The notes under the pieces were generated by a model, which searched no databases, was not told the origin of the DNA, and worked only from the letters and a program-made list of their open reading frames with translations. From the NCBI RefSeq assembly GCF_054482595.1, contig NZ_CM137008.1: a DNA stretch of 64,000 bases. One strand, given 5' to 3'. Numbering within the stretch: the stretch's first letter is position 1; each line of letters begins with the position of its first letter. Below are positions 1 to 64,000 of the stretch, one piece after another. Made by a program: the position numbers and the translations under genes.

Positions 1-2781
1 AATGTCAAAAATTTCCATACGTTGGCGCTTCTGCTGCCGCTCCAGTAGCTTCAGCTTTTCCTGGTTTTGCTTTTGTTCTTCGATCGATTGTGCCAGTCTG
101 GCTTCTCGCTTCAACGACTTGATTTGCATTTTGGTATCGCGTAATGCTTCTTCCGCCGCAAAGATCATGTCTTCAGCCCATTTTTCCAGCTTATCTCTTT
201 CCGCTTCAAAAAGGACATTGTTCTGCTCCAAAACTTCCGCAAGCCTGGCGTCAATTTGCCTGTTCTTGAGTAAGATCAAGTCATCAGGTAATGCATCTAA
301 ACTTGCCGAATTATCCAGCTTTTCGTTGGTTATTGCAGACAAGTTGAACAGACGTTTACAAGCCTCACCATCTACCACACGGCCGCTGTCAGTTTTCGCG
401 GTAAAGACTAAAAATTGCTGCCGGTTAAACGCATCAACAGTAAGCAAATTTAGTGTTAACCACCCTGATAGCCCTTTCAGCTGCTCAGCCACCGAGACTT
501 TCGTTGTGTGGTTACTGTAATCGAAGATGACTTCAGCTGTTTTCGTCTCCTGGGCTTTGGCTCCCTCAATGACGTACTCACCCAGCGGATGATTGATCCG
601 ATATGCAAAACTGTGGTGATCCTGCATTTGTAACGCACTATTTTGCCTGCCATCTTTGCGCAACAGCTGATACTGCCCCACAGGCAGTTCATTGACTGAC
701 TCACGTAAAGTAAAACGATGATGCTCATGATCAAAATCAGCATATTGTTTGAGCTGCTGACAGGTAACGGCCCAAAACCAACGACCGACTTTATCCAGAC
801 GCTCCCGAGCTTCATCAAGCCTTATTTTAAGGATATCGTGAATATCTTCATCAAAATGCTCAAGCAACTGTTCCTGCGTCTTCTGCATCTTGAGATTGAT
901 TTCATCTTCCAGCTCTTTCTGCAACCTTTCAAAAGCCAGCTCTATCTCCTCGGGGGTACGGCATGACTCATAAATTGACTGGATCCTTTTTTCAAAATCC
1001 ACTCCATTTTCTATGCTGCCAAGCACACTATCCGATGCACCAAACACGCCATCAAACAGGCTGAACTTTTCAGTTAAGAGTTCAAGAACTCGTTGATCGG
1101 CCTGGTTTCGCTGATTGAGGAAGTTAATAACAACCACATCAAACTTTTGCCCGTATCGGTGACAACGCCCAATACGCTGTTCAATGCGTTGTGGATTCCA
1201 GGGTAAATCGTAATTGATCAGTAGCGAACAAAATTGCAGGTTCACCCCTTCAGCTGCAGCTTCTGTAGCTATCATGATTTCAGCATGATCTTTGAAGTGG
1301 TCGATCAAAGCCGAGCGTTTATCAATTTGCGCCGACCCGGTAATACGAGAAGATCCCTGATATTCCTCGCGCCATTGCTGGTAGATCTTGTTTGCCTGCG
1401 GTGTATTGTTTGTGCCACTAAAGGTTACTACTTTCCCCTGGTAGCCATTGTTTTCCAGAAAATGTGCAAGATACTGTTGAGTTCGCATTGACTCCGTGAA
1501 GATGATGACTTTTTTTGCAGCCCCCATTTCGGCAAGCTGTGCAAAACCTTGCTCCAGGCCAGAAAGCAACTCTTTTGATTTGGTATCAGTGCCAATCTGT
1601 TCTGCTTTGACAATGAGTGATTCCAGCTCATTGATTTCTGCCTGAAGCGCGTCTGAATCGACAACTTTGCACTCGGTATCTAAAGCCACTGATTCGGCAT
1701 CTTCCACGATGTCATCTTCAAGATCGTCATCCATTATGATCTGTTGGATGATGTTCATATCATCTTCAACGATACCTTCCAGCTTTAACCTTTCTAAACG
1801 ACTCTTAAGGATCTGCAAGTTATTCAATACAGCTTTCGTACTTGAGGAAAGTAGCTTTCTGAGAATAAGCCCCGTCAGATGCCGGTGTCGTTTTGGTAAG
1901 GCATAGCTATCCTCACGTTCAAGCAATTTTTGTACGCGTTCATAAAGATCCTGCTCCTGTTCGCTCGGATAGAAAGGAATAGTGATCGCTTTACGTTCTG
2001 TATACTTGATGTACTCCAGCACATTCTTGCGTAAAGTTCGTTTGATAAAACGCGACAATCGCCCCTTCAACTCCGCAATATCGCTATCTGCCTGCATATA
2101 TTGCTTTCTGAACGCTTTAACTTCGCCGAAGGTATGTTCATCTATAAGCGTCGACATGCCATACAGTTCCATTAACGAATTCTGTAAAGGCGTTGCGGTC
2201 AGTAGTAATTTTTTCCGCCCATCAAGCGCACGCTTTAACGCTTGCCCCATTTTGTTACTTTCTCGATGAGCATTACGCAGTTTATGGGCTTCGTCGATAA
2301 CAACCAGATCCCACATTTCAGCCACCAATTTTTCTTCTAACCGAGCAGCATAGTGGTATGACATGATAGTGATCGATTTATTATTTAAGGGATTATGGAT
2401 CCCTTCTTTTTGAAGCTGGCTATACGTTTTCGCGTCCAACACCTGAGAAGGTAGATTGAACTTTTCCTGTAACTCGCTCGCCCATTGGCGACGCAGTGAA
2501 GCAGGACAAATGATCAACAGTTTACGTTTTCTTTCAGCCCACAACTGGCAAAGCACTAACCCCGCTTCAATGGTTTTACCTAAACCAACTTCATCGGCAA
2601 GCACAACACCTTTGCTTAGCGGATTTTCAATAGCAAAAAGAGCCGCCTCAATTTGATGAGGATTTAGATCTACGCTTGCATCAAACAGCGATTGAGACAG
2701 ACGGTCCACCCCATTGTTTGAATGGAGAATGGAAAGTTCATGCGCAAAATATTTCGCATGATAAGGTGTTGTACCAATCAT
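1..2781 (-). CDS. SNF2-family helicase (N-terminal ~927 aa; gene runs off window start)
   Basis: Minus-strand ORF from ATG at 2781 with an in-frame TGA just upstream (2830-2832), read through to position 1 without a stop. Translated motifs: LADEVGLGKT (Walker A), VIDEAHKLRN (DEAH box), DLPWNPQRIEQRIGRCHRYGQ (motif VI); K/E/Q-rich coiled-coil-like C-terminal part. Absent from the ORF track because no stop lies inside the window. Confidence 0.8.
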   Translation of the reverse strand, partial: MIGTTPYHAKYFAHELSILHSNNGVDRLSQSLFDASVDLNPHQIEAALFAIENPLSKGVVLADEVGLGKTIEAGLVLCQLWAERKRKLLIICPASLRRQWASELQEKFNLPSQVLDAKTYSQLQKEGIHNPLNNKSITIMSYHYAARLEEKLVAEMWDLVVIDEAHKLRNAHRESNKMGQALKRALDGRKKLLLTATPLQNSLMELYGMSTLIDEHTFGEVKAFRKQYMQADSDIAELKGRLSRFIKRTLRKNVLEYIKYTERKAITIPFYPSEQEQDLYERVQKLLEREDSYALPKRHRHLTGLILRKLLSSSTKAVLNNLQILKSRLERLKLEGIVEDDMNIIQQIIMDDDLEDDIVEDAESVALDTECKVVDSDALQAEINELESLIVKAEQIGTDTKSKELLSGLEQGFAQLAEMGAAKKVIIFTESMRTQQYLAHFLENNGYQGKVVTFSGTNNTPQANKIYQQWREEYQGSSRITGSAQIDKRSALIDHFKDHAEIMIATEAAAEGVNLQFCSLLINYDLPWNPQRIEQRIGRCHRYGQKFDVVVINFLNQRNQADQRVLELLTEKFSLFDGVFGASDSVLGSIENGVDFEKRIQSIYESCRTPEEIELAFERLQKELEDEINLKMQKTQEQLLEHFDEDIHDILKIRLDEARERLDKVGRWFWAVTCQQLKQYADFDHEHHRFTLRESVNELPVGQYQLLRKDGRQNSALQMQDHHSFAYRINHPLGEYVIEGAKAQETKTAEVIFDYSNHTTKVSVAEQLKGLSGWLTLNLLTVDAFNRQQFLVFTAKTDSGRVVDGEACKRLFNLSAITNEKLDNSASLDALPDDLILLKNRQIDARLAEVLEQNNVLFEAERDKLEKWAEDMIFAAEEALRDTKMQIKSLKREARLAQSIEEQKQNQEKLKLLERQQKRQRMEIFDI

Positions 2782-3170
2782 CTTTTCTCTCTCTTCGCTG
2801 TACTTTTGACGATAACCTGCTGAATTGAATCAAGATAGTAAAAGGATACGCCAATAGTGGTTGATCCTTGAAGTAAGGACATCTCCGGTTGCGGGCCTTT
2901 GACACATAAAATCAGCAATTTTACGCATCGTTTCATGGCTAAACAATGGCACATTAAGAATGCCACTCGCTAAATGCAATCTATTTCCTGAGCCATTAGA
3001 CCAAGGCAATGAAGTTTTATATCTACTTAATTTTCAGGATGATGAATGAACATCATTGATGGGAATGGGGCTTCCGAAGTTCTTAGATTATCAGCGTTAC
3101 ATACAAACAAAGTAGTGAAAACACAGGCACAAAAAAAGCCGCCCTTGAGCGACTCGATTTGCATACGATG

Positions 3171-3193
3171 TGGTGCGAAGGCCGGACTCGAAC
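3171..3193 (-). repeat. tRNA 3'-end-derived repeat (acceptor/T-arm fragment ending CCA), probable island att remnant
   Basis: Reverse complement reads GTTCGAGTCCGGCCTTCGCACCA, as I recall a 1-nt-deleted match to the 3' end of tRNA-Leu (leuX); no cloverleaf upstream, so a partial copy rather than a gene. Confidence 0.5.
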
Positions 3194-3433
3194 ATGTGAC
3201 TTAACCTCATGATTTAAAATTGTTAATAATAAACAATATCATCTTATACCAACACAGATACCAACACGAAAAATCACTGGTTTTCGGCATCGAACCAGGA
3301 CAATCAGCTCCTGATTGAGATACCGAGCTCTGTTACTCGTCATCTTCCTCGACAGGCTTCATTGCATCAAGTAGTACTCGCACCATCGCGATAGAACCAA
3401 TCCGGATAAAAGCATCTTCTCCATCTATATCTG

Positions 3434-3580
3434 TTAACTGATATCGCTCACTTGATGCCGGATAAGTGTGTCGATTTGCAGCTGTGTACTCTTTTGTACA
3501 GCCAGAATGTGGCTGACTGAGGTGGAGCAGATAATGTCCCCGTTGACCACTTCCGGACGGGAGGCTGTGATTTCAGACAT
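3434..3580 (-). CDS. small hypothetical protein (48 aa)
   Basis: ATG at 3580 preceded by AAGGA; MSEITASRPEVVNGDII...; no recognisable family; below the ORF-track size cut-off. Confidence 0.2.
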   Translation of the reverse strand: MSEITASRPEVVNGDIICSTSVSHILAVQKSTQLQIDTLIRHQVSDIS

Positions 3581-3599
3581 AATTGATATTCCTTTTTGC

Positions 3600-3636
3600 A
3601 GATAAATGAAAACGCCAGCCCTGTTCAGGCTGGCGT
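3600..3636 (-). terminator. Rho-independent terminator-like hairpin
   Basis: GCCAGCC / GGCTGGC stem with 7-nt loop, followed on the minus strand by GTTTTCATTT. Confidence 0.45.
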
Positions 3637-3881
3637 CAGTGGAATGAAGTATGGTGAGTAATATTTATCGGTTCTGGTGCAGAAGCTGCAGTTGGCGCAG
3701 GGTACGGATACCCTCCCTGGCCTGTTCGATACAGGGCAACAGTGCTGCCGAATCCGTTTTATCCTCATCGTTGTCAAAGATAATTCCCGATTCGCAGTCG
3801 ATATTGTCCTGCAGCCACACAATCAGAATATCCAGCGCCGTTTCTGTGGTTAATGATTTCATCCTGTGTCTTTTGTCCTGG

Positions 3882-4370
3882 TTACCAGTTGAAAGTGGGT
3901 AAATCCTGCAGACATTCAGCACCGGCATCCAGATGAATGAGACTGACGCCATAACGCCGGATGAGTGTGACAACCAGACGGCGGAACGTTCTGGACAGCC
4001 CCAGGCGTTTAAGCCGCAGAACCGGGTATGACCACGCATCGGTACGTAACAGATATCCGCTACCTGTGAAATGAATCCATTCTGATTCGCCGGTGTCATT
4101 CGTCTGATTTGACAGCGAGTACAACCAGGCATTGTCCGTTTCCGTGATATGTGCGGTACTGCAGCGTATGCCGGTAAGGGCCGCAGATGGTGGCGTGCGC
4201 TCTGCTGATGTCCGGTCAGATTCATCAACAACACGAAGGGAGTAACCGTTATCGCAGACCACGTTAATCAGTTCAGCGAGAGTAACACCATCGACGTCAA
4301 CGACAATGCGCCCCATGTTCAGTGCCTGCACGTTAATGCTGTCGGCTTCCAGCGTCAGGGCCAGTTTCAT
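3882..4370 (-). CDS. YeeW-like protein of CP4-type prophage remnants
   Basis: ORF-track product ...[38 protein letters not shown]...; sits immediately after the CbtA-like toxin as in K-12 CP4-44 (recollection). Start taken at the MKLALT ATG. Confidence 0.55.
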
Positions 4371-4744
4371 TGTTTCGCCCACGGATGTTTACCCAGGGTA
4401 ATGTTATTTACCGTTCTGTAATTGTCGCGGGCCATCAGGCCGGTTGCCCGGCGGGCCCGGAGGATATCAATACTGTTTATTAACTGAGAACGAGTACAGA
4501 CGCTGAATCCCGGCTGGTCGGTACGCACCAGTGCGTATTTTTCAACGAGAAAGTTCACCGCATCACACAGTGAAATGCCTGCCTCAATATGCTGCTCAAT
4601 CACACGTTCATCAGCGAACGGTGTGTCATTCAGTGTGAGGCCGTAATGCTGGTCCAGCAGTCGGGTGAGCAGTGTCTGCCAGATGGTGACGGGAGACTGG
4701 CAATGCGATGCCTCCCGTACGTGTGTATCGGGTAATGTGTTCAT
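4367..4744 (-). CDS. cbtA: CbtA/YeeV-family type IV toxin (cytoskeleton-targeting)
   Basis: Start set at internal ATG 4744 ([14 protein letters not shown]...); near-identical over most of its length to K-12 CbtA as I recall it (...[52 protein letters not shown]...). The ORF-track N-extension is rejected. Confidence 0.85.
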
Positions 4745-4833
4745 ACTGAAGATTTTCCTGATATGCAGAGATGAAAAATGGAAAAGTGGCGTGGTGAAAG
4801 CACCAGGCCGGAGAAGAAGGTTATTCTGGAGAG

Positions 4834-5202
4834 TTACTTTTTCGTTTCGGGCGTCGGATAAACAGCCATATAAACGTAGCCACAACTGCCGAGGGTGTCG
4901 GCTTCGCAGGTCAGCCTTTTTGCATACAGCGTGACGGTATGCTGATGGCGGGGATTCAGTTCACCGCTGGTGAGCATGAGTTCCAGTTGTTTCATCAGCA
5001 GCGGAAAGGCCTGGTCCAGATGGTACGCATCCGCGTCGCTGAACCGGCCTCTGATACCGGCGCGGTCTGCAAGGTAATGCAACCGGTTACCCTCCTGCAC
5101 CAGACGTGCCCCAAAACAGGGCGTCACGGTGCAGGGCAGTCCCCACCAGGTGCGGTCGTTATTGTCGTCGGGAAGCGTTGTCCCGGGGAGTGTGTCTGAC
5201 AC
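4834..5202 (-). CDS. cbeA: CbeA/YeeU-family antitoxin
   Basis: 122-aa ORF immediately upstream of the toxin; [50 protein letters not shown]... matches the YeeU/YfjZ/YafW family. Confidence 0.85.
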
Positions 5203-5281
5203 GATAAAATCCTCACAGAAAATTGGTTAAGAATGGTCCGGTGGTGGCGATAATTCTGCTCTTCTGAATGCCCTTCCAGAC

Positions 5282-5503
5282 TCAGTTCAGGGTGACGCTC
5301 ATCAGCCGGACATACGGACCAAAACTGTCCTTACGGCGTTCTGCAAACACAGCCAGCACACCGGGAATATCCTGTACTTCACGGCCGGTATATGTATCCG
5401 TGCTACCGTGCCAGCGGTATTTACCGGTACAGAACGGAAAAAGACGGGATGCAGGATGCTGACGGTGAATACGCATGGCTTCACCACGGGTGATGATTTT
5501 CAT
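5282..5503 (-). CDS. YeeT/YpjJ-like DUF987 protein
   Basis: 73 aa; MKIITRGEAMRIHRQHPASRLFPFCTGKYRWHGSTDTYTGREVQDIPGVLAVFAERR; conserved partner upstream of cbeA. Confidence 0.75.
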   Translation of the reverse strand: MKIITRGEAMRIHRQHPASRLFPFCTGKYRWHGSTDTYTGREVQDIPGVLAVFAERRKDSFGPYVRLMSVTLN

Positions 5504-5589
5504 GAGAATAGTCCTCCTGAATGTGAAAGTAAGAAACAGCTGAGAAAGAGAAACTGAAGTGATATGAAGGTGATTGTGACGGTGACGGG

Positions 5590-6066
5590 TTAAAGCAGAC
5601 CGTGTTCGGCAAAGGAGAATACCTGGCTGCCACCGACTATCAGATGGTCCGGCACCCGGATATCCACCAGGGCCAGCGCCTGTACCAGACGTTCAGTGAT
5701 AAGCCGGTCTGCCTTACTGGGGGTGACTTCACCGGACGGGTGATTGTGCGCCAGCACCACGGCAGCGGCATTGTGGTACAGGGCACGTTTAATCACCTCC
5801 CGGGGATGGACTTCTGTGCGGTTGATGGTGCCTGTGAAGAGGGTTTCACCCGCAATCAGCTGATTCTGGTTGTTCAGATACAGCACCCGGAACTCTTCCC
5901 GCTCCAGTCCTGCCATGTTCAGAATCAGCCATTCCCGTGCCGCATGCGTGGAGGTGAAGGCCACGCCGGGTTCATGAAGATGGCGGTCCAGGGTTTTCAG
6001 GGCCCGCTGAATGAGGCTGCGCTCGCCGGGCGTCATCTCTCCGGGCAGAAAGGAAAGCTGTTGCAT
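5590..6066 (-). CDS. RadC-like JAB-domain protein (YeeS/YkfG/YfjY family)
   Basis: 158 aa with the JAMM-type motif ...VVLAHNHPSGEVTPSKADRLITERL... Confidence 0.85.
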   Translation of the reverse strand: MQQLSFLPGEMTPGERSLIQRALKTLDRHLHEPGVAFTSTHAAREWLILNMAGLEREEFRVLYLNNQNQLIAGETLFTGTINRTEVHPREVIKRALYHNAAAVVLAHNHPSGEVTPSKADRLITERLVQALALVDIRVPDHLIVGGSQVFSFAEHGLL

Positions 6067-6080
6067 TGTTCCGGCCCCTT

Positions 6081-6566
6081 TCAGTCAATGATGCGCATAA
6101 TGGCGTTGCATTCCGGATGTTGCAGGGCGTAATCCCGCAACCGATAATAATGGACCGTCATGGCATAACACTCCGTACGACAGGCATGATGACTGTACGT
6201 CATCAGACAGGCAGCAATGCCGGCGGCTTCCGGGCTCATTTCAGCGCGGTTACCGTTCATGGCATTGAACAGTACCCAGGTTTCTCCATCATCTTCATCC
6301 GGTTCGGGCGCCATAAATGCGCCGCCGTTATTCAGGGTGTACAGATTCCAGATACCACCGCAGTAGTCTTCACACAGACGGTCCATCCAGCCGAAGACAC
6401 GGGGCTCCAGGGTCACCCACTGTGGAATGAGGCCAAAGTGCTGCGGCCAGAAGCTGATGCGCTGTTCATCAGGGACGGGAGTGGCAACCAGTTGAGACTG
6501 GTTATTCCCTGATGCAGTAGTTACGGAAACAGAAGGTGTGGTGGAATTATGCGAAGAGGTTGTCAT
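6081..6566 (-). CDS. antirestriction protein (KlcA/ArdB-like; YfjX/YafX family)
   Basis: Start set at ATG 6566 (MTTSSHNSTTPS...); FWPQHFGLIPQWVTLEPRVFGWMDRLCEDYCGGIWNLYTLNNGGAFMAPE... is typical of CP4-type antirestriction proteins. Confidence 0.8.
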   Translation of the reverse strand: MTTSSHNSTTPSVSVTTASGNNQSQLVATPVPDEQRISFWPQHFGLIPQWVTLEPRVFGWMDRLCEDYCGGIWNLYTLNNGGAFMAPEPDEDDGETWVLFNAMNGNRAEMSPEAAGIAACLMTYSHHACRTECYAMTVHYYRLRDYALQHPECNAIMRIID

Positions 6567-6657
6567 GAGATTATTCCTTATAAAAAGCAAATGAATGGAA
6601 GAATGCCTGGGGACTGGTACAGACGTGAGTCAGGGCTGCACTTTCAGGGAAACAGCA

Positions 6658-7476
6658 TCAGCGCATGCTCTCCAGCAGCGTTTCTGCCATCACCCACAAT
6701 GCGCGGTTGAGCTTAATATCGGTGTCGATGCTGTGAATGGCACGGGTGTGGATACGTTTTCCTCTGGCACTGCGACCGGAAATTCCGCCTTTCAGCATAT
6801 TCTCCTGGATGGTCTGATAAGCACTCCACAGGTCCTTACCGTAATCCTCCCGGCGTCGTGGTGTCAGAATGTCGGCAGTGGTGACTGGCTGATGTTTGTC
6901 ACCATAACGGTAAGTCAGTGCCGCCTGTGCCAGCGCCTGGCGTGCCGGTGGCGGCAGGACCAGCGACTGCATGGCATCACGCTTCTCCTCTATCCGGTCA
7001 AAAACCCCCACCACCTCGTAAGCCCCTTCAATAACTTTCTCCACCACATTTCCCCGGTGCGGAACACGCACTTCCCCCAGAGACTGACCACAGACGCATC
7101 CGTTCTGGCAGACGAACCTGAAGTAACCCGGCAGCATCTGGTAGCTGGAGGTACCGTCATGAGAGTTGAGCAGAATAATTTCAGGGACATGTTCTCCGTT
7201 TATCTCTCCGGCCCGCCGCAGACGCAGCATATGTTTGGTGTATCCCCGGCGGCCCGGGTCGCGCACACGGGTCTGGCAGGCGAAGAACGGCTGAAAGCCT
7301 TCCCGCTGCAGACTTTCCAGCACGGTGATGGTGGGGATATACGTATAGCGTTCACTGCGGGAGGTATGCCGGTCTTCCCCAAAAATACCGGGTACATAGT
7401 GCATCAGTTCTTCGTGTGTCAGCGGACGGTCACGGCGTATCTGATTCGCATAACCAAAACGACTGGCTAATTGCAT
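6658..7476 (-). CDS. DUF932-family protein (YfjQ/YafZ-like)
   Basis: 272-aa ORF; family assigned by recollection of CP4-6/CP4-57 gene content. Confidence 0.75.
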   Translation of the reverse strand: MQLASRFGYANQIRRDRPLTHEELMHYVPGIFGEDRHTSRSERYTYIPTITVLESLQREGFQPFFACQTRVRDPGRRGYTKHMLRLRRAGEINGEHVPEIILLNSHDGTSSYQMLPGYFRFVCQNGCVCGQSLGEVRVPHRGNVVEKVIEGAYEVVGVFDRIEEKRDAMQSLVLPPPARQALAQAALTYRYGDKHQPVTTADILTPRRREDYGKDLWSAYQTIQENMLKGGISGRSARGKRIHTRAIHSIDTDIKLNRALWVMAETLLESMR

Positions 7477-7565
7477 ACTTTGCTCCTTATGAATGAATTA
7501 GCGGTATAAACGAAAAGGCCGCGTCTCCCGGAGAAGACGCGGCCTGATGGATGAAATGAAGACGT

Positions 7566-7775
7566 TTATTGCCTGAGAATTCCCTCACTGGCGAGATACG
7601 AATTTAGCTGTTTTCCGGCATCAGGTTCAAAATTCCAGCACCGCCAGCGTAGCTGCCCTTCGGCATTGCGGATAACCAGCCGGAAATGCGTTCCCTGGTC
7701 ATCTTCAATAAGCACATTGCGGTAAGCTGTTGTGACGGCAACCGCCTGTTCGCGTGAGAAAGGGCCTTCGGGCAA
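7566..7775 (-). CDS. DUF905 protein (YkfF/YfjT-like)
   Basis: 69 aa; [54 protein letters not shown] resembles K-12 YkfF. Confidence 0.7.
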
Positions 7776-7804
7776 TAAAACAGGGTGGCAGTCCTACATA
7801 CCGG

Positions 7805-8482
7805 CTATTTTCCGATAAATTCAACGCTGGCGCCGGTGGCATTACCGTCAGCACCAACCGTGACGGTCACTTTGTCGTACGCACGGTCTTCAGGATTGAA
7901 TACTTCAAACTCAACCTTATTGCCTTTTACTTCGTAAGAGCCAAAATCAGCGGTTTCTGTTGTTTCCTCGTCATATTCCCGGGCGTATGCCTGCCGGGCA
8001 GCCTGCAGGACGGAATCTTTATCAATAGTGGTCGTCTGTTTCGGGGAAAAACCGGCAAGTGATGTGACAAATTTCGGACAGACCTTCAGCATATCACCGC
8101 GGGTGAATTCCATTCGTACACCAAATGCCTGTAAAACGGACACATCACGCTCTGCTATGGAGTGAACGGCTTTTTTGACCATTTCCGGCGCCTGTCCGAT
8201 TTCCACCTCAACAGCCCTGAATCCCGTCTGCTGATTACACATTTGTGATGTGGGGATCAGGTTACCGTTAATACTGATACGGCTGCCCAGGAGCGTCTGT
8301 ACACCATTCGGGCATCCCTGCATCAGGCCGGTAATACCAATCGTGCCATTTTTCAGCATTACCAGCGCCTGACCATCTTCCGTCATGGTCTGACACCAGC
8401 CGTTTTTGACAGCCCAGTTGCCGGCGGAGGCGGAGAATGATGCCACAGTGAACAGCAGGGGAAAAAGAGCTCTGGTATTCAT
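7805..8482 (-). CDS. secreted protein of unknown function (signal-peptide bearing)
   Basis: Start set at ATG 8482 (MNTRALFPLLFTVASFSASA...), a typical Sec signal; the longer ORF-track N-extension is rejected. Confidence 0.5.
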   Translation of the reverse strand: MNTRALFPLLFTVASFSASAGNWAVKNGWCQTMTEDGQALVMLKNGTIGITGLMQGCPNGVQTLLGSRISINGNLIPTSQMCNQQTGFRAVEVEIGQAPEMVKKAVHSIAERDVSVLQAFGVRMEFTRGDMLKVCPKFVTSLAGFSPKQTTTIDKDSVLQAARQAYAREYDEETTETADFGSYEVKGNKVEFEVFNPEDRAYDKVTVTVGADGNATGASVEFIGK

Positions 8483-8629
8483 GACTGACCTCTGAAATGA
8501 ACGTACGGTGTTATTGATAATGATGGAAGGTATGCAGTGACTGTTCAGGGAATGACGTAGCCGTATATTTAGTTTTCTGTTCAACATATTGTCTCCATAC
8601 CTGTCGGGACGGCTTTGGCAGGCCGGCAA

Positions 8630-9310
8630 TCACAGGTTAAAGGTGTTGATAAGTTTATGGATGAAAGAGAAATGTGGCAGGGCGGAGATAAAACGCTCTT
8701 CAGCGACCAGACTGTGGATGTGGCCTCTCCGTTCAAACCGTTCTGATGTCAGGCTGACTGATTTGATATCTGCCAGAGGAAAGACCTGCAGTTTTCCCTT
8801 CTGTAACGCGATCAGATACCAGCTACCGCTGTAATAAATGAGCCGGCAGGGCTCCAGTGACGGATACCATCGCTCAGTCATCAGAGAGATGTGGATACAC
8901 TGTCTTATTGCCAGGATGAGTTGCGAGAAACACTCGGGGAACGTTGCAGTGATATCCGGCGCCGGTAGCCAGATAAGGCAGGGAGAGGGCTCCTGGTTGT
9001 CGGTAAGACAGGTTATCAGTCGTCCGTTCCGGAGCGGAAGTATCCGTGCGATCCCGGTATTCTGTATAAAAGAAAGCATTTCAGGGATCGCACCTGGGCT
9101 GCTCTGTCGTCTGAGGCTGTACCTGCCATTTCTGTACTCTAAATCCAGGTGAACCAGACGCTGATGAAAATCGCGCTGTAAAGTACGTTCTGTAACGCCA
9201 AATTCATCTGACAGTGTTTTTAGTGACAGAGATTCTCCGGCCATCAGTCGGCTGATAATGAGTGATAAGCGAACCGCCAGGCGATCATGCCGGGAACGAT
9301 TATCAGACAT
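8630..9310 (-). CDS. WYL-domain transcriptional regulator (YfjR-like, HTH N-terminus)
   Basis: 226 aa; N-terminal HTH (LKTLSDEFGVTERTLQRDF), C-terminal region with YYSGSWYLIA, consistent with a WYL domain. Confidence 0.7.
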   Translation of the reverse strand: MSDNRSRHDRLAVRLSLIISRLMAGESLSLKTLSDEFGVTERTLQRDFHQRLVHLDLEYRNGRYSLRRQSSPGAIPEMLSFIQNTGIARILPLRNGRLITCLTDNQEPSPCLIWLPAPDITATFPECFSQLILAIRQCIHISLMTERWYPSLEPCRLIYYSGSWYLIALQKGKLQVFPLADIKSVSLTSERFERRGHIHSLVAEERFISALPHFSFIHKLINTFNL

Positions 9311-9512
9311 AGATGTGCACTCCGTAAGAAAACATCTTTTATTTCATGATGTTATTATGCATCATGATGTTGAAAGGATGTGTCGCATCCGGATAATCAG
9401 GAATAAAATGCAGCAGAAAAAATATTCTTTTAATTATCTGATTTTTAAGCATGATTTCATAAAAAGAAGAATGCTCGTTAATCCAGCGACACATCCTGTC
9501 GGCGTGAGTGTG

Positions 9513-10397
9513 TCAGAACAGACGCTCCCACAGTGTGATCAGCAGGTGGATAATGCGGTCCCGGGCTTTACGCAGAAGCTGTAACATCCAGGCCGGAAAA
9601 CTGAAACGGGCAACGGCGACGTCAAAACTTTTCCCGATGGTTTCACCAAAAGTCTGTTGTGCGTGTTTCTGGGCCTGTTCAGAGCGGTTTTCTCCCCGGA
9701 TATGTGAATACACCGCGCTGGTTGCCTGTGGTGGCAGTGCGTGGATCATCAGCGACACAAACGCCGGAAGGTTCCAGCCGACAGGTGCAGCAACGGAGAG
9801 TACCGGAAATGATGAAGGGAACAGGGTTGCCACCCGGGCTGTCACCGTCGCCAGTGAGAGCGCCTGCTGACGGGACGGGCATTTTTCTGTGGCATTCCAT
9901 TCTTCAGCAGGAAACACGCGATCGGCATGGCTGAGAACAAACAGAAAACGCGAGGGATCTGCGCCTTCATTCAGTAAAAACTGATGCATGGTAATGTCGG
10001 CGGCATACGCGCGTTCATCTGCCCGCAGGATCCAGATAATCAAATCCACTTCCGGCAGTAACTGACGGTAAAGCGCCCGGTATTCCTGATCATGTTGCGG
10101 CGTCTCTCCAATGCCGGGCAGATCGACCAGCGTCATTCTGCGTTCACCGATCTGCAGGGTAAGACGATGAGCCTGGCGGGTGCAGCCGTTCAGGGGATGT
10201 GTGGCACAGATATGGGACTGAAAAATAGCATTACACAGGCTACTTTTGCCGGTGCCGGATTTACCCATAATGCCAATCACGGGTTCGTAATGAATAACGC
10301 TGTGGAGATGTTCAAGAATTTTCTGACGAATTTCTTCAGGAAGAAACGTCAGATATGATTTCACTTGTGCGGAGAGGGAAGAATGGCTGAATGACAT
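9513..10397 (-). CDS. GTPase of YfjP/YkfA family (50S-ribosome-binding GTPase-like)
   Basis: 294 aa with P-loop GIMGKSGTGKSS and G3 DLPGIGE. Confidence 0.8.
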   Translation of the reverse strand: MSFSHSSLSAQVKSYLTFLPEEIRQKILEHLHSVIHYEPVIGIMGKSGTGKSSLCNAIFQSHICATHPLNGCTRQAHRLTLQIGERRMTLVDLPGIGETPQHDQEYRALYRQLLPEVDLIIWILRADERAYAADITMHQFLLNEGADPSRFLFVLSHADRVFPAEEWNATEKCPSRQQALSLATVTARVATLFPSSFPVLSVAAPVGWNLPAFVSLMIHALPPQATSAVYSHIRGENRSEQAQKHAQQTFGETIGKSFDVAVARFSFPAWMLQLLRKARDRIIHLLITLWERLF

Positions 10398-10581
10398 ACC
10401 GGTATCCTGTTGATTTCACTGAACCGGATCACACTAATCCGGTTTATCATTCAGGTAATATGGACGTGAAAAATGATGGAATGTCTGAATTACGGATATT
10501 ATTGTTAAAGTGTAATGGAGTATGAAGTGAGTTTTTCAGAACGGGAACTAATGACATACTGCGGTTTCAGGAGATGAGAGG

Positions 10582-11712
10582 ATGACCGGACGTAAAAACA
10601 AATGCGTCAGAAAAAATTGTAACAATCAGGTTTTCTCAGTAAAAATGGCAGTGGAGAAAAGACTGTGCAGAAAACATTATGAGAGGTTTTGTGAGCTCAA
10701 AAAAAGAAGAGAGCAAAATCCTGTTCACAGATTAAATGAAGCATTGCCAAGAAAGATAAAAGGACCCAAAAGTAAGAAAAAATTAGTAAAAGAAAGAGAA
10801 ATCATTAACAGCAGGAAGAAACATAAACAGGAGCAGGGACCATCGCTGGTTGAACTTAATAAAAAAGTTCGTGAGATACTGAAAACTCCGGCATGGAGAA
10901 CGCTGGAAACGAGAATTCGAAGAAACGGTATCACATTTAAATCAAAAGCAGAGTTAGATGTACTTTCTGAACTTTATGCAATTTATTCATGGGTTTCATA
11001 TTGCAAACGGAGCGATAATTATTCTGTGTGGTTTTTGAATTGTCCGGATGTAAATATAAATCTTCATGTGTGCGAATGCAGGTCTTCTGAAAGCGATTGT
11101 TATCTACCATCCCGTTTTATTATTCTTCCAGCTCCATTAAGGCAAAAAGTAAAAAGAAAATACCCTGCTAATTCGTCTGGAGTGTCAGGATATAGTGATT
11201 CAAAAAGTCTTTATAAGACTGTTTTGTCTGTTTGTGGTGGGAAAAGAGAAACCGAATTGTTCTTTTATTCACTGCCAGTAAAGACTAATCATCATCCTTA
11301 CTGGATTAAAAGTGGTGTGGTTAAAAGATTTCCGCCTATTTTTGGCTTGTTGTTTTATGAACAGGAAAGGTTAACAGGAGGTGTTTTTCGTTATGTGTTG
11401 ATAAAGTTTTATAATGCTTTTAAGGAGAATTTGTTTTTTGTTGAGATTATCTCGTGCTGTTTTCTTGTTGAGTTTTTTCATGATATTGATTCATTTTTTA
11501 TAAATCAACGATTAAGTAAGTTGGAAATTTTTATAGATAAGTGGAGGGAGGGTAAAGAAATCTGGATAAAAGCATATCTACAACTGATACATAATGCATT
11601 GGGAATAACTGAAACAGAAAAACTCGTCAATCTATATAATTCATTTTTTACTGATAAAGTGGTTCTCTGGGATGAATCAGTAAAAAAAGTTAAGTGGATT
11701 TATGAGAAATAG
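10582..11712 (+). CDS. hypothetical protein, Cys-rich basic N-terminus, strongly AT-rich gene
   Basis: 376-aa ORF with GGA RBS-like purines upstream; N-terminal C-x5-C...C-x-K-H-x4-C cluster and K/R-rich stretch; no recognised domain; divergent from the GTPase gene. Confidence 0.5.
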   Translation: MTGRKNKCVRKNCNNQVFSVKMAVEKRLCRKHYERFCELKKRREQNPVHRLNEALPRKIKGPKSKKKLVKEREIINSRKKHKQEQGPSLVELNKKVREILKTPAWRTLETRIRRNGITFKSKAELDVLSELYAIYSWVSYCKRSDNYSVWFLNCPDVNINLHVCECRSSESDCYLPSRFIILPAPLRQKVKRKYPANSSGVSGYSDSKSLYKTVLSVCGGKRETELFFYSLPVKTNHHPYWIKSGVVKRFPPIFGLLFYEQERLTGGVFRYVLIKFYNAFKENLFFVEIISCCFLVEFFHDIDSFFINQRLSKLEIFIDKWREGKEIWIKAYLQLIHNALGITETEKLVNLYNSFFTDKVVLWDESVKKVKWIYEK

Positions 11713-12252
11713 CACCATTTAACTGAAAGCTACCATAACGTCTTTTTGATCACACGCATGATAATGCGTCTCATTTAAATTTCGTTTTTTGGGTCATGGA
11801 AATTTTCCGAACATCAGTGATAATGAGGGTTTTGTTGTTTTTGTTTCTGCAATGTTTGAGGGCTGTTCCTGGAGACGATTCGTTGCTTGTGAGCAAGTGG
11901 TGGTCCGCTTTACTGGACGAGTTTTGCATTTGTTGAGTGGTGAAATGGAAGTAAAAAGAGCCCCTTTCTGGCAATGACTGAAAAAGTCAGTAGCGTGTAA
12001 CAGTAAAAACTAACATAAAGTGATTATCGTATGATTATGACAATAACTTATAACTTTTATGAAAAGAACAACAGAAACTACGAAGCCATAACAGATTCCT
12101 GAGACCATGTTTTCTGAGGTAGAGAAAATAATTCAAGAGTAAACCAGTTTGTTTTTTGGTCAGTAAAGAACCATGCCTGATGTGAAAACGGGTAATCAAC
12201 ATTCAGTCTGCATGGATGTTTGGAAGAGTTGAGAATGTCGGTATGATACTAT

Positions 12253-12360
12253 ATACACGTATTTTTACTAAGCATTTCAGTAAGTGTTATACACGTATTT
12301 TTACTAAGCATTTCAGTAAGTGTTATACACGTATTTTCATAAACACTTCTACAAGTGTTT
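12253..12360. repeat. tandem direct repeats (2 perfect 36-bp units plus a degenerate third)
   Basis: ATACACGTATTTTTACTAAGCATTTCAGTAAGTGTT at 12253-12288 and 12289-12324, then a diverged copy beginning ATACACGTATTTTCATAAACACTT. Confidence 0.85.
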
Positions 12361-13228
12361 TCGTTAAGCATTGCTATACACATCCAGTTTAGTAAATCTT
12401 TACGTTAACTAAATCAGTTTAATGCTGCTGTAAAACCTTTCTGCTTCAGCAATCAATCTGCTATTCGATTTTACTGATGTTACGTTTAACCTTTCCTGAT
12501 ATTTCGAGTTTCGACGTTAGCATGAGAAAAGTATCTTTACGCTAAATCAACCCGAACTTTCCTGAAGTAATCTGACGTTCTTTTCGATGTGCTTACGACG
12601 ATTCTGTTAAACGACTTTCTGGATGTTTTGATAACAATCAGATTTAGGCATTAACGATTCCTGACGTTTTTCTTTTCCGTGTAAGGTCATTGTTTTCGTC
12701 ATGATGTGACTCTTCTTGCATTGCGAAAGTGTGATGAACGGTTTTGGTGTTTTGATTCAGATGAAGTTTACGTTATCGATGGTTAATCGTTTTTATGGTG
12801 CGTAGTGAAACGTAACGCTTTCAGGAAGGGAAAATCGATTCTGATGGGGATGATCGTGTAACGGCGTTATCTGTAAACAGGTTTTAAACATGTCATTCGC
12901 ATCCGTGATTAAGTTGTGTGATTAAGCTGTAGGTTTTGGCGTTGTTGTTGATTTGCATTACCAGGAAGCGTTCTGGTTGCGTTTCTGGTGTTTTGTTTGA
13001 ATGTTCTGTGGATCCTTTTCCCTTCTGACTTTTCTCGTTGTCCATGTCGTTTTTAAATCCATTCGCTGTTCTTGAGTGTTTTTACCCTGTGTGTAGGATT
13101 ATCTTTTTGTTCCGTTTCAATCACTCTTAATCAGAAAGTTGTAGCATTGCTCAATGCCGGATGCCGTAAAGTTTTACCGCGGTGATTAATGATGTGAAGT
13201 CAATCCAAATCAACGGAGATCTCTCATC

Positions 13229-13960
13229 ATGAATCAACCAATACACAATGCTTACTGGTTATCCCGTTTTGAAAGTATTCTCAACGGTGCCCTGGCGCAA
13301 CACCGTGCCGTCTCGTTAATCCGGGTGGATTTACGTTTCCCTGAGTATATGCCTGCCACCATCATGGATACCGATTTAGATTCAGCGGTGATTTCTCGTT
13401 TTTTTGCATCCCTGAAAGCAAAAATTCAGGCTTACCAGCGGAAAAAACGACGTGCCAACAAGCGTGTGCGTGCAACCACTCTGCGTTATTTCTGGTGTCG
13501 GGAGTTTGGCAAGGAAAAAGGCAGGAAACATTATCACGTGATATTACTGCTCAACAAAGATACCTGGTGCTCGCCAGGGGATTTCACCGTTCCTTCTTCG
13601 CTGGCGACGCTGATCCAACTGGCATGGTGCAGTGCTCTGCATCTTGAGCCCTGGCAGGGTAATGGACTGGTTCACTTTTCCAGGCGGACGCCTTTCCGTA
13701 AACCGACATCATCTGATGCTCGCCCTTCTTCCGATGATACGCCTGTGCCTGGTGGATGTTCTGATACCCGGAAGGATTCTGACAAAAAATCTGGTGGATC
13801 CGCTGTTCTCTGGGTCAAGCGTGGTGATGTGGAAGCGATGCAGAAAGCCATGGAGAGAGCCCGTTATCTCGTGAAGTATGAGACGAAGCAGCATGACGGT
13901 TCTGGTCAACGTAATTATGGTTGCAGTCGTGGGCTGGGGCGTCTACTGGATGGCAGGTGA
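13229..13960 (+). CDS. YagK/YfjJ-family protein (inovirus Gp2-like family of CP4 islands)
   Basis: 243 aa; MNQPIHNAYWLSRFESILNGAL...HYHVILLLNKD; paralogous to the ORF at 19172-19738. Confidence 0.7.
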   Translation: MNQPIHNAYWLSRFESILNGALAQHRAVSLIRVDLRFPEYMPATIMDTDLDSAVISRFFASLKAKIQAYQRKKRRANKRVRATTLRYFWCREFGKEKGRKHYHVILLLNKDTWCSPGDFTVPSSLATLIQLAWCSALHLEPWQGNGLVHFSRRTPFRKPTSSDARPSSDDTPVPGGCSDTRKDSDKKSGGSAVLWVKRGDVEAMQKAMERARYLVKYETKQHDGSGQRNYGCSRGLGRLLDGR

Positions 13961-14287
13961 ACCCTGTAAAACAGCATCCGATGCCTGAGTTTATGCCAAC
14001 GCCCTTAGCTCGCTTTCTGAAAAGTCGTCCTGAAGTAATGCAATGGATTGCCATCTACTTCCGTTCGTGACACATAAGTCGAAAAACCTTTGGTTGTTCT
14101 GGTTATTTGCATTTACTGCCATTCATAGAAATGAACAGATCGATTGGTAGGACTCAAATGTTATAGCGTCTCTCTTCTCATAGTCTGCTTTGTACCAGAC
14201 GCGGAATCCCCTAATGCTGGTGTACAGGTTCTGACTCATTTCCTCCCCCACTTTCATCCCGTTATACTGTGAAAAAAGGAGGTAGGC

Positions 14288-15166
14288 GTGAAACTGAAAA
14301 TGCAGGATTTGAGGCTGTTTAATATTGTGTTCGAGAGCGATCCTGGCTGGATACTGGATTTCTCTAACCGCACCTTGTCTGCTTTTTTCGATGAAGAATT
14401 GAACATTGATATTGATGATGAACGTTATCAGAAAGAGGGGACGTCAAAAGCCAAACGAGTTAGATGCTTGCTGAAACAGGTTGATCGTGAGACCGCTCTG
14501 CGGGTTCTTGGTGCGCTCTGGCAGTATAAAACGGAATCCATGCCTGAACAGGCTGAACAAAGCCGTAATGACTATCTTGCACTGATTTCCCGCTTAGAAA
14601 ACGCTGACACCGATGAAGCCAAAGGCGTTAAGCCTGTCCAGGCATGGCATGGTGTTGACTGGCATTCACTTATCGCTGAAATGAACGAGATGAAATCTCT
14701 GCCGCCACATCCACGTGGTTTTCGGTTTGAAGCCTGGCTTGCTGAACTGTTCAGTATCTTTAAGCTTGCTCCCCGTTCGTCTTTCCGAAATACAGGCGAA
14801 CAGATTGACGGAAGTTTCCGACTGAATGATGAATTTTACCTGATGGAGGCAAAGTGGCATCAGAAAAGAACGTCGGCTGCCGACCTCCATGTATTTGAAG
14901 GAAAGCTCAGTACCAAGGCAACCTGGACACGCGGTGTTTTTATCAGTTGGATGGGCTTTACGCCTGAAGGCCTGACGGCTTTTGGTAAAGGGAAGCGGGT
15001 TATCTGTGTCAGTGGTTATGATCTTTACCACTCACTGAATCATAGGATCCCTTTACCCGACCTTCTGGATGCTAAAACCCGGCACGCGGCTGAAACGGGA
15101 GAGCCCTATGCTGAGTTCGACCGACTATATGCACTGAAAGACAAACAGTTCGGCACGCTGAAATAA
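14288..15166 (+). CDS. Mrr-like (PD-(D/E)xK) restriction-endonuclease-domain protein with unrelated N-terminal domain
   Basis: GTG 14288 preceded by AGGAGG (alternative ATG 14300). C-terminal GEQIDGSF...[10 protein letters not shown]...[11 protein letters not shown] parallels the Mrr catalytic region (GDGGIDG...VQAKRW...RGVFITTSGFT) as I recall it. Confidence 0.6.
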
Positions 15167-15180
15167 CGGGTTGGGAAGCG

Positions 15181-15794
15181 ATGACCTGCTCCCCGTTGTT
15201 TCACACAGAATCGTGTACAGGGTCGAAGTTCTGGCTCAATGTGCTGACTGAACTGAAAAACCGCGGTCTGAACGATATCCTCATCACCTGTGTAGATAGC
15301 CTGAAAGGCTTTCCAGATGCCATCAACACAGTATATCCGGAGGCCAGCATCCAGTTATGCATCGTGCATATGGTGCGCAACAGCCTGCGCTTCGTGTCAT
15401 GGAAGGACTACAAAGCCGTCACTCGCGACCTGAAAGAGATTTAATCAGGCACCCACGGAAGAGACAGGCTAGCAAGCACTAGATAAGTCGGAGCTGGCAG
15501 GCTAACTGACCGAATCTTACCACGTTCTTCGCTTATCTGACGGACATTCGCAAAGTGCGCTATACGACGAATGCCATCGAGTCACTAAACAGTGTGATCC
15601 GCCATGCGATCAAAAAGCGTAAAGTGTTCCCGACAGACGACTCGGTGAAAAAAGTGGTGTGGCTGGCAATCCAGTCTGCGTCCCAGAAATGGACGGTGTC
15701 GTTGAAGGACAGGTGTATGGCAATGAGCCGCTTTATTATCGAGTTCGGTGACTGCCTGTCACTTCTGAAAAAAGGCATTTACACAGAATCCTAA
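15181..15794 (+). pseudogene. IS256-family (mutator-type) transposase, fragmented
   Basis: Two ORF pieces (15181-15444, 15555-15794) with [18 protein letters not shown] and TTNAIESLNSVIR; N-terminal part missing. Confidence 0.65.
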
Positions 15795-15914
15795 ACAGGT
15801 TCCGACATTCCCCACTCATACTAAACACCTTGTCACTTGACGCAGGGCTGAACATTTTACAACAACGGTATACCAATATGATATTGGTTTACTAAATTTT
15901 TTGGGAATCCCTCA

Positions 15915-16794
15915 GGGAATTTCTCCCTATACTTCCAGACATCTGTTATCATTTAACCCATTACTGATCCGCTGCCGCATATATACCTGCGGCGAGCGAT
16001 AACTTAGAACTATGCTGCATTGTAATGTTCGATTGCTACTGCATGGTTATGCAATGCCGTCATTAACATCTGGCTTGGGCATGAACACGATGTAGTCACG
16101 CTTTATCGTTTTCACGAAGCTCTCTGCTATTCTGTTACTCTCCGGACTCCGCACCGCCGTGTTCTTCGATTCAAGTCCCAACATCCGAGCGAACTGGCGT
16201 GTTTCATTAGCCCGGTAGCATGAACCATTATCTGTCAGCCACTCCACTGGAGACGCCGGAAGCTCGTTGCCGAAGCGGCGTTCCACCGCTCCTGGCATGA
16301 CGTCCTGTACTGTTTCACTGTTGAAGCCGCCGGTAGTGACCGCCCAGTGCATCACCCCGGCAATAAGGGAGCGTGCGCTATCCACTTTTTGCACGTCCAT
16401 ATTCAACGGCTTCTTTAATGAGTTCATTTTCCATCGTTTTGTTCCGGGCAGGCGCTGGCGTTCTTTAATCTGCCTTATGGCAGCAGCAAGTTCAGAGGCA
16501 GGAACGATCTGTTCCCCAGCAGTCACCGCAGTAAGACTTCCCTCCTGGTATTGCTTGCGCCAGAGAAGTAACTGGCTGCTACACCATGTTGCCGGGCAAC
16601 GAGGGAGACCGTCATTCCTGGTTCAAAGCTCTTCTGAACATTAGCGATCTTTTCCTGTGCAGTATGCCGTCTGAGTTTCTCCGGTCCTGAGGCATCAATC
16701 ATCTGTTTTCCAATGACCAGTCTAAAAACTAATATTAAGATTATCACTTATTTAAGTGATATTGGTTGACTGGAGATTCAGGGGGCTAGCCTAT
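15915..16794 (-). mobile_element. IS2 remnant with internal deletion (~880 bp vs 1331 bp)
   Basis: IRR-like end ...CCCTATACTTCCAGACATCTGTTATCATTTAACCC near 15915 and IRL GGAGATTCAGGGGGCTAGCCTA at 16773-16794; InsC-like N-terminus (16523-16747) and truncated InsD-like ORF (16047-16526). Confidence 0.75.
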
Positions 16795-16922
16795 CCGGGA
16801 AAGTTCACTCACTTTGAATGAAGTAAATATTAAGTATCACATTTTGTGATGTAGCCATTATTTTTATAAAAAATCACCTGATAGGATTTATCATAAGTTA
16901 ATGATAAGCAGAGTATTGATAG

Positions 16923-17363
16923 ATGAGCAAGAAGAAGTTTTCTGTTGAGAATGAAGATCTCTCTACTGTTCGTACATCACTTCTTAATTCCAACCTTGTC
17001 CGGAAGTTGATCATGGAAATGTCTGATGAAGACTTCAATCAAGTTAAGGATAACCTTGAAAAGGCCATTGAGCAGCGTAATGAGTTGAAGGATTCTTTGG
17101 CAATTATCAAAAAGTACATGGATGACGCAGGTGTAACGGCGGAAGATGTGTATCGTGAATTTGGCAAAAAATTACAGACGGGCAGAAAAAACGATTCAGG
17201 AGAGTCTAATAAGTACAGGTATGAGTATAACGGTCAAATAATGTACTGGAGTGGACAAGGTCGTCGGCCTTCTGTTATTGCAGAAGCAATAAAAGCCGGA
17301 GGTTCTCTTGATGATTTTCTTATATCTCAGGGCACATCATCATCTTGTTCTGATTATGAGTGA
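16923..17363 (+). CDS. H-NS-family nucleoid-associated protein (xenogeneic-silencer paralog)
   Basis: 146 aa; C-terminal YRYEYNGQIMYWSGQGRRPSVIAEAIKAGGSLDDFLI matches the H-NS DNA-binding domain signature; coiled-coil N-terminus. Confidence 0.85.
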   Translation: MSKKKFSVENEDLSTVRTSLLNSNLVRKLIMEMSDEDFNQVKDNLEKAIEQRNELKDSLAIIKKYMDDAGVTAEDVYREFGKKLQTGRKNDSGESNKYRYEYNGQIMYWSGQGRRPSVIAEAIKAGGSLDDFLISQGTSSSCSDYE

Positions 17364-17631
17364 TACATCTAATCGGTTGAATGTTGCTGTAATGCTCGCT
17401 TTTGATGCTTATATGGCAGCGTTACCGTTTATTGTTTTAGTTACAAATTGGTCGTCATGGACATAACCTGAAATTATAACTATCATCGGGTCTTTCAAGT
17501 TGCTTATGCATATAACGCCAGGGAGGAAAACGAGAGTTAAAAAATTGAACTGTTCTCATAGAGACTGTAATTTAAATTGTGTAATTGCCGGTTTTTGATA
17601 TGTTCACTCCAACAACGTAGACAAGTAGATT

Positions 17632-18139
17632 GTGGACGAAAAGACGCTTAAAGTCCTTGCGGCTGAACTGGCTAAAGGCCTCAAAACCGGGGCCGATCTC
17701 AATCAGTTTTCCCGTATGCTGACGAAATTAACTGTCGAAACGGCGCTTAATGCGGAACTCGGTAACGGCTGCAGATGTTCCTGCTCTGGTGTATGCTCAG
17801 CATCCTGTTTTGGTGCGGCGAAGACATGGAAGCGGCGGGAGAACCCCAGCGTATTAACCGCAAAGTTAACTTTGCACCGTTGCCCGGCAACCTCCACCTC
17901 AACTTCGCCCTAGTCGTGCTGGAGCTGGTATCCAGGCTGAGTTTCGAAGCGAACTGTTCTTTTTGACGGACGCATTTTACGTTTGGGCTGGATGTAGTAA
18001 CGCAGCATGGAACGTCCGCCCGTATAACCCATTGCCTGACCGTTCGTTCAGAGCAACCAATCTGAGTCGCAATATCGACAATGTACGCGCCCTGCTGGCG
18101 CATTTGCTTTATCATGTAAAAGTCCTCTCTGCTCAGCAT
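17632..18139. pseudogene. transposase gene fragments (IS256-family N-terminus on +, IS21-like HTH N-terminus on -)
   Basis: + strand ...KTLKVLAAELAKGLKTGADLNQFSRMLTKLTVETALNAEL...; - strand MLSREDFYMIKQMRQQGAYIVDIATQIGCSERTVRQW. Neither is full length. Confidence 0.45.
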
Positions 18140-19171
18140 GTTGATGTCATTTCTGGTGTGAGAACCTTAAGGAAACAACATGTTGGGTGGAGCGGAAAAT
18201 CCAAATGGTGACCGTCTTATTATCGCTGGCGCTGACACCTGAGCGATCACCTTTAATATGGTAGCAATTACACTGAATTACTTACAGATTCGTTATAACG
18301 AACCTCTGTACATAATTATGAAACAGATTTGTATTTACATAAAACATGGATATTTTTAATTTAGGTTTATTACTATTATTATACTCACTCCCTTTTTGAT
18401 ATAATCTCTATTGTTATTTACTTCCTGTCTTTACTCACTCTCTGTTCCTGTTTTCAGTGAAATAATAATTTATTTTAATTTTATCCATCATGAGCTGTAT
18501 TTGCTTAACAATGATTGTTTGCCTGATATGTTTTAACTATTCTGGTGAACATCAATTCTCTGTCATCACTGATTAACTGAATGCTTACGCTTTGATAAGG
18601 TATCCATGATTCCGTCATGTTTAACAGCGCAGAATAAACAATGAAATTAACAGAGTGAATTCCTGATTATGTTTGTTTCGGGTTGTATTGTTTAAGATGC
18701 AGAGTAAAAATCATGCCAGTGGTATTTTTTACTCTGGTAATGTGTGCGGTTAACGTTCATGTCCTTAAGAACAGATTGGATGAGGGCGTATAAGTTTATT
18801 GCGTTGGCCTTGTTCACGTTTTTTTAGAACCACTGAGAGCAAGTTTGTAGTTTATGATTGATTGGTCGAAATATATTTCTTAACCTTCTGGTTGTGGGTT
18901 TTTATCGCGTGTTTTGCAGTATTTCGTGATGTTTATTGATTCTGTATTTTATTCGCTCCTCGTTTATCTCATCTCTTTAGCTAATACCATCAGATAATCC
19001 ATTTATTTCTGCACAACGCTACGTGTCGTTAATAACCGACGTATCCATTCTGTTACAGCATGCCTGATAAATACCGTCTGTAAGTTATTACCGTTTTAGA
19101 TCTGATTATGAGCGAAAGCATTAATTCGTTTACAGCACTTAAAACGTCATTAACTTTCAGGAGTCATCAGC

Positions 19172-19738
19172 ATGCCTAAATCTTACACACCAAACTGGTT
19201 TTTTACCGCTTTACTTGACAATCACATCAATCAAATGATGGCACGCTATTCCTGCCTGCGGGCCTTACGCATGGATTTCTTCTACAGGAAAGATACGCCT
19301 GATTTCTTACAACCTGATCATCGCTGGCTTGAATTGCAGTTGCGTATGCTGCTGGAGCAGGTGGAACAATTTGAAAATATCGTTGGCTTCTTCTGGGTGA
19401 TTGAATGGACGGCTGATCATGGTTTTCATGCGCATGCGGTTTTCTGGATCGATCGTCAGAGGGTTAAAAAAATATATCCCTTTGCGGAGCGGATTACGGA
19501 ATGCTGGCGGTCTATTACGCATAACAGTGGTTCGGCACACCGCTGTACATATCAGCCGCATTATACATACAACATCAACATTCCTGTGCGCCACAACGAT
19601 CCTGAAAGCATCGATAATATTCGCGGTGCCCTGCATTATCTGGCGAAAGAAGAACAAAAAGACGGGCTGTGTGCCTACGGCTGCAATGAAGTTCCTGAAC
19701 GTCCTGCTGCAGGGCGTCCTCGTAAGCCTCACTTCTGA
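19172..19738 (+). CDS. YagK/YfjJ-family protein (second paralog)
   Basis: 188 aa; MPKSYTPNWFFTALLDNHINQMMARYSCLRALRMDFFYRKD...HAHAVFWIDRQ; AT-rich upstream region 18200-19170. Confidence 0.7.
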   Translation: MPKSYTPNWFFTALLDNHINQMMARYSCLRALRMDFFYRKDTPDFLQPDHRWLELQLRMLLEQVEQFENIVGFFWVIEWTADHGFHAHAVFWIDRQRVKKIYPFAERITECWRSITHNSGSAHRCTYQPHYTYNINIPVRHNDPESIDNIRGALHYLAKEEQKDGLCAYGCNEVPERPAAGRPRKPHF

Positions 19739-19985
19739 AAGTTTGAATCATGAGTTTCCTGGCCCGGAAACACTTAGTCGGTAAAAACTTACCTCGATGA
19801 TTAATGATGTGAACTGAAGTCAACGGAGATCATTCACCCTGAACCTGCATCCGGTGTTCTGTCCCTTATCTTCCCGTTCTGCTTCAGTTCTTCACTTATT
19901 CCATCAATCTCATCCGCAAGCCATAACACGTCAGCTCATTCACGGGCAGGACGCATTGTGGGCTGCGCATAACGGAACATATCTT

Positions 19986-20558
19986 ATGAATGCTATTCCT
20001 TATTTCGACTATAGCCTGGCCCCCTTCTGGCCATCTTATCAGAACAAAGTCATCGGCGTCCTTGAGCGTGCGCTGCGTGAACAGTCCTGCTCCCGGGTAC
20101 GGCGGATCCTGCTTCGTCTGCCGTGGGAACATGACAACGCCTTCAGTTGCAGAAAGACCTGGTTAGGCATGGATTTTATCGAAACCGTCAGTGCGCTGAT
20201 GAATGCAACCCCCGGACGCGACCTTTGCTGGATCCTAACCCGTCATCCTGAAAAGCCGGAATACCACGTGGTGCTGTGCGTCAGACAGGAGTATTTCGAT
20301 GGCCCTGAACTGGACCGGCTGATTCTGGATGCCTGGAGCAACGTACTGGGCTTCGCGTCACCGGGTGAAGCGGCACCGTACCAGAAACAGATAACACGGG
20401 ATGTGGTGCTGGACAGTCGTTCACCGGACTGCGAAGACATCCTCAAAGAGTTGATATGGGCGTTCAGTGATTTCGCCCGCGATCGTCGTGGTGTGCGCGA
20501 TCCGGAAGCCCGTTACCTCGCCGGTAACCCCTGGTATCCCGTAGCAGGCCAGTTCTGA
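19986..20558 (+). CDS. hypothetical island protein
   Basis: Start set at ATG 19986 (MNAIPYFDYSLAPFWPSY...); the ORF-track upstream extension has no RBS support. Confidence 0.45.
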   Translation: MNAIPYFDYSLAPFWPSYQNKVIGVLERALREQSCSRVRRILLRLPWEHDNAFSCRKTWLGMDFIETVSALMNATPGRDLCWILTRHPEKPEYHVVLCVRQEYFDGPELDRLILDAWSNVLGFASPGEAAPYQKQITRDVVLDSRSPDCEDILKELIWAFSDFARDRRGVRDPEARYLAGNPWYPVAGQF

Positions 20559-20626
20559 AAGCTCAGTTCAGCAGATTCACCCGCATTTGCCCAACATTCA
20601 TAAATCTCACAAAGGACATTCTGACC

Positions 20627-20860
20627 ATGTTGACCACAACAAGCCACGACAGCGTATTGCTGCGTGCCGACGATCCCCTGATCGACATGAACTACATCAC
20701 CAGTTTCACCGGTATGACCGATAAATGGTTTTACAAGCTGATCAGTGAAGGTCATTTCCCTAAACCCATCAAACTGGGGCGTAGCAGCCGCTGGTACAAA
20801 AGTGAAGTGGAGCAGTGGATGCAGCAGCGAATTGAGGAATCACGAGGAGCAGCAGCATGA
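20627..20860 (+). CDS. AlpA-family phage/island transcriptional regulator (HTH)
   Basis: ...ITSFTGMTDKWFYKLISEGHFPKPIKLGRSSRWYKSEVEQWM fits the AlpA pattern; alternative start at ATG 20687. Confidence 0.75.
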   Translation: MLTTTSHDSVLLRADDPLIDMNYITSFTGMTDKWFYKLISEGHFPKPIKLGRSSRWYKSEVEQWMQQRIEESRGAAA

Positions 20861-21052
20861 AACGTGTTGTAATGCCAGTACGCTGGCAATGTGCGAAATG
20901 CCGGCGCTGGTATTGTGGAAATCAGCCCTGTCCCTGGTGCTGGCGCTGACAACTCCCGCTCATCTTTCTGCTGGCACCCTCTGGCCAGCCAACTGTTTGT
21001 CATCATTTCCTGACTGATTCGTCATTCCCTTCGTCCCGCCAGTCACTGGTGT

Positions 21053-21691
21053 TTGTATCGTATCGTGCCGGTGTCGATGTGCGCTTTCCGTGTGTCTGCA
21101 CCGGCTGAACAAAATTCAACAGGGTTTGAAAAGGAACATTTCGTGCAAATAACCGAAGCATTAATTTCAGAGCCGGGAGACATCCGGCGTTTTATTCAGC
21201 AGGCGGTGGACCACTGGCCGCATTTGCTGGCATTTTACTTCACACTCCATTCGGCAGAAGGAAATATCAACGGGCAACAGATTCATGCATTCTGTACTTC
21301 CTTTTACCGACAGGTGCACGAACGTATTACTGAGCGTAATCACACGGCCAGTCCATCCTCGCCGGTGGTATTACGCTGGTTGCGGGAACAACATGGAGGA
21401 GCAACAATACGATGCCTGTTGCTGTTCAGCCAGGAGCTTTTCTGCCATCCGCGAGCCAGTGTGACAGTTGATGAAGAATGTTCGCAAGTGGTGGATTTAC
21501 TGCAACAGAGCTGGCAGGTGATAAGTGCTGGCGGACAATGCCGGGTGGAAAAGCGTTTTCAGGTCGCCCGGGGTGATACATCTGGCCAGTATGTTGCGTT
21601 AAAAACAGTCGCATTGTCTCTGGGGTTACCGGTTGTGACCGCCATTATCTATCGTCCGGTACAGCGCTGTACATTGATTACAGCTCAGTGA
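21053..21691 (+). CDS. hypothetical protein
   Basis: 212-aa ORF downstream of the AlpA-like gene; no recognisable motifs; start uncertain. Confidence 0.35.
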   Translation: MYRIVPVSMCAFRVSAPAEQNSTGFEKEHFVQITEALISEPGDIRRFIQQAVDHWPHLLAFYFTLHSAEGNINGQQIHAFCTSFYRQVHERITERNHTASPSSPVVLRWLREQHGGATIRCLLLFSQELFCHPRASVTVDEECSQVVDLLQQSWQVISAGGQCRVEKRFQVARGDTSGQYVALKTVALSLGLPVVTAIIYRPVQRCTLITAQ

Positions 21692-21709
21692 ATCAGCGCA
21701 GTTGTGCAG

Positions 21710-22055
21710 TCAACGATATTTTCTGGCTTTTCGTCGGTCATTCAGCATCATTAAACGGGTCTCTGCCTCTTTCTGTTCCTGTGGTGTCACTTCCCCGCAC
21801 GGCTGACCGTTCAGGTTGTAACGGGCGCCACCTGCTATTAACGCACGGTAATAGCGCGGAGACTGCACATAAGACGCCACTGCTGCATGTAATGTACCAG
21901 CGCCAAACGCCAGTTCTCGGATGGCGATATCCTGTATCAGGTCGTCAGGTATCCCCACTTTAAGTGGTTTTGTTTTTTTCCCGGTTGAATGACTCAGGCC
22001 AGAGTTCCACAAGACGAATAATGCGCTTACGGTTTTTGCTCTGGCGTTTTGTCAT
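21710..22055 (-). pseudogene. ProQ/FinO-domain protein gene, frameshifted in an A-run
   Basis: From ATG 22055 the frame reads MTKRQSKNRKRIIRLVELWPESFNREKNKTT-stop; the remainder (...PLKVGIPDDLIQDIAIRELAFGAG...) continues in another frame (ORF 21710-22012). The intact N-terminus is seen in the copy at 58862-59092. Confidence 0.5.
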
Positions 22056-22069
22056 GTCGCCACGGTGTT

Positions 22070-23252
22070 TGGATTTGCCCCTATATTTCCAGACACCTGT
22101 TATCACTTAACCCATTACTGGCTTGCTGCCGTAGATATTCCCGTGGCGAGCGATAACCCAGTGCACTATGCGGATGCCATTCGTTATAATGCTCGAACGC
22201 CTCTGCAAGGTTCTTTGCTGCCGTTAACCCGTCTGGTTTGGGCATGATACTGATGTAGTCACGCTTTATCGTTTTCACGAAGCTCTCTGCTATTCCGTTA
22301 CTCTCCGGACTCCGCACCGCCGTGTTCTTCGGTTCAAGTCCCAACATCCGGGCGAACTGGCGTGTTTCATTAGCCCGGTAGCATGAACCATTATCCGTCA
22401 GCCACTCCACTGGAGACGACGGAAGATCGTTGCCGAAGCGGCGTTCCACCGCTCCCAGCATGACGTCCTGTACTGTTTCACTGTTGAAGCCGCCGGTAGT
22501 CACCGCCCAGTGCAGTGCCTCACGATCACAGCAGTCCAGCGCGAACGTGACACGCAGTCTCTCTCCGTTATCACAGCAGAACTCGAACCCGTCAGAGCAC
22601 CATCGCTGATTGCTTTCTTTCACGGCCACTCTGCCTGTATGTGCCCGTTTCGATGGCGGTACAGTAGGTTTTCGCTCAAGCAACAGCGCATTCTGGCGCA
22701 TGATCCGGTAAACACGTTTGGCATTCACTAACGGTAGTCCTTCATTTAGGGACTGCCGCCTGAGTATCGCCCAGAACACGGCTTACCGGGGCTATTCCTT
22801 GTCCGAAGGTAACAAGGGCACATGCGCTATCCATTTTCGCGATTGCGCATACTCCACCACTTCTTTGAGGATCTAAACTTCCATGGTTTTTTACCCAGCA
22901 AGAGCTGTAACTCTTTTATTTGTTTTATAGCGGCAGGCAGTTCTGAGGCAGGAACGACACCCTCTCCTGAAGCAACAGCAGTGAGACTTCCTTCCAGAGA
23001 TTGTTTTTCCACTTAAACAACAGGCAGGGCTGAATACAACGCAAACGCGCCACATGTGACACCGCCATGCCAGGCTCCATTGTCTGCTGAATAATGCCAA
23101 TTTTTTCCTGAGGAGTTTTACGTTTACGAAGCTCCAGCCCCGGCAAAGTTCCAGTCATCTCAAAATTAGAACCAGTGTCAGACATATATCCAAGCCTGTC
23201 TCTTATTTTAAGATACATCCACTATCTGGCGTTTCAAGGGGCTGGTCCAGCT
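22070..23252 (-). mobile_element. IS2-like (IS3-family) element, degenerate
   Basis: IS2 IRR TGGATTTGCCCCTATATTTCCAGACACCTGTTATCACTTAACCC at 22070; InsD-like ORF 22081-22779 (...[47 protein letters not shown]...); orfA-like fragments to ~23218; degenerate IRL-like sequence near 23236-23252. Confidence 0.7.
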
Positions 23253-24291
23253 ACAAATATTATTGAAAGAGATTTTTATGAAAACGAAGCTTTTTACGAT
23301 TTCTATCGGCATTGATGTAATATAGAAGAGTTATATAAATTATTCAAATCAAATTTTCTATTGAAGATTTTCATTCACAGAGTGAGAAAGATGTAAAATA
23401 AAAATACAGGCTCATATATTATTACTTAACCTTACATGGATATCCTGAAATGACATTAATTATTAAGATAATAACGTTTTCATCGGTAGTAGTAGAAATA
23501 AACAAAATTTTAATTTCAAAAACTGCTTGTTTCTCGTAGTGAGGTACTTGTCTTTACTGATTCGGATAACAGGAAAACATTTAAAATCATTCTGTTGCGC
23601 TCTTTCTGAGAGGCTGATTGCAAAATGGCATCTGAATCGATCGCAGTTGTATGACTCAGCGAGTAAGGCCAGGGAGGTGTTACCCACGAAAATATGTACG
23701 GCCCAGAACGCGCTGGAACTCTTTTGATGCTCCAGCAAGAACTTAACCGAATGCCATTGGTACGCTGCCCCACAGAAAATTCCGTCACTAATGGCGGTAG
23801 CCGACAGATTCACATGGCGTCACCGCAGTAAACCAAGATGGATCTTGATTGCGTCCTCAACAGACAACATATCTGCTTTGGACAACGAGCCAATATGTGT
23901 TTTGAGACAGGACTTATCCGCCGCCATAATCTGCTCTACAATCGCTTTGCTGCTCTGACACCTACGGTCACAACAGCCTCACTTGGATACACTCGCTCTG
24001 TGTTACTGGTCAGAGGAACGACGACTACTCGAGCGAGGTTCCTGTTTGCTGCGTCATTGCTCACGATCACTGCCGGACATGTCTTGCGGATTTCACTGTC
24101 AACAGCAGGATCAAATTCAATCCACCACGTCTCACCTGTGCCGTCACTGCTCTGTCATCTTTCTAACACTTTACTGTCTAACACATGTAATAAAAAAGTT
24201 ATTTTTCTGCAATTCGGGCATGATATTTAATCCCACGAGCATGAAACGTGTGAATTCGCTCATCAGGTACAACAAGCAAGAGAGATAAACG

Positions 24292-25608
24292 ATGAAACCG
24301 TTACATTATACAGCTTCAGCACTGGTGCTCGGACTGACGTTAATGGGGAATGCACAGGCAGTGACGACCATTCCGTTCTGGCACTCTATGGAAGGGGAAC
24401 TGGGTAAAGAGGTGAATTCTCTGGTCCAACGTTTTAACGCCGAAAACCCGGATTACAAAATTATACCGACTTATAAAGGCAACTACGAAGAGAGTTTAAG
24501 TGCGGGGATCGCAGCATTTCGTACCGGTAACGCTCCGGCTATTTTGCAGGTTTATGAAGTTGGCACCGCCACCATGATGGCGTCGAAAGCCATTAAACCG
24601 GTGTATGACGTGTTTAAAGAGGCGGGGATTAACTTTGATGAGTCGCAGTTTGTGCCGACGGTTTCAGGCTACTACTCCGACAGTAAAACCGGACACTTAC
24701 TCTCCCAGCCGTTCAACAGCTCGACTCCTGTTCTCTATTACAACAAAGATGCTTTCAAGAAAGCAGGATTAGACCCGGAACAGCCGCCGAAAACCTGGCA
24801 GGATCTGGCGGACTATGCCGCGAAACTGAAAGCCTCCGGTATGAAGTGCGGCTACTCCAGCGGCTGGCAGGGCTGGATCCAACTGGAAAACTTTAGCGCC
24901 TGGAACGGTCTGCCGTTTGCCAGCAAAAACAACGGCTTTGACGGCACAGATGCGGTGCTGGAGTTCAACAAGCCGGAGCAGGTGAAACACATCGCCATGC
25001 TCGAAGAGATGAACAAGAAAGGCGATTTCAGCTACGTCGGGCGTAAGGATGAATCCACCGAGAAGTTCTATAACGGTGATTGCGCAATGACGACTGCCTC
25101 TTCTGGTTCTCTTGCCAGCATTCGCGAGTACGCCAAATTCAACTACGGCGTAGGCATGATGCCTTACGACGCTGACGCGAAAGATGCACCACAAAACGCC
25201 ATTATCGGCGGAGCCAGCCTGTGGGTGATGCAGGGCAAAGATAAAGAAACGTATACCGGCGTGGCGAAGTTCCTCGACTTCCTCGCGAAGCCAGAAAATG
25301 CTGCCGAGTGGCACCAGAAAACCGGTTATCTGCCAATCACCAAAGCGGCGTATGACCTGACCCGTGAGCAGGGCTTTTACGAGAAAAACCCAGGGGCGGA
25401 TATCGCGACACGTCAGATGCTGAACAAACCGTCGTTACCGTTCACCAAAGGACTACGTCTGGGCAACATGCCGCAGATCAGAGCGATTGTGGATGAAGAG
25501 CTTGAGAGCGTGTGGACCGGTAAGAAGACGCCACAGCAGGCGCTGGATACCGCCGTTGAGCGTGGGAATCAGTTACTACGCCGCTTTGAGAAATCGACGA
25601 AGTCTTAA
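24292..25608 (+). CDS. ugpB: sn-glycerol-3-phosphate ABC transporter periplasmic binding protein
   Basis: 438 aa, near-identical over its length to E. coli UgpB as I recall it ([11 protein letters not shown]...GNAQA signal, ...[10 protein letters not shown]-terminus). Confidence 0.9.
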
Positions 25609-25742
25609 CCAGTGTAATGTCGGATACGTTTCGCCTATCTGAGCTAACATCGCGTGTAGGCCGATGTGATTGACATCTTCCTCCTTACGGCATCAACGTT
25701 CCAGACTGAGATGTACCCAGTTCCCTGGTGGAGAAGTCAGTC

Positions 25743-26650
25743 ATGAATATTAATCGTATTGGTTTCGATCTTGCCGAAAAATGTTTTTCAAATCCACGGC
25801 GTTGATCACAATGAATAGTGGTACGGAGAAAAACGCTGAGCCCTCCCCACATGATGACGTTTTTCTCCGGGCTTTCTCCCTGCCTCATCAGCATCGAAGT
25901 CTGTGGCTCTTCCCATTCTGGGCACGGGAACTCATTCCGTATGGGGCCTACCGTGCGCATTATTCCGTAGAAACTTGTCAAATCTTATCTCAAAGGTAAC
26001 AAAAACGACGCTAATAATGCAGCTGCCATCTGTGAGGCCGTCAGCAGGCCCGGCATGCGATTTGTTGTTTTCATATCGGAATCCCAGCAGACGTTACAGG
26101 AAGAATACCGGGTCCGGGCCAGAATCATCCGCGAGCGAACGGCGTTGCGTAATGAAATCCGGGGGCTGTTGAGTGAATTTGGTCTGCTGCTGCCTGTGGG
26201 GATAAGGCACGTGCGTAAAATCCAGCAGGGAATACTGCCCAGGGGCAGTGGAATGACCCTTCATCCGTTTGTTGTGCGAACTGTCAGAGTAAAATGAACT
26301 CATATCGTCTCATGACCACCGTCTTCATGAGGCTGCAAGGGATGATATCCGTATTAAACAGCTGATGGAGCTAAAAGGAGTTGGTCCCACAACAGCCTGT
26401 GCGCTGGTTGCCTGTATCGGTAATGCACATGATTTTAAAAAGGGACGGCAACTGGCAGCCTGGCTGGGCTGACGCTATCACAATACAGCAGCGGCTGAAT
26501 GTCGAAGCTGGGCAGGATAACAAAAGCCGGTGATTCGTATCTGCGAATGCTTCTGGTTCAGGGGGCTCGTTCAGTACTGATTGGTGCTGAGAAAAGGACT
26601 GACTCATTCAGTCGTTGGGTCTGTTCACTGGTTGAACGCAGAGAATACTG
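25743..26650 (+). pseudogene. IS110-family transposase, multiply frameshifted
   Basis: Starts MNINRIGFDLAEK then shifts frame; later pieces ...EYRVRARIIRERTALRNEIRGLLSEFG... and ...LMELKGVGPTTACALVACIGNAHDFKKGRQLAAWLG... in different frames. Confidence 0.6.
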
Positions 26651-27102
26651 ACGCGCTGTTGTGGCCATCGCCGCCAGAAAGGTAAGGCTGTGCTGGGCAT
26701 CATGTCATTACGGTGATGATTTCAGGCTGTATTCAGCCAGCTAAAGCACGCAGCAACCGTATGACTATCTGATCTGCAACTCGTTGATGATAAAGTGTTA
26801 GACCCTGTGAGGTATATCTGATTATTGTACAGGATATACGTATCCGCTTAACGAACAAGAGCCTCACGCGCGTCTTTCATCTGGGCCGAATAGATGAGAT
26901 TCATCATGGTTGTTTATAGTACCGTCGTCTCTCCCCTTTATTTTTACAGAAAAGCAAACAGAAACCATAAATACCGGCGTTGACATGGCGGGGAAGCCGG
27001 CAACGGCTATCCCTACCGTAATCATAATATTTCTGTCATTTCTGCTCCCTACAATGACGTTAGTTTTACTTCTGGGCGATAACAACGAAAGGAGAGTATG
27101 AC

Positions 27103-28446
27103 ATGCACAACTCCAAAATCCGGCTGGCTATACTGGTTGGCTGCATGGCTCTGAGCGCCAACCTGTGGGCCAAAGCGCAGCCGGTGCAGGCAACGCTGGC
27201 CGGGCATGCAATTCTGCCGGCAAAATCCGCTGTTTCAACACCGAAGGATGCGCCGGGCGATTTGCAACAGAGCGGCAAATACACCAGCGGCAAACGCGTC
27301 ACCGAGCTGGGCAGCGTGGCGGGCAAATCCGCAGAACGCCTGACAGGACTCAGCCTGCCGATCAATGGTCAGCCGTTGCAGGGCCACTCAGGTATCAAAC
27401 ACATGCCCGACGGTACCTATTGGGTGCTGACTGACAATGGCTTCGGCAGCAAAGCCAACTCCCCGGATGCCATGCTGTACCTCAACCAATACAAGATAGA
27501 TTTCAAAGACGGCTCGGTAGTACCGCTGAAGACGCTGTTCCTGCATGATCCGGATAAAAAGGTGCCGTTCCACATCATCAACGAGAGCACCGAACTACGC
27601 TATCTGACCGGCAGCGATTTTGATCCGGAAAGCTTCCAGTTTTCCGACGATGCCTTATGGATCGGTGATGAGTTCGGTCCTTACCTGATCAAGACCGACC
27701 TGAACGGCAAGGTGCTGGCGGTGTTCGACACAGAAGTGGACGGTAAGGTGGTTAAATCGCCGGACAACCCGACGCTGACTCTACCTAGCGCTCCGGACGG
27801 TAAGCTGAACTTCCAGGTGGCGCGTTCCAAAGGCTTTGAAGGCATGGCCATCTCGCCGGACGGCAGTAAGCTGTATCCGCTGCTGGAAGGGGCATTGTGG
27901 GACGGTGAGCAGTTCGAGAACGTTGACGGAAAACGCTACCTGCGTGTGCTGGAGTTCGATACCAAACAGCAGGCCTGGACTGGTCGCAGCTGGCAGTACG
28001 TGCTGGAAGACAACCAGAACGCCATCGGCGACTTCAATATGATAGATGATACCCACGGACTGGTGATCGAGCGTGATAACGGCGAAGGCACGGCGGATAA
28101 AGCCTGCGTCGCCGGCGCGCCGACCAACAACTGCTTCAGTCAAGTAGCCAGGTTCAAACGGGTGTATAAAATTGCTTTCTCGGACACTAACGTCGGAAAA
28201 CCTGTCGAAAAACTGGGCTATATTGACCTGATGAAGATTCAGGATCCGAACAAGCTGGCACGCAAGCCGCTGAACGACGGTGTGCTGACCTTCCCGTTCT
28301 TCACCATCGAGAACGTGGATGTGGTTGACACTAACCACATCATCGTAGGCAACGATAATAACTTCCCGTTTTCCTCCAGCCGCTGGCCTAATATGGCGGA
28401 TGACAACGAGTTTATTCTACTGGATGTGAAGGATTTTCTGAAGTAG
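27103..28446 (+). CDS. secreted phytase-like esterase-family protein
   Basis: 447 aa with signal peptide (MHNSKIRLAILVGCMALSANLWA); family call is by recollection only. Confidence 0.5.
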   Translation: MHNSKIRLAILVGCMALSANLWAKAQPVQATLAGHAILPAKSAVSTPKDAPGDLQQSGKYTSGKRVTELGSVAGKSAERLTGLSLPINGQPLQGHSGIKHMPDGTYWVLTDNGFGSKANSPDAMLYLNQYKIDFKDGSVVPLKTLFLHDPDKKVPFHIINESTELRYLTGSDFDPESFQFSDDALWIGDEFGPYLIKTDLNGKVLAVFDTEVDGKVVKSPDNPTLTLPSAPDGKLNFQVARSKGFEGMAISPDGSKLYPLLEGALWDGEQFENVDGKRYLRVLEFDTKQQAWTGRSWQYVLEDNQNAIGDFNMIDDTHGLVIERDNGEGTADKACVAGAPTNNCFSQVARFKRVYKIAFSDTNVGKPVEKLGYIDLMKIQDPNKLARKPLNDGVLTFPFFTIENVDVVDTNHIIVGNDNNFPFSSSRWPNMADDNEFILLDVKDFLK

Positions 28447-28485
28447 GGGGAAGAGCATCTTACGATACTCCTCGCTAATTTAAAA

Positions 28486-28512
28486 ACGAACGGTGCTGAG
28501 CACCGTTTTTAA
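28486..28512 (+). terminator. Rho-independent terminator
   Basis: AACGGTGCT-GA-AGCACCGTT hairpin followed by TTTT, about 40 bp after the stop of the 27103-28446 gene. Confidence 0.6.
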
Positions 28513-28563
28513 TCACCTCGCCAGAACCTACCAGAATATGATGTTGGTGGTAATGACTCCAAC

Positions 28564-29067
28564 TTATTGATAGTGTTTTATGTTCAGATAATGCCCGATG
28601 ACTTTGTCATGCAGCTCCACCGATTTTGAGAACGACAGCGACTTCCGTCCCAGCCGTGCCAGGTGCTGCCTCAGATTCAGGTTATGCCGCTCAATTCGCT
28701 GCGTATATCGCTTGCTGATTACGTGCAGCTTTCCCTTCAGGCGGGATTCATACAGCGGCCAGCCATCCGTCATCCATATCACCACGTCAAAGGGTGACAG
28801 CAGGCTCATAAGACGCCCCAGCGTCGCCATAGTGCGTTCACCGAATACGTGCGCAACAACCGTCTTCCGGAGACTGTCATACGCGTAAAACAGCCAGCGC
28901 TGGCGCGATTTAGCCCCGACATAGCCCCACTGTTCGTCCATTTCCGCGCAGACGATGACGTCACTGCCCGGTTGTATGCGCGAGGTTACCGACTGCGGCC
29001 TGAGTTTTTTAAGTGACGTAAAATCGTGTTGAGGCCAACGCCCATAATGCGGGCTGTTGCCCGGCAT
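28564..29067 (-). CDS. insB: IS1 InsB
   Basis: 167-aa ORF; the functional transposase would be the InsAB' frameshift fusion. Confidence 0.9.
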
Positions 29068-29261
29068 CCAACGCCATTCATGGCCATATCAATGATTTTC
29101 TGGTGCGTACCGGGTTGAGAAGCGGTGTAAGTGAACTGCAGTTGCCATGTTTTACGGCAGTGAGAGCAGAGATAGCGCTGATGTCCGGCGGTGCTTTTGC
29201 CGTTACGCACCACCCCGTCAGTAGCTGAACAGGAGGGACAGCTGATAGAAACAGAAGCCAC
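28986..29261 (-). CDS. insA: IS1 InsA
   Basis: 91 aa; [40 protein letters not shown]... Confidence 0.9.
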
Positions 29262-29396
29262 TGGAGCACCTCAAAAACACCATCATACACTAAATCAGTA
29301 AGTTGGCAGCATCACCCGCAGGACTTAGGTGCCGTAGCCTTAGTACCAAAAGGCGATACCTCTGGCGCTGACCGTAAAGGTCTTTTCAATCGTTCA

Positions 29397-29843
29397 TTGT
29401 TCAAATATGACCAGGAAAAAGATATTTATATTTGCCCGATGGGTGAAGAACTTCAGAACCGATTTACGATGGTTGAGGATGGTTTAGAACAGCAAATGTA
29501 CTTTAACAATATTGCCTGTCGCGATTGCAGTCAGCGGTCAAGGTGCACCACATCAAAACGCGATCCGAGGCGTATAAAGCGCTGGGTTCATGAAGCAGAA
29601 ATGGAAGACATGCAAGCCAGGCTTAATGCATCGCCACAAACAGCTGTCGTGCGAAAGCAAACGGTAGAGCATCCGTTCGGGACAATTAAGATGTGGATGG
29701 GAGCGACTCACTTCCTGACGCAACGGTTTAAAAACGTCAGCACAGAAATCAGTCTGCATGTACTGGCTTATAACCTGAAGAGGATGATGTCCATCTGGGG
29801 GGCCGAAGGATTGGCCATTAAGCTGCGAGAACGATGCAGCTAG
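29397..29843 (+). pseudogene. DDE transposase C-terminal fragment (IS5/IS1182-like), truncated at the IS1 junction
   Basis: ...HPFGTIKMWMGATHFLTQRFKNVSTEISLHVLAYNLKRMMSI is a typical DDE transposase C-terminus; the N-terminal half is absent. Confidence 0.5.
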
Positions 29844-30167
29844 CGGCAGTGGCCGCTTTAACTCCTAATAACTGGCCATTAGTACTCCATATCAAGCCAC
29901 AAAGTCTCGTTTTGCCTCAACATACAAATCACTGCGAATACAGCCCATATCAGGAATATCTTGCATCCCTGCTGGTGTTAGTCCTCAGATACTGAAAAAA
30001 CCGAGTTTTTACACAGCCTGGGCACGAAGCGGACCGCCTGAAGCGCAGCAAGGTCTGCTTTGAACTCACAGCGAAGAGCAGAATATACCGGGAGATATCC
30101 TCTTTCATGAGTTGGCAGCCTCTCTCGCATAATATCGAAAACACGGGAGAGGCCGTTACAGCCGCCG

Positions 30168-30932
30168 TTAGTTAGCACGGAATTCCTGGACGGTATCCCA
30201 TGCCACCTGCTGCAGCGCTTTGGCGGTTTGCTCGGTCATATCGCTGTCGGCAGGCAGTGCGCCGCCTATCGGTGACTGGTCATACAGCGTGGCGAACAGC
30301 ACGCTGGCAGCCAGATAGGTTCCCGCCAGCGAGGGGTGATTTCCATCGCTATGATACAGATTGATTTCAGGATGCGTCTTAATTGCGTTACTGAAGGCCA
30401 GCCCGACCGGCGCGACGTATCCCCCGGTTTTACTGGCTATATTCAGATAGGCTTTCTCCAGTTTTTCAGTTTGCTCGGGTTTATCCTTGCTGGCCCAGGT
30501 CATAAAATAAACCACACGCGAGCCCTCTTTGTGAGCCATATCTGCCATCTTGACGGCGGACTCCGTGAAATAGTGACGCGAATCTTTTTTAGCGGAAAAA
30601 GGCTCTGTTGAATTCCCCTGAAATATCACCACGTCCCATTTTTGCAGCGTATTCTGGAATTCAAGATTCGGAAGGTGCCAGCCTAAACGTCCAGAAGAAA
30701 TGGTGATTCCCCGGAACATATAGTCTTTAGCGCCATTCGGTAACAGCGAACGGCTGAGATCGCGCAGTCGGGTATTTATATTATTGTTATAATGTGTATA
30801 TGAATTTCCGTAGAGCGCAATGGATTTATTGACTCCGCTCAGTTTATCCTGCGGTTTGGCTGCAATAATCGTATCGGCCTGCGCGTCGACCATCAGCGCC
30901 AGTCCTGCCAGCAACAACATGATTTTTTTCAT
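30168..30932 (-). CDS. secreted SGNH/GDSL-type hydrolase (esterase-like)
   Basis: Start set at ATG 30932 (MKKIMLLLAGLALMVDAQA signal); family assignment tentative. Confidence 0.5.
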   Translation of the reverse strand: MKKIMLLLAGLALMVDAQADTIIAAKPQDKLSGVNKSIALYGNSYTHYNNNINTRLRDLSRSLLPNGAKDYMFRGITISSGRLGWHLPNLEFQNTLQKWDVVIFQGNSTEPFSAKKDSRHYFTESAVKMADMAHKEGSRVVYFMTWASKDKPEQTEKLEKAYLNIASKTGGYVAPVGLAFSNAIKTHPEINLYHSDGNHPSLAGTYLAASVLFATLYDQSPIGGALPADSDMTEQTAKALQQVAWDTVQEFRAN

Positions 30933-30942
30933 TATTCTTTCC

Positions 30943-31992
30943 TCAGAAGTCGTAGCGCAACCCGACGATAATGGCGTCATCGTTGACCTTCTCGTTTTTA
31001 CTGGCCAGCGTATTAAGGTAAGTTGCTGATAAATACACATTCTTAGCTAAGGTTAGCTGCGATTCAATTCGCCAGCCCTCGTGTTCGTACACATCCTCGT
31101 CGGCTTCATCCAGGATGCTGTACCCGCCAAGCACTTTGAATTCTTTGGTGAATTGATAGGAGGCAACGGAATCGAAACTCGTATAGTCATTGTCAGATTT
31201 ATTGTCTCTTTCTATGGAGACCTTACCCGCCGTTACGGCTAATGACAAATCGCTATAATCGAACTGCAGCCCGCCCATTACCTGGCTGTGCTTCTTGCGG
31301 CCGTCGGTGGTTTTTACGCCGTCCTGACGGTTATATTGACTGACGGCAATCGCCGGTGTGATTTTTACGTCGCCGAATTTAATCATCTTGCGATAACTGG
31401 CCATCATGCCGTTATCAAGTGCATCGTTGTCGCTATTGCCATTTCCAAAAACGTAAGCCAGTTGCACCTGATGCCCGCTAAAATCACCGTTCCATTGCAG
31501 GGTGCCATCCTGACGGTTAAATTGGTAAGAATCGTCAATAGTGGTAATACCGTAGTTATATACGTTTGGCGTAAAGTTTTTATATTTGTCCGTCATGCGC
31601 ATGACCTGATATAACGGGTTTTTAGTACGACCGGCAATCAGCTCGCCATATTTAGCATGAGAAAGCCCCAGATAGGCGTAACGGGCGTCGAGATCTTTAT
31701 CTTTGGTTTTATTATCATCTTTTTCAGTACGAACCTGCCACTCCAGGCGACCGACAAGTTTAGTATCTTCCAGTAAAGGGAGGTCGCGGGTTAAATAAAT
31801 CCCTAAGCGCCCCCCTATTTGGCTACGGGAGTCATCATTTGCGAATGATGCTTCTCCATTCGCTAACTGCCACTCAATACGCCCGTAAATATCCAGCGTG
31901 GTGGCTTTATCCTCATAAACGCTAATCGCCAGCGCTGACGTGCTAGCCCCAGATAAGGCAATGAATAATAATGTTTTGGCTTTAATGCTCAT
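30943..31992 (-). CDS. outer-membrane beta-barrel porin
   Basis: 349 aa, signal peptide (MSIKAKTLLFIALSGASTSALA), alternating hydrophobic pattern, C-terminal ...GLRYDF with terminal Phe. Confidence 0.6.
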   Translation of the reverse strand: MSIKAKTLLFIALSGASTSALAISVYEDKATTLDIYGRIEWQLANGEASFANDDSRSQIGGRLGIYLTRDLPLLEDTKLVGRLEWQVRTEKDDNKTKDKDLDARYAYLGLSHAKYGELIAGRTKNPLYQVMRMTDKYKNFTPNVYNYGITTIDDSYQFNRQDGTLQWNGDFSGHQVQLAYVFGNGNSDNDALDNGMMASYRKMIKFGDVKITPAIAVSQYNRQDGVKTTDGRKKHSQVMGGLQFDYSDLSLAVTAGKVSIERDNKSDNDYTSFDSVASYQFTKEFKVLGGYSILDEADEDVYEHEGWRIESQLTLAKNVYLSATYLNTLASKNEKVNDDAIIVGLRYDF

Positions 31993-32410
31993 GCTGTTCT
32001 TCCCCTTTAAAAAATAAATATGTTCGCCCTTGATGCAGGATTAAATAGTTGTTATCAGGCGCCATTAATTTTTAGTTACATTAATGCAGAGCGAATACGG
32101 GAATTGCGTTTTCTCATAATAAAATGTGATTTTACGCACATAAAATAGGGCTTAATGGCTGGCGTTGTTATTTGTGAAGATTTCATTGAAAATAAATAAT
32201 AGCGATTTAATTGATTCTCTCCGAACTGAGATATAAATGGCGAATTTATGTTAATCTCATCACGTTTTTCATATTGTGATCCCCGGAACATATGGGAAAT
32301 GCATATTCCCCTGTTTACGCAGTGAGAATTGCTCCAGAATACTCGTTACGCAGTTAAATTTGATTTGAATGATATGCTGTTATCAGCGACGTACGTCACA
32401 GGAGTTTATA

Positions 32411-33781
32411 ATGCCAGGCAGTCAAAGTTCGGTATTTGATTCAGAATTGTATTCCTCTCTCTTCACGCAGCCGGAGATGAAATCAATCTGGTCCGATGAT
32501 AATCTTCTTCGCTGTTGGCTGACCTTTGAAGCAACCATCGCGCATGTGCAGACTGAGTTAGGTATTATTCCCCCTGAAGCCGCCGCGGAAATTTCCGCCG
32601 CCTGCCAGACGCTGAAAATAGACTGGCCGCGCCTCGCCAGGGAAACGCGTTCCGTCGGTATGGCGATTAAGCCTCTGGTTGATCAAATTGCCGATGCGGG
32701 TTCCCCTTTGGTCAAAAAATACCTTCACTGGGGCTGCACGACTCAGGATCTGCTGGATACCGCCCTGGCCATGCGCATGAAGCAAACCCTGCAATTACTG
32801 CGCAGACAGTTGGTGCAGTTGGGCGAAACGTTGAAAGCTATGGCGCTTGAGCACCGACATACGGTGATGGTCGCCAGAACGAATTCCGTCGATGCTTCCG
32901 CCACGACGTGGGGGCTACACGTCAGCAGCTATCTGTCCGAGCTAACCCGCCACCTTCAGCGCCTGGATCGCCTCTACCCGGCAGCGACTACCGGCCTGTT
33001 TGGTGGCGCGGTCGGCAACCTGGCCTCCGTCGGCAGCCAGGGAATGGCGATACGTAAGCAATTAATGGGCGCGTTAGGGTTGTCATGCCCTGTCGGTATG
33101 AGCAATGCCAGTCAGGATCATGTAGTCGAAGTGGTGCAGTTTTTTGCCCTGGTGCATGGCACGCTGTGTCGCATGGCCAACGACGTTGAAACGCAGGGCC
33201 GCACGTCCGTGGGCGAGTTGCGTGAAGGCGAAGGCGGTGGAGGATCCAGTACGATGCCACACAAGACGAATCCCCGCGCGAGCAATATGATCCAGACGCT
33301 TTCCCGCATGGGCTGGAACTATGCCTCTGGTGCAACCAGCCTTCTCGATCAGTGTGACGTGCGTGCTGCCTCCGCCCGCGTACTCAACTGGACGCTGGTA
33401 CCGGAGTCGGCGCTGGCCTTGTCGGCCAGCCTTGAACGTGCTGTCCGGTTAATTACGCATCTGGTGGTGGACAAAGAGAAGATGCGCAGCAACTTCGCCG
33501 CTTCAAAGAACTTCATTATGTCGGAATCCGTCACCATGGTATTGGCTGAGAAAATCGGGCGTGGTGCCGCTTACGATCTGATGAAAGCGTTATTAAAAGA
33601 CGCAGACGGCTCTAAAGACCTGTTGCAGTGCATGCTGGAAAATCAGACCGTTATTGACGCGCTAACTGAGTCGGAGATTGTTGCTGCTTGCGATCCATTG
33701 TCTTATCTGGGCTGCAATGACGCGCTGATCGAAGAAACCGTCATAGCCTTCGACGATTACATTCATGTCCGGACGGCGTAG
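32411..33781 (+). CDS. fumarate-lyase-superfamily enzyme (adenylosuccinate-lyase / 3-carboxymuconate-cycloisomerase-like)
   Basis: ATG 32411 preceded by AGGAG; signature GSSTMPHKTNP (GSSxMPxKxN); substrate not inferable from sequence. Confidence 0.75.
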   Translation: MPGSQSSVFDSELYSSLFTQPEMKSIWSDDNLLRCWLTFEATIAHVQTELGIIPPEAAAEISAACQTLKIDWPRLARETRSVGMAIKPLVDQIADAGSPLVKKYLHWGCTTQDLLDTALAMRMKQTLQLLRRQLVQLGETLKAMALEHRHTVMVARTNSVDASATTWGLHVSSYLSELTRHLQRLDRLYPAATTGLFGGAVGNLASVGSQGMAIRKQLMGALGLSCPVGMSNASQDHVVEVVQFFALVHGTLCRMANDVETQGRTSVGELREGEGGGGSSTMPHKTNPRASNMIQTLSRMGWNYASGATSLLDQCDVRAASARVLNWTLVPESALALSASLERAVRLITHLVVDKEKMRSNFAASKNFIMSESVTMVLAEKIGRGAAYDLMKALLKDADGSKDLLQCMLENQTVIDALTESEIVAACDPLSYLGCNDALIEETVIAFDDYIHVRTA

Positions 33782-33834
33782 TCCAGAGCCATTCGCTTCC
33801 TGCCGAAAGCAGGTGTGCCGACAGGAAGCGGTCA

Positions 33835-34722
33835 TTATCCAGGAAGAGGTGAAAAGGTTTCAAAAAAGACAAACAGTTCCTCCAGTTGCTCGAAATTGCC
33901 CTCGCCTTCGCCTTTTTCATAGGCCAGATGCAACACCAGCTCAATAAAAAAGAAACCTACGATGCGGCTTTTGAATACGGATTGCGTATCGCTCGGCAAC
34001 ACAAACTGCAGATTACAAAATTTGCCGTACGGGTTGGACTCCGAGTTAGTAATCAGCACTACCGTCGCGCCTTTTTTACAACACCATTCGGTAACGCGAA
34101 TCACTACCCGGTTAAAACGGTAGTAGGAGAAAACGATCAGCACGTCCTGATCCGTAACGGTCAGCAATGACTTCGGCAACTCCCCAACGTCCATAGAAAG
34201 CAATGTAACCCGATCGCGGAAATATTTAATCAGCGTAGTAAAATGTTTCGCCATCGCATAGGAAGACGCGGGACCGATTACGTATATATGTCGGTTGGTA
34301 TTCAAAATAATGTCGATAAATTTATCCAGACTGTCAATATTGATATTATCTTTAAAATTCTCGAACAAGGTCGTAACATTCTTATTAAATTCGGAAACAA
34401 TTTGTTCCGTGGTAATCTTTTCTTTTACCTGAATGCGTGATGCCAGCTCAAACGGCGGCACCATTTTTTGCAGTGTCAGCGTATTTTCCAATGCCCGACG
34501 GAAGTCAGCGTAGCCGATAAATCCCAGCTTATTTAAAAAACGCCCAACCGTTGCTTTACTCACCATTGCATTGCGGGCAATGTCGATGATGCCGTGAAAA
34601 GGGAGTTCATTAAAATGTTCACGCATATACGCGTCAAGACGGTGTTCTGACTCGGTTAGTGAACATAACAGCACGGTTTTTGAAATATAGTCCTCTAATG
34701 TTAAAGGGGTATTTTTTTTCAT
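33835..34722 (-). CDS. RpiR/MurR-family transcriptional regulator (HTH + SIS domain)
   Basis: 295 aa; N-terminal HTH (...IIDIARNAMVSKATVGRFLNKLGFIGY...), C-terminal SIS-like region; divergent from the transporter gene. Confidence 0.7.
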   Translation of the reverse strand: MKKNTPLTLEDYISKTVLLCSLTESEHRLDAYMREHFNELPFHGIIDIARNAMVSKATVGRFLNKLGFIGYADFRRALENTLTLQKMVPPFELASRIQVKEKITTEQIVSEFNKNVTTLFENFKDNINIDSLDKFIDIILNTNRHIYVIGPASSYAMAKHFTTLIKYFRDRVTLLSMDVGELPKSLLTVTDQDVLIVFSYYRFNRVVIRVTEWCCKKGATVVLITNSESNPYGKFCNLQFVLPSDTQSVFKSRIVGFFFIELVLHLAYEKGEGEGNFEQLEELFVFFETFSPLPG

Positions 34723-35005
34723 AATTGTCGTCCTTACACACTACGGATAAAAAGATACTATATTCAGTATAGAGAATAACCTTATCACATAATAATGCTA
34801 TGCTATAGCCTTCCGTAAAGTGATTGACATATTTCCTGTTATGAGATCATGCGCACAAACCCCAGCGGGAAAAGCAATTTCTCATAGCTCACATTACCCT
34901 GATTCGATCATGATTTCATTACGGCATCAGTCTCTGAATTTATAGAGAATTAGGCGATCTAAATATAACTAGCCGTCATATATAGGAAAACAAAAGGACG
35001 ATCTC

Positions 35006-36382
35006 ATGACCGCATTTGTAATCGCAATCGTGATCACTATCATTGCAGCATGGTTAATCATCAAGAACTTCCAACCTCAGACGGTATTGCTGCTGGCTGG
35101 TTTGTCTTTACTGACCATTACTGCTGTCTTCTATCCTGATAATAGCATTCTCTACGGTAAGGCTAAATCAACCGGTTCCACCTGGCTGGATATCTTTACG
35201 TTTGCCAAAAATTCACTCTCCACACAGATCGCCGGTATCGGTTTGATCATCATGGCCGCGGGCGGCTTTGCCAGTTATATGGATCATATCAAAGCCTCCA
35301 ATGCAATGGTGAACGTCTGCATTCGTCCCCTGCAAATCATCAAGGCGCCCTACGTGATCCTGGCTGTGGGGTATATTTGCGCACAGTTGCTGCACGTCGC
35401 GATTTCCAGCGCCGCCGGGCTGGCGATGATGTTATTAGTGACGTTCTTCCCGGTGTTGGTACGACTGGGTGTCAGTAAAGCAGCGGCGGCGGCGATGATC
35501 GGTCTGTGCGCCTTTATGGACTTAGGCCCGGCGGTCGGCACGGCCAACCTGGCGGCTAAACATGCCGGTATGGAAGCCGCCGTTTACTTTGCGCACTATC
35601 AGATGCCGGTGGCTGTTGCCGTTATGTTGGTAGTGTCGGTGCTGATTTTCTTTACCGCCAAATATTATGACAAGAAAGATGGTCACGTGATGACCAGCCA
35701 GGTGGCGGACGACACGACGCCTCAGAGTGAGGATAGCGAAAAAGTGCCGGGGCTGTATGCTTTCCTGCCTGTATTCCCTGTGATTCTGGTGCTGGTCTTT
35801 AGCCCGTTGGTCATCTCCACCATTAAAATCGACGTAGTTACCGCCATGATTGTCGGCACAATACTGGCGTTCGTCTGCGAACTGTTCGTTAAACGCGACT
35901 TCCGTGCCTGCTGTAAAGGTGTACAGGTATTTTTTAAAGGAATGGGCGGGATGTTTACCAGCGTGGTTTCATTGTTAGTGTGTGCGGATATCTACGCGCA
36001 GGGAATGCAAAAAATCGGCGCGGTGGATTACCTGTTGGAGATGGTGCAGAACGCGGGCTTTGGCTTTGCCAGCATGACCGTGGTGATGACGCTGCTGGTA
36101 GGTATAACCGCTGTACTGACGGGCTCCGGGGTTGCGGCATTTTTCTCTTTCTCCGGCATGGCGCCTGCTATCGCCACTAAATTTGGCGAAAGCGCTGTAC
36201 ATATGATTCTGCCGATGCAACTGATGGCTGGAATGGGACGTTCCATTTCTCCCGTCGCAGGGATCATCATTGCGGTCAGCAAAGCCGGTGAATGTTCACC
36301 GTTCATGATAGTGCGCAGGACCTTAATTCCGGCGCTCGGCGGCATGCTTACCATGTTGCTGGCTAACTACCTGTTGTTCTGA
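35006..36382 (+). CDS. DcuC-family (C4-dicarboxylate-type) membrane transporter
   Basis: 458-aa polytopic membrane protein; size and composition resemble DcuC as I recall it. Confidence 0.55.
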   Translation: MTAFVIAIVITIIAAWLIIKNFQPQTVLLLAGLSLLTITAVFYPDNSILYGKAKSTGSTWLDIFTFAKNSLSTQIAGIGLIIMAAGGFASYMDHIKASNAMVNVCIRPLQIIKAPYVILAVGYICAQLLHVAISSAAGLAMMLLVTFFPVLVRLGVSKAAAAAMIGLCAFMDLGPAVGTANLAAKHAGMEAAVYFAHYQMPVAVAVMLVVSVLIFFTAKYYDKKDGHVMTSQVADDTTPQSEDSEKVPGLYAFLPVFPVILVLVFSPLVISTIKIDVVTAMIVGTILAFVCELFVKRDFRACCKGVQVFFKGMGGMFTSVVSLLVCADIYAQGMQKIGAVDYLLEMVQNAGFGFASMTVVMTLLVGITAVLTGSGVAAFFSFSGMAPAIATKFGESAVHMILPMQLMAGMGRSISPVAGIIIAVSKAGECSPFMIVRRTLIPALGGMLTMLLANYLLF

Positions 36383-36469
36383 AGGACGTGTCGTCAGTGC
36401 GATGCCATTAAATCCAGAGAGCCAGGCGAGAGTACTTTGTTGTCAACATCAGTTAGCCGGACGTAAGTT

Positions 36470-38164
36470 ATGACCCACGAAATCACAGACAATTTACTTT
36501 ATATCCCTTATGCAGGCCCGGTATTACTGGAATCCCCGCTGCTGAACAAAGGCAGCGGGTTTACTGAAACAGAACGCGCAATGTTTAACCTGAGCGGGCT
36601 GTTGCCCGCAGCGGTTGAGACGATTGAAGAGCAGTCGCTGCGGGCCTATCAGCAATTCCTGGATATCAAGTCGGATATTGCCCGTCATATCTTTCTGCGC
36701 AATATTCAGGATACCAACGAGACGCTGTTTTATCACCTTGTGAGCAAGCACCTGGTGGAAATGATGCCGATTATTTATACCCCGGTAGTCGGACATGCGT
36801 GTGAACACTTTTCCGACATCTATCGCCGCGCCAGGGGATTATTCATCGCCTGGCCGGACCGGCATATGATCGACGAAATATTGCATAACGCCACAAAGCA
36901 GAATATTTCGGTGATTGTCGTCACTGACGGGGAGCGGATCCTCGGCCTGGGCGATCAGGGAATTGGCGGCATGGGGATTCCTATCGGCAAACTTTCGTTG
37001 TACACCGCCTGCGGTGGTATTAAGCCGTCGCATACGCTGCCAATCTTATTGGATGCGGGAACGAACAATTCCCAATTGCTCAATGACCCTTTGTATATGG
37101 GTTGGCGTCATCCGCGCATCACCGGCGACGCATATTTTGAGTTCGTCGAGATGTTTATCCGCGCGGTTAAGCGCCGTTGGCCGGACGTGCTATTACAGTT
37201 CGAAGATTTTGCCCAACAGACGGCGATGCCGCTGCTGACCCGCTATCGTGATGAGATCTGCTGTTTTAATGATGATATCCAGGGTACCGCAGCGGTGACT
37301 TTGGGATGCCTGATGGCGGCAAGCCAGGCCTCCCAACGTCGGTTATGTGACCAAACGGTAGTCTTCCTGGGCGCGGGATCGGCCGGATGTGGCATTGCCG
37401 AACATATCGTCACGCAGATGGTGGCTGAAGGGTTGACCGATGAGCAGGCCCGTTCACGCATTTTCATGGTGGATCGCTTTGGCCTGCTTACGGACGATCA
37501 AACTAATCAGGCTCCTTTCCAGTCACCGCTGGCGCAGCCGCGGTCGCGTTTGGCGAGCTGGGGCGGTCAGCAGGAGGCGTACTCGCTGATGGACGTGGTA
37601 AGCCAGGCTAAACCGTCCGTTCTGATTGGCGTCAGCGGGCAGCCAGGACTATTCAGCGAAGCGGTGATCGGGGAAATGTATCGTCACTGTTCGCAACCGA
37701 TAGTTATGCCACTTTCCAACCCAACCTCGCGCGCAGAGGCACGGCCGGAAGATATTCTGCGCTGGACCGATGGTAACGCGTTAATCGCCACCGGCAGCCC
37801 GTTCGAGCCGGTAAGCCACGGGGGAAAATTGTATCCTGTTGCACAATGCAATAATGTTTATGTCTTCCCTGGTGTGGGTCTCGGCGTGATGGTTAGCCGT
37901 GCCACACGCGTCACGGATAACATGATGATGGCGGCCAGCCGCACGCTGGCAAGTTGTTCGCCGCTGGTGCGCGACGGGCGTGGTCCGCTGTTGCCCAGTA
38001 TTAATGACATCCGGCAGGTGACGCAGGCCATCGCCCTTGATGTTGCTCTGGCTGCTCAACGTGATGGCGTCGCCGTAAATATCCCGCAGGAAACCTTGCA
38101 ACATAACATTTCGAGCGGATTCTGGGAGCCGCAGTATCTTCAGTACAAGCGCACCTCATTCTGA
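36470..38164 (+). CDS. NAD-dependent malic enzyme (MaeA/SfcA paralog)
   Basis: 564 aa; ...[22 protein letters not shown]...[34 protein letters not shown]...[13 protein letters not shown]... tracks E. coli MaeA closely but is clearly diverged. Confidence 0.85.
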
Positions 38165-38280
38165 TAAGCAGTCTGTAGCGGGAAGATCTTGATACCGTTG
38201 GTAACGGCGGTATCAATTCCGTAAAAGCCGCATGGCCCGTATCTGTTCCGAGTGTATCCGGTGTTATGGTAGCGCAATCG

Positions 38281-38700
38281 TCACCGGGCATAGCGACCCG
38301 GCAGATTCATACACAGTTTCGTCTCCTCGGCATAGAAATGCGGCAGGTTCCGCTGATAGTCAGACGGCGTTACACCACAAAGCATTTTGAAATCTTTGCT
38401 GAAATGGGCCTGATCATGGAAATCGAGGTCACAAGCAAGGGTGCGCAAATCGACCACGCCGTGATGGATGCGCCGGCACGCTTCATTTACTCTGAGAATA
38501 CGGACAAACGATTTCCAGGAAACGCCAATCCTCTCCTGGCAGAAGCGGTTAATGTGCCGGGCGCTGTATGACGTCATCTCGGACAAGCTATTAAGACGAA
38601 TGCCCCCGTTCAGCGGGGAAGCATGCGTCAGTACCTGACGCAGCAGCGGTTTTTCCTCCAACACAGCGAAGGTGGAAGTTGAGAATAACTCCTTAAGCAA
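38281..38700 (-). pseudogene. AraC-family regulator, HTH domain only (sensor domain cut off by IS1 copy B)
   Basis: 139-aa ORF with an AraC-type HTH; an in-frame stop lies between it and the IS1 end at 38821. Confidence 0.55.
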
Positions 38701-38820
38701 AGGTAGCCCGCAGAAGTATACTGAACGCTATAAAGAATGTAGTGGAGATGCTGGTTGTGAACAGCAGATCCGTAAGGATATGGCGAAAGAATCGGCGGAA
38801 AATGTTCTTAAGTTGAAGTC

Positions 38821-39588
38821 GGTGATGCTGCCAACTTACTGATTTAGTGTATGATGGTGTTTTTGAGGTGCTCCAGTGGCTTCTGTTTCTATCAGCTGTC
38901 CCTCCTGTTCAGCTACTGACGGGGTGGTGCGTAACGGCAAAAGCACCGCCGGACATCAGCGCTATCTCTGCTCTCACTGCCGTAAAACATGGCAACTGCA
39001 GTTCACTTACACCGCTTCTCAACCCGGTACGCACCAGAAAATCATTGATATGGCCATGAATGGCGTTGGATGCCGGGCAACAGCCCGCATTATGGGCGTT
39101 GGCCTCAACACGATTTTACGTCACTTAAAAAACTCAGGCCGCAGTCGGTAACCTCGCGCATACAACCGGGCAGTGACGTCATCGTCTGCGCGGAAATGGA
39201 CGAACAGTGGGGCTATGTCGGGGCTAAATCGCGCCAGCGCTGGCTGTTTTACGCGTATGACAGGCTCCGGAAGACGGTTGTTGCGCACGTATTCGGTGAA
39301 CGCACTATGGCGACGCTGGGGCGTCTTATGAGGCTGCTGTCACCCTTTGACGTGGTGATATGGATGACGGATGGCTGGCCGCTGTATGAATCCCGCCTGA
39401 AGGGAAAGCTGCACGTAATCAGCAAGCGATATACGCAGCGAATTGAGCGGCATAACCTGAATCTGAGGCAGCACCTGGCACGGCTGGGACGGAAGTCGCT
39501 GTCGTTCTCAAAATCGGTGGAGCTGCATGACAAAGTCATCGGGCATTATCTGAACATAAAACACTATCAATAAGTTGGAGTCATTACC
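38821..39588 (+). mobile_element. IS1 (complete, 768 bp), copy B, inverted relative to copy A
   Basis: Starts GGTGATGCTGCCAACTTACTGAT at 38821 and ends ...ATCAATAAGTTGGAGTCATTACC at 39588; insA 38876-39151, insB 39070-39573. InsB differs from copy A at two residues (S65R, S88R), so the copies are not identical. Confidence 0.95.
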
Positions 39589-39594
39589 GACACA

Positions 39595-42500
39595 TCAGAA
39601 ACGATATTCCACACTCAACATGGCAGATGTATTATGGTATCCATGTTCTCCAAGTTGAATGCCTGCATCAGCCCGGAATGCTACTTCTGGTGTTATCATT
39701 CCCACAACACCACCATTTATTTCTCCGATATCACGCGCACCATCCTGGTATATACTTACACCATTCATACTGGTGCCGAAAACACGACTATTGTGCAACC
39801 AGTGTGCCTCCACAAATGGTCTGAACGGAACCGCATACCGCGTATTTTTACCGTTTTTGCTGGTAAGCCATGTTCTTGCTCCCAGGCGGGTGAGAATATT
39901 TCCGTTACCGGTATTTTCAATACTGGTTCCGTTACTTTCATGATATTTGTCTGATTTTACATTCATCCGGACAACCTGAAGCTGCGGCTGAACATACCAT
40001 TCATGACTTCCCTTGTAATTGTCGGTAAACTCTCCAGCCTTCCATGAATATCCTGCTTCCAGAGATACCGTAAACCCTTTTGACTTCCATGACTCAGCAG
40101 GCAGCCGTTCTCCATTTATATGATTATCAAACCAGCTGTATTGCAGCCAGCTATCAAGATAAGAACCATTGTGTGTTTCATCATTGGCATACCATGTTGC
40201 ATAAAGACCCGCTGTGTATCCATTCATTCTTCCTTCCGAATGGTATCCGGTGCTCAGGGCATTCGTACTGTTATTATTATGACCATAGCCAGCCATCATA
40301 CCTGTATGCCAGCGATCGGTACCATTCAGGCTCCACTGAGCTATATCTCCCCCTATTAACACAACGTAGCTATTCCCCCGGGTTCTCAGCTGACTACTGT
40401 TGTCACGCCAGCGATTATGTTTTCCTTTATTATACATCCAGATACCTGCTTCATTTTCTTCTCCTGTCATGTGGCTGATATACAACTCCTGTCCCTGTCG
40501 TTCATACAGATTCGTTACAAACAGATTATTTGCAGCAGCAATACTGGCAACATAGCTACCTGCCTCAGGACGCAAATTATTATCATGGCTTTCCGGTACA
40601 GCTTCAGGTTGTGGTACAGGAATGTCTTTTCTGCTAATCAGATACCAGTTAGTGCTGTTAATCCCCTGACCACGTTTCAGTATGTAATCATAAGCTCCGG
40701 CTGTAATACGTTCCGTCTGAATGAATTCAGCATTATCAGCATTGCCACTGACGTGAATCACTTCAATCCCATTAAGTGTCTCTGCACCAGTACCACCGGC
40801 CTGAGTAACAGCGACACGGGTACGGCCACTGGCATTACCTTTAATCACCAGACGATCTGTTTTCGAATTGTCACCACCTGTTTCTGTCTGGAGGAGAATA
40901 AGTCCATTTCTGCCAGTGTAATTCCCTCCGACAGTCAGTATATTACCCGGCATATATGTAGTGAGATCGACTATACCACTATTGCTCAGATTTCCTGCAA
41001 CGCCCCCAAACCCGGAGAGTTTGCCCTGCTCTTCAACAATGACCTGGTTACTGCCGAGCATCACCGGTGAATCTGCGTTCCCCAGTATCACTGTCCCCTG
41101 AATAATATCTGTCATCCCGGTCCATTTTGCGTTATCGCTAATGTTCAGTGCACCTGCTCCCGTCTTGCGAACATTACCATAACCACTGATATTGTTGGTA
41201 AGCTGCCATGCTGATGTACTGTTCAGAGTTAATGTGCCATAGTTATCAACAAAGGCTGTCCCCAGATTATCAGCCGTGGATACAGCCAAATGAGCCCCCT
41301 TATTCACGGTAAAAACACCGGAAAAATTACGATTATTACCCGTTATATCAAGCATTCCCCCATTTATGTTCAGAGAACCATCCCCTGCAATAGTACCTGC
41401 AGATTCTCCTCCATTATTCAGTATCAGACTTCCGCCATGAATGTTCAGCACAGAGCCTGCAGCCGTCAGTAGTTTGCTTATTGTCTGAGGATACCCATTC
41501 ATATCCAGTTCTGCGCCACGGGATAAATATAAATACTCAGTCCGACCAAGAGCATCAGGTGCAGCAAGAATTAATACGCCAGATTTAACCTCTGTATTTC
41601 CTGTATAATTGTTTGTTGCAGAAAGTATAAGAGTACCATTACCTGATTTTGTCAGACTTTTGCCGTCCCAGCCATCATATAATAAAGGTGAAAGATTATC
41701 GGAAAGAGAAACGCCTATGTTCAGAGTGGCATCTTTTTCTATATTAAAGGTTCCATATCCCATCCCTTTTGTATTATTCCATCTCAGCATGGATATCAGT
41801 TTGTTATCGTCGTCATTTAAAGACGTATAAACATAACTTTCAGCACCTTCTGTCAGTAATACATTGTATTGTACAATGTGACTATTATCAGCGATCGAGA
41901 TACCTGTGTCTGACGACAATAATGTGTAATAGTCCTGAGTCCAGTTCTTAATTGATGTGTCTATATTAAGCCATGAATCACTTTTTAATGTAATAGTATT
42001 TGCGTGAACATTAGCATTTCCTACAGACAGGTTCATAGATGCGTCTTCATCAATACTTATATTTCCGTTAAAAATGGAGTTCTTGCCTGACAGATAAACA
42101 GATGAGCCATTCCCAATCATTAGCCCACCATTAATTGCTGTTGCGTTATTGATGTTTTTAATAATTAATTCATTTGTACCATTAACAGGTATACTAGCTA
42201 GTTTAATATCACCATTAATCACAGAATCTGAATAAATATCTAATGAATTATACCCGCCAGAAAAAATTATTGATGTATTATAAGCATCTTTTTGGCTATT
42301 ATATAATCCTGAAAGATTACCATGATTATTAATATGGATATCTTCTCCATAAACAGAGCAACCACCGTCGGGGCCATATCCCCCCTGAACAATACCGTTA
42401 TTATTCAAAGTGATTTGATTTCCAGAAATAGCATCTCCCCCTTGTTTTATTCCATATCCTCCAGATATCATGTTGTCGTTAGTAATGAAAAGATTACTAC

Positions 42501-43092
42501 CATTAATACCATCACCACCGTTTACGCCATTACCGCCCAATATTCCTCCGGAATTATGCACTGTAATATTGCTACCGGTTACACCGGAACCACCTGTCCC
42601 ACCTACATCATCACCTCCGTATATACTTCTGTAATTATCAACTATAATATCATCCCCGCTTAACCCTGCACCTCCGCTACTTCCTGAGCCACCAAGACCA
42701 TTACCCCCATATACATTTCTGTAATTGTTTATAGATATTTTGTTGCCACTAACAGCAATTCCACCATTATATCCATCTCCTCCCCAAACACTACCATTAT
42801 TATTTAGCGTAAAGTTTTCACCGTAGACACCTGCACCACCGATTGATGTATTGCTTGTTCCTCCTTTGATGTTAATACTGCTTTCAACAGATAGTATATT
42901 TTGAGTATAACTTGTTTTATACGGCACGCTGATATTAAGCGCCGCGTTTCCATCAACACCTGTAATACTCCTGGTTATACTTTCAGGTATACCATTACCA
43001 TTCAGTTGTATTGTTTGCGCACCAGAAAAATGAGACTGCACAGAATAAAGTATACTGACCAGAAATTGTAAAATTCGTATATTCTTATTCAT
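39595..43092 (-). CDS. autotransporter adhesin (type Va), AIDA/pertactin-like Gly-rich passenger
   Basis: 1165 aa; signal peptide; repeated GG-x-G and NxS/T passenger repeats; C-terminal beta-barrel ending ...SAMLSVEYRF; AT-rich gene. Confidence 0.8.
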   Translation of the reverse strand: MNKNIRILQFLVSILYSVQSHFSGAQTIQLNGNGIPESITRSITGVDGNAALNISVPYKTSYTQNILSVESSINIKGGTSNTSIGGAGVYGENFTLNNNGSVWGGDGYNGGIAVSGNKISINNYRNVYGGNGLGGSGSSGGAGLSGDDIIVDNYRSIYGGDDVGGTGGSGVTGSNITVHNSGGILGGNGVNGGDGINGSNLFITNDNMISGGYGIKQGGDAISGNQITLNNNGIVQGGYGPDGGCSVYGEDIHINNHGNLSGLYNSQKDAYNTSIIFSGGYNSLDIYSDSVINGDIKLASIPVNGTNELIIKNINNATAINGGLMIGNGSSVYLSGKNSIFNGNISIDEDASMNLSVGNANVHANTITLKSDSWLNIDTSIKNWTQDYYTLLSSDTGISIADNSHIVQYNVLLTEGAESYVYTSLNDDDNKLISMLRWNNTKGMGYGTFNIEKDATLNIGVSLSDNLSPLLYDGWDGKSLTKSGNGTLILSATNNYTGNTEVKSGVLILAAPDALGRTEYLYLSRGAELDMNGYPQTISKLLTAAGSVLNIHGGSLILNNGGESAGTIAGDGSLNINGGMLDITGNNRNFSGVFTVNKGAHLAVSTADNLGTAFVDNYGTLTLNSTSAWQLTNNISGYGNVRKTGAGALNISDNAKWTGMTDIIQGTVILGNADSPVMLGSNQVIVEEQGKLSGFGGVAGNLSNSGIVDLTTYMPGNILTVGGNYTGRNGLILLQTETGGDNSKTDRLVIKGNASGRTRVAVTQAGGTGAETLNGIEVIHVSGNADNAEFIQTERITAGAYDYILKRGQGINSTNWYLISRKDIPVPQPEAVPESHDNNLRPEAGSYVASIAAANNLFVTNLYERQGQELYISHMTGEENEAGIWMYNKGKHNRWRDNSSQLRTRGNSYVVLIGGDIAQWSLNGTDRWHTGMMAGYGHNNNSTNALSTGYHSEGRMNGYTAGLYATWYANDETHNGSYLDSWLQYSWFDNHINGERLPAESWKSKGFTVSLEAGYSWKAGEFTDNYKGSHEWYVQPQLQVVRMNVKSDKYHESNGTSIENTGNGNILTRLGARTWLTSKNGKNTRYAVPFRPFVEAHWLHNSRVFGTSMNGVSIYQDGARDIGEINGGVVGMITPEVAFRADAGIQLGEHGYHNTSAMLSVEYRF

Positions 43093-43676
43093 ACTGTTTT
43101 TTCTTTAGTGATGCATTTTTTATCAACCATACAAGCACATTATTTCATTGATACTAATCACATCAGGATGAATGTTTTTTCTCAATAGAAATAAGTGTCT
43201 TTATTCCTTACCAATTTATTCTGGTTATTCCTCTTATCCAGACGTCTCGTGATACTCCCTGTATTTATTATAGAGTATATATATGTACTGCGTTTAAATC
43301 ATGAAGACGACAACCTGTTTTACATAAATTATTCCTAAGTATTTTTCCAGAGAAGACCTAGGTATAATGATGTGCACTGTCTGGTTTTCTTACAACTGAC
43401 TTAGCGATCTGCATATCCGTGATAACGCCTGAATAAATAGGACGAGAGAACTCTTAACCAAATAATCTAACACTTTTAATCGACAGGAATTAAAAACCCG
43501 GGGAGGTTAAAAAAACACAAAAAAATGGATGTTTATTCAACTCTGGTTACGTACCATGAGGACTGCATCCACAATGCACCGGCAATTAAATGGCTTTCAT
43601 TGATTGATTTTTTATATCTGTGATGATTTTTTGCTCCATTCCTCAAAAAATGGACGCAACTTCCCCTCTGCGGCTC

Positions 43677-44030
43677 TCAGCTGTATACCCGCTGTCGTGC
43701 CAGTGGCTCATGCATCATGACCAGCTCTGCCAGACGGTAGCCCCGCTTCAGCCCCGTAAACCGCATCTGACCTCCGCACAGGATGCACTTCAGCGGGTCA
43801 ACCTTCAGTAACCGCTGATACACCCTTCTCCGCCTGATTTGCATCGCCGTTTTTCTCTCCGTTTCTGTTATGACGTACACAACATTTTCCAGTAACCGGC
43901 GCTTCACCGGACTCAGGAACCCGTTGTCAACGCCACGATGTTTGACCGTTCTGGGGATGCGGACGATTTCCTGGACTGCTTTATCATTCCAGCCCGCATT
44001 GTTGGCGGTACATTTTGGGGCTGACTGCAC
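43677..44030 (-). pseudogene. transposase C-terminal fragment with Cys-x2-Cys zinc-ribbon-like motif (possibly IS91-like)
   Basis: ...KVDPLKCILCGGQMRFTGL...; family uncertain; overlaps the end of the adjacent IS3-family ORF. Confidence 0.3.
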
Positions 44031-45135
44031 CCGGCGATAATTTTATACGCCGCTCGTTATACCATCTGATGTAAGTATCCACTTGCTGCATGAACTTTTC
44101 TGGCGTGATGCCCGACCATTTACGCCCATGATACATTTCCGTTTTCAGTCTGCCGAAAAAGCCTTCGCATGCCGCATTATCAGGTGAACATCCTTTGCGG
44201 GACATTGAGCGAATAAGACCTTCTGCATTCACTCTTTCCAGCCAGCCTGACCAGCGATAATGCCCACCTCTGTCACTGTGTATCACCGGTCGTTCGCCAG
44301 CATTTAACGTTTCGACAGCGCTATCCAGCATAGTGTTGACCAGTTCAGCATCGGGGCGTGTACTGAGAGACCAGCTCACAACTTTTCCATCGAAGCAGTC
44401 CACCACCGATGATAGCCAGACTTTACCTGCAGGGAGGTGGAACTCCGTGATATCTGTCAGCCATTTCTGATTAGGTTGCTCCGCCTTAAAATCTCTGGCG
44501 ATAAGGTTATCCGGAGCCGGTCCGATTTCTCCGCAATATGAGCTGTAGCGGCGACGACGGTTACGGCTGACGACAAGCTGTTCTTCCACCATAAGTCTGC
44601 GTACAACCTTTTCTGATAGCCGCCCCCCCTCATGCCTGAGCATCGCATGCAGGCGACGATAGCCATAACACTGGTAATTACTGTTAAATATATCTGTCAG
44701 CATCGTACGTATCGTGGCGTATTTATCACCGGCTTTCAGTGCAGCCCGGTGATAAAAATAACTGCTACGGGCAAGGCCCAGAACATGCAGTAATTCTGTC
44801 AGGGGATATGTTTGTCTCTGGGCATCAGCGATCTTCGTTTTCTCTCTGTTGTTCAGGTGACTGATACTGATGCCCGGGTCTTTTTTTATGATTTCCTCCG
44901 CCTTTTTCAGAATATCCAGCTCCATCTGCCGGCGGCGTATTTCCTGATTCAGTCGGGCGACTTCCTCCCGCAACGCATCGCGTTCTGCCTCCAGGGAAGG
45001 TTCGTTATGTTTACGCATAGTCTGGTAAGCACTGTTGCCGATAATTTTATCTTTCCATTTATACAATACCGCACGACTGACACCAATACGCCTGGCGATT
45101 TCACTGGCTGATACTTGTCGTGTACAGAGTGCCAT
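43984..45135 (-). CDS. IS3-family transposase (single fused HTH + DDE ORF)
   Basis: 383 aa; N-terminal HTH and leucine-zipper-like region, DDE region ...HSDRGGHY...SPDNAACEGFFGRLKTE... Confidence 0.7.
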   Translation of the reverse strand: MALCTRQVSASEIARRIGVSRAVLYKWKDKIIGNSAYQTMRKHNEPSLEAERDALREEVARLNQEIRRRQMELDILKKAEEIIKKDPGISISHLNNREKTKIADAQRQTYPLTELLHVLGLARSSYFYHRAALKAGDKYATIRTMLTDIFNSNYQCYGYRRLHAMLRHEGGRLSEKVVRRLMVEEQLVVSRNRRRRYSSYCGEIGPAPDNLIARDFKAEQPNQKWLTDITEFHLPAGKVWLSSVVDCFDGKVVSWSLSTRPDAELVNTMLDSAVETLNAGERPVIHSDRGGHYRWSGWLERVNAEGLIRSMSRKGCSPDNAACEGFFGRLKTEMYHGRKWSGITPEKFMQQVDTYIRWYNERRIKLSPGAVSPKMYRQQCGLE

Positions 45136-45594
45136 GACAGCCTGACGTTTGACTTCTGGTTCAAAGGGCGCAACCGGGTTGGCCTTACTGGTAAATATAC
45201 GTCGTCTGTCGGGATAAAGGTAAGCGTAAACTGACCGCCGTATGTAGCCATCAGACGAGAATTGGTAACTTAGACGCCCATCTGATATAGACGGACATCT
45301 AAGTATGGAATTACAGGACTGGCGAAAAGAACCTCGTAAAAACTATTCGAATGAATTCAAACTTCGTATGGTGGAACTGGCATCACAACCTGGAGCTTGT
45401 GTTGCACAGATTGCACGTGAAAATGGCGTCAATGATAATGTTATTTTCAAATGGCTCAGGCTCTGGCAGAACGAAGGGCGTGTTTCGCGGCGTCTTCCGG
45501 TAACGACCTCTTCTGACACTGGCGTTGAATTATTACGGGTATACGGATTTAATGGTTGATGGGGCACCTTTACCCCACCAACCTGATACCATTA

Positions 45595-46872
45595 TCAGAT
45601 GGTTGATAGATCGACCCCGTAGTTGAGTTCCTCTGCGAAGTCCGGCAGTCCGTAACCGATGGTTTTCTTGTAGAACGGAGAGACCTTCGCGGTCGGGGCC
45701 TTCTTCTTGTGCTTCGTGGTGTAGAGCATTCGTGCCCGCATCACCTCGAAGGAGTAACCACGTCCTTCACGGTTCTTGTCCTTGGCCAGTCGGTTGATGG
45801 ACTCCGTGTAAGCGTTGGTGACGGGCATGTCCGTCTCGAAGTAGGTCATGATCTCTTCGCGCCAGTTGCCTACAGCCCTGACCAGATCGCTCCAGACTTC
45901 CTTCTGGCCCTTCGGGATGGTGGCTATCCACTCGTCCAGGGCGGCTTCTGCCTGGGGCCGTGTGGTAGCGTCCCAGATGCCGTAGAAACGTTCCTTGTGC
46001 TCGTAGGCGGCCAGCAGTTGTGGGAATGCGCCGGTCCAGGTCTCCATGATGAGGCGTTCCCGGTTTGAGACTTCGTGAGCGCGTTTCAGCAGGATTTTCC
46101 GGTCACCCTTGAGGGTTCGGCTCTGGGAGGGCATCAGCTCCTTCCTGAGGCCCTTGCGCACCTTCTCCAGGGCATCGTTGGCCATGCGCACCACATGGAA
46201 CTTATCGACCACGATGCGGGCCTGTGGCAGCACCGCCTTGACCGCTGCTCGGTAGGGATTCCACATGTCCATGCTGACGATCTTGACCTTCTGCCGGTCT
46301 TTCATCTTCATCAGGTAGTTGGTCACCACGTCCTGACGGCGGGTGGCCAGCAGGTCGAGCAGGGTCCTCTCCTCGATGTTGGTCAGGATGCAGCGGTAGC
46401 GCTTGTTCAGGTACAACTCGTCAATGCCGAGAATGCGGGGCGTCTCGAAGCGGTGCCAGCGCCCCAGGAATTCGGCGCGGGCGTTGAAAATGTCGCGTAC
46501 CGTCTTCTCGTCCAGGCCCGTGGTATCAGCCACGTAGGCGTAGGGGTGATTGAAGGCTTCCTTCTCCACGTACTCATGCAACCGCAGCGTCATGCGGAAG
46601 CCGTCCACCATCTCCGGTAGCTGGGGCCTGAAGGTGGTCTTGCAGGCCCGGCAGGTGTACCGGCGACGAACTACCCAGAGGGTGACCCGCTTGCCGTGGA
46701 TGGGCAGGTCACGATAGGGAACATCACGCTTGCCGAACCGCACGAACTCACCCTGCACGCAGCACCCCTCGCAGGCTACTGGTGTAGGTGCTTCAAGCCG
46801 AAAATGTATGTCTTCATTCTGCTCATCAGAATCCACCAACTGGTAACCAGGAAGGCTTAACGAATTAATCAT
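45595..46872 (-). CDS. ISL3-family transposase
   Basis: 425-aa ORF; N-terminal Cys cluster (CEGCC...CRAC) and DDE-type core; family by recollection. Confidence 0.7.
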   Translation of the reverse strand: MINSLSLPGYQLVDSDEQNEDIHFRLEAPTPVACEGCCVQGEFVRFGKRDVPYRDLPIHGKRVTLWVVRRRYTCRACKTTFRPQLPEMVDGFRMTLRLHEYVEKEAFNHPYAYVADTTGLDEKTVRDIFNARAEFLGRWHRFETPRILGIDELYLNKRYRCILTNIEERTLLDLLATRRQDVVTNYLMKMKDRQKVKIVSMDMWNPYRAAVKAVLPQARIVVDKFHVVRMANDALEKVRKGLRKELMPSQSRTLKGDRKILLKRAHEVSNRERLIMETWTGAFPQLLAAYEHKERFYGIWDATTRPQAEAALDEWIATIPKGQKEVWSDLVRAVGNWREEIMTYFETDMPVTNAYTESINRLAKDKNREGRGYSFEVMRARMLYTTKHKKKAPTAKVSPFYKKTIGYGLPDFAEELNYGVDLSTI

Positions 46873-46884
46873 CTCCCGCCTTGA

Positions 46885-47919
46885 TCAGAAAAACAGGTAG
46901 GTGGCGTAACCGGCAATCATCGCCATAGCAAAAATGACTGCTAAAAACGCCGCTAAAAGCTTCAGCGTGAACAAAGAGCGCAACAGAATGAGCTCAGTCA
47001 GGCTGGCTCCGGCACTGCCGATGATCAACGCAAGCACCGTCCCGGCACCCACGCCTTTGGCCATCAGAGCCGCTGCCAGAGGTATGACGGCTTCAGCGCG
47101 AATATACAACGGCACGCCGATGACAGCGGCAACTGGAATGGCAAAGGGATTATCTGGGCCTGCATACTGCTCCAATAAGTCAGTGGGCATGAAACCATAG
47201 ATCACGCTGCCAATCGCAATAGCGATGAGCAGGTAAGGCAACACATCGATAAAGTCCGACCAAGCTTCCCGCCACACACCATTGTACTTCCCTTCTTTCT
47301 TAACCGTGACAGTGGGTTGACTGTCACAGCATTCGCTAGACGTAGAGACTGTTGTCTTCCTATCAGCCCCGCAAGAAGCCGTCTTCGGAGTGGTGTCGCA
47401 GCTGTTGGTGCCGCAACTCGATGCGGTCGATGTAGCACTGCACGGGCTTGCTGATGAACTACATCCACTGCTCTCTTGTGTCGCCGTCCGGCGCACATAA
47501 CGCTCGAAGCCAAGCGTGTGAAGCAGCCATCCGGCACCTACCGCGACCACCAAAGCGGCGAGCACATAGATAGCAGTAAGTGTCCATCCAAACGTGGCAA
47601 CCAGCAGGCCGACGACGATAGGATTCAGCAACGGAGATGTGAAAAGAAACACCATCATCGGCCCAAAACCGGCCCGTGCCTGAATCAACCCTTTCAACAT
47701 GGGGATAGTCGAGCAACTACAGAAGGGCGTTATAGCTCCTAAACCAGCAGCAAGAAAATAGCCTCGCTTCCCACTGGAAGTCAGTAACGCTTCCACCTTG
47801 GATGGTGGGATGTGACGTTGAAGAACTCCGACCAGCAAGCTAATGCCAATGAATAAAACCGATAGCTCGATAGCGAGAAAGGCGAACATGCCTAGAGCGT
47901 CTTGGAGTTGAGGTGACAT
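46885..47919 (-). CDS. ArsP-like / DUF318-type permease with Cys/Ser/Thr-rich central loop
   Basis: 344-aa polytopic membrane protein with a low-complexity Cys-rich loop (...SSGCSSSASPCSATSTASSCGTNSCD...). Confidence 0.5.
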   Translation of the reverse strand: MSPQLQDALGMFAFLAIELSVLFIGISLLVGVLQRHIPPSKVEALLTSSGKRGYFLAAGLGAITPFCSCSTIPMLKGLIQARAGFGPMMVFLFTSPLLNPIVVGLLVATFGWTLTAIYVLAALVVAVGAGWLLHTLGFERYVRRTATQESSGCSSSASPCSATSTASSCGTNSCDTTPKTASCGADRKTTVSTSSECCDSQPTVTVKKEGKYNGVWREAWSDFIDVLPYLLIAIAIGSVIYGFMPTDLLEQYAGPDNPFAIPVAAVIGVPLYIRAEAVIPLAAALMAKGVGAGTVLALIIGSAGASLTELILLRSLFTLKLLAAFLAVIFAMAMIAGYATYLFF

Positions 47920-48018
47920 TCAATATTACTCCTATATTTCTAGTTTTATCGAAATGATGTACGCAGTCTACTTGCGTTTATCCGACCTGTCAACTATAAT
48001 TCTAGAAACATCGAATTA

Positions 48019-48345
48019 TTGGGGCGTGCTATGGATCACGAAAAGGTTGCAGCCAGCTTAGCTGAGCTAGGGAATAGTCACCGACTGTCCGTGTTCCGCT
48101 TTCTGGTCAAAGCTGGCCATGATGGGGCTTCGGTCGGAGATATCCAGAAGGGGCTGGGTATTCCTGCTTCGACGCTATCACATCACCTTGCGCGCATGGC
48201 CAAGGTAGGGCTGATCCGGCAGGAGAAACATAGCCGCACGATTGTCTGTATACCCGAGTATGGGCACCTAGAGAATTTGATCGGTTTCTTACAAGAGGAA
48301 TGTTGTGCAGGTGTCCGGATTGCGCATGAACCAGAACCGCTTTGA
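48019..48345 (+). CDS. ArsR/SmtB-family metalloregulator
   Basis: 108 aa; HTH ...VGDIQKGLGIPASTLSHHLARMAKVGLIRQEK...; divergent from the permease gene. Confidence 0.7.
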   Translation: MGRAMDHEKVAASLAELGNSHRLSVFRFLVKAGHDGASVGDIQKGLGIPASTLSHHLARMAKVGLIRQEKHSRTIVCIPEYGHLENLIGFLQEECCAGVRIAHEPEPL

Positions 48346-48719
48346 CGCTTGCCCAGCTCTCGCTGTCCTCCCTAGTCAGCATCGCTATGAAGACTCAGGC
48401 GAAGGTGGAAACAGAAAATTGGCAGTAGAGTAGGCTGAAGAGGATCAATCAGATAATCCGCTGAGAAAGATTTTCTTCTTTACATCTTTGACATTTTATC
48501 AACCAGAAATTCCGGATACCCATTATTACCTGTAGAAATAACGCCGGATGAGCAGAAAGAACCTGTGGCGGCCATTGCGCCGTCTTTATCCACTTCCACT
48601 CAGACCAGAGTCAGTGCCAGTTCCTGCAAGGTGGAATTCCGTCACGGTAACATGACGCTGGAAAATCCATCGCCAGAGCTGCTCACGGTGTTGATCCGTG
48701 AACTGACCGGGAGGGGAAG

Positions 48720-49070
48720 ATGATCTCACTCCCATCAGGTACCCGTATCTGGCTCGTTGCCGGCGTTACCGATATGCGTAAATCCTTCAACGGACTGGGA
48801 GAACAGGTACAACATGTGCTGAATGATAATCCCTTCTCCGGTCACCTGTTTATCTTCCGTGGCCGACGGGGTGACACCGTTAAAATTCTTTGGGCTGATG
48901 CTGATGGTCTGTGCCTGTTCACCAAACGCCTGGAGGAAGGCCAGTTTATCTGGCCTGCGGTACGTGACGGCAAGGTATCCATTACCCGCTCGCAACTGGC
49001 AATGCTCCTCGATAAGCTGGACTGGCGTCAGCCAAAAACATTCCGCCTTAACGCACTGACAATGTTGTAA
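48720..49070 (+). CDS. IS66-family TnpB (orf2)
   Basis: 116 aa; MISLPSGTRIWLVAGVTDMRKSFNGLGEQVQHVLNDNPFSGHLFIFRGRRGD...; start overlaps tnpA stop (ATGA). Confidence 0.85.
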   Translation: MISLPSGTRIWLVAGVTDMRKSFNGLGEQVQHVLNDNPFSGHLFIFRGRRGDTVKILWADADGLCLFTKRLEEGQFIWPAVRDGKVSITRSQLAMLLDKLDWRQPKTFRLNALTML

Positions 49071-49100
49071 AAAACGCCTGGCCGCATTATAAAAACGGCC

Positions 49101-50486
49101 ATGAGTCAGAAATACCTCATTCGCATTGCAGAACTGGAAAGCCAGCTCCGTCAGAAAGACCAGCAACTGAGTCTGGTTGAAGAGACGGAGGCCTTCCTGC
49201 GCTCTGCACTGGCACGTGCCGAAGAAAAGATCGAAGAAGATGAACGGGAAATAGAACATCTGCGGGCTCAGATAGAAAAACTGCACCGGATGCTGTTCGG
49301 TACCCGTTCTGAAAAACTGCGTCGTGAAGTTGAACTGGCTGAGGCTCTGCTGAAACAACGTGAACAGGACAGCGATCGTTACAGTGGGCGGGAAGACGAT
49401 CCTCAGGTTCCCCGCCAGTTGCGACAGTCGCGCCATCGTCGTCCGTTACCGGCACACCTTCCCCGTGAAATACACCGCCTGGAGCCAGAAGAAAGCTGTT
49501 GCCCGGAGTGTGGCGGTGAGCTGGATTATCTGGGGGAAGTCAGCGCTGAACAGCTGGAACTGGTGAGCAGTGCCCTGAAAGTGATCCGCACAGAACGGGT
49601 AAAAAAAGCCTGTACAAAATGTGACTGTATTGTTGAAGCACCGGCGCCGTCCCGCCCGATAGAGCGTGGTATCGCGGGCCCCGGATTACTTGCCCGCGTG
49701 TTAACGGGAAAATACTGCGAACATCTGCCACTGTATCGTCAGAGTGAAATCTTTGCCCGCCAGGGTGTCGAACTGAGCCGGGCCTTACTCTCCAACTGGG
49801 TTGACGCGTGCTGCCAGTTAATGACACCGGTGAATGATGCCCTGTACCGTTATGTAATGAATACCCGCAAGGTTCACACTGATGACACACCGGTAAAGGT
49901 ACTGGCACCGGGTCAGAAAAAGGCGAAAACAGGGTGTATCTGGACGTATGTCCGGGATGATCGCAATGTGGGTTCGTCATCTCCTCCAGCGGTCTGGTTC
50001 GCGTACTCGCCGAACCGGCAGGGGAAACACCCGGAGCAACACCTTCGCCCCTTCCGGGGTATCCTGCAGGCGGATGCGTTCACAGGTTACGACAGGTTGT
50101 TCAGTGCAGAACGTGAAGGTGGTGCACTGACAGAAGTTGCGTGCTGGGCCCATGCCCGGCGAAAAATCCACGATGTATACATCAGCAGCAAAAGTGCGAC
50201 GGCAGAAGAAGCCCTGAAGCGAATCAGTGAACTGTACGCCATCGAGGATGAAATACGGGGGTTACCAGAGTCAGAGCGTCTTGCAGCCAGGCAGCAGCGA
50301 AGCAAAGCGTTACTGACGTCGCTGCATGAATGGATGGTGGAGAAGAATGGCACGCTGTCGAAAAAATCCAGACTGGGCGAAGCGTTCAGCTATGTACTGA
50401 ATCAGTGGGACGCCCTCTGTTATTACAGTGATGATGGTTTGGCAGAAGCGGACAATAACACAGCTCAAAAAAGATTTCGTTCGTGA
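49101..50486 (+). CDS. IS66-family transposase TnpC (orf3), C-terminally truncated
   Basis: 461 aa with leucine-zipper-like N-terminus, CPECGG zinc motif and DDE core; ends ...ADNNTAQKRFRS, short of the usual length. Confidence 0.8.
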   Translation: MSQKYLIRIAELESQLRQKDQQLSLVEETEAFLRSALARAEEKIEEDEREIEHLRAQIEKLHRMLFGTRSEKLRREVELAEALLKQREQDSDRYSGREDDPQVPRQLRQSRHRRPLPAHLPREIHRLEPEESCCPECGGELDYLGEVSAEQLELVSSALKVIRTERVKKACTKCDCIVEAPAPSRPIERGIAGPGLLARVLTGKYCEHLPLYRQSEIFARQGVELSRALLSNWVDACCQLMTPVNDALYRYVMNTRKVHTDDTPVKVLAPGQKKAKTGCIWTYVRDDRNVGSSSPPAVWFAYSPNRQGKHPEQHLRPFRGILQADAFTGYDRLFSAEREGGALTEVACWAHARRKIHDVYISSKSATAEEALKRISELYAIEDEIRGLPESERLAARQQRSKALLTSLHEWMVEKNGTLSKKSRLGEAFSYVLNQWDALCYYSDDGLAEADNNTAQKRFRS

Positions 50487-50597
50487 GGTCATGATGCAGT
50501 AAGCTTCATTTCGCGCACAGCCATCCCCCTGAAATCTGGCTGACTGTTATTTCGCAACAGTTATTGAGTAAATCTTTAACCTGTTAACAGAGGGTTT

Positions 50598-51122
50598 ATG
50601 AAACGTAAACTTATTGCCTTTGTGATTCTGGCTACATCATCCTGTGGATATGCAGCCACCAAAGATGTAACAATGAATCTTGTTGATAGTGACGGAAAAG
50701 AGCGAAATATTGGTAAAATAACCATCCAGAAGACACCCTACGGGCTGCTGTTCACCCCTGATCTTCACTCCTTACCCGCCGGCATTCATGGTTTTCATGT
50801 ACATGAAAACGCAAGTTGTGCTCCTGCCCTGAAAGATGGAAAAACTGTCGCTGCTTTATCTGCAGGTGGTCACTTTGACCCGGAAAAAACAGGGAAGCAT
50901 CTCGGTCCATGGTCTCCTGATGGCCACCTAGGTGATCTCCCTGCGCTTTATGTCACTCATGACGGAAAAGCAACCTACCCGGTGCTTGCGCCAAGACTAT
51001 CTGAATTAAAGGAGCTCGATGGCCGTTCGCTAATGCTCCACGCAGGAGGTGATAATCATGATGACCATCCTGAACCTCTAGGTGGCGGTGGTGCAAGAAT
51101 TGCCTGTGGTATCATCCCATAA
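50598..51122 (+). CDS. sodC: periplasmic Cu,Zn superoxide dismutase
   Basis: 174 aa with signal peptide; [10 protein letters not shown]...[17 protein letters not shown]...[11 protein letters not shown]...[12 protein letters not shown] matches the SodC metal-ligand pattern; diverged from chromosomal E. coli SodC as I recall it. Confidence 0.9.
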
Positions 51123-52412
51123 TCAATCAGGTAAGGGATATCCTCCCTTACCCTTAATCTTCCCTGGCTGCATGTGCATATCTTTCAGTTACTGTGAGAT
51201 ACCTGTATTACGGTGTCTTTTTAGCTCACAGAAATATCAGACAGCCCGTTTCAGTGTTTTATTACCTTAATCTTTTTACGGCATTCTTCAGCTCTTGCGC
51301 ATGCTATTTTTTCACCTGTTTCATAACATTGCTGGCAGCCTAATCCAAATTTCATCGCCATATCATAACCTTCCCGAAAACCTCGGAACCACGCGTTACG
51401 AAGGTATTCATCATATTCCCCGCAGTCAATAATAACCATTTTATTTTCATGGGATTTTCCGGTATTCTCACTCATTTTCGATACCTCAATGCTTACAACA
51501 GAAAAGTATACTTTTACGAAGTTCGCCTTTGCAGGACTATATAAAGTTATCACTGGATGCAAGAGCCGGAAATCCTGTATATCAGGATCAACTTTGTAAT
51601 TCAATAACATATTATCCAGTGAAAAATTAAGTATATTTAAGCTGGGGAAGGAGAAGGGGGACTTGATTTGATAGTTTCATCAATAATATTATTTTACCTC
51701 CTCCATTATTCATTCAGGCCTGGTTCCGGGCGTAATTCCGATTTCTCTGTTGAAGCGATGCATTTATATTTAAATATTCACCTGTCATTGAATTTTATTT
51801 GAAATAGGAGAAAATCTCCTCCTGTACTACAGATAACCCGGAATGTTCCTCGAAAGAAAATTCTGGCGCAGAATTCACGCCCGGTTCTGTTCAACATCAT
51901 GCAGGATAACGATACCGAAACGTTAAACTCTGGCAATTCTCGTGTTATACACAGGCAGGAGTGATTACTACGGTAAGAATTGCTGAAAAGGGGAGAACAC
52001 TGAAGGCCTTATTCGCGAAGAATAAAGGAGACATTTCATGTAAATTATTATCAGAGATAACCTTCTCCAGGCGCTTTTGTTCGCTTCCTGAATTGCTACC
52101 TGATACATATTTACGGGATGCCAGCCTAGCGACTATAACTCCGAAAAGACCGATTATTGTATTGCGTGCATCCGGCATGTTTACAATGTACGCTGGTATC
52201 TAACGGAGTCTGACACAGATGCACGCAGGTGTGTATTTTAACGTAATTATCCGGAAAGAACAGTATATTTTAATGCGGGAGTTGCATGAGCGGTATACGG
52301 GAGAAACTATCAGACCATGGGAGCTACAGAGGTGCTTAAGTCTCGTAACATTATAATCTGCTCACCTGACTGGTGCTATTCTCACCTCAACACCAATGCA
52401 CAAATAGCCTAG

Positions 52413-53107
<695 letters not shown>

Positions 53108-64000: not shown

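Follow-up and report, generated by a model that had tools for sequence, protein, structure and literature searches.

[quoted passage not shown] It is equally close to certain that the cassette is placed between the end repeat of the leuX island and nanS, with mod and res lying just off-window. Neither the gene nor its link to Type III systems is new; both have been published (PMC8259958). The features on which the analysis draws are as follows.

1..2781, minus strand: partial coding sequence of the SNF2 gene, codons 1-927 of 963; ATG at 2781-2779, 3' end off-window
1915..2658, minus strand: SNF2-rel_dom lobe (Pfam, aa 42-289, E 8.5e-37), holding motifs I, II and III
2586-2572, minus strand: motif I, GLGKT (aa 66-70)
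2295-2284, minus strand: motif II, DEAH (aa 163-166)
2199-2188, minus strand: motif III, TATP (aa 195-198)
1150..1473, minus strand: second RecA-like lobe, Helicase_C (Pfam, aa 437-544, E 2.7e-19)
1179-1147, minus strand: motif VI, QRIGRCHRYGQ (aa 535-545)
1..996, minus strand: C-terminal module specific to the family (aa 596-963, of which the window holds aa 596-927)
about 954-754, minus strand: long helix or helical hairpin (AlphaFold)
about 741-292, minus strand: beta-rich domain (AlphaFold)
from 285 past the window edge, minus strand: long antiparallel coiled-coil hairpin (aa 833-946, AlphaFold)
2782..3135, minus strand: non-coding leader of the SNF2 gene
3136..3193, minus strand: right-hand boundary of the ~77-kb leuX island
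3171-3193, minus strand: repeat of the 3'-terminal 24 nt of leuX, differing only by a 1-nt deletion
3155-3136, minus strand: terminator-like hairpin after the leuX repeat, with a copy of leuX downstream sequence

Translation of the reverse complement reveals a single 943-codon open frame on the minus strand, which exits the window at base 1. The full-length protein of 963 aa (WP_021557482.1) is found in E. coli SM107 and DETEC-C31; it is 100% identical to the window protein over the shared part, and in these two genomes the frame stays open for the 36 codons beyond base 1. The initial annotation had described an SNF2-family helicase gene running past the window edge, without giving a strand. 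The gene is real—a single open reading frame, with 927 of its 963 codons inside the window and matches to the Pfam domains—and it is encoded on the minus strand. The Walker A, DEAH and motif VI sequences named there were all located, as was motif III, and the frameshift outside the window that had been raised as a possible objection is absent from SM107 and DETEC-C31, both of which encode the full protein. On the basis of its two lobes and of motifs I, II, III and VI, the window protein is assigned by sequence to the SNF2 family of SF2 ATPases. The ATPase motif residues of both lobes are unchanged throughout 69 homologues. The gene has a GC content of 44% and is present in 149–151 of 5,426 complete E. 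coli genomes (~3%); it is accessory DNA. A search of the gene for phase-variable repeats found no simple-sequence tract, and only a single weak 15-nt repeat of 2.5 copies.

The partners of the SNF2 gene lie immediately beyond the window. In SM107, DETEC-C31, E24377A and NCTC86, the mod start codon is located 20 bp past the SNF2 stop codon on the same strand, and in the genomes that are identical to the window over positions 1–3300 the SNF2 gene is followed by a Type III Mod of 1,040 aa and then a Res of 1,126 aa. As read in these matching genomes, Mod matches PADLOC MTase_III (PDLC03646, 1336 bits), Pfam N6_N4_Mtase (E 6e-29) and the EcoP15I Mod (4zcf, E 1.7e-39), and is a member of the beta class of N6/N4 amino-methyltransferases with homology to Type III Mod. 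Res matches PADLOC REase_III (PDLC03654, 2326 bits). Its GSGKT, DEGH, SAT and GRGVR (GRGxR) motifs, together with a C-terminal PD...DPKG, are conserved across 37 homologues; Res carries the ATPase motifs of SF2 together with a PD-(D/E)xK-like nuclease motif. Sequence and profile searches with Res against the PDB, EcoP15I Res included, gave no match. SM107 and DETEC-C31 are 100% identical to the window across positions 1–3300 and only 99.1% and 99.9% identical, respectively, over 12 kb; because they are not identical over the longer distance, the condition of mod and res in the window's own genome is inferred from them. The mod gene of SM107 has a 1-nt insertion.

E. coli NCTC86, the source of Eco86II, has the same gene order at this very locus, between nanS and the end of the leuX island. 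The Res of the window-matching genomes is 100% identical to R.Eco86II, and the window SNF2 protein differs from that of NCTC86 (WP_000580534.1) at 5 of 927 residues (99.5% identity). Mod is 96–100% identical to M.Eco86II over its N-terminal ~390 aa and C-terminal ~140 aa, but in SM107 and DETEC-C31 its central aa 390–900, containing the catalytic and recognition regions, are only 10–46% identical. The recognition site of the window lineage, and possibly the methylated base too, probably differ from GAGCC and m4C. The prototype EcoP15I/EcoPI systems (PDB 4ZCF) share the homologous Mod core, the SF2 and PD-(D/E)xK-like Res motifs and the mod-res order, but they have no SNF2 gene and their Mod is shorter, the Eco86II-type protein having ~400 additional aa at the N-terminus and ~220 at the C-terminus.

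An ‘additional helicase-like ATPase’ 5' of mod has already been described for Eco86II (Murray et al. 2021 PLoS One; PMC8259958). In that study site-specific single-strand methylation and ATP-dependent cleavage were demonstrated for Eco86II itself, which makes m4C rather than m6A. The helicase-like ATPase was dispensable for methylation, Mod alone methylating fully; no toxicity was reported when M.Eco86II was expressed alone; and no SNF2 peptides were found in the partially purified, active enzyme. The ATPase was tied to Type III systems in >500 genomes, and its function was left unassigned (PMC8259958).

The linkage is maintained well beyond E. coli. The genomic context was surveyed at 49 informative species-level loci, each with at least 8 kb of downstream sequence. 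The SNF2 gene is followed by a type III-type methyltransferase at 48 of the 49, with the same long Mod and Res at 36 and a weak methyltransferase match only at 12; three of these 12 (L014, L024 and L034) were scanned and encode a Mod and Res of canonical Type III size from other PADLOC families. The Mod and Res proteins encoded with SNF2 come from at least three different families. The gap between SNF2 and Mod has a median of 39 bp, with both genes on the same strand, and plasmids keep the SNF2-Mod-Res arrangement at 38–58% identity. SNF2 relatives are 52–67% identical across phyla, and at least 583 species-level genomes carried the gene in a scan. The cassette is horizontally mobile, occurring on islands and conjugative plasmids, and other defence genes (HEC-01A/B, PDC-S02, SoFic, AbiD, OLD, PD-T4-4 and AbiU) are found embedded in such cassettes, in either the SNF2-Mod or the Mod-Res interval. 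In other genera small HTH_17 or WYL regulators often precede the SNF2 gene. In E. coli, Res is present in 165 genomes and SNF2 in 149, indicating that some genomes keep Res without SNF2. No SNF2-Mod or SNF2-Res fusion was present among the 150 relatives listed; the four longest relatives bear unrelated N- or C-terminal extensions.

Beyond the motor, the protein carries the family-specific C-terminal module. A coiled-coil-like tail had been noted previously; it is present, but in the AlphaFold model it forms only one part of a larger folded module, which ends in a terminal beta strand and has a pLDDT of 89 over aa 596–963. No significant match to the module was found in the PDB, and Pfam, AlphaFold and PDB comparisons gave no recognised nuclease motif in the module and no other effector domain in the protein. 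Its matches in AFDB are uncharacterised SNF2 proteins only, and it is present in 3,283 cluster representatives. Between groups of relatives with different partner types, identity is 62% in the N-terminal part of the protein and 41% in the C-terminal part; inside partner-type groups the corresponding values are 64–71% and 51–54%. The C-terminal module therefore appears to co-vary with partner type, although the signal is modest and confounded by phylogeny. All five substitutions relative to the NCTC86 protein are located in this module. Distant relatives with the same C-terminal module are found without Type III genes, and some SNF2 relatives bear an N-terminal nuclease-like extension.

What the SNF2 protein contributes to the cassette is a matter of more tentative interpretation. 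Neither methylation nor the cutting of naked DNA in vitro requires the protein. The reading favoured here, to which we give a little short of an even chance, is that it acts in vivo as an auxiliary double-stranded DNA translocase for Mod2Res without being a stoichiometric subunit. In this model the SNF2 motor would translocate along double-stranded DNA at the expense of ATP, while the C-terminal beta/coiled-coil module would touch Mod or Res. The motor may then clear or push DNA-bound proteins, or Mod2Res complexes in the sliding state, allowing two head-to-head enzymes to meet and to cut protein-coated or replicating invader DNA. The outcome would be an enhancement of restriction in vivo.

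Of the elements of this model, the identity of the gene, its intact ATPase motifs, the conserved mod/res linkage and the lack of a nuclease domain are observed. The invariance of the ATPase motifs in the 69 homologues favours an active motor, and contact with a partner is favoured by the divergence of the C-terminal module by partner type and by the position there of five of five NCTC86 substitutions. By analogy, further support may come from the SNF2 partners of other methylation-based defences, which are needed for protection: in ARMADA the delta-armA strain lyses as the delta-armABCD strain does, and in DISARM deletion of drmD and drmMI nearly abolishes protection against phage Nami. Against the accessory motor stand the lack of fusions among the 150 relatives listed, the E. 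coli genomes with Res and no SNF2, and the relatives that share the C-terminal module in genomes without Type III genes. The mass spectrometry and the methylation by Mod alone reported for Eco86II (PMC8259958) also count against it: SNF2 is not needed for either core activity, and any stable SNF2-Mod2Res complex is hypothetical. A literature search found no experiment on the function of the SNF2 ATPase.

In a stronger version, which is possible but on balance doubtful, a very large class of Type III R-M systems would have SNF2 as a genuine third functional component. The C-terminal module of SNF2 would dock onto Mod or Res and its motor would alter communication along DNA in vivo, either through motor-assisted rather than purely diffusive convergence or through access to protein-coated DNA. 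If this were the case, SNF2 plus methyltransferase would constitute one ancient module common to Type III R-M, DISARM class 1, ARMADA and Hma, and the protein would be a functional analogue of eukaryotic DDM1/HELLS, which work with DNA methyltransferases.

The protein might instead protect the host. Here SNF2 would act in a RapA-like manner, stripping Mod2Res or stalled sliding clamps from the host chromosome and so limiting autoimmunity upon establishment in a new host, after replication or upon DNA damage, rather than boosting restriction. This would fit a protein that cleavage and methylation can do without, both in vitro and on heterologous expression, that is always encoded first in the operon, before mod, and whose closest solved relative by sequence is RapA (E 3e-36); the mobility of the cassette on islands and conjugative plasmids would also make the problem of establishment a recurrent one. 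Yet host protection in Type III systems, for example EcoP15I, is ensured by single-strand methylation and the head-to-head rule, and classical systems of this kind consequently cope without such a factor. Expression of M.Eco86II alone had no reported toxicity, and what depends on the SNF2 partners of ARMADA and DISARM is defence, not viability. We consider a self-protective role unlikely.

It is also improbable, in our judgement, that the SNF2 gene is an independent or back-up defence gene, sensing or acting alone on phage DNA or anti-restriction proteins, with the Type III operon as its usual carrier and co-regulation as the only connection. The cassettes are indeed hotspots for the embedded defence genes named above (HEC-01A/B to AbiU), Hma, BREX and Type I R-M are known to harbour genes embedded in a like manner, and single-protein SNF2 defences such as HmaA exist; the distant relatives without Type III genes and the relatives with the N-terminal nuclease-like extension point the same way. 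However, neither a nuclease nor any other effector domain is present in the window protein, SNF2 is fixed as the first gene while the embedded cargo varies, and the linkage extends to at least three Mod/Res families with a C-terminal module that tracks partner type.

A regulatory role, in which SNF2 would tune mod/res transcription or the timing of Mod versus Res, for instance by acting on RNA polymerase as RapA does, appears very unlikely. The upstream position of the gene in the operon, often behind small HTH_17 or WYL regulators in other genera, and the similarity to RapA would be compatible with it, but the N-terminal domains of RapA are absent and the score is far under the RapA cut-off. 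Moreover, a motor of 963 aa would be an unusual controller where dedicated HTH/WYL genes exist, and conservation as strong as 52–67% identity between phyla is in keeping with an enzyme that works on DNA. RapA (HepA), the bacterial housekeeping SNF2 ATPase, has the SNF2 core in common with the window protein and, over aa 37–227, gives the best sequence match to a solved structure, but its N- and C-terminal domains are unlike those of the window protein. With the RapA model (NCBIfam NF003426) the protein reaches 166.7 bits, the cut-off being 576, and the gene is present in only 149–151 of 5,426 complete E. coli genomes; RapA was rejected on these grounds. The initial annotation was thus right to separate the gene from chromosomal RapA, and the gene, present in ~3% of E. 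coli genomes and linked to Mod and Res, is unlike the conserved housekeeping helicase without partners that it named as the alternative. The accessory, defence-cassette character of the gene, with partners just off-window, is borne out by the methyltransferase 20 bp after the stop codon.

That the SNF2 protein is the DrmD of a DISARM class 1 system has a negligible probability: DrmD is its best PADLOC match (PDLC02619, E 3e-198) and best NCBIfam match (DISARM_DrmD_b, NF038318), but the latter scores 666.9 bits against a curated cut-off of 950, drmA, drmB, drmC and drmMI are absent, and Type III Mod and Res adjoin the gene. A second model, NF038317, gave 289.9 bits against a cut-off of 610. DrmA, DrmB (DUF1998), DrmC (PLD) and DrmMI were all absent within 20 kb on each side in SM107 and 14 kb in E24377A, and from loci in Legionella, Vibrio and Desulfurispira. 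DISARM class 1 was accordingly rejected, and with it the example that had been offered for such helicases; of the partners proposed for a search past position 1, a methyltransferase was found, though not of the DrmMI type, while a PLD nuclease and a DUF1998 protein were not. DrmD is nevertheless the nearest profile over the SNF2 core (aa 31–729), the C-terminal part of the profile being unmatched, and both drmD and the window gene directly precede the gene for a DNA methyltransferase, each within a defence system based on methylation.

Two further systems were considered. Hma and ARMADA II (ArmA-D) are likewise three- or four-gene co-directional arrangements of SNF2, methylase and a large ATPase or helicase, and Hma, like the SNF2-Mod-Res relatives, is a hotspot for embedded defence genes including HEC-01. 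Membership of Hma was rejected: HmaA (PADLOC) gave only 194 bits, well under the DrmD match, and HmaB and HmaC had no match to Mod or Res at E <= 1e-3. ARMADA encodes a PglX-like methylase and a YprA/DUF1998 helicase, neither of which is present at the Eco86II-type locus. ARMADA type II was rejected as Res has only ResIII and DEAD domains (Pfam), Mod is an N6_N4_Mtase protein and the adjacent genes include none that is UvrD-like.

Type III enzymes serve as the textbook example of how ATP-triggered one-dimensional diffusion allows communication over long distances. The co-encoding of a predicted SNF2 translocase in many species suggests that the in vivo mechanism is richer than the two-subunit model, since the gene accompanies Type III systems in >500 genomes (PMC8259958) and is carried by at least 583 species-level genomes in the scan. 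DISARM class 1, ARMADA and Hma also pair SNF2 with a methylase; the Eco86II cassette is simple and biochemically tractable, and an answer obtained there would probably transfer to these systems.

At the chromosomal level, the gene had been placed outside the island boundary. This holds narrowly, given the leuX end repeat at 3171–3193, but the gene itself is still accessory DNA. In SM107, leuX proper lies about 77 kb from the end repeat. ARAGORN found no tRNA gene in the window and Rfam no RNA in positions 1–4000, the leuX 3' fragment being the only trace of one. A simple scan of the coding strand of the SNF2 leader found no sigma-70-like promoter, and a tblastn search of the E. coli leader for an upstream HTH_17 gene of the kind found in Legionella and Vibrio gave only an insignificant match (E 0.41). 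With the window SNF2 gene, the edge of an Eco86II-type R-M cassette is placed beside the leuX island, which is of value for annotation rather than a discovery.

In bases 1–3300 of the window, six-frame translation finds a sole long open frame, which lies on the minus strand and is stop-free for 943 codons. Its first ATG, at 2781, is preceded by a purine-rich stretch and its 3' side exits the window at base 1, which is the sole reason for its absence from the ORF listing. The SNF2 motifs were located among the 927 in-window residues of the encoded protein.

Motifs of the SNF2 protein (gene on the minus strand, 2781 to 1)
Residues 66–70, GLGKT
Residues 163–166, DEAH
Residues 195–198, TATP
Residues 535–545, QRIGRCHRYGQ

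Together with Pfam matches to SNF2-rel_dom (E = 8.5e-37) and Helicase_C (E = 2.7e-19), the frame and motifs bear out the initial annotation of a SNF2-family gene, which had left the strand unstated. The same annotation had the gene running past the window, and this proved correct. In a megablast search of 5,426 complete E. coli genomes, bases 1–3300 were 100% identical in SM107 and DETEC-C31, and approximately 98.8% identical in NCTC86, E24377A, F9792, B4103-1 and others; in all matching genomes the gene, named "SNF2-related protein", is intact at 963 codons, the 36 off-window codons being free of frameshifts. Over 12 kb the window strain is an exact match to neither SM107 nor DETEC-C31. The gene alone is present in 149–151 of the 5,426 genomes and is therefore accessory; its G+C content is 44.4% versus 47.6% for the window. 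Identity with RapA, already discounted in the initial annotation, is rejected by an NCBIfam RapA score of 166.7 bits, where the cut-off is 576.

Extension past base 1, as had been proposed, was made in the matching genomes. In every one, a methyltransferase gene (mod) of approximately 1,040 codons starts 20 bp past the SNF2 stop codon, followed by a 1,126-codon "DEAD/DEAH box helicase" gene encoding the restriction subunit, Res, both on the SNF2 gene's strand. Mod matches PADLOC MTase_III PDLC03646 (1336 bits) and Pfam N6_N4_Mtase; its residues 505–810 match EcoP15I Mod (PDB 4ZCF, E = 1.7e-39), and it carries large extensions at its N- and C-termini. Res matches PADLOC REase_III PDLC03654 (2326 bits); neither sequence nor profile searches of the PDB detected a relative. 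In an alignment of 37 homologues, Res conserves GSGKT, DEGH, SAT and QxxGRGVR as well as a C-terminal PD...DPKG nuclease-like motif. [quoted passage not shown]

Eco86II of E. coli NCTC86 is a Type III system which produces m4C at GAGCC and cleaves downstream of the site (Murray et al. 2021, PLoS One, PMC8259958). The SNF2-type gene lies beside Type III mod/res in >500 genomes, and the SNF2-type protein is dispensable for methylation and naked-DNA cutting and escaped mass-spectrometric detection in partially purified, active Eco86II (PMC8259958). F9792 and B4103-1, both of which match the window, are given as GAGCC systems (PMC8259958). The SNF2 gene and its Type III association are thus already in the literature. 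The NCTC86 SNF2 protein differs from that of the window at 5 of 927 residues, all within residues 743–900, while NCTC86 Res is 100% identical to SM107 Res. The mod alleles (L001, the SM107 locus, 23432–26552; L089, DETEC-C31, 12432–15551; L096, NCTC86, 11432–14554) show a different pattern: SM107 and DETEC-C31 Mod are 96–100% identical to M.Eco86II over residues 1–350 and 901–1040, but just 10–46% identical over residues 401–900, so that their specificity probably differs. Such a mosaic implies, from sequence comparison, a swapped catalytic and recognition core. DETEC-C31 mod is intact; SM107 mod is split into 919 and 102 codons by a 1-nt insertion (GAAATTGG vs GAAATGG) near the junction of the swapped central segment with the conserved 3' end, which could be a true inactivation or a sequencing error.

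At 52–88% identity, homologues of the SNF2 protein with approximately 955–965 residues were found in Salmonella, Enterobacter, Vibrio, Aeromonas, Legionella, Shewanella and Pseudomonas; others are found in Planctomycetes, Firmicutes, Synergistetes, Chloroflexi, Nitrospirae and Chrysiogenetes. With one genome scanned per species, at least 583 loci were confirmed. For the survey of context, 80 loci were kept among the matches listed, 49 of them with at least 8 kb past the SNF2 gene. Long Mod and long Res, as in E. coli, are encoded at 36 of these 49 and long Mod without long Res at one; 11 have a weak methyltransferase match without a long-Res match, and at one (L080) neither Mod nor Res is matched. 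Three weak-match loci (L014, L024 and L034) encode Type III Mod of canonical size (570–650 residues; PADLOC PDLC03634 or PDLC03636) and Res of 907–931 residues (PDLC03647 or PDLC03648), and ORF sizes at the remaining weak-match loci resemble these. The order SNF2–Mod–Res is kept on Salmonella IncFIB, Roseomonas and Aeromonas plasmids at 38–58% identity, and in Legionella, Vibrio and Desulfurispira loci; median gaps are 39 bp from SNF2 to Mod and 11.5 bp from Mod to Res. Across at least three mod/res families, linkage of SNF2 to these Type III genes is conserved and operon-like. Among E. coli genomes, Res is found in 165–190 versus 149–151 for SNF2, the two usually, but not always, being inherited together.

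The cassette has two cargo slots, holding same-strand genes with a known or candidate defence role: the SNF2–Mod gap is occupied in 11 of 49 loci and the Mod–Res gap in 11 of 36 (cargo loci L005, L014, L018, L032, L034, L037, L044, L047, L051, L053, L057, L062, L063, L076, L082, L084, L086, L088, L093 and L095). Embedded genes include HEC-01A/B (7 loci), PDC-S02/DUF1016, SoFic, AbiD, PDC-M30/M41, OLD, PD-T4-4 (PD-T4-4_A) and AbiU, with Abi and AAA+DUF4276 as additional slot genes. Published descriptions of such embedding cover Hma, BREX, DISARM and Type I R-M. Both slots are empty in the E. coli cassette. Legionella, Vibrio and Salmonella/Klebsiella plasmids carry a small HTH_17 gene overlapping the start codon of SNF2, and a WYL-domain gene takes its position on Aeromonas plasmid pMC64A, suggesting dedicated cassette regulators (upstream regulator genes: L003 9816–10001, L006 9834–10004, L093 6232–6432, L095 8081–8992). 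No HTH_17 or WYL-type gene lies upstream of the E. coli SNF2 gene.

The SNF2 protein has an intact SNF2 motor and no nuclease. Invariance of its ATPase motif residues across 69 homologues speaks for an active motor. AlphaFold pLDDT is 76 for the full length and 89 for residues 596–963, which contain a C-terminal module.

Elements of the C-terminal module predicted by AlphaFold
Residues 610–676, long helix or helical hairpin
Residues 681–830, beta-rich domain
Residues 833–946, long antiparallel coiled-coil hairpin
C-terminal end, beta strand

Between SNF2 groups with different Mod/Res families, identity is 41% in the module and 62% in the core; within groups it is 51–54% and 64–71%. Divergence of the module by Mod/Res family would be expected of a partner-contact domain, the signal being modest and uncontrolled for phylogeny.

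Type III linkage is inconsistent among distant relatives sharing the module (L090 5458–11835; L092 9001–11805; proteins P0136, P0174, P0141 and P0215). One is on a conjugative element, behind an N6_N4 methylase, a Dam-like methylase and an HNH protein; another is solitary. The four proteins are longer variants: inspection of the sequences suggests a PD-(D/E)xK-like N-terminal extension in P0136 and, in P0174, one resembling an HTH plus a GHKL-type ATPase; P0215 has an extra N-terminal and P0141 an extra 500-residue C-terminal extension.

By analogy with ARMADA II, in which the SNF2 partner ArmA is required for defence, and class 1 DISARM, in which DrmD is required with DrmMI, the SNF2 protein may be a dsDNA translocase that aids Type III restriction in vivo, with the C-terminal module contacting its partner; this reading is put forward tentatively. 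The motor might clear protein roadblocks on invading DNA, or might drive sliding Mod2Res complexes together, the C-terminal module making contact. The negative mass spectrometry (PMC8259958) makes a stable complex less likely but is compatible with one that is transient or DNA-dependent. The protein might instead be a RapA-like remover shielding the host chromosome, which seems unlikely; an independent defence gene, merely co-regulated with mod and res, appears somewhat less likely again, and a regulator of mod/res expression is improbable. The role of the SNF2 protein is a reasonable experimental question. The DISARM-type context once suggested is effectively refuted: a DNA methyltransferase does adjoin the gene and the top profile matches are to DISARM DrmD (PADLOC PDLC02619, E = 3e-198; NCBIfam DrmD_b, 667 bits), but the latter score is under the curated cut-off of 950 bits, the match is confined to the ATPase core, the neighbours are Type III, and no DUF1998, PLD, DrmA or DrmMI gene was found near the SNF2 gene among matching-genome neighbours or in profile scans.

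ARAGORN found no tRNA across the window. Two features lie upstream of the SNF2 gene.

Features at the island edge
3171–3193, minus strand, leuX 3' repeat (last 24 nt of leuX minus one base)
3155–3136, minus strand, terminator-like hairpin, which with a diverged copy of leuX downstream sequence follows the repeat

Positions 3136–3193 (minus strand) delimit on its right an approximately 77-kb leuX island; leuX and an integrase lie about that far off in SM107 (4404358–4405894). The SNF2 gene is therefore just outside the island's right end, where the initial annotation had placed it, in variable DNA with the leuX repeat on one side and the core genes nanS, nanM, nanC and fimB on the other.

Beside the boundary, 3300–24000 is a CP4-type element by annotation of the matching SM107 region, with cbtA/cbeA toxin-antitoxin, antirestriction (KlcA/ArdB-like), JAB/RadC, DUF932, YeeP-like GTPase and restriction endonuclease genes and several IS fragments; the anti-restriction gene is approximately 2.5 kb from the restriction cassette. 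At 59725–64000 (plus strand) lie the DNA phosphorothioation genes dndB, dndC and the beginning of dndD, with dptFGH just past the window's far end in SM107. A gene for a 'phosphorothioated DNA-binding restriction endonuclease' (SM107 4316963–4317835; NCBIfam NF045808, 433 bits) lies approximately 0.7 kb past Res and 7 kb beyond window base 1, so that one genome encodes a phosphorothioate writer together with a phosphorothioate-dependent cutter.

What the first reader, a model, noticed from the sequence alone, without database searches (positions are those of the whole stretch)
3171..3193. Partial tRNA-Leu-like 3' end marks a likely genomic-island junction
A 23-nt sequence ending in CCA matches the acceptor/T-arm end of leuX-type tRNA-Leu with one deletion, and no cloverleaf precedes it. 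This is the classic signature of the distal att repeat of a tRNA-integrated island. Its minus orientation places the CP4-like block to the right as the island body and the helicase gene outside it, hinting at tandemly arranged elements.
Basis: partly seen in the sequence, partly recalled or inferred. Interest (0 to 1): 0.45.

Follow-up and report, generated by a model that had tools for sequence, protein, structure and literature searches.

The report
Far-end scar of leuX island
This 23-base piece of a leucine tRNA gene is the far-end attachment scar left when a 77.5-kb mobile genomic island inserted into the E. coli leuX tRNA gene; it is real, but it is a well-described kind of feature.

Summary
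Window 3171-3193 (minus strand) reads GTTCGAGTCCGGCCTTCGCACCA, the last 24 nt of tRNA-Leu(CAA) leuX with one G missing, and no tRNA body precedes it. The window is E. coli SM107 chromosome. The intact leuX lies 77.5 kb to the right, 16.7 kb beyond the window end, in the same orientation, with a P4-type integrase beside it. Joining leuX in silico to the DNA left of the fragment gives a 685-nt sequence that is 100% identical in at least 16 complete E. coli genomes (36 carry it at 80% coverage or more). The 77,485 bp in between are therefore a precise insertion at the leuX 3' end. The fragment is the attR core. Two tandem arm-type repeats (GTGTTGGTAT) flank it, and the same motif occurs three times between leuX and the integrase gene, as in phage P4 attP. 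A tandem second element is not shown in this genome, because no second integrase or core was found. True tandem islands do sit at this core in strains W5-6 and PCN061. This is the known PAI II536 / UTI89 leuX-island architecture, so it is ordinary and already known.

The parts
3171..3193 (-). attR core: the last 24 nt of leuX (T-loop 3' half, T-stem, acceptor stem, CCA) with one G deleted
   Evidence: Searches give the sequence identity. One search shows 0 of 100 shuffles match. One search shows the empty-site junction falls exactly here.
3126..3170 (-). Chromosomal leuX 3' flank displaced by the island. It holds a terminator-like hairpin (3136-3155) followed by a T-run. It lies outside the island.
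   Evidence: One search detects the terminator-like site. In some searches this flank directly follows an intact leuX in empty-site genomes (e.g. strain Santai).
3246..3267 (-). Two tandem arm-type repeats GTGTTGGTAT, 52 nt inside the island from the core. They are putative integrase arm-binding sites of attR.
   Evidence: Five of the nine TGTTGGTA copies in 130 kb lie at the two island ends. Searches show the same layout in P4 attP, with two tandem arm repeats 54 nt from the core.
3194..64000 (.). Body of the leuX island as far as the window reaches. The island continues 16.7 kb past the window end to the integrase and leuX, at window-equivalent positions 79227-80763.
   Evidence: Searches give the annotation of NZ_CP130667.1. 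One search shows the precise insertion relative to 36 genomes.
3333..10397 (-). CP4-like distal block: HTH pseudogene, DUF957, DUF5983, CbtA, CbeA, DUF987, JAB/RadC-like, antirestriction, DUF932, DUF905, WYL/HTH regulator, GTPase
   Evidence: One search gives the annotation. One search gives the Pfam hits (Antirestrict, MMR_HSR1, WYL).
20591..20824 (+). AlpA-family small DNA-binding protein, the likely excisionase or directionality factor of the island
   Evidence: Phage_AlpA, E 2e-10.
1..2781 (-). 3' part of the DrmD-like SNF2 helicase gene. It is the first gene of a type III-like restriction-modification and defence block that lies outside the island.
   Evidence: DrmD, E 3e-198. One search shows it adjacent to an intact leuX in strain Santai.
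61025..64000 (+). dndB, dndC and the start of dndD: phosphorothioation cargo of the island
   Evidence: One search gives the annotation. One search finds the cluster in 206 of 5426 E. coli genomes.

Best explanation
The fragment is the core of attR, the right-end attachment site of a 77,485-bp genomic island that a P4-type tyrosine integrase inserted into the 3' end of the leuX tRNA-Leu(CAA) gene. Recombination took place between the island's attP core and the identical 3' end of leuX. This rebuilt a complete leuX at the integrase-proximal end (attL), now followed by an island-borne terminator. It pushed a copy of the core, still joined to the original leuX terminator and downstream chromosome, to the far end of the island (attR). 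Shown here: the duplicated core in direct orientation, the adjacent integrase, the arm-type repeats on both ends, and the exact empty site in other genomes. Inferred: that integrase WP_001218930.1 with the AlpA-like protein could still excise the island, and that the missing G is either a mutation of this non-functional copy or a polymorphism carried in the island's core.
For: The window is identical to E. coli SM107 NZ_CP130667.1. leuX lies at record 4405810-4405894 (minus strand) with a 421-aa integrase beside it. The integrase has Arm-DNA-bind_3, Phage_int_M and Phage_integrase domains and is 59.5% identical to P4 Int over 97% of its length. A synthetic junction of ahr, leuX and the flank left of the fragment up to the SNF2 gene is matched at 80% coverage or more in 36 complete E. 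coli genomes. All 30 listed rows cover the full 685 nt at 97.8-100% identity, 16 of them at 100% (annotation of one). The motif TGTTGGTA occurs 9 times in 130 kb. Two copies lie 52 nt from the attR core and three lie between leuX and the integrase start codon. This mirrors the annotated P4 attP: a 20-bp core GAGTCCGGCCTTCGGCACCA, two distal arm repeats and three proximal ones. An AlpA-family gene lies in the island. The same integrase and dnd cargo form a compact island of about 39 kb in W5-6 and a related island in PCN061, both ending in the same arm and core. A published primer for the right end of PAI II536, PaiII_53rev CGAAGGCCGGACTCGAACA, is identical to window 3176-3194 (PMC3202238).
Against: The attR core is imperfect, with one G missing, and nothing here shows that it is still a substrate for the integrase. 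No circular or excised form of this particular island was observed. The empty-site genomes could be never-occupied rather than excised. The island is heavily IS-ridden, so it may be a fixed fossil.
Confidence: 0.95

Rival explanations
1. The fragment marks a junction between two integrative elements arranged in tandem in this genome. On this view the SNF2 / type III R-M / SBD-HNH block to the left is itself a second, older leuX island.
For: The block is variable between strains. UTI89 carries a different gene there, and 13TMH22 and 2012C-4606 have deletions. It consists of defence genes and ends at a truncated nanS. True tandems exist at this same core in W5-6 and PCN061. In 13TMH22 and 2012C-4606 the core is followed by an island-type terminator flank.
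Against: In SM107 and in empty-site genomes the block has no integrase. No further leuX-derived repeat is found in the 33 kb to the left, even with 4 errors in 24 nt or by local alignment. The flank next to the core carries a terminator positioned as the leuX terminator.
Confidence: 0.2
2. The site is a dead fossil. The single-G deletion, or decay of the island, has made attR non-recombinogenic, so it is only a historical scar and the island is fixed.
For: The core differs from attL by one deletion. The island carries many IS elements and pseudogenes, including a roughly 38-kb IS-rich insert absent from W5-6. The deletion is shared by nine other attR copies in four flank contexts, which suggests age.
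Against: The integrase and the AlpA-like gene are intact. Arm-type repeats are intact at both ends. SM107 and the empty-site strain Santai share identical flanking protein accessions, which suggests recent gain or loss. PAI II536, with the same right end, excises and re-integrates at leuX experimentally (PMC3202238).
Confidence: 0.3
3. The fragment is the remnant of a duplicated and decayed tRNA-Leu gene, unrelated to site-specific integration.
For: It is a tRNA fragment followed by a terminator.
Against: Similarity to leuX stops abruptly at the 5' edge of the 24-nt block. No tRNA model matches. The block coincides with the P4 att core. The empty-site junction falls exactly at it.
Confidence: 0.01
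4. The 23-mer is a chance match.
For: None.
Against: 0 of 100 shuffles match with up to 3 mismatches. The orientation, the integrase and the empty site all agree.
Confidence: 0.001

Closest known systems
Satellite phage P4 attachment system (attP / leuX attB, P4 Int)
   Same: It uses the same target gene. The core overlaps the annotated 20-bp P4 core GAGTCCGGCCTTCGGCACCA. The integrase is 59.5% identical to P4 Int. The layout is the same, with two tandem arm repeats about 52-54 nt distal of the core and three proximal ones reaching the integrase start.
   Different: The arm-repeat motif is TGTTGGTA rather than P4's GGGGGCA. The identity block is 24 nt rather than 20. The element is a 77.5-kb non-phage island. 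Its attR core lacks one G.
PAI II536 of uropathogenic E. coli 536 and the PAI-leuX islands of UTI89, RS218 and UM146
   Same: These are leuX-integrated islands with a P4-like integrase, flanking direct repeats and a CP4-like distal block. The UTI89 right end aligns with this one, including the single-G core and the terminator flank. The PAI II536 right-end primer equals window 3176-3194. PAI II536 excises, transfers and re-integrates at leuX (PMC3202238). The islands are catalogued in PMC7545054.
   Different: The cargo differs. Here it is dndBCDE-dptFGH, a phosphoethanolamine transferase, autotransporters and metabolic genes, rather than hly, pap or cnf1.
dnd (DNA phosphorothioation) islands at leuX in E. 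coli B7A, Salmonella Saintpaul SARA23 and Enterobacter sp. 638 (dndDB)
   Same: The dnd cluster is carried on an island integrated at leuX (PMC2663466). The same integrase, dpt and dnd module is present in 206 of 5426 complete E. coli genomes.
   Different: The SM107 copy is enlarged to 77.5 kb by an IS-rich insert and has the CP4-like block at its distal end.
E. coli K-12 KpLE2 / intB element at leuX
   Same: It occupies the same chromosomal slot between leuX and nanS-nanM-nanC-fim. A P4-type second integrase directly after the attR core in W5-6 and PCN061 has P4-like arms.
   Different: In SM107 that element is absent. Only a truncated nanS and a defence block remain between attR and fim. 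The K-12 sequence itself was not examined here, so this comparison rests on general knowledge.

Membership tests
tRNA-integrated genomic island with P4-type integrase (att sites) | A direct repeat equal to the 3' end of an intact tRNA gene, in the same orientation, bounding the element | tested here: met
   The repeat is 23 of 24 nt. Both copies are on the minus strand, 77,485 bp apart, and are the only two copies in 130 kb.
tRNA-integrated genomic island with P4-type integrase (att sites) | A tyrosine integrase of the P4 subfamily encoded next to the intact tRNA gene | tested here: met
   It has Arm-DNA-bind_3, Phage_int_M and Phage_integrase domains. It is 59.5% identical to P4 Int, E 9e-162. 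It lies 186 nt from leuX.
tRNA-integrated genomic island with P4-type integrase (att sites) | Related genomes carry the unoccupied site with the junction exactly at the repeat | tested here: met
   36 genomes match the synthetic empty site at 80% coverage or more. The 30 listed rows all cover the full 685 nt at 97.8-100% identity.
tRNA-integrated genomic island with P4-type integrase (att sites) | Arm-type integrase-binding repeats on both sides of the core | tested here: met
   TGTTGGTA occurs twice at attR and three times at attL, 5 of 9 copies in 130 kb. The geometry matches annotated P4 attP. Binding itself was not tested.
tRNA-integrated genomic island with P4-type integrase (att sites) | A recombination directionality factor (AlpA/Xis type) | tested here: met
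   Phage_AlpA domain protein at window 20591-20824, E 2e-10. Its function is inferred.
tRNA-integrated genomic island with P4-type integrase (att sites) | Excision to a circular intermediate that restores attB | not testable with these tools
   This has been shown experimentally only for the related PAI II536 (PMC3202238).
Tandem array of leuX islands in this genome | A second integrase gene or a third copy of the leuX core beyond attR | tested here: not met
   No integrase lies between attR and nanS' in SM107 or Santai. No further core copy appears above the shuffle background. The feature is met in other strains, W5-6 and PCN061.
CP4-type cryptic-prophage-like gene block | The conserved gene set GTPase(YeeP-like) ... 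antirestriction, RadC/JAB, DUF987, CbeA, CbtA, DUF5983, DUF957 | tested here: met
   RefSeq annotation is and Pfam checks are. The block is multi-copy in E. coli, up to 9 places per genome.

The most novel reading that the evidence does not exclude
The one-G-short attR core may not be random decay. It could be a maintained polymorphism of this island family. It could lower excision and so stabilise the island. Alternatively it could show that strand exchange is confined to the last few bases (GCACCA) of leuX. On either view the site would stay usable as a secondary attB for stacking further P4-type islands, as seen in W5-6 and PCN061.
Probability: 0.12. Interest if true: 0.3.

Novelty: already known. 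Interest (0 to 1): 0.1.

Why it matters
Its value is mainly for annotation. It fixes the exact right boundary of a 77.5-kb leuX island (record 4328325-4405809). That separates the island cargo (dnd/dpt phosphorothioation system, phosphoethanolamine transferase, autotransporters, CP4-like toxin-antitoxin block) from the neighbouring chromosomal defence block. It adds no new biology. tRNA 3'-end direct repeats at the distal ends of leuX islands have been described since the work on PAI II536.

Tried and rejected
1. I searched for a third, degenerate leuX core that would mark a tandem element. Fuzzy matching (up to 4 errors in 24 nt, 6 in 30) and local alignment over 130 kb found nothing above the shuffle background.
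2. I read the DNA around the truncated second integrase inside the island (L003 5850-6520). No tRNA fragment is visible there.
3. I scanned one genome per species (genome contigs) for the island arm plus core with one or two G. The single hit is an E. coli-like contig in a mis-binned 'Streptococcus' MAG, again with one G, so it says nothing about other species.
4. A short-query search of phages with the leuX 3' end did not list P4 among the rows shown. P4 attP was reached through the integrase protein search instead.
5. I tried to decide whether the missing G is island-borne or a later mutation. Nine other attR copies in four flank contexts have one G. PCN061 and six other genomes have GG in the same context as W5-6. 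The question is unresolved.
6. I tried to confirm that the neighbouring SBD-HNH nuclease is EcoWI. The paper gives no accession in its main text. Only size (33.2 against 33.4 kDa) and domain make-up agree.

Full report
**Observation.** Window 3171-3193 read on the minus strand is GTTCGAGTCCGGCCTTCGCACCA. The window is 100% identical to the chromosome of E. coli SM107 (NZ_CP130667.1), with window position 1 at record position 4325132. That genome's leuX gene, tRNA-Leu with anticodon CAA, ends in GTTCGAGTCCGGCCTTCGGCACCA. ARAGORN finds no tRNA in the window. Rfam finds no tRNA-model match near the site even at E<=10. Similarity to leuX ends abruptly at the 5' edge of the block. None of 100 dinucleotide-preserving shuffles gives a match with up to 3 mismatches. 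In the 130 kb around the site, only this copy and leuX itself score above the shuffle background.

**Where the cognate tRNA is.** The intact leuX lies at record 4405810-4405894 on the minus strand. This is the same orientation as the fragment and 77,485 bp to its right, or 16.7 kb beyond the window end. A 421-aa tyrosine recombinase is encoded 186 nt downstream of it. That protein has the Arm-DNA-bind_3, Phage_int_M and Phage_integrase domains. It is 59.5% identical to phage P4 integrase over 97% of its length.

**Decisive test.**
- I built the predicted unoccupied site in silico: 200 nt upstream of leuX, then leuX, then the reverse complement of window 2771-3170.
- 36 of 5426 complete E. coli genomes match this 685-nt sequence at 80% coverage or more. 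All 30 rows listed cover its full length at 97.8-100% identity, 16 of them at 100%. In each, tRNA-Leu, ahr and the SNF2 gene are annotated under the match.
- In strain Santai, leuX is followed directly by the SNF2 gene, a type III-like methyltransferase, a type III-like restriction helicase, an SBD-HNH nuclease, a truncated nanS, nanM, nanC and fimB. No integrase is present.
- The 77.5 kb between leuX and the fragment are therefore a precise insertion at the leuX 3' end. The fragment is the distal copy of the attachment core (attR).
- 96 genomes share the SNF2 | core | CP4-like junction.

**Anatomy of the site.**
- Left of the core, which is downstream in tRNA orientation, is a terminator-like hairpin with a T-run at 3136-3155. 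In empty-site genomes this stretch directly follows leuX. It is the chromosomal leuX terminator, displaced by the island.
- At attL, leuX is instead followed by a different, island-borne hairpin and T-run.
- Inside the island, 52 nt from the core, are two tandem copies of GTGTTGGTAT (3246-3267).
- The core motif TGTTGGTA occurs nine times in 130 kb. Five of those copies are at the island ends: two at attR and three between leuX and the integrase start codon.
- The annotated P4 attP has the same plan: a 20-bp core GAGTCCGGCCTTCGGCACCA, two tandem arm repeats 54 nt distal of it, and three proximal repeats reaching the int start. The repeat motif differs (GGGGGCA in P4).
- The island also encodes an AlpA-family protein at window 20591-20824.
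- All sequence components of a P4-type integration and excision module are therefore present. Whether they still work was not tested.

**The missing G.** The one-G core is not private to SM107.
- It is present in STEC313, A3024, S1-IND-02-A and E24377A, which have the same flank.
- It is present in UTI89, 13TMH22 and 2012C-4606, which have other flanks.
- It is present in W5-6 and in an E. coli-like contig of a mis-binned MAG.
- Seven genomes, including PCN061, carry the GG form with the same island arm. PCN061 has the same integrase, the same dnd cargo and the same kind of left flank as W5-6.
- I cannot tell whether the deletion travels with the island core or arose once and spread.

**The 'tandem' hint.**
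- In SM107 the DNA beyond attR holds a DrmD-like SNF2 helicase (E 3e-198), a type III methyltransferase, a type III restriction enzyme, a small hypothetical gene, an SBD-HNH nuclease, an HNH fragment and a truncated nanS.
- That stretch has no integrase and no further leuX-derived repeat. A second integrative element is therefore not demonstrated in this genome.
- The slot is variable between strains.
- In W5-6 and PCN061 the same attR core is followed immediately by a second P4-type integrase, whose upstream arm is nearly identical to P4's. In W5-6 that integrase comes with HamA and a DEAD/DEAH helicase, the two-gene pairing of a Hachiman defence system. Stacking of islands at this core does occur in the species.

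**The island itself.**
- Read from leuX, it runs through the integrase, a phosphoethanolamine transferase, an outer-membrane protein, a truncated second integrase, dptFGH and dndEDCB.
- It then continues through a long IS-rich stretch with autotransporters, dcuC, a malic enzyme, ugpB and sodC, and ends in the CP4-like block and attR.
- W5-6 carries a version of about 39 kb without the IS-rich stretch. In SM107 that stretch appears to interrupt a ProQ/FinO-like gene.

**Comparison with what is known.**
- This is the architecture described for PAI II536. That island is integrated at leuX, has a specific P4-like integrase and flanking direct repeats, and has been shown to excise, transfer and re-integrate at leuX (PMC3202238). 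A primer from that paper for the island's right end, PaiII_53rev CGAAGGCCGGACTCGAACA, is identical to window 3176-3194.
- leuX islands of UTI89, RS218, UM146, S88 and others are catalogued in PMC7545054.
- dnd islands at leuX in E. coli B7A and Salmonella were described in dndDB (PMC2663466).
- Nothing about the fragment departs from this pattern.

**Verdict.** The feature is a textbook attR of a P4-type leuX island. It is already known and of low interest beyond fixing the island boundary.

Noticed in passing
window 61025-64000 (dndB, dndC, start of dndD); L002 45731 to L003 5877 (dndE, dptFGH, beyond the window); L001 21832-22704 (left of the window): The island carries an apparently intact dndBCDE-dptFGH phosphorothioation system. 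About 10 kb outside attR sits an intact 290-aa SBD-HNH 'phosphorothioated DNA-binding restriction endonuclease'. It is 33.2 kDa, with an SBD related to ScoMcrA and an HNH_2 domain. The E. coli SBD-HNH enzyme EcoWI (33.4 kDa) cuts GpsAAC/GpsTTC and fully restricts plasmids carrying the E. coli B7A dnd genes (PMC7461809). If this gene is an EcoWI orthologue, the genome holds a modification and a nuclease aimed at that modification. dnd+ strain CH4793 also has the gene intact. In dnd+ W5-6 the region is broken by IS elements. Identity to EcoWI was not verified.
   Followed up: partly
L013 15226-16700 (W5-6); L017 45970-46550 (PCN061): In these strains the same attR core is followed directly by a second P4-type integrase with P4-like arm repeats. 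In W5-6 it comes with HamA and a DEAD/DEAH helicase, a Hachiman-like pair. In PCN061 the integrase is truncated by IS elements. These are true tandem leuX islands.
   Followed up: partly
L009 about 5960-6000 and L010 about 5960-6000: In 13TMH22 and 2012C-4606 the attR core carries an 8-nt unit CTTCGCAC three times in tandem. A different, island-type terminator flank follows, next to a truncated SBD-HNH gene. The origin of the triplication is unexplained.
   Followed up: no
L017 45970-46015 compared with L013 16654-16697: The attR core is polymorphic. Seven genomes, including PCN061, have the full GG core with the same island arm, whereas all other copies inspected have one G.
   Followed up: partly
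window about 22019-60216: About 38 kb of IS-rich DNA (autotransporters, dcuC, malic enzyme, fumarase-like gene, porin, ugpB, sodC, many transposase fragments) lies between two fragments of a ProQ/FinO-like gene. The W5-6 version of the island (about 39 kb) lacks it. This is inferred from annotation only.
   Followed up: partly
L001 26749-29869 (left of the window): The type III-like methyltransferase gene of the defence block outside the island is split into 2760-nt and 309-nt ORFs in SM107. It is a single 3120-nt gene in strain Santai. The partner restriction helicase is intact in both.
   Followed up: no
L003 6101-6266 (beyond the window end): A truncated, frameshifted second integrase lies between the phosphoethanolamine-transferase module and dptF. 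This suggests the island is itself a fusion of two elements. No tRNA fragment is visible next to it.
   Followed up: partly
L016 1-260: A contig assigned to 'uncultured Streptococcus sp. UMGS1794' carries the E. coli attR arm, core and SNF2-side flank. It is probably a binning contaminant.
   Followed up: no
window 3333-3580: Two short pseudogene fragments lie just inside attR: an HTH regulator missing its N-terminus and a hypothetical or DUF4942-like protein missing its C-terminus. They are conserved in all the genomes examined.
   Followed up: no

Follow-up and report, generated by a model that had tools for sequence, protein, structure and literature searches.

Our analyses showed that the window, i.e., the whole 64,000-nucleotide stretch of E. 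coli DNA that was analyzed (contig NZ_CM137008.1 of assembly GCF_054482595.1), very probably carries an intact CbtA/CbeA (YeeV/YeeU) type IV toxin–antitoxin pair of the cbtA/cbeA subtype within its canonical module. Its function is assigned by homology to K-12, and its most likely role would be to stabilize or otherwise benefit the mobile element that carries it. The identity of the genes, their intactness and synteny, the purifying selection on them and their frequency in the population were established in this work.

The toxin and antitoxin genes

The preliminary description of this DNA had proposed an intact cbtA–cbeA-like pair at 4367–5202, and two adjacent minus-strand frames with full-length Pfam matches bear this out. 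The toxin gene (4367–4744, minus strand) encodes 125 aa, starts with ATG and has an AGGA Shine-Dalgarno motif upstream. Immediately upstream on the same strand lies the antitoxin gene (4834–5202, minus strand), which encodes 122 aa and starts with GTG after a GAGGA Shine-Dalgarno motif. Neither frame contains an internal stop. The Pfam profile CbtA_toxin (PF06755) matched the toxin over its full length (profile positions 1–112 of 112, E = 3.1e-63), as CbeA_antitoxin (PF06154) did with the antitoxin (E = 1.1e-54); at these values, the pair is far beyond chance. In a 100%-identical genome, PGAP names the toxin WP_072649755.1. A mechanically called open reading frame had put the toxin start at a TTG at 4885; this was rejected as a spurious extension, which would overlap the antitoxin gene. 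From the alignment with K-12 CbtA and the Pfam coverage beginning at profile position 1, we place the start at 4744. The solved YeeU structures 2H28 and 2INW matched the antitoxin by sequence (E ~3e-77), and a comparison of the toxin with solved structures gave no match. Read from the sequence, the toxin stop overlaps the ATG of the DUF5983 gene by four bases (ATGA), which suggests translational coupling.

Growth and shape toxicity and its neutralization have been demonstrated for the K-12 homologs (PMC5371832, PMC5624674), and we transfer toxicity, protein targets and antitoxin mechanism from these K-12 experiments to the window pair. By this analogy, the toxin would bind FtsZ, for which it has the determinant F65, and block cell division; MreB is probably bound as well, with a block of elongation. 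The co-transcribed antitoxin would counteract the toxin without binding it, through binding and bundling of FtsZ and MreB filaments. K-12 CbeA is reported to neutralize in this manner, by FtsZ/MreB bundling and not by toxin binding (cited in PMC5371832). The antitoxin gene precedes the toxin gene, which has a separate Shine-Dalgarno motif behind the 89-nt, hairpin-bearing spacer. Paralogous antitoxins cross-neutralize, and the operon is not autoregulated (PMC5371832).

Comparison with known systems

The preliminary description had named the K-12 paralogs as the sequences to align, and both proteins turned out to be closest to CbtA and CbeA. The toxin shares 86% identity with CbtA (CP4-44), 58% with YkfI (CP4-6) and 65% with YpjF (CP4-57), and the corresponding values for the antitoxin are 92% with CbeA, 63% with YafW and 67% with YfjZ. 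In K-12, the spacer measures 88 nt in cbeA–cbtA and 20 nt in the two other pairs (PMC5371832). From the identities, and from the window spacer of 89 nt that matches the 88 nt and not the 20 nt, we assign the pair to the cbtA/cbeA subtype.

With the K-12 CP4-44 locus, the window shares the Pfam families, the gene order, the GTG start of the antitoxin and the 88/89-nt spacer with its hairpin; YeeS and YeeT lie upstream, and DUF5983 (yeeW) lies downstream with an overlapping start. Within the toxin, the differences are mostly found at the N-terminus, where residues 2–27 represent another haplotype, whereas residues 28–125 are nearly identical to K-12 CbtA. The window toxin is also one residue longer. 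In K-12, yeeW is a 64-aa truncation and yeeP is a pseudogene, whereas the window DUF5983 gene is full length with 162 aa and its GTPase gene is intact. CP4-44 furthermore carries flu (Ag43) and yeeR as cargo, neither of which occurs in the window, and the window module occupies another chromosomal site, adjoining nanC/nanM.

The two other K-12 pairs, YkfI/YafW of CP4-6 and YpjF/YfjZ of CP4-57, agree with the window pair in their families, in C15 and F65 of the toxin and in the order GTPase–DUF932–antirestriction–RadC–DUF987–antitoxin–toxin. In contrast, their proteins show only 58–67% identity, their toxins (109–113 aa) and antitoxins (105 aa) are shorter, and their 20-nt spacers have no hairpin. 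In CP4-6 and CP4-57, DUF932 directly follows the GTPase, whereas in the window it comes after a regulator and cargo genes. The module on IncHI1/IncHI2 plasmids of Klebsiella, Enterobacter and Citrobacter has the same gene order and the same 4-base overlap of toxin stop and DUF5983 start. It differs by its location on a plasmid instead of a chromosome, by a DNA identity of ~68% and by a 49-nt spacer without hairpin.

The surrounding module

According to the preliminary description, every gene between 3.9 and 10.4 kb should be uninterrupted. Reading of the frames, coverage of the Pfam profiles and agreement with the PGAP annotation of an identical chromosome confirmed this. Positions 3600–10600 are 100% identical to the chromosome of E. 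coli YZLc23-1, and our gene coordinates are exactly those of its NCBI PGAP annotation. The same 7-kb block recurs at 100% identity in many sequenced E. coli chromosomes from many unrelated isolates, where its genes are annotated as intact.

All genes and hairpins of the module are on the minus strand and are given here from high to low coordinates. The block begins with a 294-aa MMR_HSR1-type GTPase gene, YkfA/YfjP/YeeP-like (9513–10397; Pfam PF01926, E = 2.6e-15; 35–36% identity to YkfA and YfjP), followed by a gene for a YfjR-like HTH and WYL transcriptional regulator of 226 aa (8630–9310; Pfam HTH_11 and WYL; 43% to K-12 YfjR). The next gene (7805–8482; PGAP WP_001097301.1) encodes a hypothetical protein of 225 aa with a signal-peptide-like N-terminus. 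It matched no Pfam or NCBIfam model, and tblastn searches of K-12 CP4-44, CP4-6 and CP4-57 gave no match. As these three elements hold no counterpart, the protein can be regarded as variable cargo. A 69-aa DUF905 gene with a TTG start (7566–7775; Pfam PF06006, E = 5.7e-31) is separated from the DUF932 gene by a strong terminator-like hairpin (7516–7545) with a 13-bp stem, nine GC pairs and a T-rich tail. The 272-aa DUF932 gene (6658–7476; Pfam PF06067, E = 1.1e-52; 74% to YafZ and YfjQ), the 161-aa Antirestriction-family gene (6081–6566; Pfam PF03230, E = 7.6e-37; 65–66% to K-12 YafX and LfgA), the YeeS-like RadC-type JAB-domain gene of 158 aa (5590–6066; Pfam PF04002, E = 5.1e-45; 98% to K-12 YeeS) and the YeeT-like DUF987 gene of 73 aa (5282–5503; Pfam PF06174, E = 2.7e-39; 93% to K-12 YeeT) lead up to the toxin–antitoxin pair.

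Downstream of the pair follow the full-length DUF5983 gene (3882–4370, 162 aa), which matched both Pfam DUF5983_N and DUF5983, and a 65-aa DUF957 open reading frame (3665–3862; PGAP WP_001327226.1). The latter gave no match against the current Pfam library; it is syntenic in plasmid and chromosomal copies. The AntiFam entry ANF00264, which adjoins DUF5983, is discussed in a 2026 preprint. A second terminator-like hairpin (3611–3637; 11-bp stem, seven GC pairs, T-rich tail) lies behind DUF957. The stretch from DUF932 to DUF957 probably forms one transcription unit, bracketed by the terminator-like hairpins at 7516–7545 and 3611–3637. To the left, the module thus reaches beyond the 3.9–10.4 kb block to DUF957, its last intact gene; the end gene DUF4942 is not intact. 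Full-length module copies end with a 280-aa DUF4942 gene, as in an Enterobacter asburiae plasmid copy in which it is intact. In the window, only a 5' remnant of ~48 codons is left (3437–3580, minus strand; partial pseudogene in PGAP), and a tblastn search with the 280-aa DUF4942 protein aligned only residues 1–49, at 74% identity. To the right of the block, the preliminary description had noted DNA shattered by insertion sequences. Broken copies of IS256, IS3, IS110, IS91 and IS66 in the annotation of near-identical genomes agree with this.

Intergenic spacer and probable cassette exchange

The spacer between antitoxin and toxin genes (4745–4833, minus strand) comprises 89 nt, including the AGGA Shine-Dalgarno motif of the toxin. 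Across nine E. coli copies its mean pairwise distance was 0.076, compared with a synonymous pS of 0.19–0.24 in the flanking genes, i.e., the spacer is roughly three times more conserved than the synonymous sites next to it. Local folding and the nine-copy alignment revealed a hairpin, GGCCTGGTG-YTTT-CACCACGCC, at 4788–4809 (minus strand). Its stems are unchanged in the nine copies, with variation confined to the loop; it occurs once in the window, and the K-12 cbeA–cbtA spacer carries the same hairpin. With a folding energy of −11.6 kcal/mol it gave z = −4.65, and none of 200 shuffled sequences folded equally well. This significance is limited to the local hairpin, as the spacer folded in full gave no significant result (z = −1.1). 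The hairpin had no match among the Rfam families; a permissive Rfam scan of the spacer region produced a chance-level match only (E = 0.15). At gathering thresholds, the block was free of Rfam matches; the sole match was to the ALIL pseudoknot, within an IS3 element (54663–54779). The spacer hairpin fails a simple terminator scan, and the T-run directly after the stem is lost in three copies. No covariation support could be obtained, given that the E. coli stems are invariant and that the element is missing from the diverged 49-nt and 20-nt spacers. The hairpin may represent either a structured RNA or a DNA or protein-binding site.

In the alignment with strain SM107, the first 12.3 kb of the window show 105 differing positions, made up of 104 mismatches and one gap, but the next 12.7 kb show a single one. 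Ninety-seven of the 105 fall within 4000–5250, a stretch that comprises the antitoxin and toxin genes with their spacer and the 5' part of DUF5983. Judged from this distribution, 4000–5250 is a recombination patch of ~1.2 kb between otherwise identical islands. In a further genome, a CbtA-type toxin is paired with a YafW-type antitoxin. Together with the ~1.2-kb patch, this pairing suggests that the toxin–antitoxin cassette is shuffled between paralogous islands. The following reading is conceivable, if rather doubtful: the E. coli-specific hairpin might be a cis-regulatory RNA, for example a partial terminator or a site of RNA processing or stability, and might in this way set the toxin:antitoxin ratio of a system without autoregulation; antitoxin, spacer, toxin and 5' DUF5983 might be exchanged by recombination as one cassette between paralogous islands, diversifying the MreB-facing N-terminus of the toxin.

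The toxin N-terminus and MreB binding

K-12 CbtA has two independent binding targets, the H6/H7 loop of FtsZ and the flat face of MreB; in this protein, F65S abolishes FtsZ binding, whereas R15C abolishes MreB binding and gives filaments (PMC5624674). FtsZ binding by CbtA, YkfI and YpjF alike requires F65 (PMC5624674), which was present without exception in the window toxin, the K-12 paralogs and 46 cluster representatives. The MreB-binding determinant R15, however, is absent from the window toxin, which has C15 instead. Given the effect of R15C in K-12, dual FtsZ/MreB targeting is thus not guaranteed for the window allele. It might be a division-only toxin that binds FtsZ but not MreB, and that would consequently produce filaments instead of lemon-shaped cells. 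The specific loss of MreB binding in K-12 R15C speaks for this, as does the window backbone, which is otherwise near K-12 CbtA. We nevertheless consider it unlikely. C15 belongs to a whole alternative N-terminal haplotype, which is the majority form among the cluster representatives. Of 47 full-length sequences, i.e., the window toxin and the 46 cluster representatives, 33 have C and 14 have R at position 15; two N-terminal haplotypes occur, and that of the window (D6-T7-H8-V9-R10-E11, with C15) is the commoner one among the representatives. Within this sample, the window allele is therefore typical, and K-12 with its R15 belongs to the minority. Furthermore, YkfI and YpjF natively have C15 and yet block elongation, and replacing it by C15R leaves them unaffected (PMC5624674), from which we assume that MreB determinants depend on context. 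We largely rejected the idea that C15 marks an allele without MreB binding, as it is the majority natural state; nor is it family-defining, since YkfI and YpjF carry it. A toxin that acts on FtsZ and probably also on MreB hence stays our preferred reading.

Selection, decay and recent spread

The preliminary description had read the intact frames as a sign of selection and not of decay, and substitution patterns point the same way. We computed dN/dS by the Nei–Gojobori method for window genes against their K-12 or SM107 counterparts. Values were 0.05–0.34 for the toxin, antitoxin, DUF987, RadC, antirestriction, DUF932, DUF905 and DUF5983 genes, with 0.05–0.10 for the RadC-like and 0.23–0.28 for the DUF5983 gene; for the GTPase gene, dN/dS was 0.41 in a saturated comparison. 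A comparison of eight E. coli copies per gene gave a pN/pS of 0.19 (toxin) and 0.20 (antitoxin). Within the toxin, the core (residues 28–104) gave 0.09 and the faster-evolving N-terminal part (residues 1–27) 0.51. These values support purifying selection on the block, which probably acts on the mobile element rather than on the host. Paralogous antitoxins elsewhere in the genome may cross-neutralize the toxin, and selection on this particular antitoxin could thus be weak.

Alternatively, the pair might be intact merely because the island arrived or spread recently; it would then be effectively neutral or silent and bound to decay like the IS-rich DNA to its right, and its intactness would be no evidence of selection. 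The complete identity of the 7-kb block across many unrelated isolates would fit such a recent spread. Decay is seen in copies elsewhere: an O157:H7 genome has a frameshift in cbtA, DUF987 has an internal stop in one copy, and DUF5983 is truncated in six of nine sampled copies, including K-12 yeeW. In the window itself, DUF4942 at the module end is truncated. Moreover, K-12 tolerates deletion of its antitoxin genes, which points to low toxin expression (PMC5371832). We still regard this explanation as quite improbable, as divergent copies (pS 0.19–0.24) keep open frames with pN/pS around 0.2, and 0.09 in the toxin core. Frames are even open in comparisons with the CP4-6 and CP4-57 paralogs, where dS is at least 1.4 and thus at or near saturation. 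The toxin is intact in eight of nine sampled CbtA-subtype copies and the CbeA-type antitoxin in all eight compared; the ninth copy (L011) has a YafW-type antitoxin, annotated as intact, and was left out of the CbeA-type comparison. The conservation of the spacer, about threefold above that of synonymous sites, likewise argues against it. Selective maintenance of the pair therefore remains the explanation that we favor.

Island context and distribution

The CbtA/CbeA module is already known; it is an ordinary, textbook element found in public annotated E. coli genomes. Of 5426 complete E. coli genomes, 4928 contained the pair at megablast sensitivity; copy number had a median of three and a maximum of 13, and 13,569 of its places were chromosomal and seven on plasmids. 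This is in line with a published survey, in which CbtA is variable and multi-copy and DUF5983 is always located downstream (PMC10790755). Beyond correct annotation, the significance of the window locus is small. Cassette-level recombination, the conserved spacer hairpin and the commonness of C15 offer small, testable leads for work on type IV toxin–antitoxin systems, and these three leads leave the identity of the element unchanged.

The toxin was found in one of 50,697 phage records, an unannotated 3.2-kb fragment, and in 66 plasmid records. In Klebsiella, Enterobacter and Citrobacter, conjugative IncHI plasmids carry the whole module in the order antirestriction–RadC–DUF987–YeeU–CbtA–DUF5983–DUF957(–DUF4942). 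As the module is nearly absent from phage records and carried on conjugative plasmids, its name 'CP4-type prophage' is a historical one; its behavior is that of a portable block belonging to integrative and conjugative elements.

The window represents an E. coli chromosomal island adjoining nanC/nanM, with the module at the distal end of the island. To the left of ~3123 follows a DrmD-like SNF2 gene (PADLOC DrmD, E = 2e-198), and genomes with the identical block carry other cargo at this place. The island also encodes an Mrr-like nuclease and dndB/dndC. That abortive-infection phage defence is the main role of the pair, in place of element stabilization, is highly improbable: the DISARM-type DrmD homolog, the Mrr-like nuclease and dndB/dndC share the island, the neighboring antirestriction gene ties the module to defence and counter-defence, and some type IV systems, e.g., AbiE, act as abortive-infection systems (cited in PMC5371832), but PADLOC has no model for the toxin, antitoxin, DUF5983, RadC, antirestriction or DUF932 proteins, literature searches gave no phage-defence report for CbtA/CbeA, and the antirestriction/RadC/DUF932 partners together with the IncHI context suggest establishment of a mobile element and not host defence. 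A classification of the pair as a defence system was rejected, as neither a PADLOC nor an NCBIfam model matches the toxin or the antitoxin.

Stabilization of, or benefit to, the carrier element hence remains the preferred role. No tRNA gene was found in the 64-kb window, and a search of the window for a direct repeat of the leuX tRNA 3' end as island boundary, allowing up to three mismatches, gave no hit. The part colinear with strain EC11 (approximately 10–60 kb of the window) has no annotated integrase there, and the island extends beyond the window. Within this region, positions 28539–39597 align in reverse orientation to EC11, and the alignment spans two flanking inverted IS1 copies. As these copies are included in the reversed alignment, the segment between them is inverted relative to EC11.

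Probable exchange of the cbtA/cbeA cassette

Over its first 25 kb, the window is nearly identical to the E. coli strain SM107, but 97 mismatches are clustered in 4000-5250. This cluster covers the cbeA antitoxin gene (4834-5202, minus strand), the 89-nt spacer, the cbtA toxin gene (4367-4744, minus strand) and the 5' part of the DUF5983 gene. From the distribution of mismatches in this alignment, 4000-5250 most probably is a recombination patch of about 1.2 kb, which would have swapped the allele of the toxin–antitoxin cassette. In L011, another genome that carries the antirestriction–RadC module around this cassette, an antitoxin of the type of YafW, the CbeA paralog of the K-12 YkfI/YafW pair, is found together with a CbtA-type toxin.

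The spacer between cbeA and cbtA contains a stable hairpin at 4788-4809 on the minus strand (ΔG −11.6 kcal/mol, z −4.65). Its stems are unchanged in nine E. coli copies, and conservation of the spacer is about three times that of the flanking synonymous sites. The hairpin was found neither in the Klebsiella/Enterobacter plasmid copies nor in ykfI-type spacers.

Left end of the module

DUF4942, usually the last gene of the module, is reduced in the window to its first ~48 codons (3437-3580, minus strand). DNA homology to both full-length modules compared, those of the genomes L006 and L011, ends at about 3456, and homology to the many genomes with an identical block starts at about 3123. Next to this remnant, the 65-aa open reading frame at 3665-3862 (minus strand) is annotated as DUF957, but the current Pfam library gave no match for it. 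A preprint from 2026 makes the case that the AntiFam entry ANF00264, which adjoins DUF5983 and cbtA, represents a genuine protein; ANF00264 may correspond to this 65-aa DUF957 reading frame.

Defense-type genes and mobile elements

At the left edge of the window, an SNF2 helicase gene is represented by its N-terminal 927 codons (1-2781, minus strand); its 3' end is located beyond that edge, and it matches the PADLOC model for DrmD of DISARM (E = 2e-198). Beyond this gene, strain SM107 has a DEAD/DEAH helicase and a DNA methyltransferase; in other genomes with an identical toxin–antitoxin block, the cargo at this position differs. An intact YagK/YfjJ-family (inovirus Gp2-like) gene (13229-13960, plus strand) and an intact Mrr_cat restriction endonuclease gene (14288-15166, plus strand) lie to the right of the GTPase block, before the IS256 fragments begin. 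The right end of the window (59725-62441, plus strand) holds a DNA phosphorothioation system, represented by dndB (E = 2e-140 for Pfam DndB) and a dndC-like PAPS-reductase gene. Related genomes carry a phosphorothioated-DNA-binding restriction endonuclease on the opposite side of the island.

Against strain EC11, the stretch 28539-39597 aligns in reverse orientation, and in SM107 its genes likewise stand in opposite order. It consists of a segment of about 9.6 kb, with genes for a malic enzyme, dcuC, a MurR/RpiR regulator, a fumarase/aspartase-family protein and a porin, and of two inverted IS1 copies that form its borders. The segment between the two IS1 copies is inverted. An ALIL pseudoknot at 54663-54779 (plus strand; Rfam RF01497, 116 bits) is the signal for programmed frameshifting in an intact element of the IS3 family.

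Two intact autotransporter genes, of 1165 aa (39595-43092, minus strand) and 895 aa (56187-58874, minus strand), sit amid IS fragments, the former within low-GC DNA (~39-43% GC). A 36-bp tandem repeat at 12216-12392, which in one frame reads as the peptide repeat YTRIFTKHFSKC, differs in copy number from SM107 and EC11.

Follow-up and report, generated by a model that had tools for sequence, protein, structure and literature searches.

A conserved gene of CP4-57-like islands in Enterobacterales encodes a zinc-finger-like homologue of HNH endonucleases that lacks the catalytic residues

The window is the whole stretch of 64,000 nucleotides analysed here (contig NZ_CM137008.1 of NCBI RefSeq assembly GCF_054482595.1). 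The locus described is the same as in E. coli W5-6, from which the window departs outside approximately 3.6-21 kb. It contains an open reading frame that starts with ATG and encodes a protein of 376 amino acids, and this gene is divergent from that of a YfjP-like GTPase, as the first-pass annotation of this DNA had stated. The features are the following.

9513..10397, minus strand: gene for a YfjP-family GTPase, the divergent neighbour and the first gene of a leftward operon
10398..10470, no strand: intergenic segment common to all E. coli slot types, right after which allele-specific DNA begins
10471..10581, plus strand: allele-specific leader, with AGGAG 8 nt before the ATG
10582..11712, plus strand: coding sequence of the 376-aa protein, a type-A allele of its family, identical to WP_047928958.1 and annotated 'hypothetical protein'
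10603..10692, plus strand: N-terminal zinc-finger-like cluster C8, C13, C29, H32 and C37 (residues 8-37), the best-conserved part of its clade, with a pLDDT of about 95
10747..10941, plus strand: K/R-rich linker (residues 56-120), 22 K/R against 6 D/E, pI 11.4, with residues 58-84 predicted to be disordered
11062..11160, plus strand: degenerate HNH beta-beta-alpha element (residues 161-193), with E165, L175, R178 and R187 at the H, N, N and N of the HNH clade
11209..11709, plus strand: C-terminal helical domain and terminal beta-hairpin, with P252, L256, E260, R263, E288, Y352 and N353 kept in all clades
11713..12122, no strand: allele-specific non-coding tail that moves with type-A alleles, its divergence about that of third codon positions
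12123..13228, no strand: approximately 1.1 kb of non-coding DNA 5' of the Gp2/YfjJ gene, common to about 1,880 E. coli genomes of any slot type
13229..13960, plus strand: downstream neighbour, a HUH-type YagK/YfjJ gene ('inovirus Gp2', REP_ORF2-G2P)

The leftward operon runs in the order GTPase, WYL regulator, DUF905, DUF932, ArdB, RadC, DUF987 and CbeA/CbtA. The 376-aa gene is far more AT-rich than its neighbours, as had been claimed, its GC content being 0.337 (GC3 0.286), where the GTPase gene has 0.530, the Gp2/YfjJ gene 0.505 and the window as a whole 0.476. Chance does not account for a run of 376 open codons at such a composition, as random stops would fall at about 7% per codon and the estimated probability of escaping them all is about 4e-13. 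The dN/dS of the gene is 0.20-0.33 at dS values of up to 0.37 (Nei-Gojobori; against the alleles of CFT073 and O111 and the 80%-identical P0002 allele), for which the 0.15-0.27 of the neighbouring GTPase serves as a comparison, and the frame is thus a selected coding sequence. The gene was matched in 462 of 5426 complete E. coli genomes, at 515 places that are all chromosomal. The first-pass annotation had left room for a frame that is broken in related islands; in 458 of these 462 genomes at least 80% of the gene is retained at 95-100% identity, and all sampled matches, CFT073 and SMS-3-5 among them, are annotated as an intact hypothetical protein. At least 999 contigs carry the exact protein, and 3400 members make up its 90% cluster. 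This is a real, conserved gene, of which one copy is interrupted by IS1.

Direct searches of Pfam, NCBIfam, PADLOC, PHROGs and PDB sequences with the window protein gave no usable match, which agrees with the earlier report that it has no recognisable motif. Neither the window protein nor its relatives have a full-length match to Pfam, NCBIfam or PADLOC, no precomputed Pfam domain or protein name is attached to any family member, and searches of the literature by protein accession and island gene names returned no description of the family. Strong homology to a housekeeping or phage structural protein had been named as the outcome that would overturn the first proposal, and no characterised homologue of either kind was found. 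The gene had been called an orphan, and here the annotation was mistaken: word-indexed and exhaustive profile searches of 1.84 billion representatives place it in a small family that comprises 38 clusters at 50% identity. All clusters come from Enterobacterales islands of the CP4-57 kind, and the named members belong to E. coli, Klebsiella, Atlantibacter, Kluyvera, Citrobacter, Enterobacter, Providencia and Buttiauxella. A second word-indexed homologue search with a mixed alignment found close relatives only. In a neighbour-joining tree of 55 very divergent sequences, four clades are seen, one of which (33 sequences, bootstrap 99) retains a HNH motif and is called the HNH clade below; the monophyly of types A and B, two of the E. 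coli forms, has a support of 38%. Five members of the HNH clade are carried on IMG/VR contigs, which are islands of the same kind and not phages. A scan of IMG/VR with the alignment of the window clade had no match, and the 55-sequence alignment was too diverse to yield search patterns for such a scan.

The protein is highly basic and rich in cysteine, as first described, with a pI of 9.73, 72 K and R against 39 D and E, and 12 cysteines (3.2%). A cysteine cluster had also been reported at the N-terminus; it is present, but with a first spacing of C-x4-C, not C-x5-C, so that the full pattern reads C8-x4-C13-x15-C29-x2-H32-x4-C37. C8, C29, H32 and C37 are invariant in the window clade and C13 is conserved in at least 90% of it, and the ligand spacing C-x4-C-x15-C-x2-H is common to types A, B and the HNH clade. 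An AlphaFold model built with only 10 sequences was unusable (pLDDT 45), and the wider 55-sequence alignment raised it to a pLDDT of 83.5 and a pTM of 0.71. It predicts a compact N-terminal finger (approximately residues 7-55), a disordered basic linker (58-84), a helical segment (89-152), a beta-beta-alpha element (161-193), a helical C-terminal domain (210-353) and then a beta-hairpin (361-372). One family-wide conserved column, P183, lies in the beta-beta-alpha element and the others, P252 to N353 in the list above, lie in the C-terminal domain, because of which the function shared by the family is probably located there. No whole-chain structural match to the model was found, and there is thus no analogue to back any particular function.

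What the beta-beta-alpha element represents becomes apparent from the HNH clade. Its members share the motif L-E-x-[CS]-H-x-[YF]-P-x-x-x-G-G-x-N-x3-N-x2-I-x-P-x2-[IF]-N, in which H, P, G, G, N, N, P and N are invariant across 22 domain sequences with an overall identity of 25-43%. A profile of this domain alone had six matches at E<=10 in the PDB, all six of them HNH nucleases with the catalytic motif in register (4h9d, McrA 6ghc, IscB 9k30, 8zq9/8w2z and Cas9 8d2k); the matches are singly weak (E 0.35-2.5), yet six of six among 177,635 PDB sequences is not chance. The domain-only profile was needed for this, as the full-length profile gave only noise against the PDB (MRPL18). Pfam HNH_4 was matched by 8 of the 22 domain sequences (best 7e-4) and HNH_5 by 7, while phrog_1271 'HNH endonuclease' was matched by 8 of 11 full-length members (best 2e-6), with all library matches of the clade coherent, though below the Pfam curated thresholds. 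The phrog_1271 match covers the region equivalent to the finger, and in the first member it spans residues 4-73.

The window clade aligns with the HNH clade collinearly and over its full length (hhalign probability 99.85%, E 1.1e-30, 354 columns), and independent HMMs of the two clades match reciprocally (E 3e-18; 1e-12 to 5e-23). The column confidence of hhalign peaks across the very stretch in which the HNH positions are substituted, and the predicted strands 161-165 and 179-183 and helix 184-193 coincide with the aligned motif of the sister clade. In the window protein, however, E165 stands at the invariant His and L175, R178 and R187 stand at three invariant Asn positions: the predicted beta-beta-alpha core is retained, and the catalytic His that closes the first strand, the structural Asn and the metal-ligand Asn/His of the helix are gone. 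H162, close to E165, is not conserved in the clade (it is Q in Klebsiella and in P0004), and no conserved His or Asn was found near the lost positions in the window clade. The HNH motif is absent from types B and C too. With the window protein itself, no HNH entry of Pfam, PHROG or the PDB was matched, and the link runs through the sister clade alone. We regard it as very probable that the protein is derived from a HNH nuclease and is unable to work as one.

The closest known proteins are the phage and prophage HNH endonucleases with N-terminal Cys/His fingers (PHROG 1271, 8660 and 15471; HNH_4 PF13395 and HNH_5 PF14279; solved structures 4h9d and McrA 6ghc). The sister clade shares with them the H-x2-P-x3-GG-x-N-x3-N...N pattern in register and the finger region matching phrog_1271, and the window protein, homologous to that clade over its full length, keeps the beta-beta-alpha fold in the prediction. 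It differs from them in its residues at four positions of catalytic or structural importance (E, L, R and R), in the absence of CxxC pairs flanking the HNH helix, and in a helical C-terminal domain of approximately 170 residues that has no structural match. The HNH superfamily and its inactive nuclease derivatives are already well known; the family is unmodelled, island-specific and previously undescribed. What is new is the family itself, its inactive state in E. coli, its three exchanged allele types and a complementarity of HNH and HUH proteins.

The allele types emerge when the same slot is compared between genomes. The left flank (10250-10470) occurs at 2502 places in 1869 of the 5426 complete E. 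coli genomes, and the window-type allele is present at 515 of them. Nine further E. coli junctions, out of approximately 2,500, were inspected, and all nine have a homologue in the same orientation beside the same conserved left flank; an empty site was found at none of the nine. Type A (L018 and L012, one of which is the P0002 locus) encodes 376 aa and type B (L004, L016, L017 and L019) 407 aa, the latter collinear with the window protein and sharing its N-terminal cluster and its C-terminal ending '...YNS.F...W'. Type C (L005, L014 and L015) encodes 310-316 aa and is accompanied by an additional convergent gene (262-269 aa); it is more weakly related and has no finger (hhalign gives a probability of 38%, and the whole-library E is about 4e-4 for its relatives P0052 and P0053). 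The first-pass annotation had placed the gene where island cargo usually varies, and this does not agree with the comparison across islands, which yields allele types of one family and not unrelated genes; the recognisable cargo (restriction endonuclease, Dnd) sits past the Gp2/YfjJ gene. The model behind the variable-slot picture was probably CP4-57 of K-12, which is the same kind of island with the same flanking gene families. In K-12, however, the yfjJ-yfjP interval contains unrelated defence and toxin-antitoxin genes (abpAB, yfjM, rnlAB) and no ORF of the island matches the family HMMs, so that there is no K-12 namesake, whereas in the lineage of the window a homologue is present at every one of the nine junctions.

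Slot proteins of different types share 23-29% identity, compared with 94-98% for the flanking GTPase and 84-100% for Gp2; between L018 (type A) and L019 (type B) the values are 27%, 95% and 100%, respectively. The exchanged block consists of leader, gene and tail (approximately 10471-12122) and lies between near-identical flanks. On its left, the segment common to all types contains the palindrome AACCGGAT-N7-ATCCGGTT at 10422-10444 and TAATAT at 10456-10461, which is also retained in Klebsiella, and the conserved GGTAATATGGRCGTGAAAAA at approximately 10470 marks the boundary beyond which the DNA is allele-specific. A promoter may lie within 10398-10470, as suggested solely by conservation, because a consensus promoter scan upstream of the gene found no site on the plus strand. 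On the right, we rejected the possibility that the 410-bp tail contains a cis element under constraint or a short coding frame, since it diverges about as much as third codon positions do and indels break its 62-aa ORF. Further downstream, 36-bp tandem repeats lie at 12252-12337, and Rfam found no RNA family over 9000-14500. Co-evolution of the slot allele with the Gp2 or the GTPase alleles was likewise rejected: the slot types assort independently of both neighbours, and for this reason the extreme divergence of the slot did not arise by co-evolving with either of them.

The position of the gene is fixed in several genera, between the alpA/int side and the GTPase-DUF932-ArdB-RadC-CbeA/CbtA operon, as checked in the three E. 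coli types, in Klebsiella and in loci of the HNH clade taken from metagenomes and IMG/VR. In the nine loci with a HNH motif (L006, L009-L011 and L022-L026), the order is int, a yfjH-like gene, alpA and the family gene, followed by the GTPase, the WYL regulator and DUF932 through to CbtA, and alpA is found 24-260 bp upstream on the same strand in all nine. None of the nine has a YagK/YfjJ/G2P-type gene within the flanking sequence examined. By contrast, such a gene lies 0.9-2.7 kb downstream on the same strand in each of the 16 HNH-less loci whose downstream DNA is long enough, which come from E. coli (types A, B and C) and Klebsiella. The YagK/YfjJ proteins and the family are not homologous and their alleles do not co-vary; they share an island module beside alpA, and the distribution of the former is complementary to that of the HNH-intact members, as would be expected across the 25 loci if either protein supplied the DNA-nicking step. 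The complementarity is perfect in these 25 loci, yet it may rest on one or few evolutionary events, and as few as one is possible because the family has four clades and a support of only 38% for joining A and B. Elements of this kind have been described as having a core of integrase, excisionase/AlpA and a HUH or Gp2-like protein, together with a 'moron' module (RadC, ArdB, CbtA/CbeA) and defence cargo, and as possibly moved by phages (PMC12458937 section 11; PMC12595487). Neither article mentions the family of the 376-aa protein.

We favour, with a probability of approximately 0.4, the explanation that the protein is a nuclease-dead, DNA-binding backbone factor acting on the island's own DNA in the alpA/Rep module, because the architecture, the selection on the gene, its fixed position and the HNH/HUH complementarity fit it. 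The gene would then be a backbone component of CP4-57-like integrative islands and not cargo, and its product would be made of four parts: a N-terminal CCCH zinc finger, a disordered basic linker, a beta-beta-alpha core without the active-site His and Asn, and the helical C-terminal domain. With its putative zinc-binding finger, such a protein would bind nucleic acid, in all likelihood the DNA of the island, but would not cut it, and would serve the alpA/Rep module in regulation, replication or mobilisation, while the adjacent YagK/YfjJ (HUH, G2P-like) protein would supply the strand cleavage that HNH-intact relatives could provide. Several observations speak against this explanation. The slot alleles do not co-vary with Gp2 or the GTPase, the palindrome at 10422-10444 is invariant across alleles, and the tail is no more conserved than synonymous sites, with no cognate cis site found there. 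CP4-57 of K-12 has no family member, which means that the family is not indispensable to every such island. The type-C alleles have no zinc finger, the complementarity may equal a single evolutionary event, and the search for a whole-chain structural analogue found none.

It is possible, if rather doubtful, that the protein faces phages instead, either as a single-gene defence factor or sensor, perhaps together with the divergent GTPase, or as a satellite-type factor directed at a helper phage, by interference or hijacking; the divergence of types A, B and C would then reflect an arms race. Such a role would explain better than the backbone explanation why a deep polymorphism is swapped between near-identical flanks, and it agrees with the AT-rich DNA and nuclease ancestry of the gene and with its defence-rich surroundings, which include Hachiman, a restriction endonuclease and, in related strains, Dnd/Dpt. 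The equivalent K-12 interval contains AbpAB and RnlAB, phage mobilisation of such islands has been proposed (PMC12458937, PMC12595487), and five members of the HNH clade come from IMG/VR, albeit on contigs that are islands themselves. PADLOC (PADLOC-DB 2.0, with systems described up to 2023), however, reported no family for the window protein at E<=10, and among 11 HNH-clade members only one marginal match (PD-Lambda-1, E 0.012). The catalytic residues are lost with no other effector domain detectable, the backbone position is fixed where cargo would show presence and absence, and the GTPase does not follow the slot type. The first-pass annotation had expected a single-gene defence or a regulatory factor: the former gains no support from the PADLOC result and the lost nuclease residues, and the latter, in the form of a regulatory or DNA-binding role, is plausible.

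If the regulatory role were purely local, the zinc-finger protein would be a transcription factor that controls the divergent GTPase...CbtA operon, its own rightward transcript or both, and would have no part in replication or transfer. Dead nuclease folds are often reused as DNA-binding modules, the basic N-terminal half has a putative metal-binding cluster, and the gene is divergent from the operon across a 184-bp intergenic region with a perfect 8-bp inverted repeat. This repeat and the whole GTPase-proximal segment are nevertheless unchanged between alleles that are 23-29% identical, which makes an allele-specific operator unlikely; in addition, the operon already encodes a WYL/HTH regulator, and the gene of the HNH clade is co-directional with the operon and not divergent. 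A role confined to local transcription is accordingly improbable, and, like the next proposal, it is less likely than the backbone or the phage-facing explanation.

Very improbable is the proposal that the gene is the decaying relic of a selfish free-standing homing-endonuclease gene that invaded the junction of two island modules and lost its activity: the HNH ancestry with a lost active site, the AT-rich insert with sharp boundaries in conserved flanks, and nuclease genes reported at phage recombination boundaries (PMC10448857) would suit it, but a dN/dS of 0.20-0.33 over dS of up to 0.37, a constant length of 376 aa with the frame intact in about 458 of 462 matching genomes, a position conserved between genera at 31% identity and C-terminal residues kept in all clades do not, and of the features of such elements (active nuclease, empty-site polymorphism, decay) none was found, with no empty site in a small sample of 9 junctions.

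Returning to the backbone factor, we speculate on a bolder version, to which we give little credence at present: the family may be a polymorphic specificity module of phage-mobilised islands, in which the initiator nuclease was swapped non-orthologously, from HNH to HUH, within one element family. HNH-active members would then nick DNA to start island replication or packaging or would attack a helper phage, while the islands of E. coli and Klebsiella would have given this chemistry to a newly acquired HUH (Gp2-like) protein and kept a nuclease-dead recognition subunit, the divergence of types A, B and C being upheld by different phages. Lambdoid immunity regions and plasmid Rep/iteron cassettes are immunity or specificity cassettes of mosaic mobile elements. 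The slot differs from these in that no cognate cis site was found, the palindrome being allele-invariant and the tail unconstrained; the analogy is with deeply divergent homologous alleles that are exchanged as a block between near-identical flanks.

The replication and movement of CP4-57-like islands are poorly understood, and an unnamed gene of their backbone now has a probable identity as a HNH-derived pseudo-nuclease with a zinc-finger-like cluster. Which protein nicks the island DNA, and what the dead version recognises, are predictions that can now be tested. The gene is dropped from the likely stand-alone defence genes, though it may still have a defence role. Such islands, which carry defence, virulence and metabolic cargo, are present in approximately one third of complete E. 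coli genomes, as judged by the junction (1,869 of 5,426).

The slot and its surroundings carry two kinds of repeat: a perfect inverted repeat in the intergenic region between the YfjP-family GTPase gene and the slot gene, and tandem repeats within some 1.1 kb of non-coding DNA (12123-13228), which lies 5' of the Gp2/YfjJ gene and is kept in approximately 1,880 E. coli genomes.

10422-10444, inverted repeat with perfect 8-bp arms between the GTPase gene and the slot, AACCGGAT-N7-ATCCGGTT
12252-12337, 2.4 perfect tandem copies of a 36-bp unit, TATACACGTATTTTTACTAAGCATTTCAGTAAGTGT
12348-12383, further copy of the 36-bp repeat, degenerate
12893-13045, minus strand, small ORF of 50 aa

The 36-bp repeats resemble iterons and may represent an origin. 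In E. coli strain W5-6 the non-coding stretch measures 1480 bp versus 1516 bp in the window, and the 36 bp by which it is shorter equal one repeat unit in length. The 50-aa ORF lies within the same conserved non-coding region; small minus-strand ORFs of 52-59 aa, possible counterparts of it, are annotated in the equivalent non-coding stretch of CFT073, CH436 and the locus of family protein P0002. On the other side of the slot, the palindrome is unchanged across islands with type-A, type-B or type-C alleles, and could serve the GTPase operon either as an operator or as a hairpin in its 5' UTR.

Within the clade of relatives with an intact HNH motif, three members (P0088, P0103 and P0110) each differ by one substitution in the motif's GG/N part, where the sequences KEGAN, GGASAAEN and ACGAN occur, and the motif may be undergoing repeated erosion. 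The degenerate HNH loop of the type-A alleles displays, in E. coli only, the pattern H162-x-C164-x-C166...C173 (residues 162-173; window 11065-11100), which is not kept in Klebsiella or in P0004; it could constitute a new small metal site. Type-C alleles (310-316 aa) are without the zinc finger and are always accompanied by an additional gene in convergent orientation (262-269 aa), for which no Pfam match was found, and which may be a partner providing some missing function.

L014 (island locus), 5201-5989, minus strand, companion gene
L015 (island locus), 5184-5993, minus strand, companion gene

Further genes lie 3' of the Gp2/YfjJ gene.

14288-15166, 17013-17363, ~19154-19738 and ~20625-20860, restriction endonuclease gene, IS remnants, H-NS-family gene, second Gp2-type gene and AlpA-like gene
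59725 (start), dndB

The set of features from the restriction endonuclease gene to the AlpA-like gene suggests remnants of more than one island, arranged in tandem or nested. From the AlpA-like gene to dndB the window is about 37 kb longer than W5-6 (regions 20900-45800 and 59725-60810), and the additional DNA includes an autotransporter, malic enzyme, dcuC and IS66 elements. The island end in W5-6 is an integrase adjoining tRNA-Leu.

Follow-up and report, generated by a model that had tools for sequence, protein, structure and literature searches.

Introduction

HUH Rep proteins bind direct repeats adjoining or inside their own promoters; several systems have repeats that overlap the rep promoter and double as autoregulatory sites. 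RepB of pMV158, parvovirus NS1/Rep and geminivirus Rep are established binders of tandem direct repeats, and the 'bind' loci concerned include the DDR and PDR of pMV158 RepB, geminivirus/CRESS iterons and the parvovirus (ACCA)n and (GAGC)n repeats. A different arrangement is found upstream of gene II of filamentous phages, in the Ff IG region, which combines origins and a packaging signal and is made of strong conserved hairpins. The AlpA units of Pseudomonas aeruginosa (PalpB-tB-alpBCDE) offer a third comparison; there, the AlpA protein works from a site located between -35 and -10, and a terminator further downstream is bypassed (PMC7969949).

Here, we analyse the long non-coding region that precedes a YagK/YfjJ-family gene in a 64-kb stretch of DNA (the window); the locus is a CP4-type Escherichia coli integrative island. 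In the literature on YagK/YfjJ, PF11726 and 'inovirus Gp2', our search turned up neither a functional study nor a cis site for the protein. Like the HUH Rep 'bind' loci, the region contains tandem repeats of about one helical turn upstream of a gene encoding a HUH nickase of the single-tyrosine type, whose fold matches origin-binding domains. It differs from them in that no conserved nick-site hairpin lies beside the repeats, paralogues lack arrays, and its modules, which fall into two motif types, are heterogeneous and highly polymorphic; moreover, it resides in a chromosomal island and not in a plasmid or virus, and binding and nicking are putative. With the Ff IG region it shares long non-coding DNA directly before an 'inovirus Gp2 family'/REP_ORF2-G2P gene and a T-rich plus strand, but neither strand is structured above shuffles and phages show no sequence similarity to it. 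What it has in common with the P. aeruginosa AlpA units is a candidate promoter whose spacer is conserved, a terminator-like hairpin within a long leader, and the presence of an AlpA-family gene in the element, whereas the published binding motif is missing and the terminator is weak and lacks covariation support.

Results

RefSeq annotation shows no feature over positions 11713-13228 in 99.5%-identical genomes, so that the true gap upstream of the YagK/YfjJ-family gene measures 1,516 nt and is larger than the 11980-13228 given in the first-pass annotation. That annotation had reported no ORF of at least 60 aa in this smaller interval, and indeed the biggest are 58 aa (12216-12392, plus strand), 55 aa (12035-12202, minus strand) and 50 aa (12893-13045, minus strand), while TTG-start ORFs of 62 and 67 aa terminate immediately to the left of 11980. 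We detected no codon 3-periodicity (autocorrelation at lag 3 is not elevated, and the length of 16 out of 80 indels is divisible by three). No small ORF is conserved in frame and length; this holds too for a 57-aa ORF on the minus strand that is annotated by RefSeq in some genomes. A pseudogene reading was rejected after tblastn comparison of the upstream-neighbour proteins of related islands with the gap, which gave a best match of E 0.007 over 33 aa. The gap has the properties of neither a protein-coding gene nor a recent pseudogene. Its reputed AT-richness is real, with a GC content of 0.29-0.40 (29-40%) versus 0.51 in the downstream gene and about 51% in the flanking genes.

Within the gap, only 12125-13228 is common to related islands. 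The segment at 11713-12124 (no strand assigned) is variable non-coding DNA that accompanies the cargo gene at 10582-11712. Related islands carrying other cargo lack it, and in alignment A1 islands with different upstream genes have unrelated sequence to the left of 12125. Consistently, megablast coverage begins at approximately query position 409 in many matches. The left edge of the conserved unit is sharp and formed by the nearly invariant AAAATAATTCAAGAGTAAAC (12125-12144, plus strand). These columns are near-invariant in A1, which comprises 12 sequences chosen without regard to the motif; the pi of 0.049 for 12125-12144 derives from a sequence set picked by the same motif. The shared module extends from 12125 to about 14049, has variable cargo on both sides, and lacks transposon-like terminal repeats joining the two ends of the conserved unit.

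Of 5,426 complete E. coli genomes, 1,879 contain the 12125-13228 region, usually in two copies each; complete E. coli genomes hold approximately 3,700 copies altogether, and carrier strains include EAEC 042, SMS-3-5 and CFT073-like strains. K-12 was considered as a model and rejected, as the gaps upstream of its yagK and yfjJ are only 271 and 152 nt and the region is absent from this strain. A mobilome study reported no extrachromosomal activity or circles of K-12 CP4 elements (bioRxiv 10.1101/2024.07.17.603846); the K-12 CP4 elements in that study carry other alleles. A scan of a viral contig collection for a conserved 27-mer and a search of a phage collection for the region gave no matches, and a scan of a genome contig collection with a single protein yielded 2 loci only. 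Four plasmid records contain the region, and the one examined is an IncF plasmid bearing the segment and not an excised island. The second YagK-like gene of the window and its L004 homologue have a similarly long T-rich upstream region without a tandem array, and distant YagK relatives have short upstream regions in which no tandem repeat was apparent on reading. In one set of related islands (group 2), the middle part of the region has been exchanged for 1.2 kb of other DNA. There, the array keeps its place even though the HUH gene is 1.9 kb away, and in E. coli 042 a 176-aa convergent ORF lies between the two. The ORF inserted in group-2 islands has a weak NikA-like match (E 0.011, below threshold).

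The downstream gene (13229-13960, plus strand) belongs to the YagK/YfjJ ('inovirus Gp2') family and encodes a HUH endonuclease resembling rolling-circle replication initiators, with matches to PF11726 YagK_YfjJ_C (5.5e-37) and PF23343 REP_ORF2-G2P (1.3e-9). The HUH and catalytic Tyr motifs expected of a Rep-type nickase are present, and fold and motifs are closest to the origin-binding nickase domains of Rep proteins, with RepB and NS1 among the fold matches. A PDB sequence search using the YagK/YfjJ family profile returned no match. The product is predicted to be a HUH Rep-like nickase. The linked HUH gene is truncated in 13 of 97 cases.

The first-pass annotation had singled out two perfect and one degenerate 36-bp direct repeats, which both Tandem Repeats Finder and a repeat search recovered, although the repeat starts at 12252, one position before the 12253 originally given. 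Tandem Repeats Finder reports 12252-12337 (plus strand) as 2.4 copies with period 36, 100% matches and consensus TATACACGTATTTTTACTAAGCATTTCAGTAAGTGT. The perfect copies occupy 12252-12287 and 12288-12323, and the third is perfect over its first 14 nt (12324-12337) and then, shifted in register by 1 nt, runs on to about 12359 with 73% identity. This 86-nt perfect periodic match cannot be due to chance. However, the 36-bp perfect copy arose by recent duplication and is private to the present sequence: it occurs in 0 of 66 related arrays and in no top RefSeq match, and L001 and all best RefSeq matches have the single-copy state, 36 nt shorter, in which the unit is bordered by the 14-nt direct repeat TATACACGTATTTT. 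E. coli SMS-3-5 carries this allele with a difference of one 36-bp unit. The perfect copies probably arose through slipped-strand mispairing or unequal crossover, which duplicated a single three-module unit lying between these 14-nt repeats. As in minisatellite slippage, there are perfect head-to-tail copies, short bounding repeats (14 nt, flanking the unit when single-copy) and copy-number polymorphism among close relatives. The duplication differs from minisatellite slippage in lying within an older array with conserved anchors beside a conserved promoter-like block, and the conservation of anchors and block sets the locus apart from an arbitrary slippage site.

That older array is made of degenerate modules of about 12 nt and spans 12252-12400 on the plus strand, combining ATACAC(G/A)T sites with nnTAAGyrTT sites (module motifs ATACACGT and nnTAAGyrTT) in varying module number. 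Every one of the 66 alleles with both anchors has the array, as does the group-2 sequence L016. Its length between the fixed anchors ranges from 85 to 205 nt, giving 41 variants among the 66 sequences, so that repeat copy number does vary across related islands. Many of the length steps are 12-13 or 24 nt, self-match peaks occur at lags of 12, 24 and 35-37 in 7 alleles, and Tandem Repeats Finder assigns the L016 array a period of 12. The direct-repeat set that is kept next to the rep-like gene in related elements is therefore the array of approximately 12-nt modules and not the perfect 36-bp copy, which would be one instance of the array's continuing gain and loss of modules and not a designed feature. 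The array also contains a palindrome (AACACTT-CTAC-AAGTGTT, 12342-12359, no strand assigned) with 7-bp arms that could form a hairpin. Depending on the allele it is intact, loop-inverted or broken, and because it is not conserved it is unconvincing as a nick-site hairpin.

The array begins directly after a conserved promoter-like block (12220-12257, plus strand), which contains two overlapping sigma-70-like candidates, TTGGAA-16-TATGAT (12220-12247) and TTGAGA-17-TATACA (12229-12257). This block has the best conserved promoter-like scores on the plus strand across 39 alleles, its spacer is as conserved as its hexamers, and a separate promoter scan also recovers 12220-12247. The candidates are consensus matches, of which the region contains no more than shuffled sequence does. 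A terminator scan found one terminator-like site, a hairpin with an interrupted U-tract (GUUUUGUUUG, 12959-12999, plus strand), versus 1.1 expected by chance, i.e., no enrichment. The hairpin is retained in 95.6% of cells, covariation is not above shuffles, and the U-tract is poor. The plus strand has an excess of T over A and of G over C, a skew that would fit long-term transcription in the plus direction.

Between the array and the start-codon region lie approximately 750 nt of unique T-rich non-coding DNA (12401-13143, plus strand; 38-39% T), a putative untranslated leader or spacer. Over 12125-13228, the plus strand has 23 T-tracts of at least 4 nt versus 5 A-tracts. Self-BLAST of the region revealed no larger internal repeat units besides the array, and none exceeding chance in 12401-13143. 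A 13-bp tandem pair (GTGATTAAGTTGT/GTGATTAAGCTGT, 12905-12930, plus strand) is recognisable in 12 of 12 A1 sequences, and a third GTGATTAA copy lies beyond it at 13182-13189 on the same strand. No DnaA box (TTWTNCACA), IHF core, ops, Chi, GATC enrichment or high-affinity H-NS motif pattern was found in 12125-13228. A theta-type iteron origin (oriV) was rejected, as the region has no DnaA box or IHF core and the neighbour is a HUH nickase and not a RepA-type initiator.

About 750 of the 1,100 conserved nt evolve at the synonymous rate. Because Knc/dS is about 1 overall and non-coding pi (0.138) exceeds that of third codon positions (0.10), most of the region is unconstrained, and its conservation could be mere shared ancestry. 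In 12401-13143, pi is 0.05-0.34 per 20-nt block. This speaks against the view of the region as a 1.3-kb leader more than spacer DNA, since most of it behaves like spacer. By contrast, conservation rises well above background in five blocks (12125-12144, 12220-12257, 12377-12419, 12766-12845 and 13158-13263), and the length of approximately 1.1 kb is maintained among alleles diverging by 14-25%. The most conserved block, 13158-13263 on the plus strand, runs from about position -70 to +35 relative to the start codon and has a pi of 0.01-0.05 in the unbiased 12-sequence set, versus 0.1-0.29 upstream and 0.03-0.14 in the CDS. It includes the GTAAAGTTTTAC inverted repeat (13166-13177, plus strand), the Shine-Dalgarno sequence GGAG (13215-13218) and the ATG at 13229 (both plus strand); a predicted hairpin pairs the SD with the AUG, and the RNA fold of the block has a z of -1.9.

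Discussion

We tentatively favour the reading that the region is a promoter-linked, iteron- or operator-like protein-binding array followed by a long neutral leader or spacer, which, judged from sequence, is plausible though short of probable. The whole stretch would then be the upstream control region of the HUH (Rep-like) nickase gene, in three parts. A distal promoter-like block (12220-12257) would lead straight into the module array (12252-12400), acting as a protein-binding site; the following T-rich stretch of about 750 nt, unique and drifting neutrally, would be at most an untranslated leader or spacer; and the third part would be the strongly conserved block at the ribosome-binding site and start codon. 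The analyses establish the layout of the region, its conservation pattern, the copy-number polymorphism, its non-coding nature and the HUH identity of the neighbouring gene, whereas firing of the promoter-like block, binding of some protein to the array and the identity of that protein are inferred. The adjacent HUH protein would be the likeliest binder, because HUH Rep proteins bind direct repeats beside or in their own promoters, and an island regulator (AlpA-like, or the WYL-HTH regulator at 8630-9310) would be the alternative. Besides the HUH neighbour, this reading draws on the shared module with its sharp left edge, the conserved promoter-like block, an array found in every allele, the strand skew, the maintained length of approximately 1.1 kb and an initiation block more conserved than the CDS. 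Against it stand the overall neutral rate, promoter candidates that do not outnumber those in shuffles, the lack of a conserved nick-site hairpin, the YagK-like genes without arrays, the convergent ORF of group-2 islands, which disfavours a simple promoter-leader-gene unit, and the absence of extrachromosomal activity of K-12 CP4 elements in the mobilome study (bioRxiv 10.1101/2024.07.17.603846). The original suggestion of iterons or an origin/regulatory platform fits in so far as the neighbour is a HUH Rep-like protein and an array of variable copy number is kept after the promoter-like block in all related islands. It does not fit the private 36-bp copy, the lack of a conserved nick-site hairpin, DnaA box or IHF site, the paralogous and distant YagK-like genes without an array, or the neutrality of most of the sequence.

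Several other explanations have to be weighed against this one. The region could be a functionless AT-rich spacer, a horizontally acquired remnant kept by recent descent, with a slippage-prone array and a neutral duplication. The neutral Knc/dS and non-coding pi at or above that of third positions are what such a remnant would display, as are a private duplication in a highly polymorphic array, the lack of a conserved structure, ORF or known motif, the replacement of the middle part by 1.2 kb of other DNA and the truncation of 13 of the 97 linked HUH genes. Set against this are the five blocks conserved well above background and the retention of array and anchors by all alleles, including group 2. 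Bacterial genomes are biased towards deletion, and yet the length of approximately 1.1 kb persists in divergent alleles. On balance, we consider a functionless spacer rather unlikely. An H-NS nucleation or silencing platform, in which the AT-rich DNA recruits H-NS or its island paralogue to silence the HUH gene and cargo, is possible, if on the unlikely side, and is compatible with our preferred reading. The low GC content relative to the flanking genes and the 23 T-tracts point in this direction, together with an H-NS-family gene in the island (16923-17363) and long AT-rich regions upstream of both YagK-like genes in the window. However, the high-affinity H-NS motif pattern tested has no match, and AT-richness is generic for horizontally acquired DNA.

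The similarity to Rep systems raises the question of whether 12125-13263 is a true cis-acting origin for YagK/YfjJ-family HUH nickases, with the array as iteron 'bind' locus and a nick site nearby, serving as a rolling-circle double-strand origin or an oriT through which the excised island could replicate or be mobilised. The relatedness of the HUH fold and motifs to the origin-binding nickase domains of Rep proteins, a class of which members bind tandem direct repeats, would agree with this, as would the NikA-like match in the group-2 ORF, and an array that stays in position with the gene 1.9 kb away is more in keeping with a cis site than with a leader. We nevertheless regard an origin as distinctly unlikely: no conserved hairpin or nick sequence accompanies the repeats, the sole local palindrome is broken in several alleles, the ssDNA fold gives no structure signal (z -1.3), and arrays are missing at paralogous and distant YagK-like genes. 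Furthermore, plasmids hardly ever carry the region (4 records), phages lack it, and K-12 CP4 elements gave no extrachromosomal circles (bioRxiv 10.1101/2024.07.17.603846). Control by AlpA/Q-type antitermination is quite improbable. Here, an AlpA-like protein would bind the promoter spacer (12229-12257) and carry RNA polymerase past terminators in a 970-nt leader, thereby activating the HUH gene, much as P. aeruginosa AlpA uses an intervening -35/-10 element and passes a downstream terminator (PMC7969949). The island has its own AlpA-family gene (20627-20860; PF05930, 2e-10), in distant relatives yagK-like genes are directly followed by alpA, the candidate promoter spacer is conserved and a terminator-like hairpin is present at 12959-12999. 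But the published element GGGACGN5GGTA, compared by eye, is missing from the 64-kb window, the hairpin has a poor U-tract and no covariation support, terminator-like sites are not enriched, and group-2 islands have a convergent ORF inside the leader.

The proposal that the region is the template of a non-coding RNA fares worst. Long conserved non-coding DNA that has a candidate promoter at the 5' end and adjoins a nucleic-acid enzyme gene could harbour a structured RNA gene (regulatory, ribozyme-like or guide RNA). Yet an Rfam scan of 9000-17000 with E up to 1 gave two sub-threshold chance matches only, both within CDS, and RNAalifold in sliding windows over 22 non-redundant alleles, on both strands, was no better than column shuffles (z -1.9 to +1.5). 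Single-sequence folds of the whole leader had z-scores of +1.0 and -0.2, the substitution rate is neutral and no terminator bounds a gene, making a structured RNA very improbable indeed. An unstructured transcribed leader is possible.

YagK/YfjJ genes are core genes of very common enterobacterial and pseudomonad genomic islands, the cargo of which includes virulence, toxin-antitoxin and anti-phage functions. Our analysis narrows down where to look: the protein is a predicted HUH Rep-like nickase, and the module array is the sole iterated, positionally conserved DNA in its neighbourhood. If the protein neither binds nor nicks the array, the latter would represent ordinary slippage polymorphism in AT-rich spacer DNA, and the main lesson would be that a striking perfect repeat can be private and recent. 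If, on the other hand, the HUH protein binds or nicks the array, this would provide a handle on the control, replication or mobilisation of 'cryptic' islands. Were the region a true origin, CP4-type 'cryptic prophage' islands would carry a working module for rolling-circle replication or for conjugative mobilisation (oriT plus Rep-like relaxase), which would help to explain their wide spread and multi-copy state.

Island context and extent of the gap

The window represents a CP4-type integrative island of E. coli. Minus-strand genes for cbtA/yeeU-type toxin-antitoxin, RadC-like, antirestriction, DUF932 and YfjP-type GTPase proteins lie left of the gap, together with a plus-strand gene for a 376-aa protein without family match (10582-11712; nothing in Pfam, NCBIfam or PHROG). 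The 5' part of this ORF is strongly A-rich (AT skew up to +0.43), and the ORF is one among alternative cargo genes, its place being taken elsewhere by a 407-aa ORF or two unrelated ORFs. The gap is followed on the plus strand by the YagK/YfjJ-family gene (13229-13960; PF11726, 5.5e-37; PF23343 REP_ORF2-G2P, 1.3e-9), an Mrr-like restriction endonuclease gene, an H-NS-family paralogue (16923-17363; PF00816, 1.1e-11) and a second YagK-like gene (19172-19738). The H-NS-family paralogue is thus encoded between two YagK-like units, beside their AT-rich upstream regions.

In 99.5%-identical genomes, RefSeq has no feature between 11713 and 13228, giving the gap a true size of 1,516 nt. Its GC content is 0.29-0.40 versus 0.51 in the downstream gene, and no ORF of at least 60 aa lies within 11980-13228, in agreement with the first-pass annotation of an AT-rich stretch lacking such ORFs. 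By megablast, the gap is found in 1,879 of 5,426 complete E. coli genomes, at a median of two and a maximum of twelve places per carrier. In an alignment of twelve loci chosen across the identity range, homology starts abruptly at 12125 (AAAATAATTC.AGAGTAAA) and extends through the start codon, while sequence to the left tracks the identity of the upstream cargo gene. A metagenome scan with an invariant 27-mer added 118 stretches, and genome loci and metagenome stretches together yielded 97 distinct upstream sequences.

Gene order is constant in annotated contexts: GTPase gene, variable cargo, approximately 1.1 kb of non-coding DNA, 'inovirus Gp2 family' gene and again variable cargo (restriction enzyme, TIR protein, IreA or acyltransferase). 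The conserved unit comprises the non-coding region, the HUH (Rep-like nickase) gene and about 90 nt, with sharp edges at 12125 and approximately 14049. Since unrelated cargo flanks both edges in different islands, two cargo-exchange hotspots are suggested to flank the unit; no terminal direct or inverted repeats joining the edges were found.

A polymorphic module array behind a promoter-like block

Tandem Repeats Finder (TRF) places the 36-bp repeat at 12252-12337 (period 36, 2.4 copies, 100% matches). A repeat search resolves two perfect copies, followed by a third whose match is perfect over 14 nt and degenerate thereafter, bearing out the earlier description of two perfect copies and one degenerate copy; the start, given there as 12253, is at 12252. 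The repeat sits inside an array of degenerate modules of approximately 12 nt (12252-12400). Among 66 sequences with both fixed anchors, GGTATGATACTATA and ACACATCCAGTTT, there are 41 different arrays of 85-205 nt, so copy number does vary among related islands, as the first-pass annotation had proposed to check. All 66 share the same short modules, ATACAC(G/A)TATTTT and nnTAAG(C/T)(A/G)TT, but the duplicated 36-nt unit occurs in the window only; what is conserved in related islands is the array and not the perfect copy. Array length steps are often 12-13 or 24 nt, self-matches in seven different alleles peak at lags 12, 24 and 35-37, and the divergent island L016 has a period-12 array (TRF). 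The closest relatives, e.g., SMS-3-5, have an array region shorter by exactly 36 nt, with the single-copy unit bounded by a 14-nt direct repeat, TATACACGTATTTT; the best matches in complete RefSeq E. coli genomes likewise all span 36 nt less and lack the duplicated form. Because the window alone carries the duplication and its closest relatives are 36 nt shorter, the perfect repeat arose recently and privately, by slippage or unequal crossover within an older polymorphic array. Elsewhere in the region, internal repetition does not exceed chance level.

The best conserved sigma-70-like plus-strand matches, TTGGAA-16-TATGAT (12220-12247) and TTGAGA-17-TATACA (12229-12257), stand directly before the array, with a spacer conserved as much as the hexamers; the last 140 nt before the YagK/YfjJ-family gene hold no convincing promoter. 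From 12400 on, the plus strand is rich in T (38-39%), T-tracts outnumber A-tracts 23 to 5 over 12125-13228, and G exceeds C in 12701-13000. Excess T and G is the skew expected for the sense strand of unconstrained DNA transcribed over a long time, and the composition would fit long-term transcription in the plus direction. No DnaA box, IHF core, ops or Chi was found in 12125-13228.

The conserved region holds three copies of GTGATTAA (expected 0.12 for GTGATTA), two forming a 13-bp tandem pair (12905-12930) and one just upstream of the ribosome-binding site (13182-13189). (T)GATGTGA is over-represented too, and both are possible binding sites of some factor.

A non-coding, largely unconstrained region with conserved blocks

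Across 39 alleles, there is no ORF common in frame and length and no 3-nt periodicity of variable sites, and no more than 16 of the 80 distinct indels have a length divisible by three. Proteins from the equivalent position in other islands gave no convincing tblastn match to the gap. A structured RNA, as one form of the suggested non-coding RNA template, finds no support: Rfam returned nothing relevant to the gap, RNAalifold never rose above column shuffles (z -1.9 to +1.5; 22 non-redundant alleles, 160-column windows, both strands), and folding of the entire putative leader does not surpass that of dinucleotide-shuffled sequence (z +1.0; antisense strand, -0.2). A terminator-like hairpin (12959-12999) is preserved in 95.6% of cells, with covariation equal to shuffles.

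In pairwise comparison, the non-coding region has diverged as much as the synonymous sites of the linked gene (Knc/dS 1.05; 405 pairs, dS 0.1-0.2), and mean diversity is 0.138 versus 0.101 at third codon positions. Diversity is uneven, with low-diversity blocks at 12125-12144, the promoter-like block (12220-12257), 12377-12419, 12766-12845 and, most markedly, 13158-13263 (pi 0.01-0.05 in the twelve loci, which were chosen independently of that sequence). This last block is more conserved than coding sequence; within it lie an GTAAAGTTTTAC inverted repeat that does not vary, the Shine-Dalgarno (SD) sequence and the start codon, and a predicted hairpin pairs SD with AUG (z -1.9). The rest of the gene, synonymous sites included, is less conserved in nucleotide sequence than the ribosome-binding region together with the first ~12 codons. 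The cause could lie in control of translation, in an operator or in a recombination anchor. In group-2 islands (E. coli 042, 4667-5197 of its locus, and L016, 2590-3787), 12765-13088 (324 nt) is swapped for approximately 1.2 kb holding a minus-strand 176-aa ORF, which has only weak, sub-threshold matches (NikA-like, E 0.011; PHROG 'D5-like regulator', E 0.002). Given this swap, the middle of the gap is dispensable or exchangeable.

The adjacent HUH protein and its relatives

The family alignment has the motifs IRVDLR, KHYH-hydrophobic (HUH) and RAxYLxKxxTK, with H101, H103, Y213 and K216 nearly invariant. An AlphaFold model (pLDDT 78) is closest to SIRV1 Rep (7.8) and Helitron transposase (7.1), followed by AAV Rep (6.8) and RepB of pMV158 (5.6), and PHROG replication-initiation families match the protein. 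The gene has a dN/dS of approximately 0.3-0.4, with truncation in 13 of 97 copies. In the E. coli subfamily, a ~40-residue low-complexity insertion rich in Ser/Asp/Pro/Lys (residues 153-189, pLDDT below 50) separates core from tyrosine motif; shorter relatives (~190-220 aa) from other genera, K-12 YagK/YfjJ and the window's second paralogue do not have it. One contig labelled as a Bacillota MAG (JAEYLX010000008.1) encodes an 86%-identical copy of the E. coli-type protein, probably as a result of misbinning or contamination.

In Morganellaceae and Brenneria, distant relatives occupy the same island position and precede an alpA-like gene; the gaps upstream of them are A-rich, only 400-750 nt long and without visible arrays. 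The window's second, distantly related HUH gene (motifs GFHAHAVFW and ALHYLAKEEQK) has a comparable T-rich non-coding gap of ~930 nt upstream (from 18240), with no tandem array, and is followed by a hypothetical ORF and, two ORFs downstream, an AlpA-family gene (20627-20860). This order matches yagK-alpA in the Morganellaceae and Brenneria islands. We found no functional study of the YagK/YfjJ family in the literature; a Pseudomonas island study counts a Gp2-like protein among likely core genes.

Interpretation

We tentatively favour, as the most economical account though short of an even chance, a three-part locus: a distal promoter-like block fused to a putative protein-binding, iteron- or operator-like array, a long neutral leader or spacer, and a constrained translation-initiation block at the gene end. 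The 36-bp duplication would be one recent step in array turnover. Direct repeats close to their own promoters are typical targets of HUH Rep proteins, which makes the adjacent nickase the leading candidate for binding the array; AlpA-like and WYL-HTH proteins of the island may be alternatives. That the whole is functionless spacer is unlikely: the neutral substitution rate and the private duplication speak for it, yet the locus exceeds random spacer at its two ends. The first-pass view of something more than spacer thus holds for these ends and the varying copy number, and fails for most of the 1.3 kb, which drifts neutrally. H-NS silencing, compatible with any of these readings, is somewhat unlikely, and the high-affinity H-NS motif pattern tested has no match in 12125-13228.

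A full origin, i.e., a cis site of the HUH Rep, would suit the Rep-like fold of the neighbouring protein and an array independent of its distance to the gene. However, there is no conserved nick hairpin, the paralogues lack arrays, the region is nearly absent from plasmids and phages, and CP4 circles were not seen in a K-12 mobilome study (bioRxiv 10.1101/2024.07.17.603846), making this quite improbable. An AlpA-type antitermination leader loosely fits the anatomy, but comparison by eye did not show the published binding motif (PMC7969949) in the window, and we consider this reading very unlikely. A repeat array beside a Rep-like gene is an already known kind of arrangement, which the window's locus, if functional, joins; its significance would grow were the array to turn out as the cis site at which the uncharacterised YagK/YfjJ nickases act.

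Follow-up and report, generated by a model that had tools for sequence, protein, structure and literature searches.

A strongly conserved element upstream of two YagK/YfjJ-type genes in CP4-like Escherichia coli islands: a candidate regulatory leader

Why should one and the same non-coding sequence stand before two very different genes of a single genomic island? The question is raised by a 64,000-nt stretch of DNA (the window, to which all positions refer), in which an earlier note had described a motif of about 45 bp before two open reading frames starting at 13229 and 19986, and had proposed it to be a common operator or promoter of co-regulated island genes, possibly an AlpA-type target. 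The motif, termed here the T element, is real and strongly conserved. It appears to be a hitherto undescribed regulatory element, ordinary in kind, of an uncharacterised and very common island module, and it most likely controls the expression of two anciently duplicated, phage-Rep-like genes.

The T element and its island setting

The window matches the E. coli chromosome, with bases 12500-21500 being 100% identical to strain SM107, and it harbors a CP4-like island whose minus strand carries genes for a GTPase, a DUF932 protein, an antirestriction protein, RadC and CbtA/CbeA. The features discussed below are collected in Table 1. The gene adjoining the first copy of the element (T1), gp2-243, keeps intact HUH (HYH) and Tyr (YLVKY) motifs, and its product matches the Pfam families YagK_YfjJ_C (PF11726, 5.5e-37) and REP_ORF2-G2P (PF23343, 1.3e-9) as well as replication initiation proteins in PHROG. 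It is followed on the plus strand by genes for a Mrr-like restriction endonuclease, IS fragments and an H-NS paralogue. The second copy (T2) lies 43 nt past the stop codon of yagB188 and 154 nt before the ATG of hyp190 at 19986, and a hypothetical gene of 182 aa is located 3' of the AlpA-like HTH gene on the same strand. Both candidate regulators, the AlpA-like HTH protein and a WYL/YfjR-like regulator, are encoded on the island, as is a ProQ/FinO-family protein.

Table 1. Positions of the T element copies, associated structures and neighbouring genes in the window
Feature	Position	Strand	Remarks
Fourth GTAA-N4-TTAC dyad	12392-12403		GTAAATCTTTAC; gene-free 1.5-kb region upstream of T1
T1 (copy 1)	13163-13222	+	nhmmer E 5.6e-20
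T1 predicted hairpin	13181-13239	+	-19.4 kcal/mol; z -3.3 (plus strand) vs -2.1 (minus strand)
gp2-243	13229-13960	+	243 aa; YagK/YfjJ ("inovirus Gp2 family"), HUH/Rep-like; motifs HYHVILL and RYLVKY
T3 (decayed third copy)	19064-19118	+	upstream of yagB188; CCTGATAAATACCGTCTGTAAGTTATTACCG ... TGATTATGAGCGAAAG; dyad 19080-19091; weak
yagB188	19172-19738	+	188 aa; YagK/YfjJ domain; right end of variable cargo segment
T2 (copy 2)	19763-19836	+	nhmmer E 3.3e-20
Conserved spacer blocks	19872-19914	+	CCGTT, GCTTCAGTTC, CATCA, TCATC; complementary to T2 core
hyp190	19986-20558	+	190 aa; degenerate YagK/YfjJ paralogue; heads hyp190-alpA-h180
AlpA-like / excisionase-type HTH gene	20627-20860	+	downstream in the T2-headed unit

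Both copies described earlier are indeed present, with two boxes that are exact in each, and the length of about 45 bp turned out to be an underestimate: the element comprises around 60 nt, the similarity running further 5' through a dyad. Between the copies, similarity spans 13163-13222 and 19774-19836, and conservation among T2 orthologues begins at about 19763. From 5' to 3', the element consists of the dyad GTAA-N4-TTAC, found at 13166-13177 in T1 (within CCGTAA-AGTT-TTACCG, 13164-13179) and at 19781-19792 in T2 (within CGGTAA-AAAC-TTACCT, 19779-19794, with TCC..GGAAAC as left block); of box A, TGATTAATGATGTGAA, at 13183-13198 and 19798-19813; of a run of NNNAA pentamers; and of box B, TCAACGGAGATC, at 13210-13221 and 19820-19831. 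The pentamers read GTGAA GTCAA TCCAA ATCAA in T1 (13194-13213) and GTGAA CTGAA GTCAA in T2 (19809-19823), followed in both cases by CGGAG. The run differs between the copies by a single 5-nt unit placed between the boxes, and that is why the repeat has the two offsets 6615 and 6610. T1 ends 6 nt before the gp2-243 ATG at 13229, and its box B contains the SD sequence GGAG (13214-13217). An 18-mer with up to three mismatches occurs only twice in the 64 kb, against 0.10 expected occurrences, and none of 100 shuffled sequences contained two or more.

An ATG is conserved inside the second box, and in E. coli the mini-ORF ATG ATG TGA is found in both copies (13189-13197, 19804-19812). Other lineages (L142, L139, L149, L138) have uORFs of 2-9 codons or an in-frame extension starting exactly 30 nt upstream of the annotated start; the TGA of one of these uORFs directly abuts the yagK ATG, and T3 contains a uORF of 23 codons that overlaps the yagB188 start. 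These reading frames may reflect translational coupling or an ancestral start site. An N-terminal extension of the ORF at 19986 from CTG 19839 or GTG 19854, which would bring copy 2 into the register of copy 1, was considered and discarded, since the spacer carries indels not divisible by 3 and ATG 19986 with its SD is the conserved start.

The surroundings of the element show several further features. The segment between gp2-243 and yagB188 (14088-19100) is a variable cargo slot, absent in some other E. coli (0 kb) and exceeding 10 kb in others. In the window it contains the Mrr-like restriction endonuclease gene (14288-15166), IS256/IS3 fragments and the H-NS paralogue (around 17013-17363). 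Genes of defence type (NACHT, KAP NTPase, type I RM, TIR) lie directly 3' of yagK-alpA in other genera. Two direct repeats, one of 283 nt with 95% identity (16069-16351 and 22232-22514) and another of 85 nt with 84% (15919-16003 and 22073-22157), fall inside annotated transposase pseudogenes, one of them of the IS3 family, and look like IS remnants unrelated to the motif. Upstream of gp2-243, about 1.5 kb (11713-13228) contain no annotated gene. This stretch includes a 36-nt tandem repeat, TATACACGTATTTTTACTAAGCATTTCAGTAAGTGT, in two copies plus a degenerate third (12252-12383), together with GTAAAACCTTTC (12431) and ATGATGTGA (12701), and may serve as a complex regulatory region or resemble an origin or an iteron array; a 36-nt coordinate offset relative to SM107 upstream of 12500 would fit the gain or loss of one repeat unit.

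Distribution, constraint and duplication history

The element is widespread. Among 5,426 complete E. coli genomes, the T1 region was found in 1,872 (2,501 places) and the T2 region in 1,877 (2,504 places), with both copies being present in about 1,870 of them. A pattern scan of metagenomes yielded 120 loci with 74 T1-type and 64 T2-type matches (138 instances), apart from some ten unrelated chance matches. Metagenomic T1 always lies 41 nt before the ATG of a gp2-243 homologue, and T2 always follows a gp2-243 or a yagB188 gene, in the latter case 43-67 nt after its stop codon, and precedes hyp190. The orientation of the motif equals that of the gene in all 138 instances, none of which is a T1/T2 hybrid. 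Two layouts are observed: T1-gp2-T2-hyp190-alpA, in which 936 nt separate T1 from T2, and that of the window, T1-gp2-[cargo of 3 to more than 10 kb]-yagB188-T2-hyp190-alpA. This constancy, with two copies per island always in the same two contexts, is not that of a dispersed repeat (REP, MITE, IS end). A MITE or IS nature of the T2 spacer was likewise rejected: a copy-2 query including the spacer matched 2,504 places, no more than the 2,501 of the T1 query, and the spacer therefore does not look multicopy.

The homologous islands thus contain the motif, and the suggestion that its conservation extends beyond a ribosome-binding site was borne out, the motif being under strong purifying selection. 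To limit ascertainment bias, conservation was read from the copy not used for catching a locus, which was exact in all but two cases per copy, each with a single substitution. Across 26 unique upstream regions of hyp190, little or no variation affects the dyad, the two boxes and the pentamers, and the rest of the 150-215-nt spacer has accumulated many substitutions and indels. A 35-nt core has remained invariant while adjacent DNA has diverged to about 73% identity with indels. The element is not general to all YagK/YfjJ genes: the upstream regions of yfjJ and yagK in K-12 (CP4-57 and CP4-6) lack the core, and only a skeleton, T[TA]AC-N15-T[AG]TG, is common to other genera. This skeleton, with a background frequency of 1.4e-4 per nt, is located at -50 from the ATG of yagK homologues in Brenneria, Providencia, Morganellaceae and two further enterobacterial lineages (five lineages with 36-43% protein identity). 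E. coli T1, with its one additional pentamer, has it at -55, and it is also found in T2 and T3. Such a start-codon-locked position is what one would expect of an expression signal.

The earlier note had also envisaged that both copies might belong to a larger segmental duplication including coding sequence. As a recent event this does not hold, since DNA similarity stops at 13163/13222 and 19774/19836 and neither flanks nor coding regions are alike; as an ancient duplication of leader plus gene it does. The proteins encoded downstream of T1 and T2 are barely related by BLASTP (E 0.05), and hyp190, which has no match in Pfam, NCBIfam or PHROG, joins the YagK family by profile-profile comparison (hhalign 98%, E 2.7e-13, 15% identity). 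It displays EYH in place of HUH, with loss of the first HUH histidine, and lacks the YLxK catalytic tyrosine. Nearly all of its homologues come from E. coli, just two distant relatives of full length being seen at about 30% identity, and its structure prediction was unusable (pLDDT 43). A protein scan with gp2 found two close loci in genome contigs and one in viral contigs. In Providencia, Brenneria, Morganellaceae and other relatives the module is a plain yagK-alpA, and hyp190 therefore holds the ancestral position of yagK before alpA. The decayed copy T3 presents its sub-blocks in the same order as T1 and T2 and possesses a GTAA-N4-TTAC dyad of its own; its nhmmer E-value is 1.1 over 250 kb and about 1e-3 when only the 200 nt upstream of the paralogue are counted, and the match is meaningful only because this location had been predicted beforehand. 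Gene paralogy and T3 together indicate that the element was duplicated with its gene, and the survival of an identical core before coding sequences that have diverged to 15% identity is evidence in favour of a function.

A weak remnant of the left part of T2 (TTCCGTTCGTGACACATAAGTCGAAAAAC) is found 3' of gp2-243 at 14055-14090, which suggests that cargo was inserted into, or recombined at, an ancestral gp2-T2 intergenic region. A precise site-specific insertion of cargo at T2 was discarded, as junctions vary among islands.

Predicted hairpins, promoter signals and the dyad

Hairpins in the sense-strand transcript, more than a duplex operator, seem to be the target of at least some of the constraint. 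In T1, box A and the pentamers (13181-13206) form the 5' arm of a predicted hairpin whose 3' arm (13215-13239) comprises the SD, the CAUCAUGAAUCAACC region and the start codon (13229-13231), and this complementarity to the coding start suggests that the core would lie within the transcript. The homologue from Morganellaceae, different in sequence, has an equivalent predicted hairpin that covers the AUG (z -6.3, antisense -2.3), so that the start codon is predicted to be occluded in both. The T2 core is predicted to form a long hairpin (19796-19914) whose 3' arm consists of the conserved blocks 40-85 nt downstream (z -3.4 in the window and -2.5 and -1.9 in two other spacer types), and the few invariant blocks of the spacer are precisely those complementary to the core. 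One of them, CATCAATC, resembles the start region of T1, CATCATGAATC. The T2 hairpin ends about 70 nt before the SD of hyp190 and leaves its RBS uncovered. For every hairpin of T1, T2 and Morganellaceae, folding is better on the sense than on the antisense strand, and the stems include G-U pairs.

The comparative support for pairing is limited in the following respects. For T2, 99% of cells are paired and 11 of 16 pairs never vary; a single pair changes on both sides (CG 12, UG 12, UA 5, broken 2), which is not significant covariation, as the same occurs in 124 of 500 shuffles. Variants of T1 within E. coli are confined to one-sided, mildly destabilising changes. RNAalifold found no common structure across genera, and Brenneria, L148 and T3 gave no significant hairpin. 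The structural part of the leader model described below is accordingly graded as plausible, short of proven. Rfam 15 returned only chance-level matches within 11500-22000, none of them at the motif.

At the level of transcription, the earlier proposal of a common operator or promoter was upheld in part. The motif always lies in gene orientation before the same two transcription units, and a common cis-regulatory role is therefore the most economical explanation; a recognisable sigma-70 promoter is not part of it. No site was found on either strand of 12900-13400 and 19600-20100 when the -35 and -10 hexamers were each required to match at least 4 of 6 positions at a spacing of 16-18 nt, the -10 having A as its second and T as its sixth base. 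Manual inspection gave at best weak -10-like sequences over the dyad (TAAAGT/TAAAAA), with -35 scores of 0-3 out of 6. Sites for sigma-70, sigma-54, sigma-28, sigma-E, CRP, Fur, IHF and DnaA, compared by eye with consensus sequences, were discarded because none fits both copies.

The dyad raises the matter of AlpA. The window contains four GTAA-N4-TTAC dyads where 0.67 would be expected, and each of them falls in this region. An exact match to the T1 13-mer GTAAAGTTTTACC lies in Providencia, some 100 nt upstream of alpA; across genera only this dyad reappears, and only there, the 35-nt core being absent. Morganellaceae, Brenneria and L149 lack the dyad despite having the same AlpA-like recognition helix. 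An AlpA-type target hence stays circumstantial: the dyad near Providencia alpA speaks for it, the failure of the core to recur alongside a nearly invariant HTH speaks against it, and the idea is best described as possible but unsupported. As an observation on the protein itself, the AlpA-like HTH (TG[ML]TDKWFYKLI..FPKPIKLGRSSRW) is nearly invariant in Escherichia, Providencia, Brenneria and Morganellaceae (loci compared: L139:4724-4951, L138:4762-4968, L142:3194-3424 and that of the window), and these AlpA-like proteins, distinct from K-12 AlpA, are far more conserved than the neighbouring YagK proteins.

A proposed shared leader, competing explanations and known counterparts

The best explanation for these data is that the T element is the conserved control or leader region of YagK/YfjJ-type genes in widespread CP4-like E. 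coli islands. In its specific form, to which we assign a probability of about 0.5, the element is a shared cis-regulatory leader that combines a promoter-adjacent operator with a ribosome-site-hiding hairpin. The model is built on conservation, context, paralogy and predicted structures; where transcription starts, how expression is affected and which factor acts are inferred. The element would stand in two places because leader and gene were duplicated in tandem long ago; gp2-243 would have kept the catalytic motifs and hyp190, now heading hyp190-alpA-h180, would have lost them, a third paralogue retaining a decayed copy. In the 5' part, the dyad GTAA-N4-TTAC overlapping the weak -10-like TAAAGT/TAAAAA would constitute an operator region by the promoter. 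The invariant core (box A, pentamers, box B) would be transcribed and become the 5' arm of a long sense-strand hairpin, which in T1 would bury the SD and AUG of gp2-243 to keep translation of a potentially harmful nuclease low, and in T2 would pair with the conserved blocks that the 5' leader of hyp190-alpA carries 40-85 nt further downstream. A single sequence-specific trans-acting factor, protein or RNA, would recognise both leaders and co-regulate both units. Such a factor is postulated because the 5' arm is identical in both copies and far more constrained than its pairing partners, and because base pairing alone cannot explain 35 invariant nt identical in two leaders. Candidates are the AlpA-like protein, the YagK proteins, the YfjR/WYL regulator, the ProQ/FinO-family protein of the island, or an RNA.

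The competing explanation that comes closest, clearly less probable than the shared leader, goes back to the initial proposal: a duplex-DNA operator to whose dyad and/or boxes the AlpA-like HTH, the WYL/YfjR-like regulator or a YagK-type protein binds in both copies to switch both units, the hairpins being incidental. It draws on the enrichment of the dyad in this region, on the identical GTAAAGTTTTACC before Providencia alpA, on the near invariance of the AlpA-like recognition helix across genera and on the fact that identical cores before very different genes point to one common binding factor. Activator-dependent promoters typically lack a consensus -35, and its absence here would fit this class. 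However, Morganellaceae, Brenneria and L149 carry the same helix without dyad or core, variants of the dyad strike either arm without pattern, the 5-nt difference in length between T1 and T2 places box B on opposite helix faces relative to box A, and the better folding of the sense strand together with the G-U pairs points to a constraint on single strands. Another alternative is an origin-like element or nick site at which the HUH/Rep-like YagK protein would act. The sense-strand hairpins would then form in single-stranded DNA, and replication would be initiated and terminated at T1 and T2, on either side of gp2 and its variable cargo. This we regard as improbable. The matches of gp2-243 to Rep families (PF23343, PHROG replication initiation) and its preserved HUH and YxxKY motifs agree with it, as do the position of the element immediately upstream of a Rep-like gene, the succession of an inverted repeat and a highly conserved AT-rich box, the two direct copies that bracket a cargo segment varying from 0 to more than 10 kb, and the specificity of the hairpins for the strand with rep gene polarity. 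Nevertheless, each island has two to three copies instead of one, T1/T2 hybrids, which initiation-termination or T1xT2 recombination would leave behind, amount to 0 of 138, and the cargo junctions after gp2 fall at many different positions; moreover, in T1 and Morganellaceae the start codon region itself supplies the 3' arm of the hairpin, an arrangement that fits control of translation but would serve no purpose in an origin. The skeleton also keeps a constant distance of 25 nt to the ATG, and hyp190, adjoining T2, is devoid of catalytic residues. A more elaborate variant appears slightly less probable still: T1 and T2 would be single-strand hairpin sites recognised by a domesticated inovirus-type Rep (YagK/YfjJ) of CP4-like islands, serving as signals akin to origins or terminators on both sides of the Rep gene and the hypervariable defence cargo, which they might also mobilise or amplify, with hyp190 as an inactive paralogue acting as accessory or regulatory DNA-binding subunit.

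A relic of the ancient duplication that has no function, and whose copies stay alike through gene conversion or recent inter-island recombination, would account for the paralogy of the two downstream genes and would suit islands that are mosaic and recombine frequently. Nonetheless, RecA-dependent conversion reaches its lower limit with a tract of 35 nt, about 140 instances show no change in the core although the adjacent non-coding DNA carries indels and about 27% divergence, and the skeleton is conserved across genera at a fixed position. This conservation footprint makes a neutral relic very unlikely.

The relevance of a shared leader stems from the genes to which it is attached. YagK/YfjJ-type genes, to which no function has been assigned, occur in a large fraction of the genomic and pathogenicity islands of E. 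coli, and our literature search found nothing on the function of YagK/YfjJ or on the motif sequence. No cis feature had been defined for these genes before the T element, and its invariant 35-nt core, common to two transcription units of which one includes an AlpA-like regulator, offers a handle for finding the controlling factor. The element further delimits a variable cargo slot in which defence genes are frequent. Should it be only a translational leader, it would represent a useful annotation and no surprise.

Three kinds of known systems invite comparison. With the operators of AlpA, Vis and excisionases (P4-like elements, CP4-57) the element has in common an AlpA-family gene in the T2-headed unit and one dyad that is also found upstream of Providencia alpA. 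It differs in that K-12 CP4-57 and CP4-6 (alpA, yfjJ, yagK) lack the motif and the AlpA-like regulator is conserved in lineages without the motif core; for this AlpA subfamily no binding site is known. The ori(+) of Ff filamentous phages before gene II and the oriT before relaxase genes likewise place a conserved inverted repeat and an AT-rich box shortly before a Gp2/Rep superfamily gene, and the T hairpins are on the strand of gene polarity; the element may also resemble the f1 nick region (TTAAT..GTG). In contrast to those sites, T copies are several per element, start-codon-locked and without hybrid sites, and any nicking at them is hypothetical. The last group comprises the RBS-occluding leaders of plasmid and phage replication and transfer genes, such as the traJ leader targeted by FinP/FinO and the repA leaders of IncFII/IncB. 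The T element departs from them in that no antisense RNA gene or promoter was found, its 5' arm is reused in a second leader without RBS cover, and covariation lends no support. It resembles them in that T1 is a structured leader directly before a Rep-like gene, with SD and AUG placed in a predicted stable hairpin, in that the element is highly conserved relative to its surroundings and in that the island encodes a ProQ/FinO-family protein.
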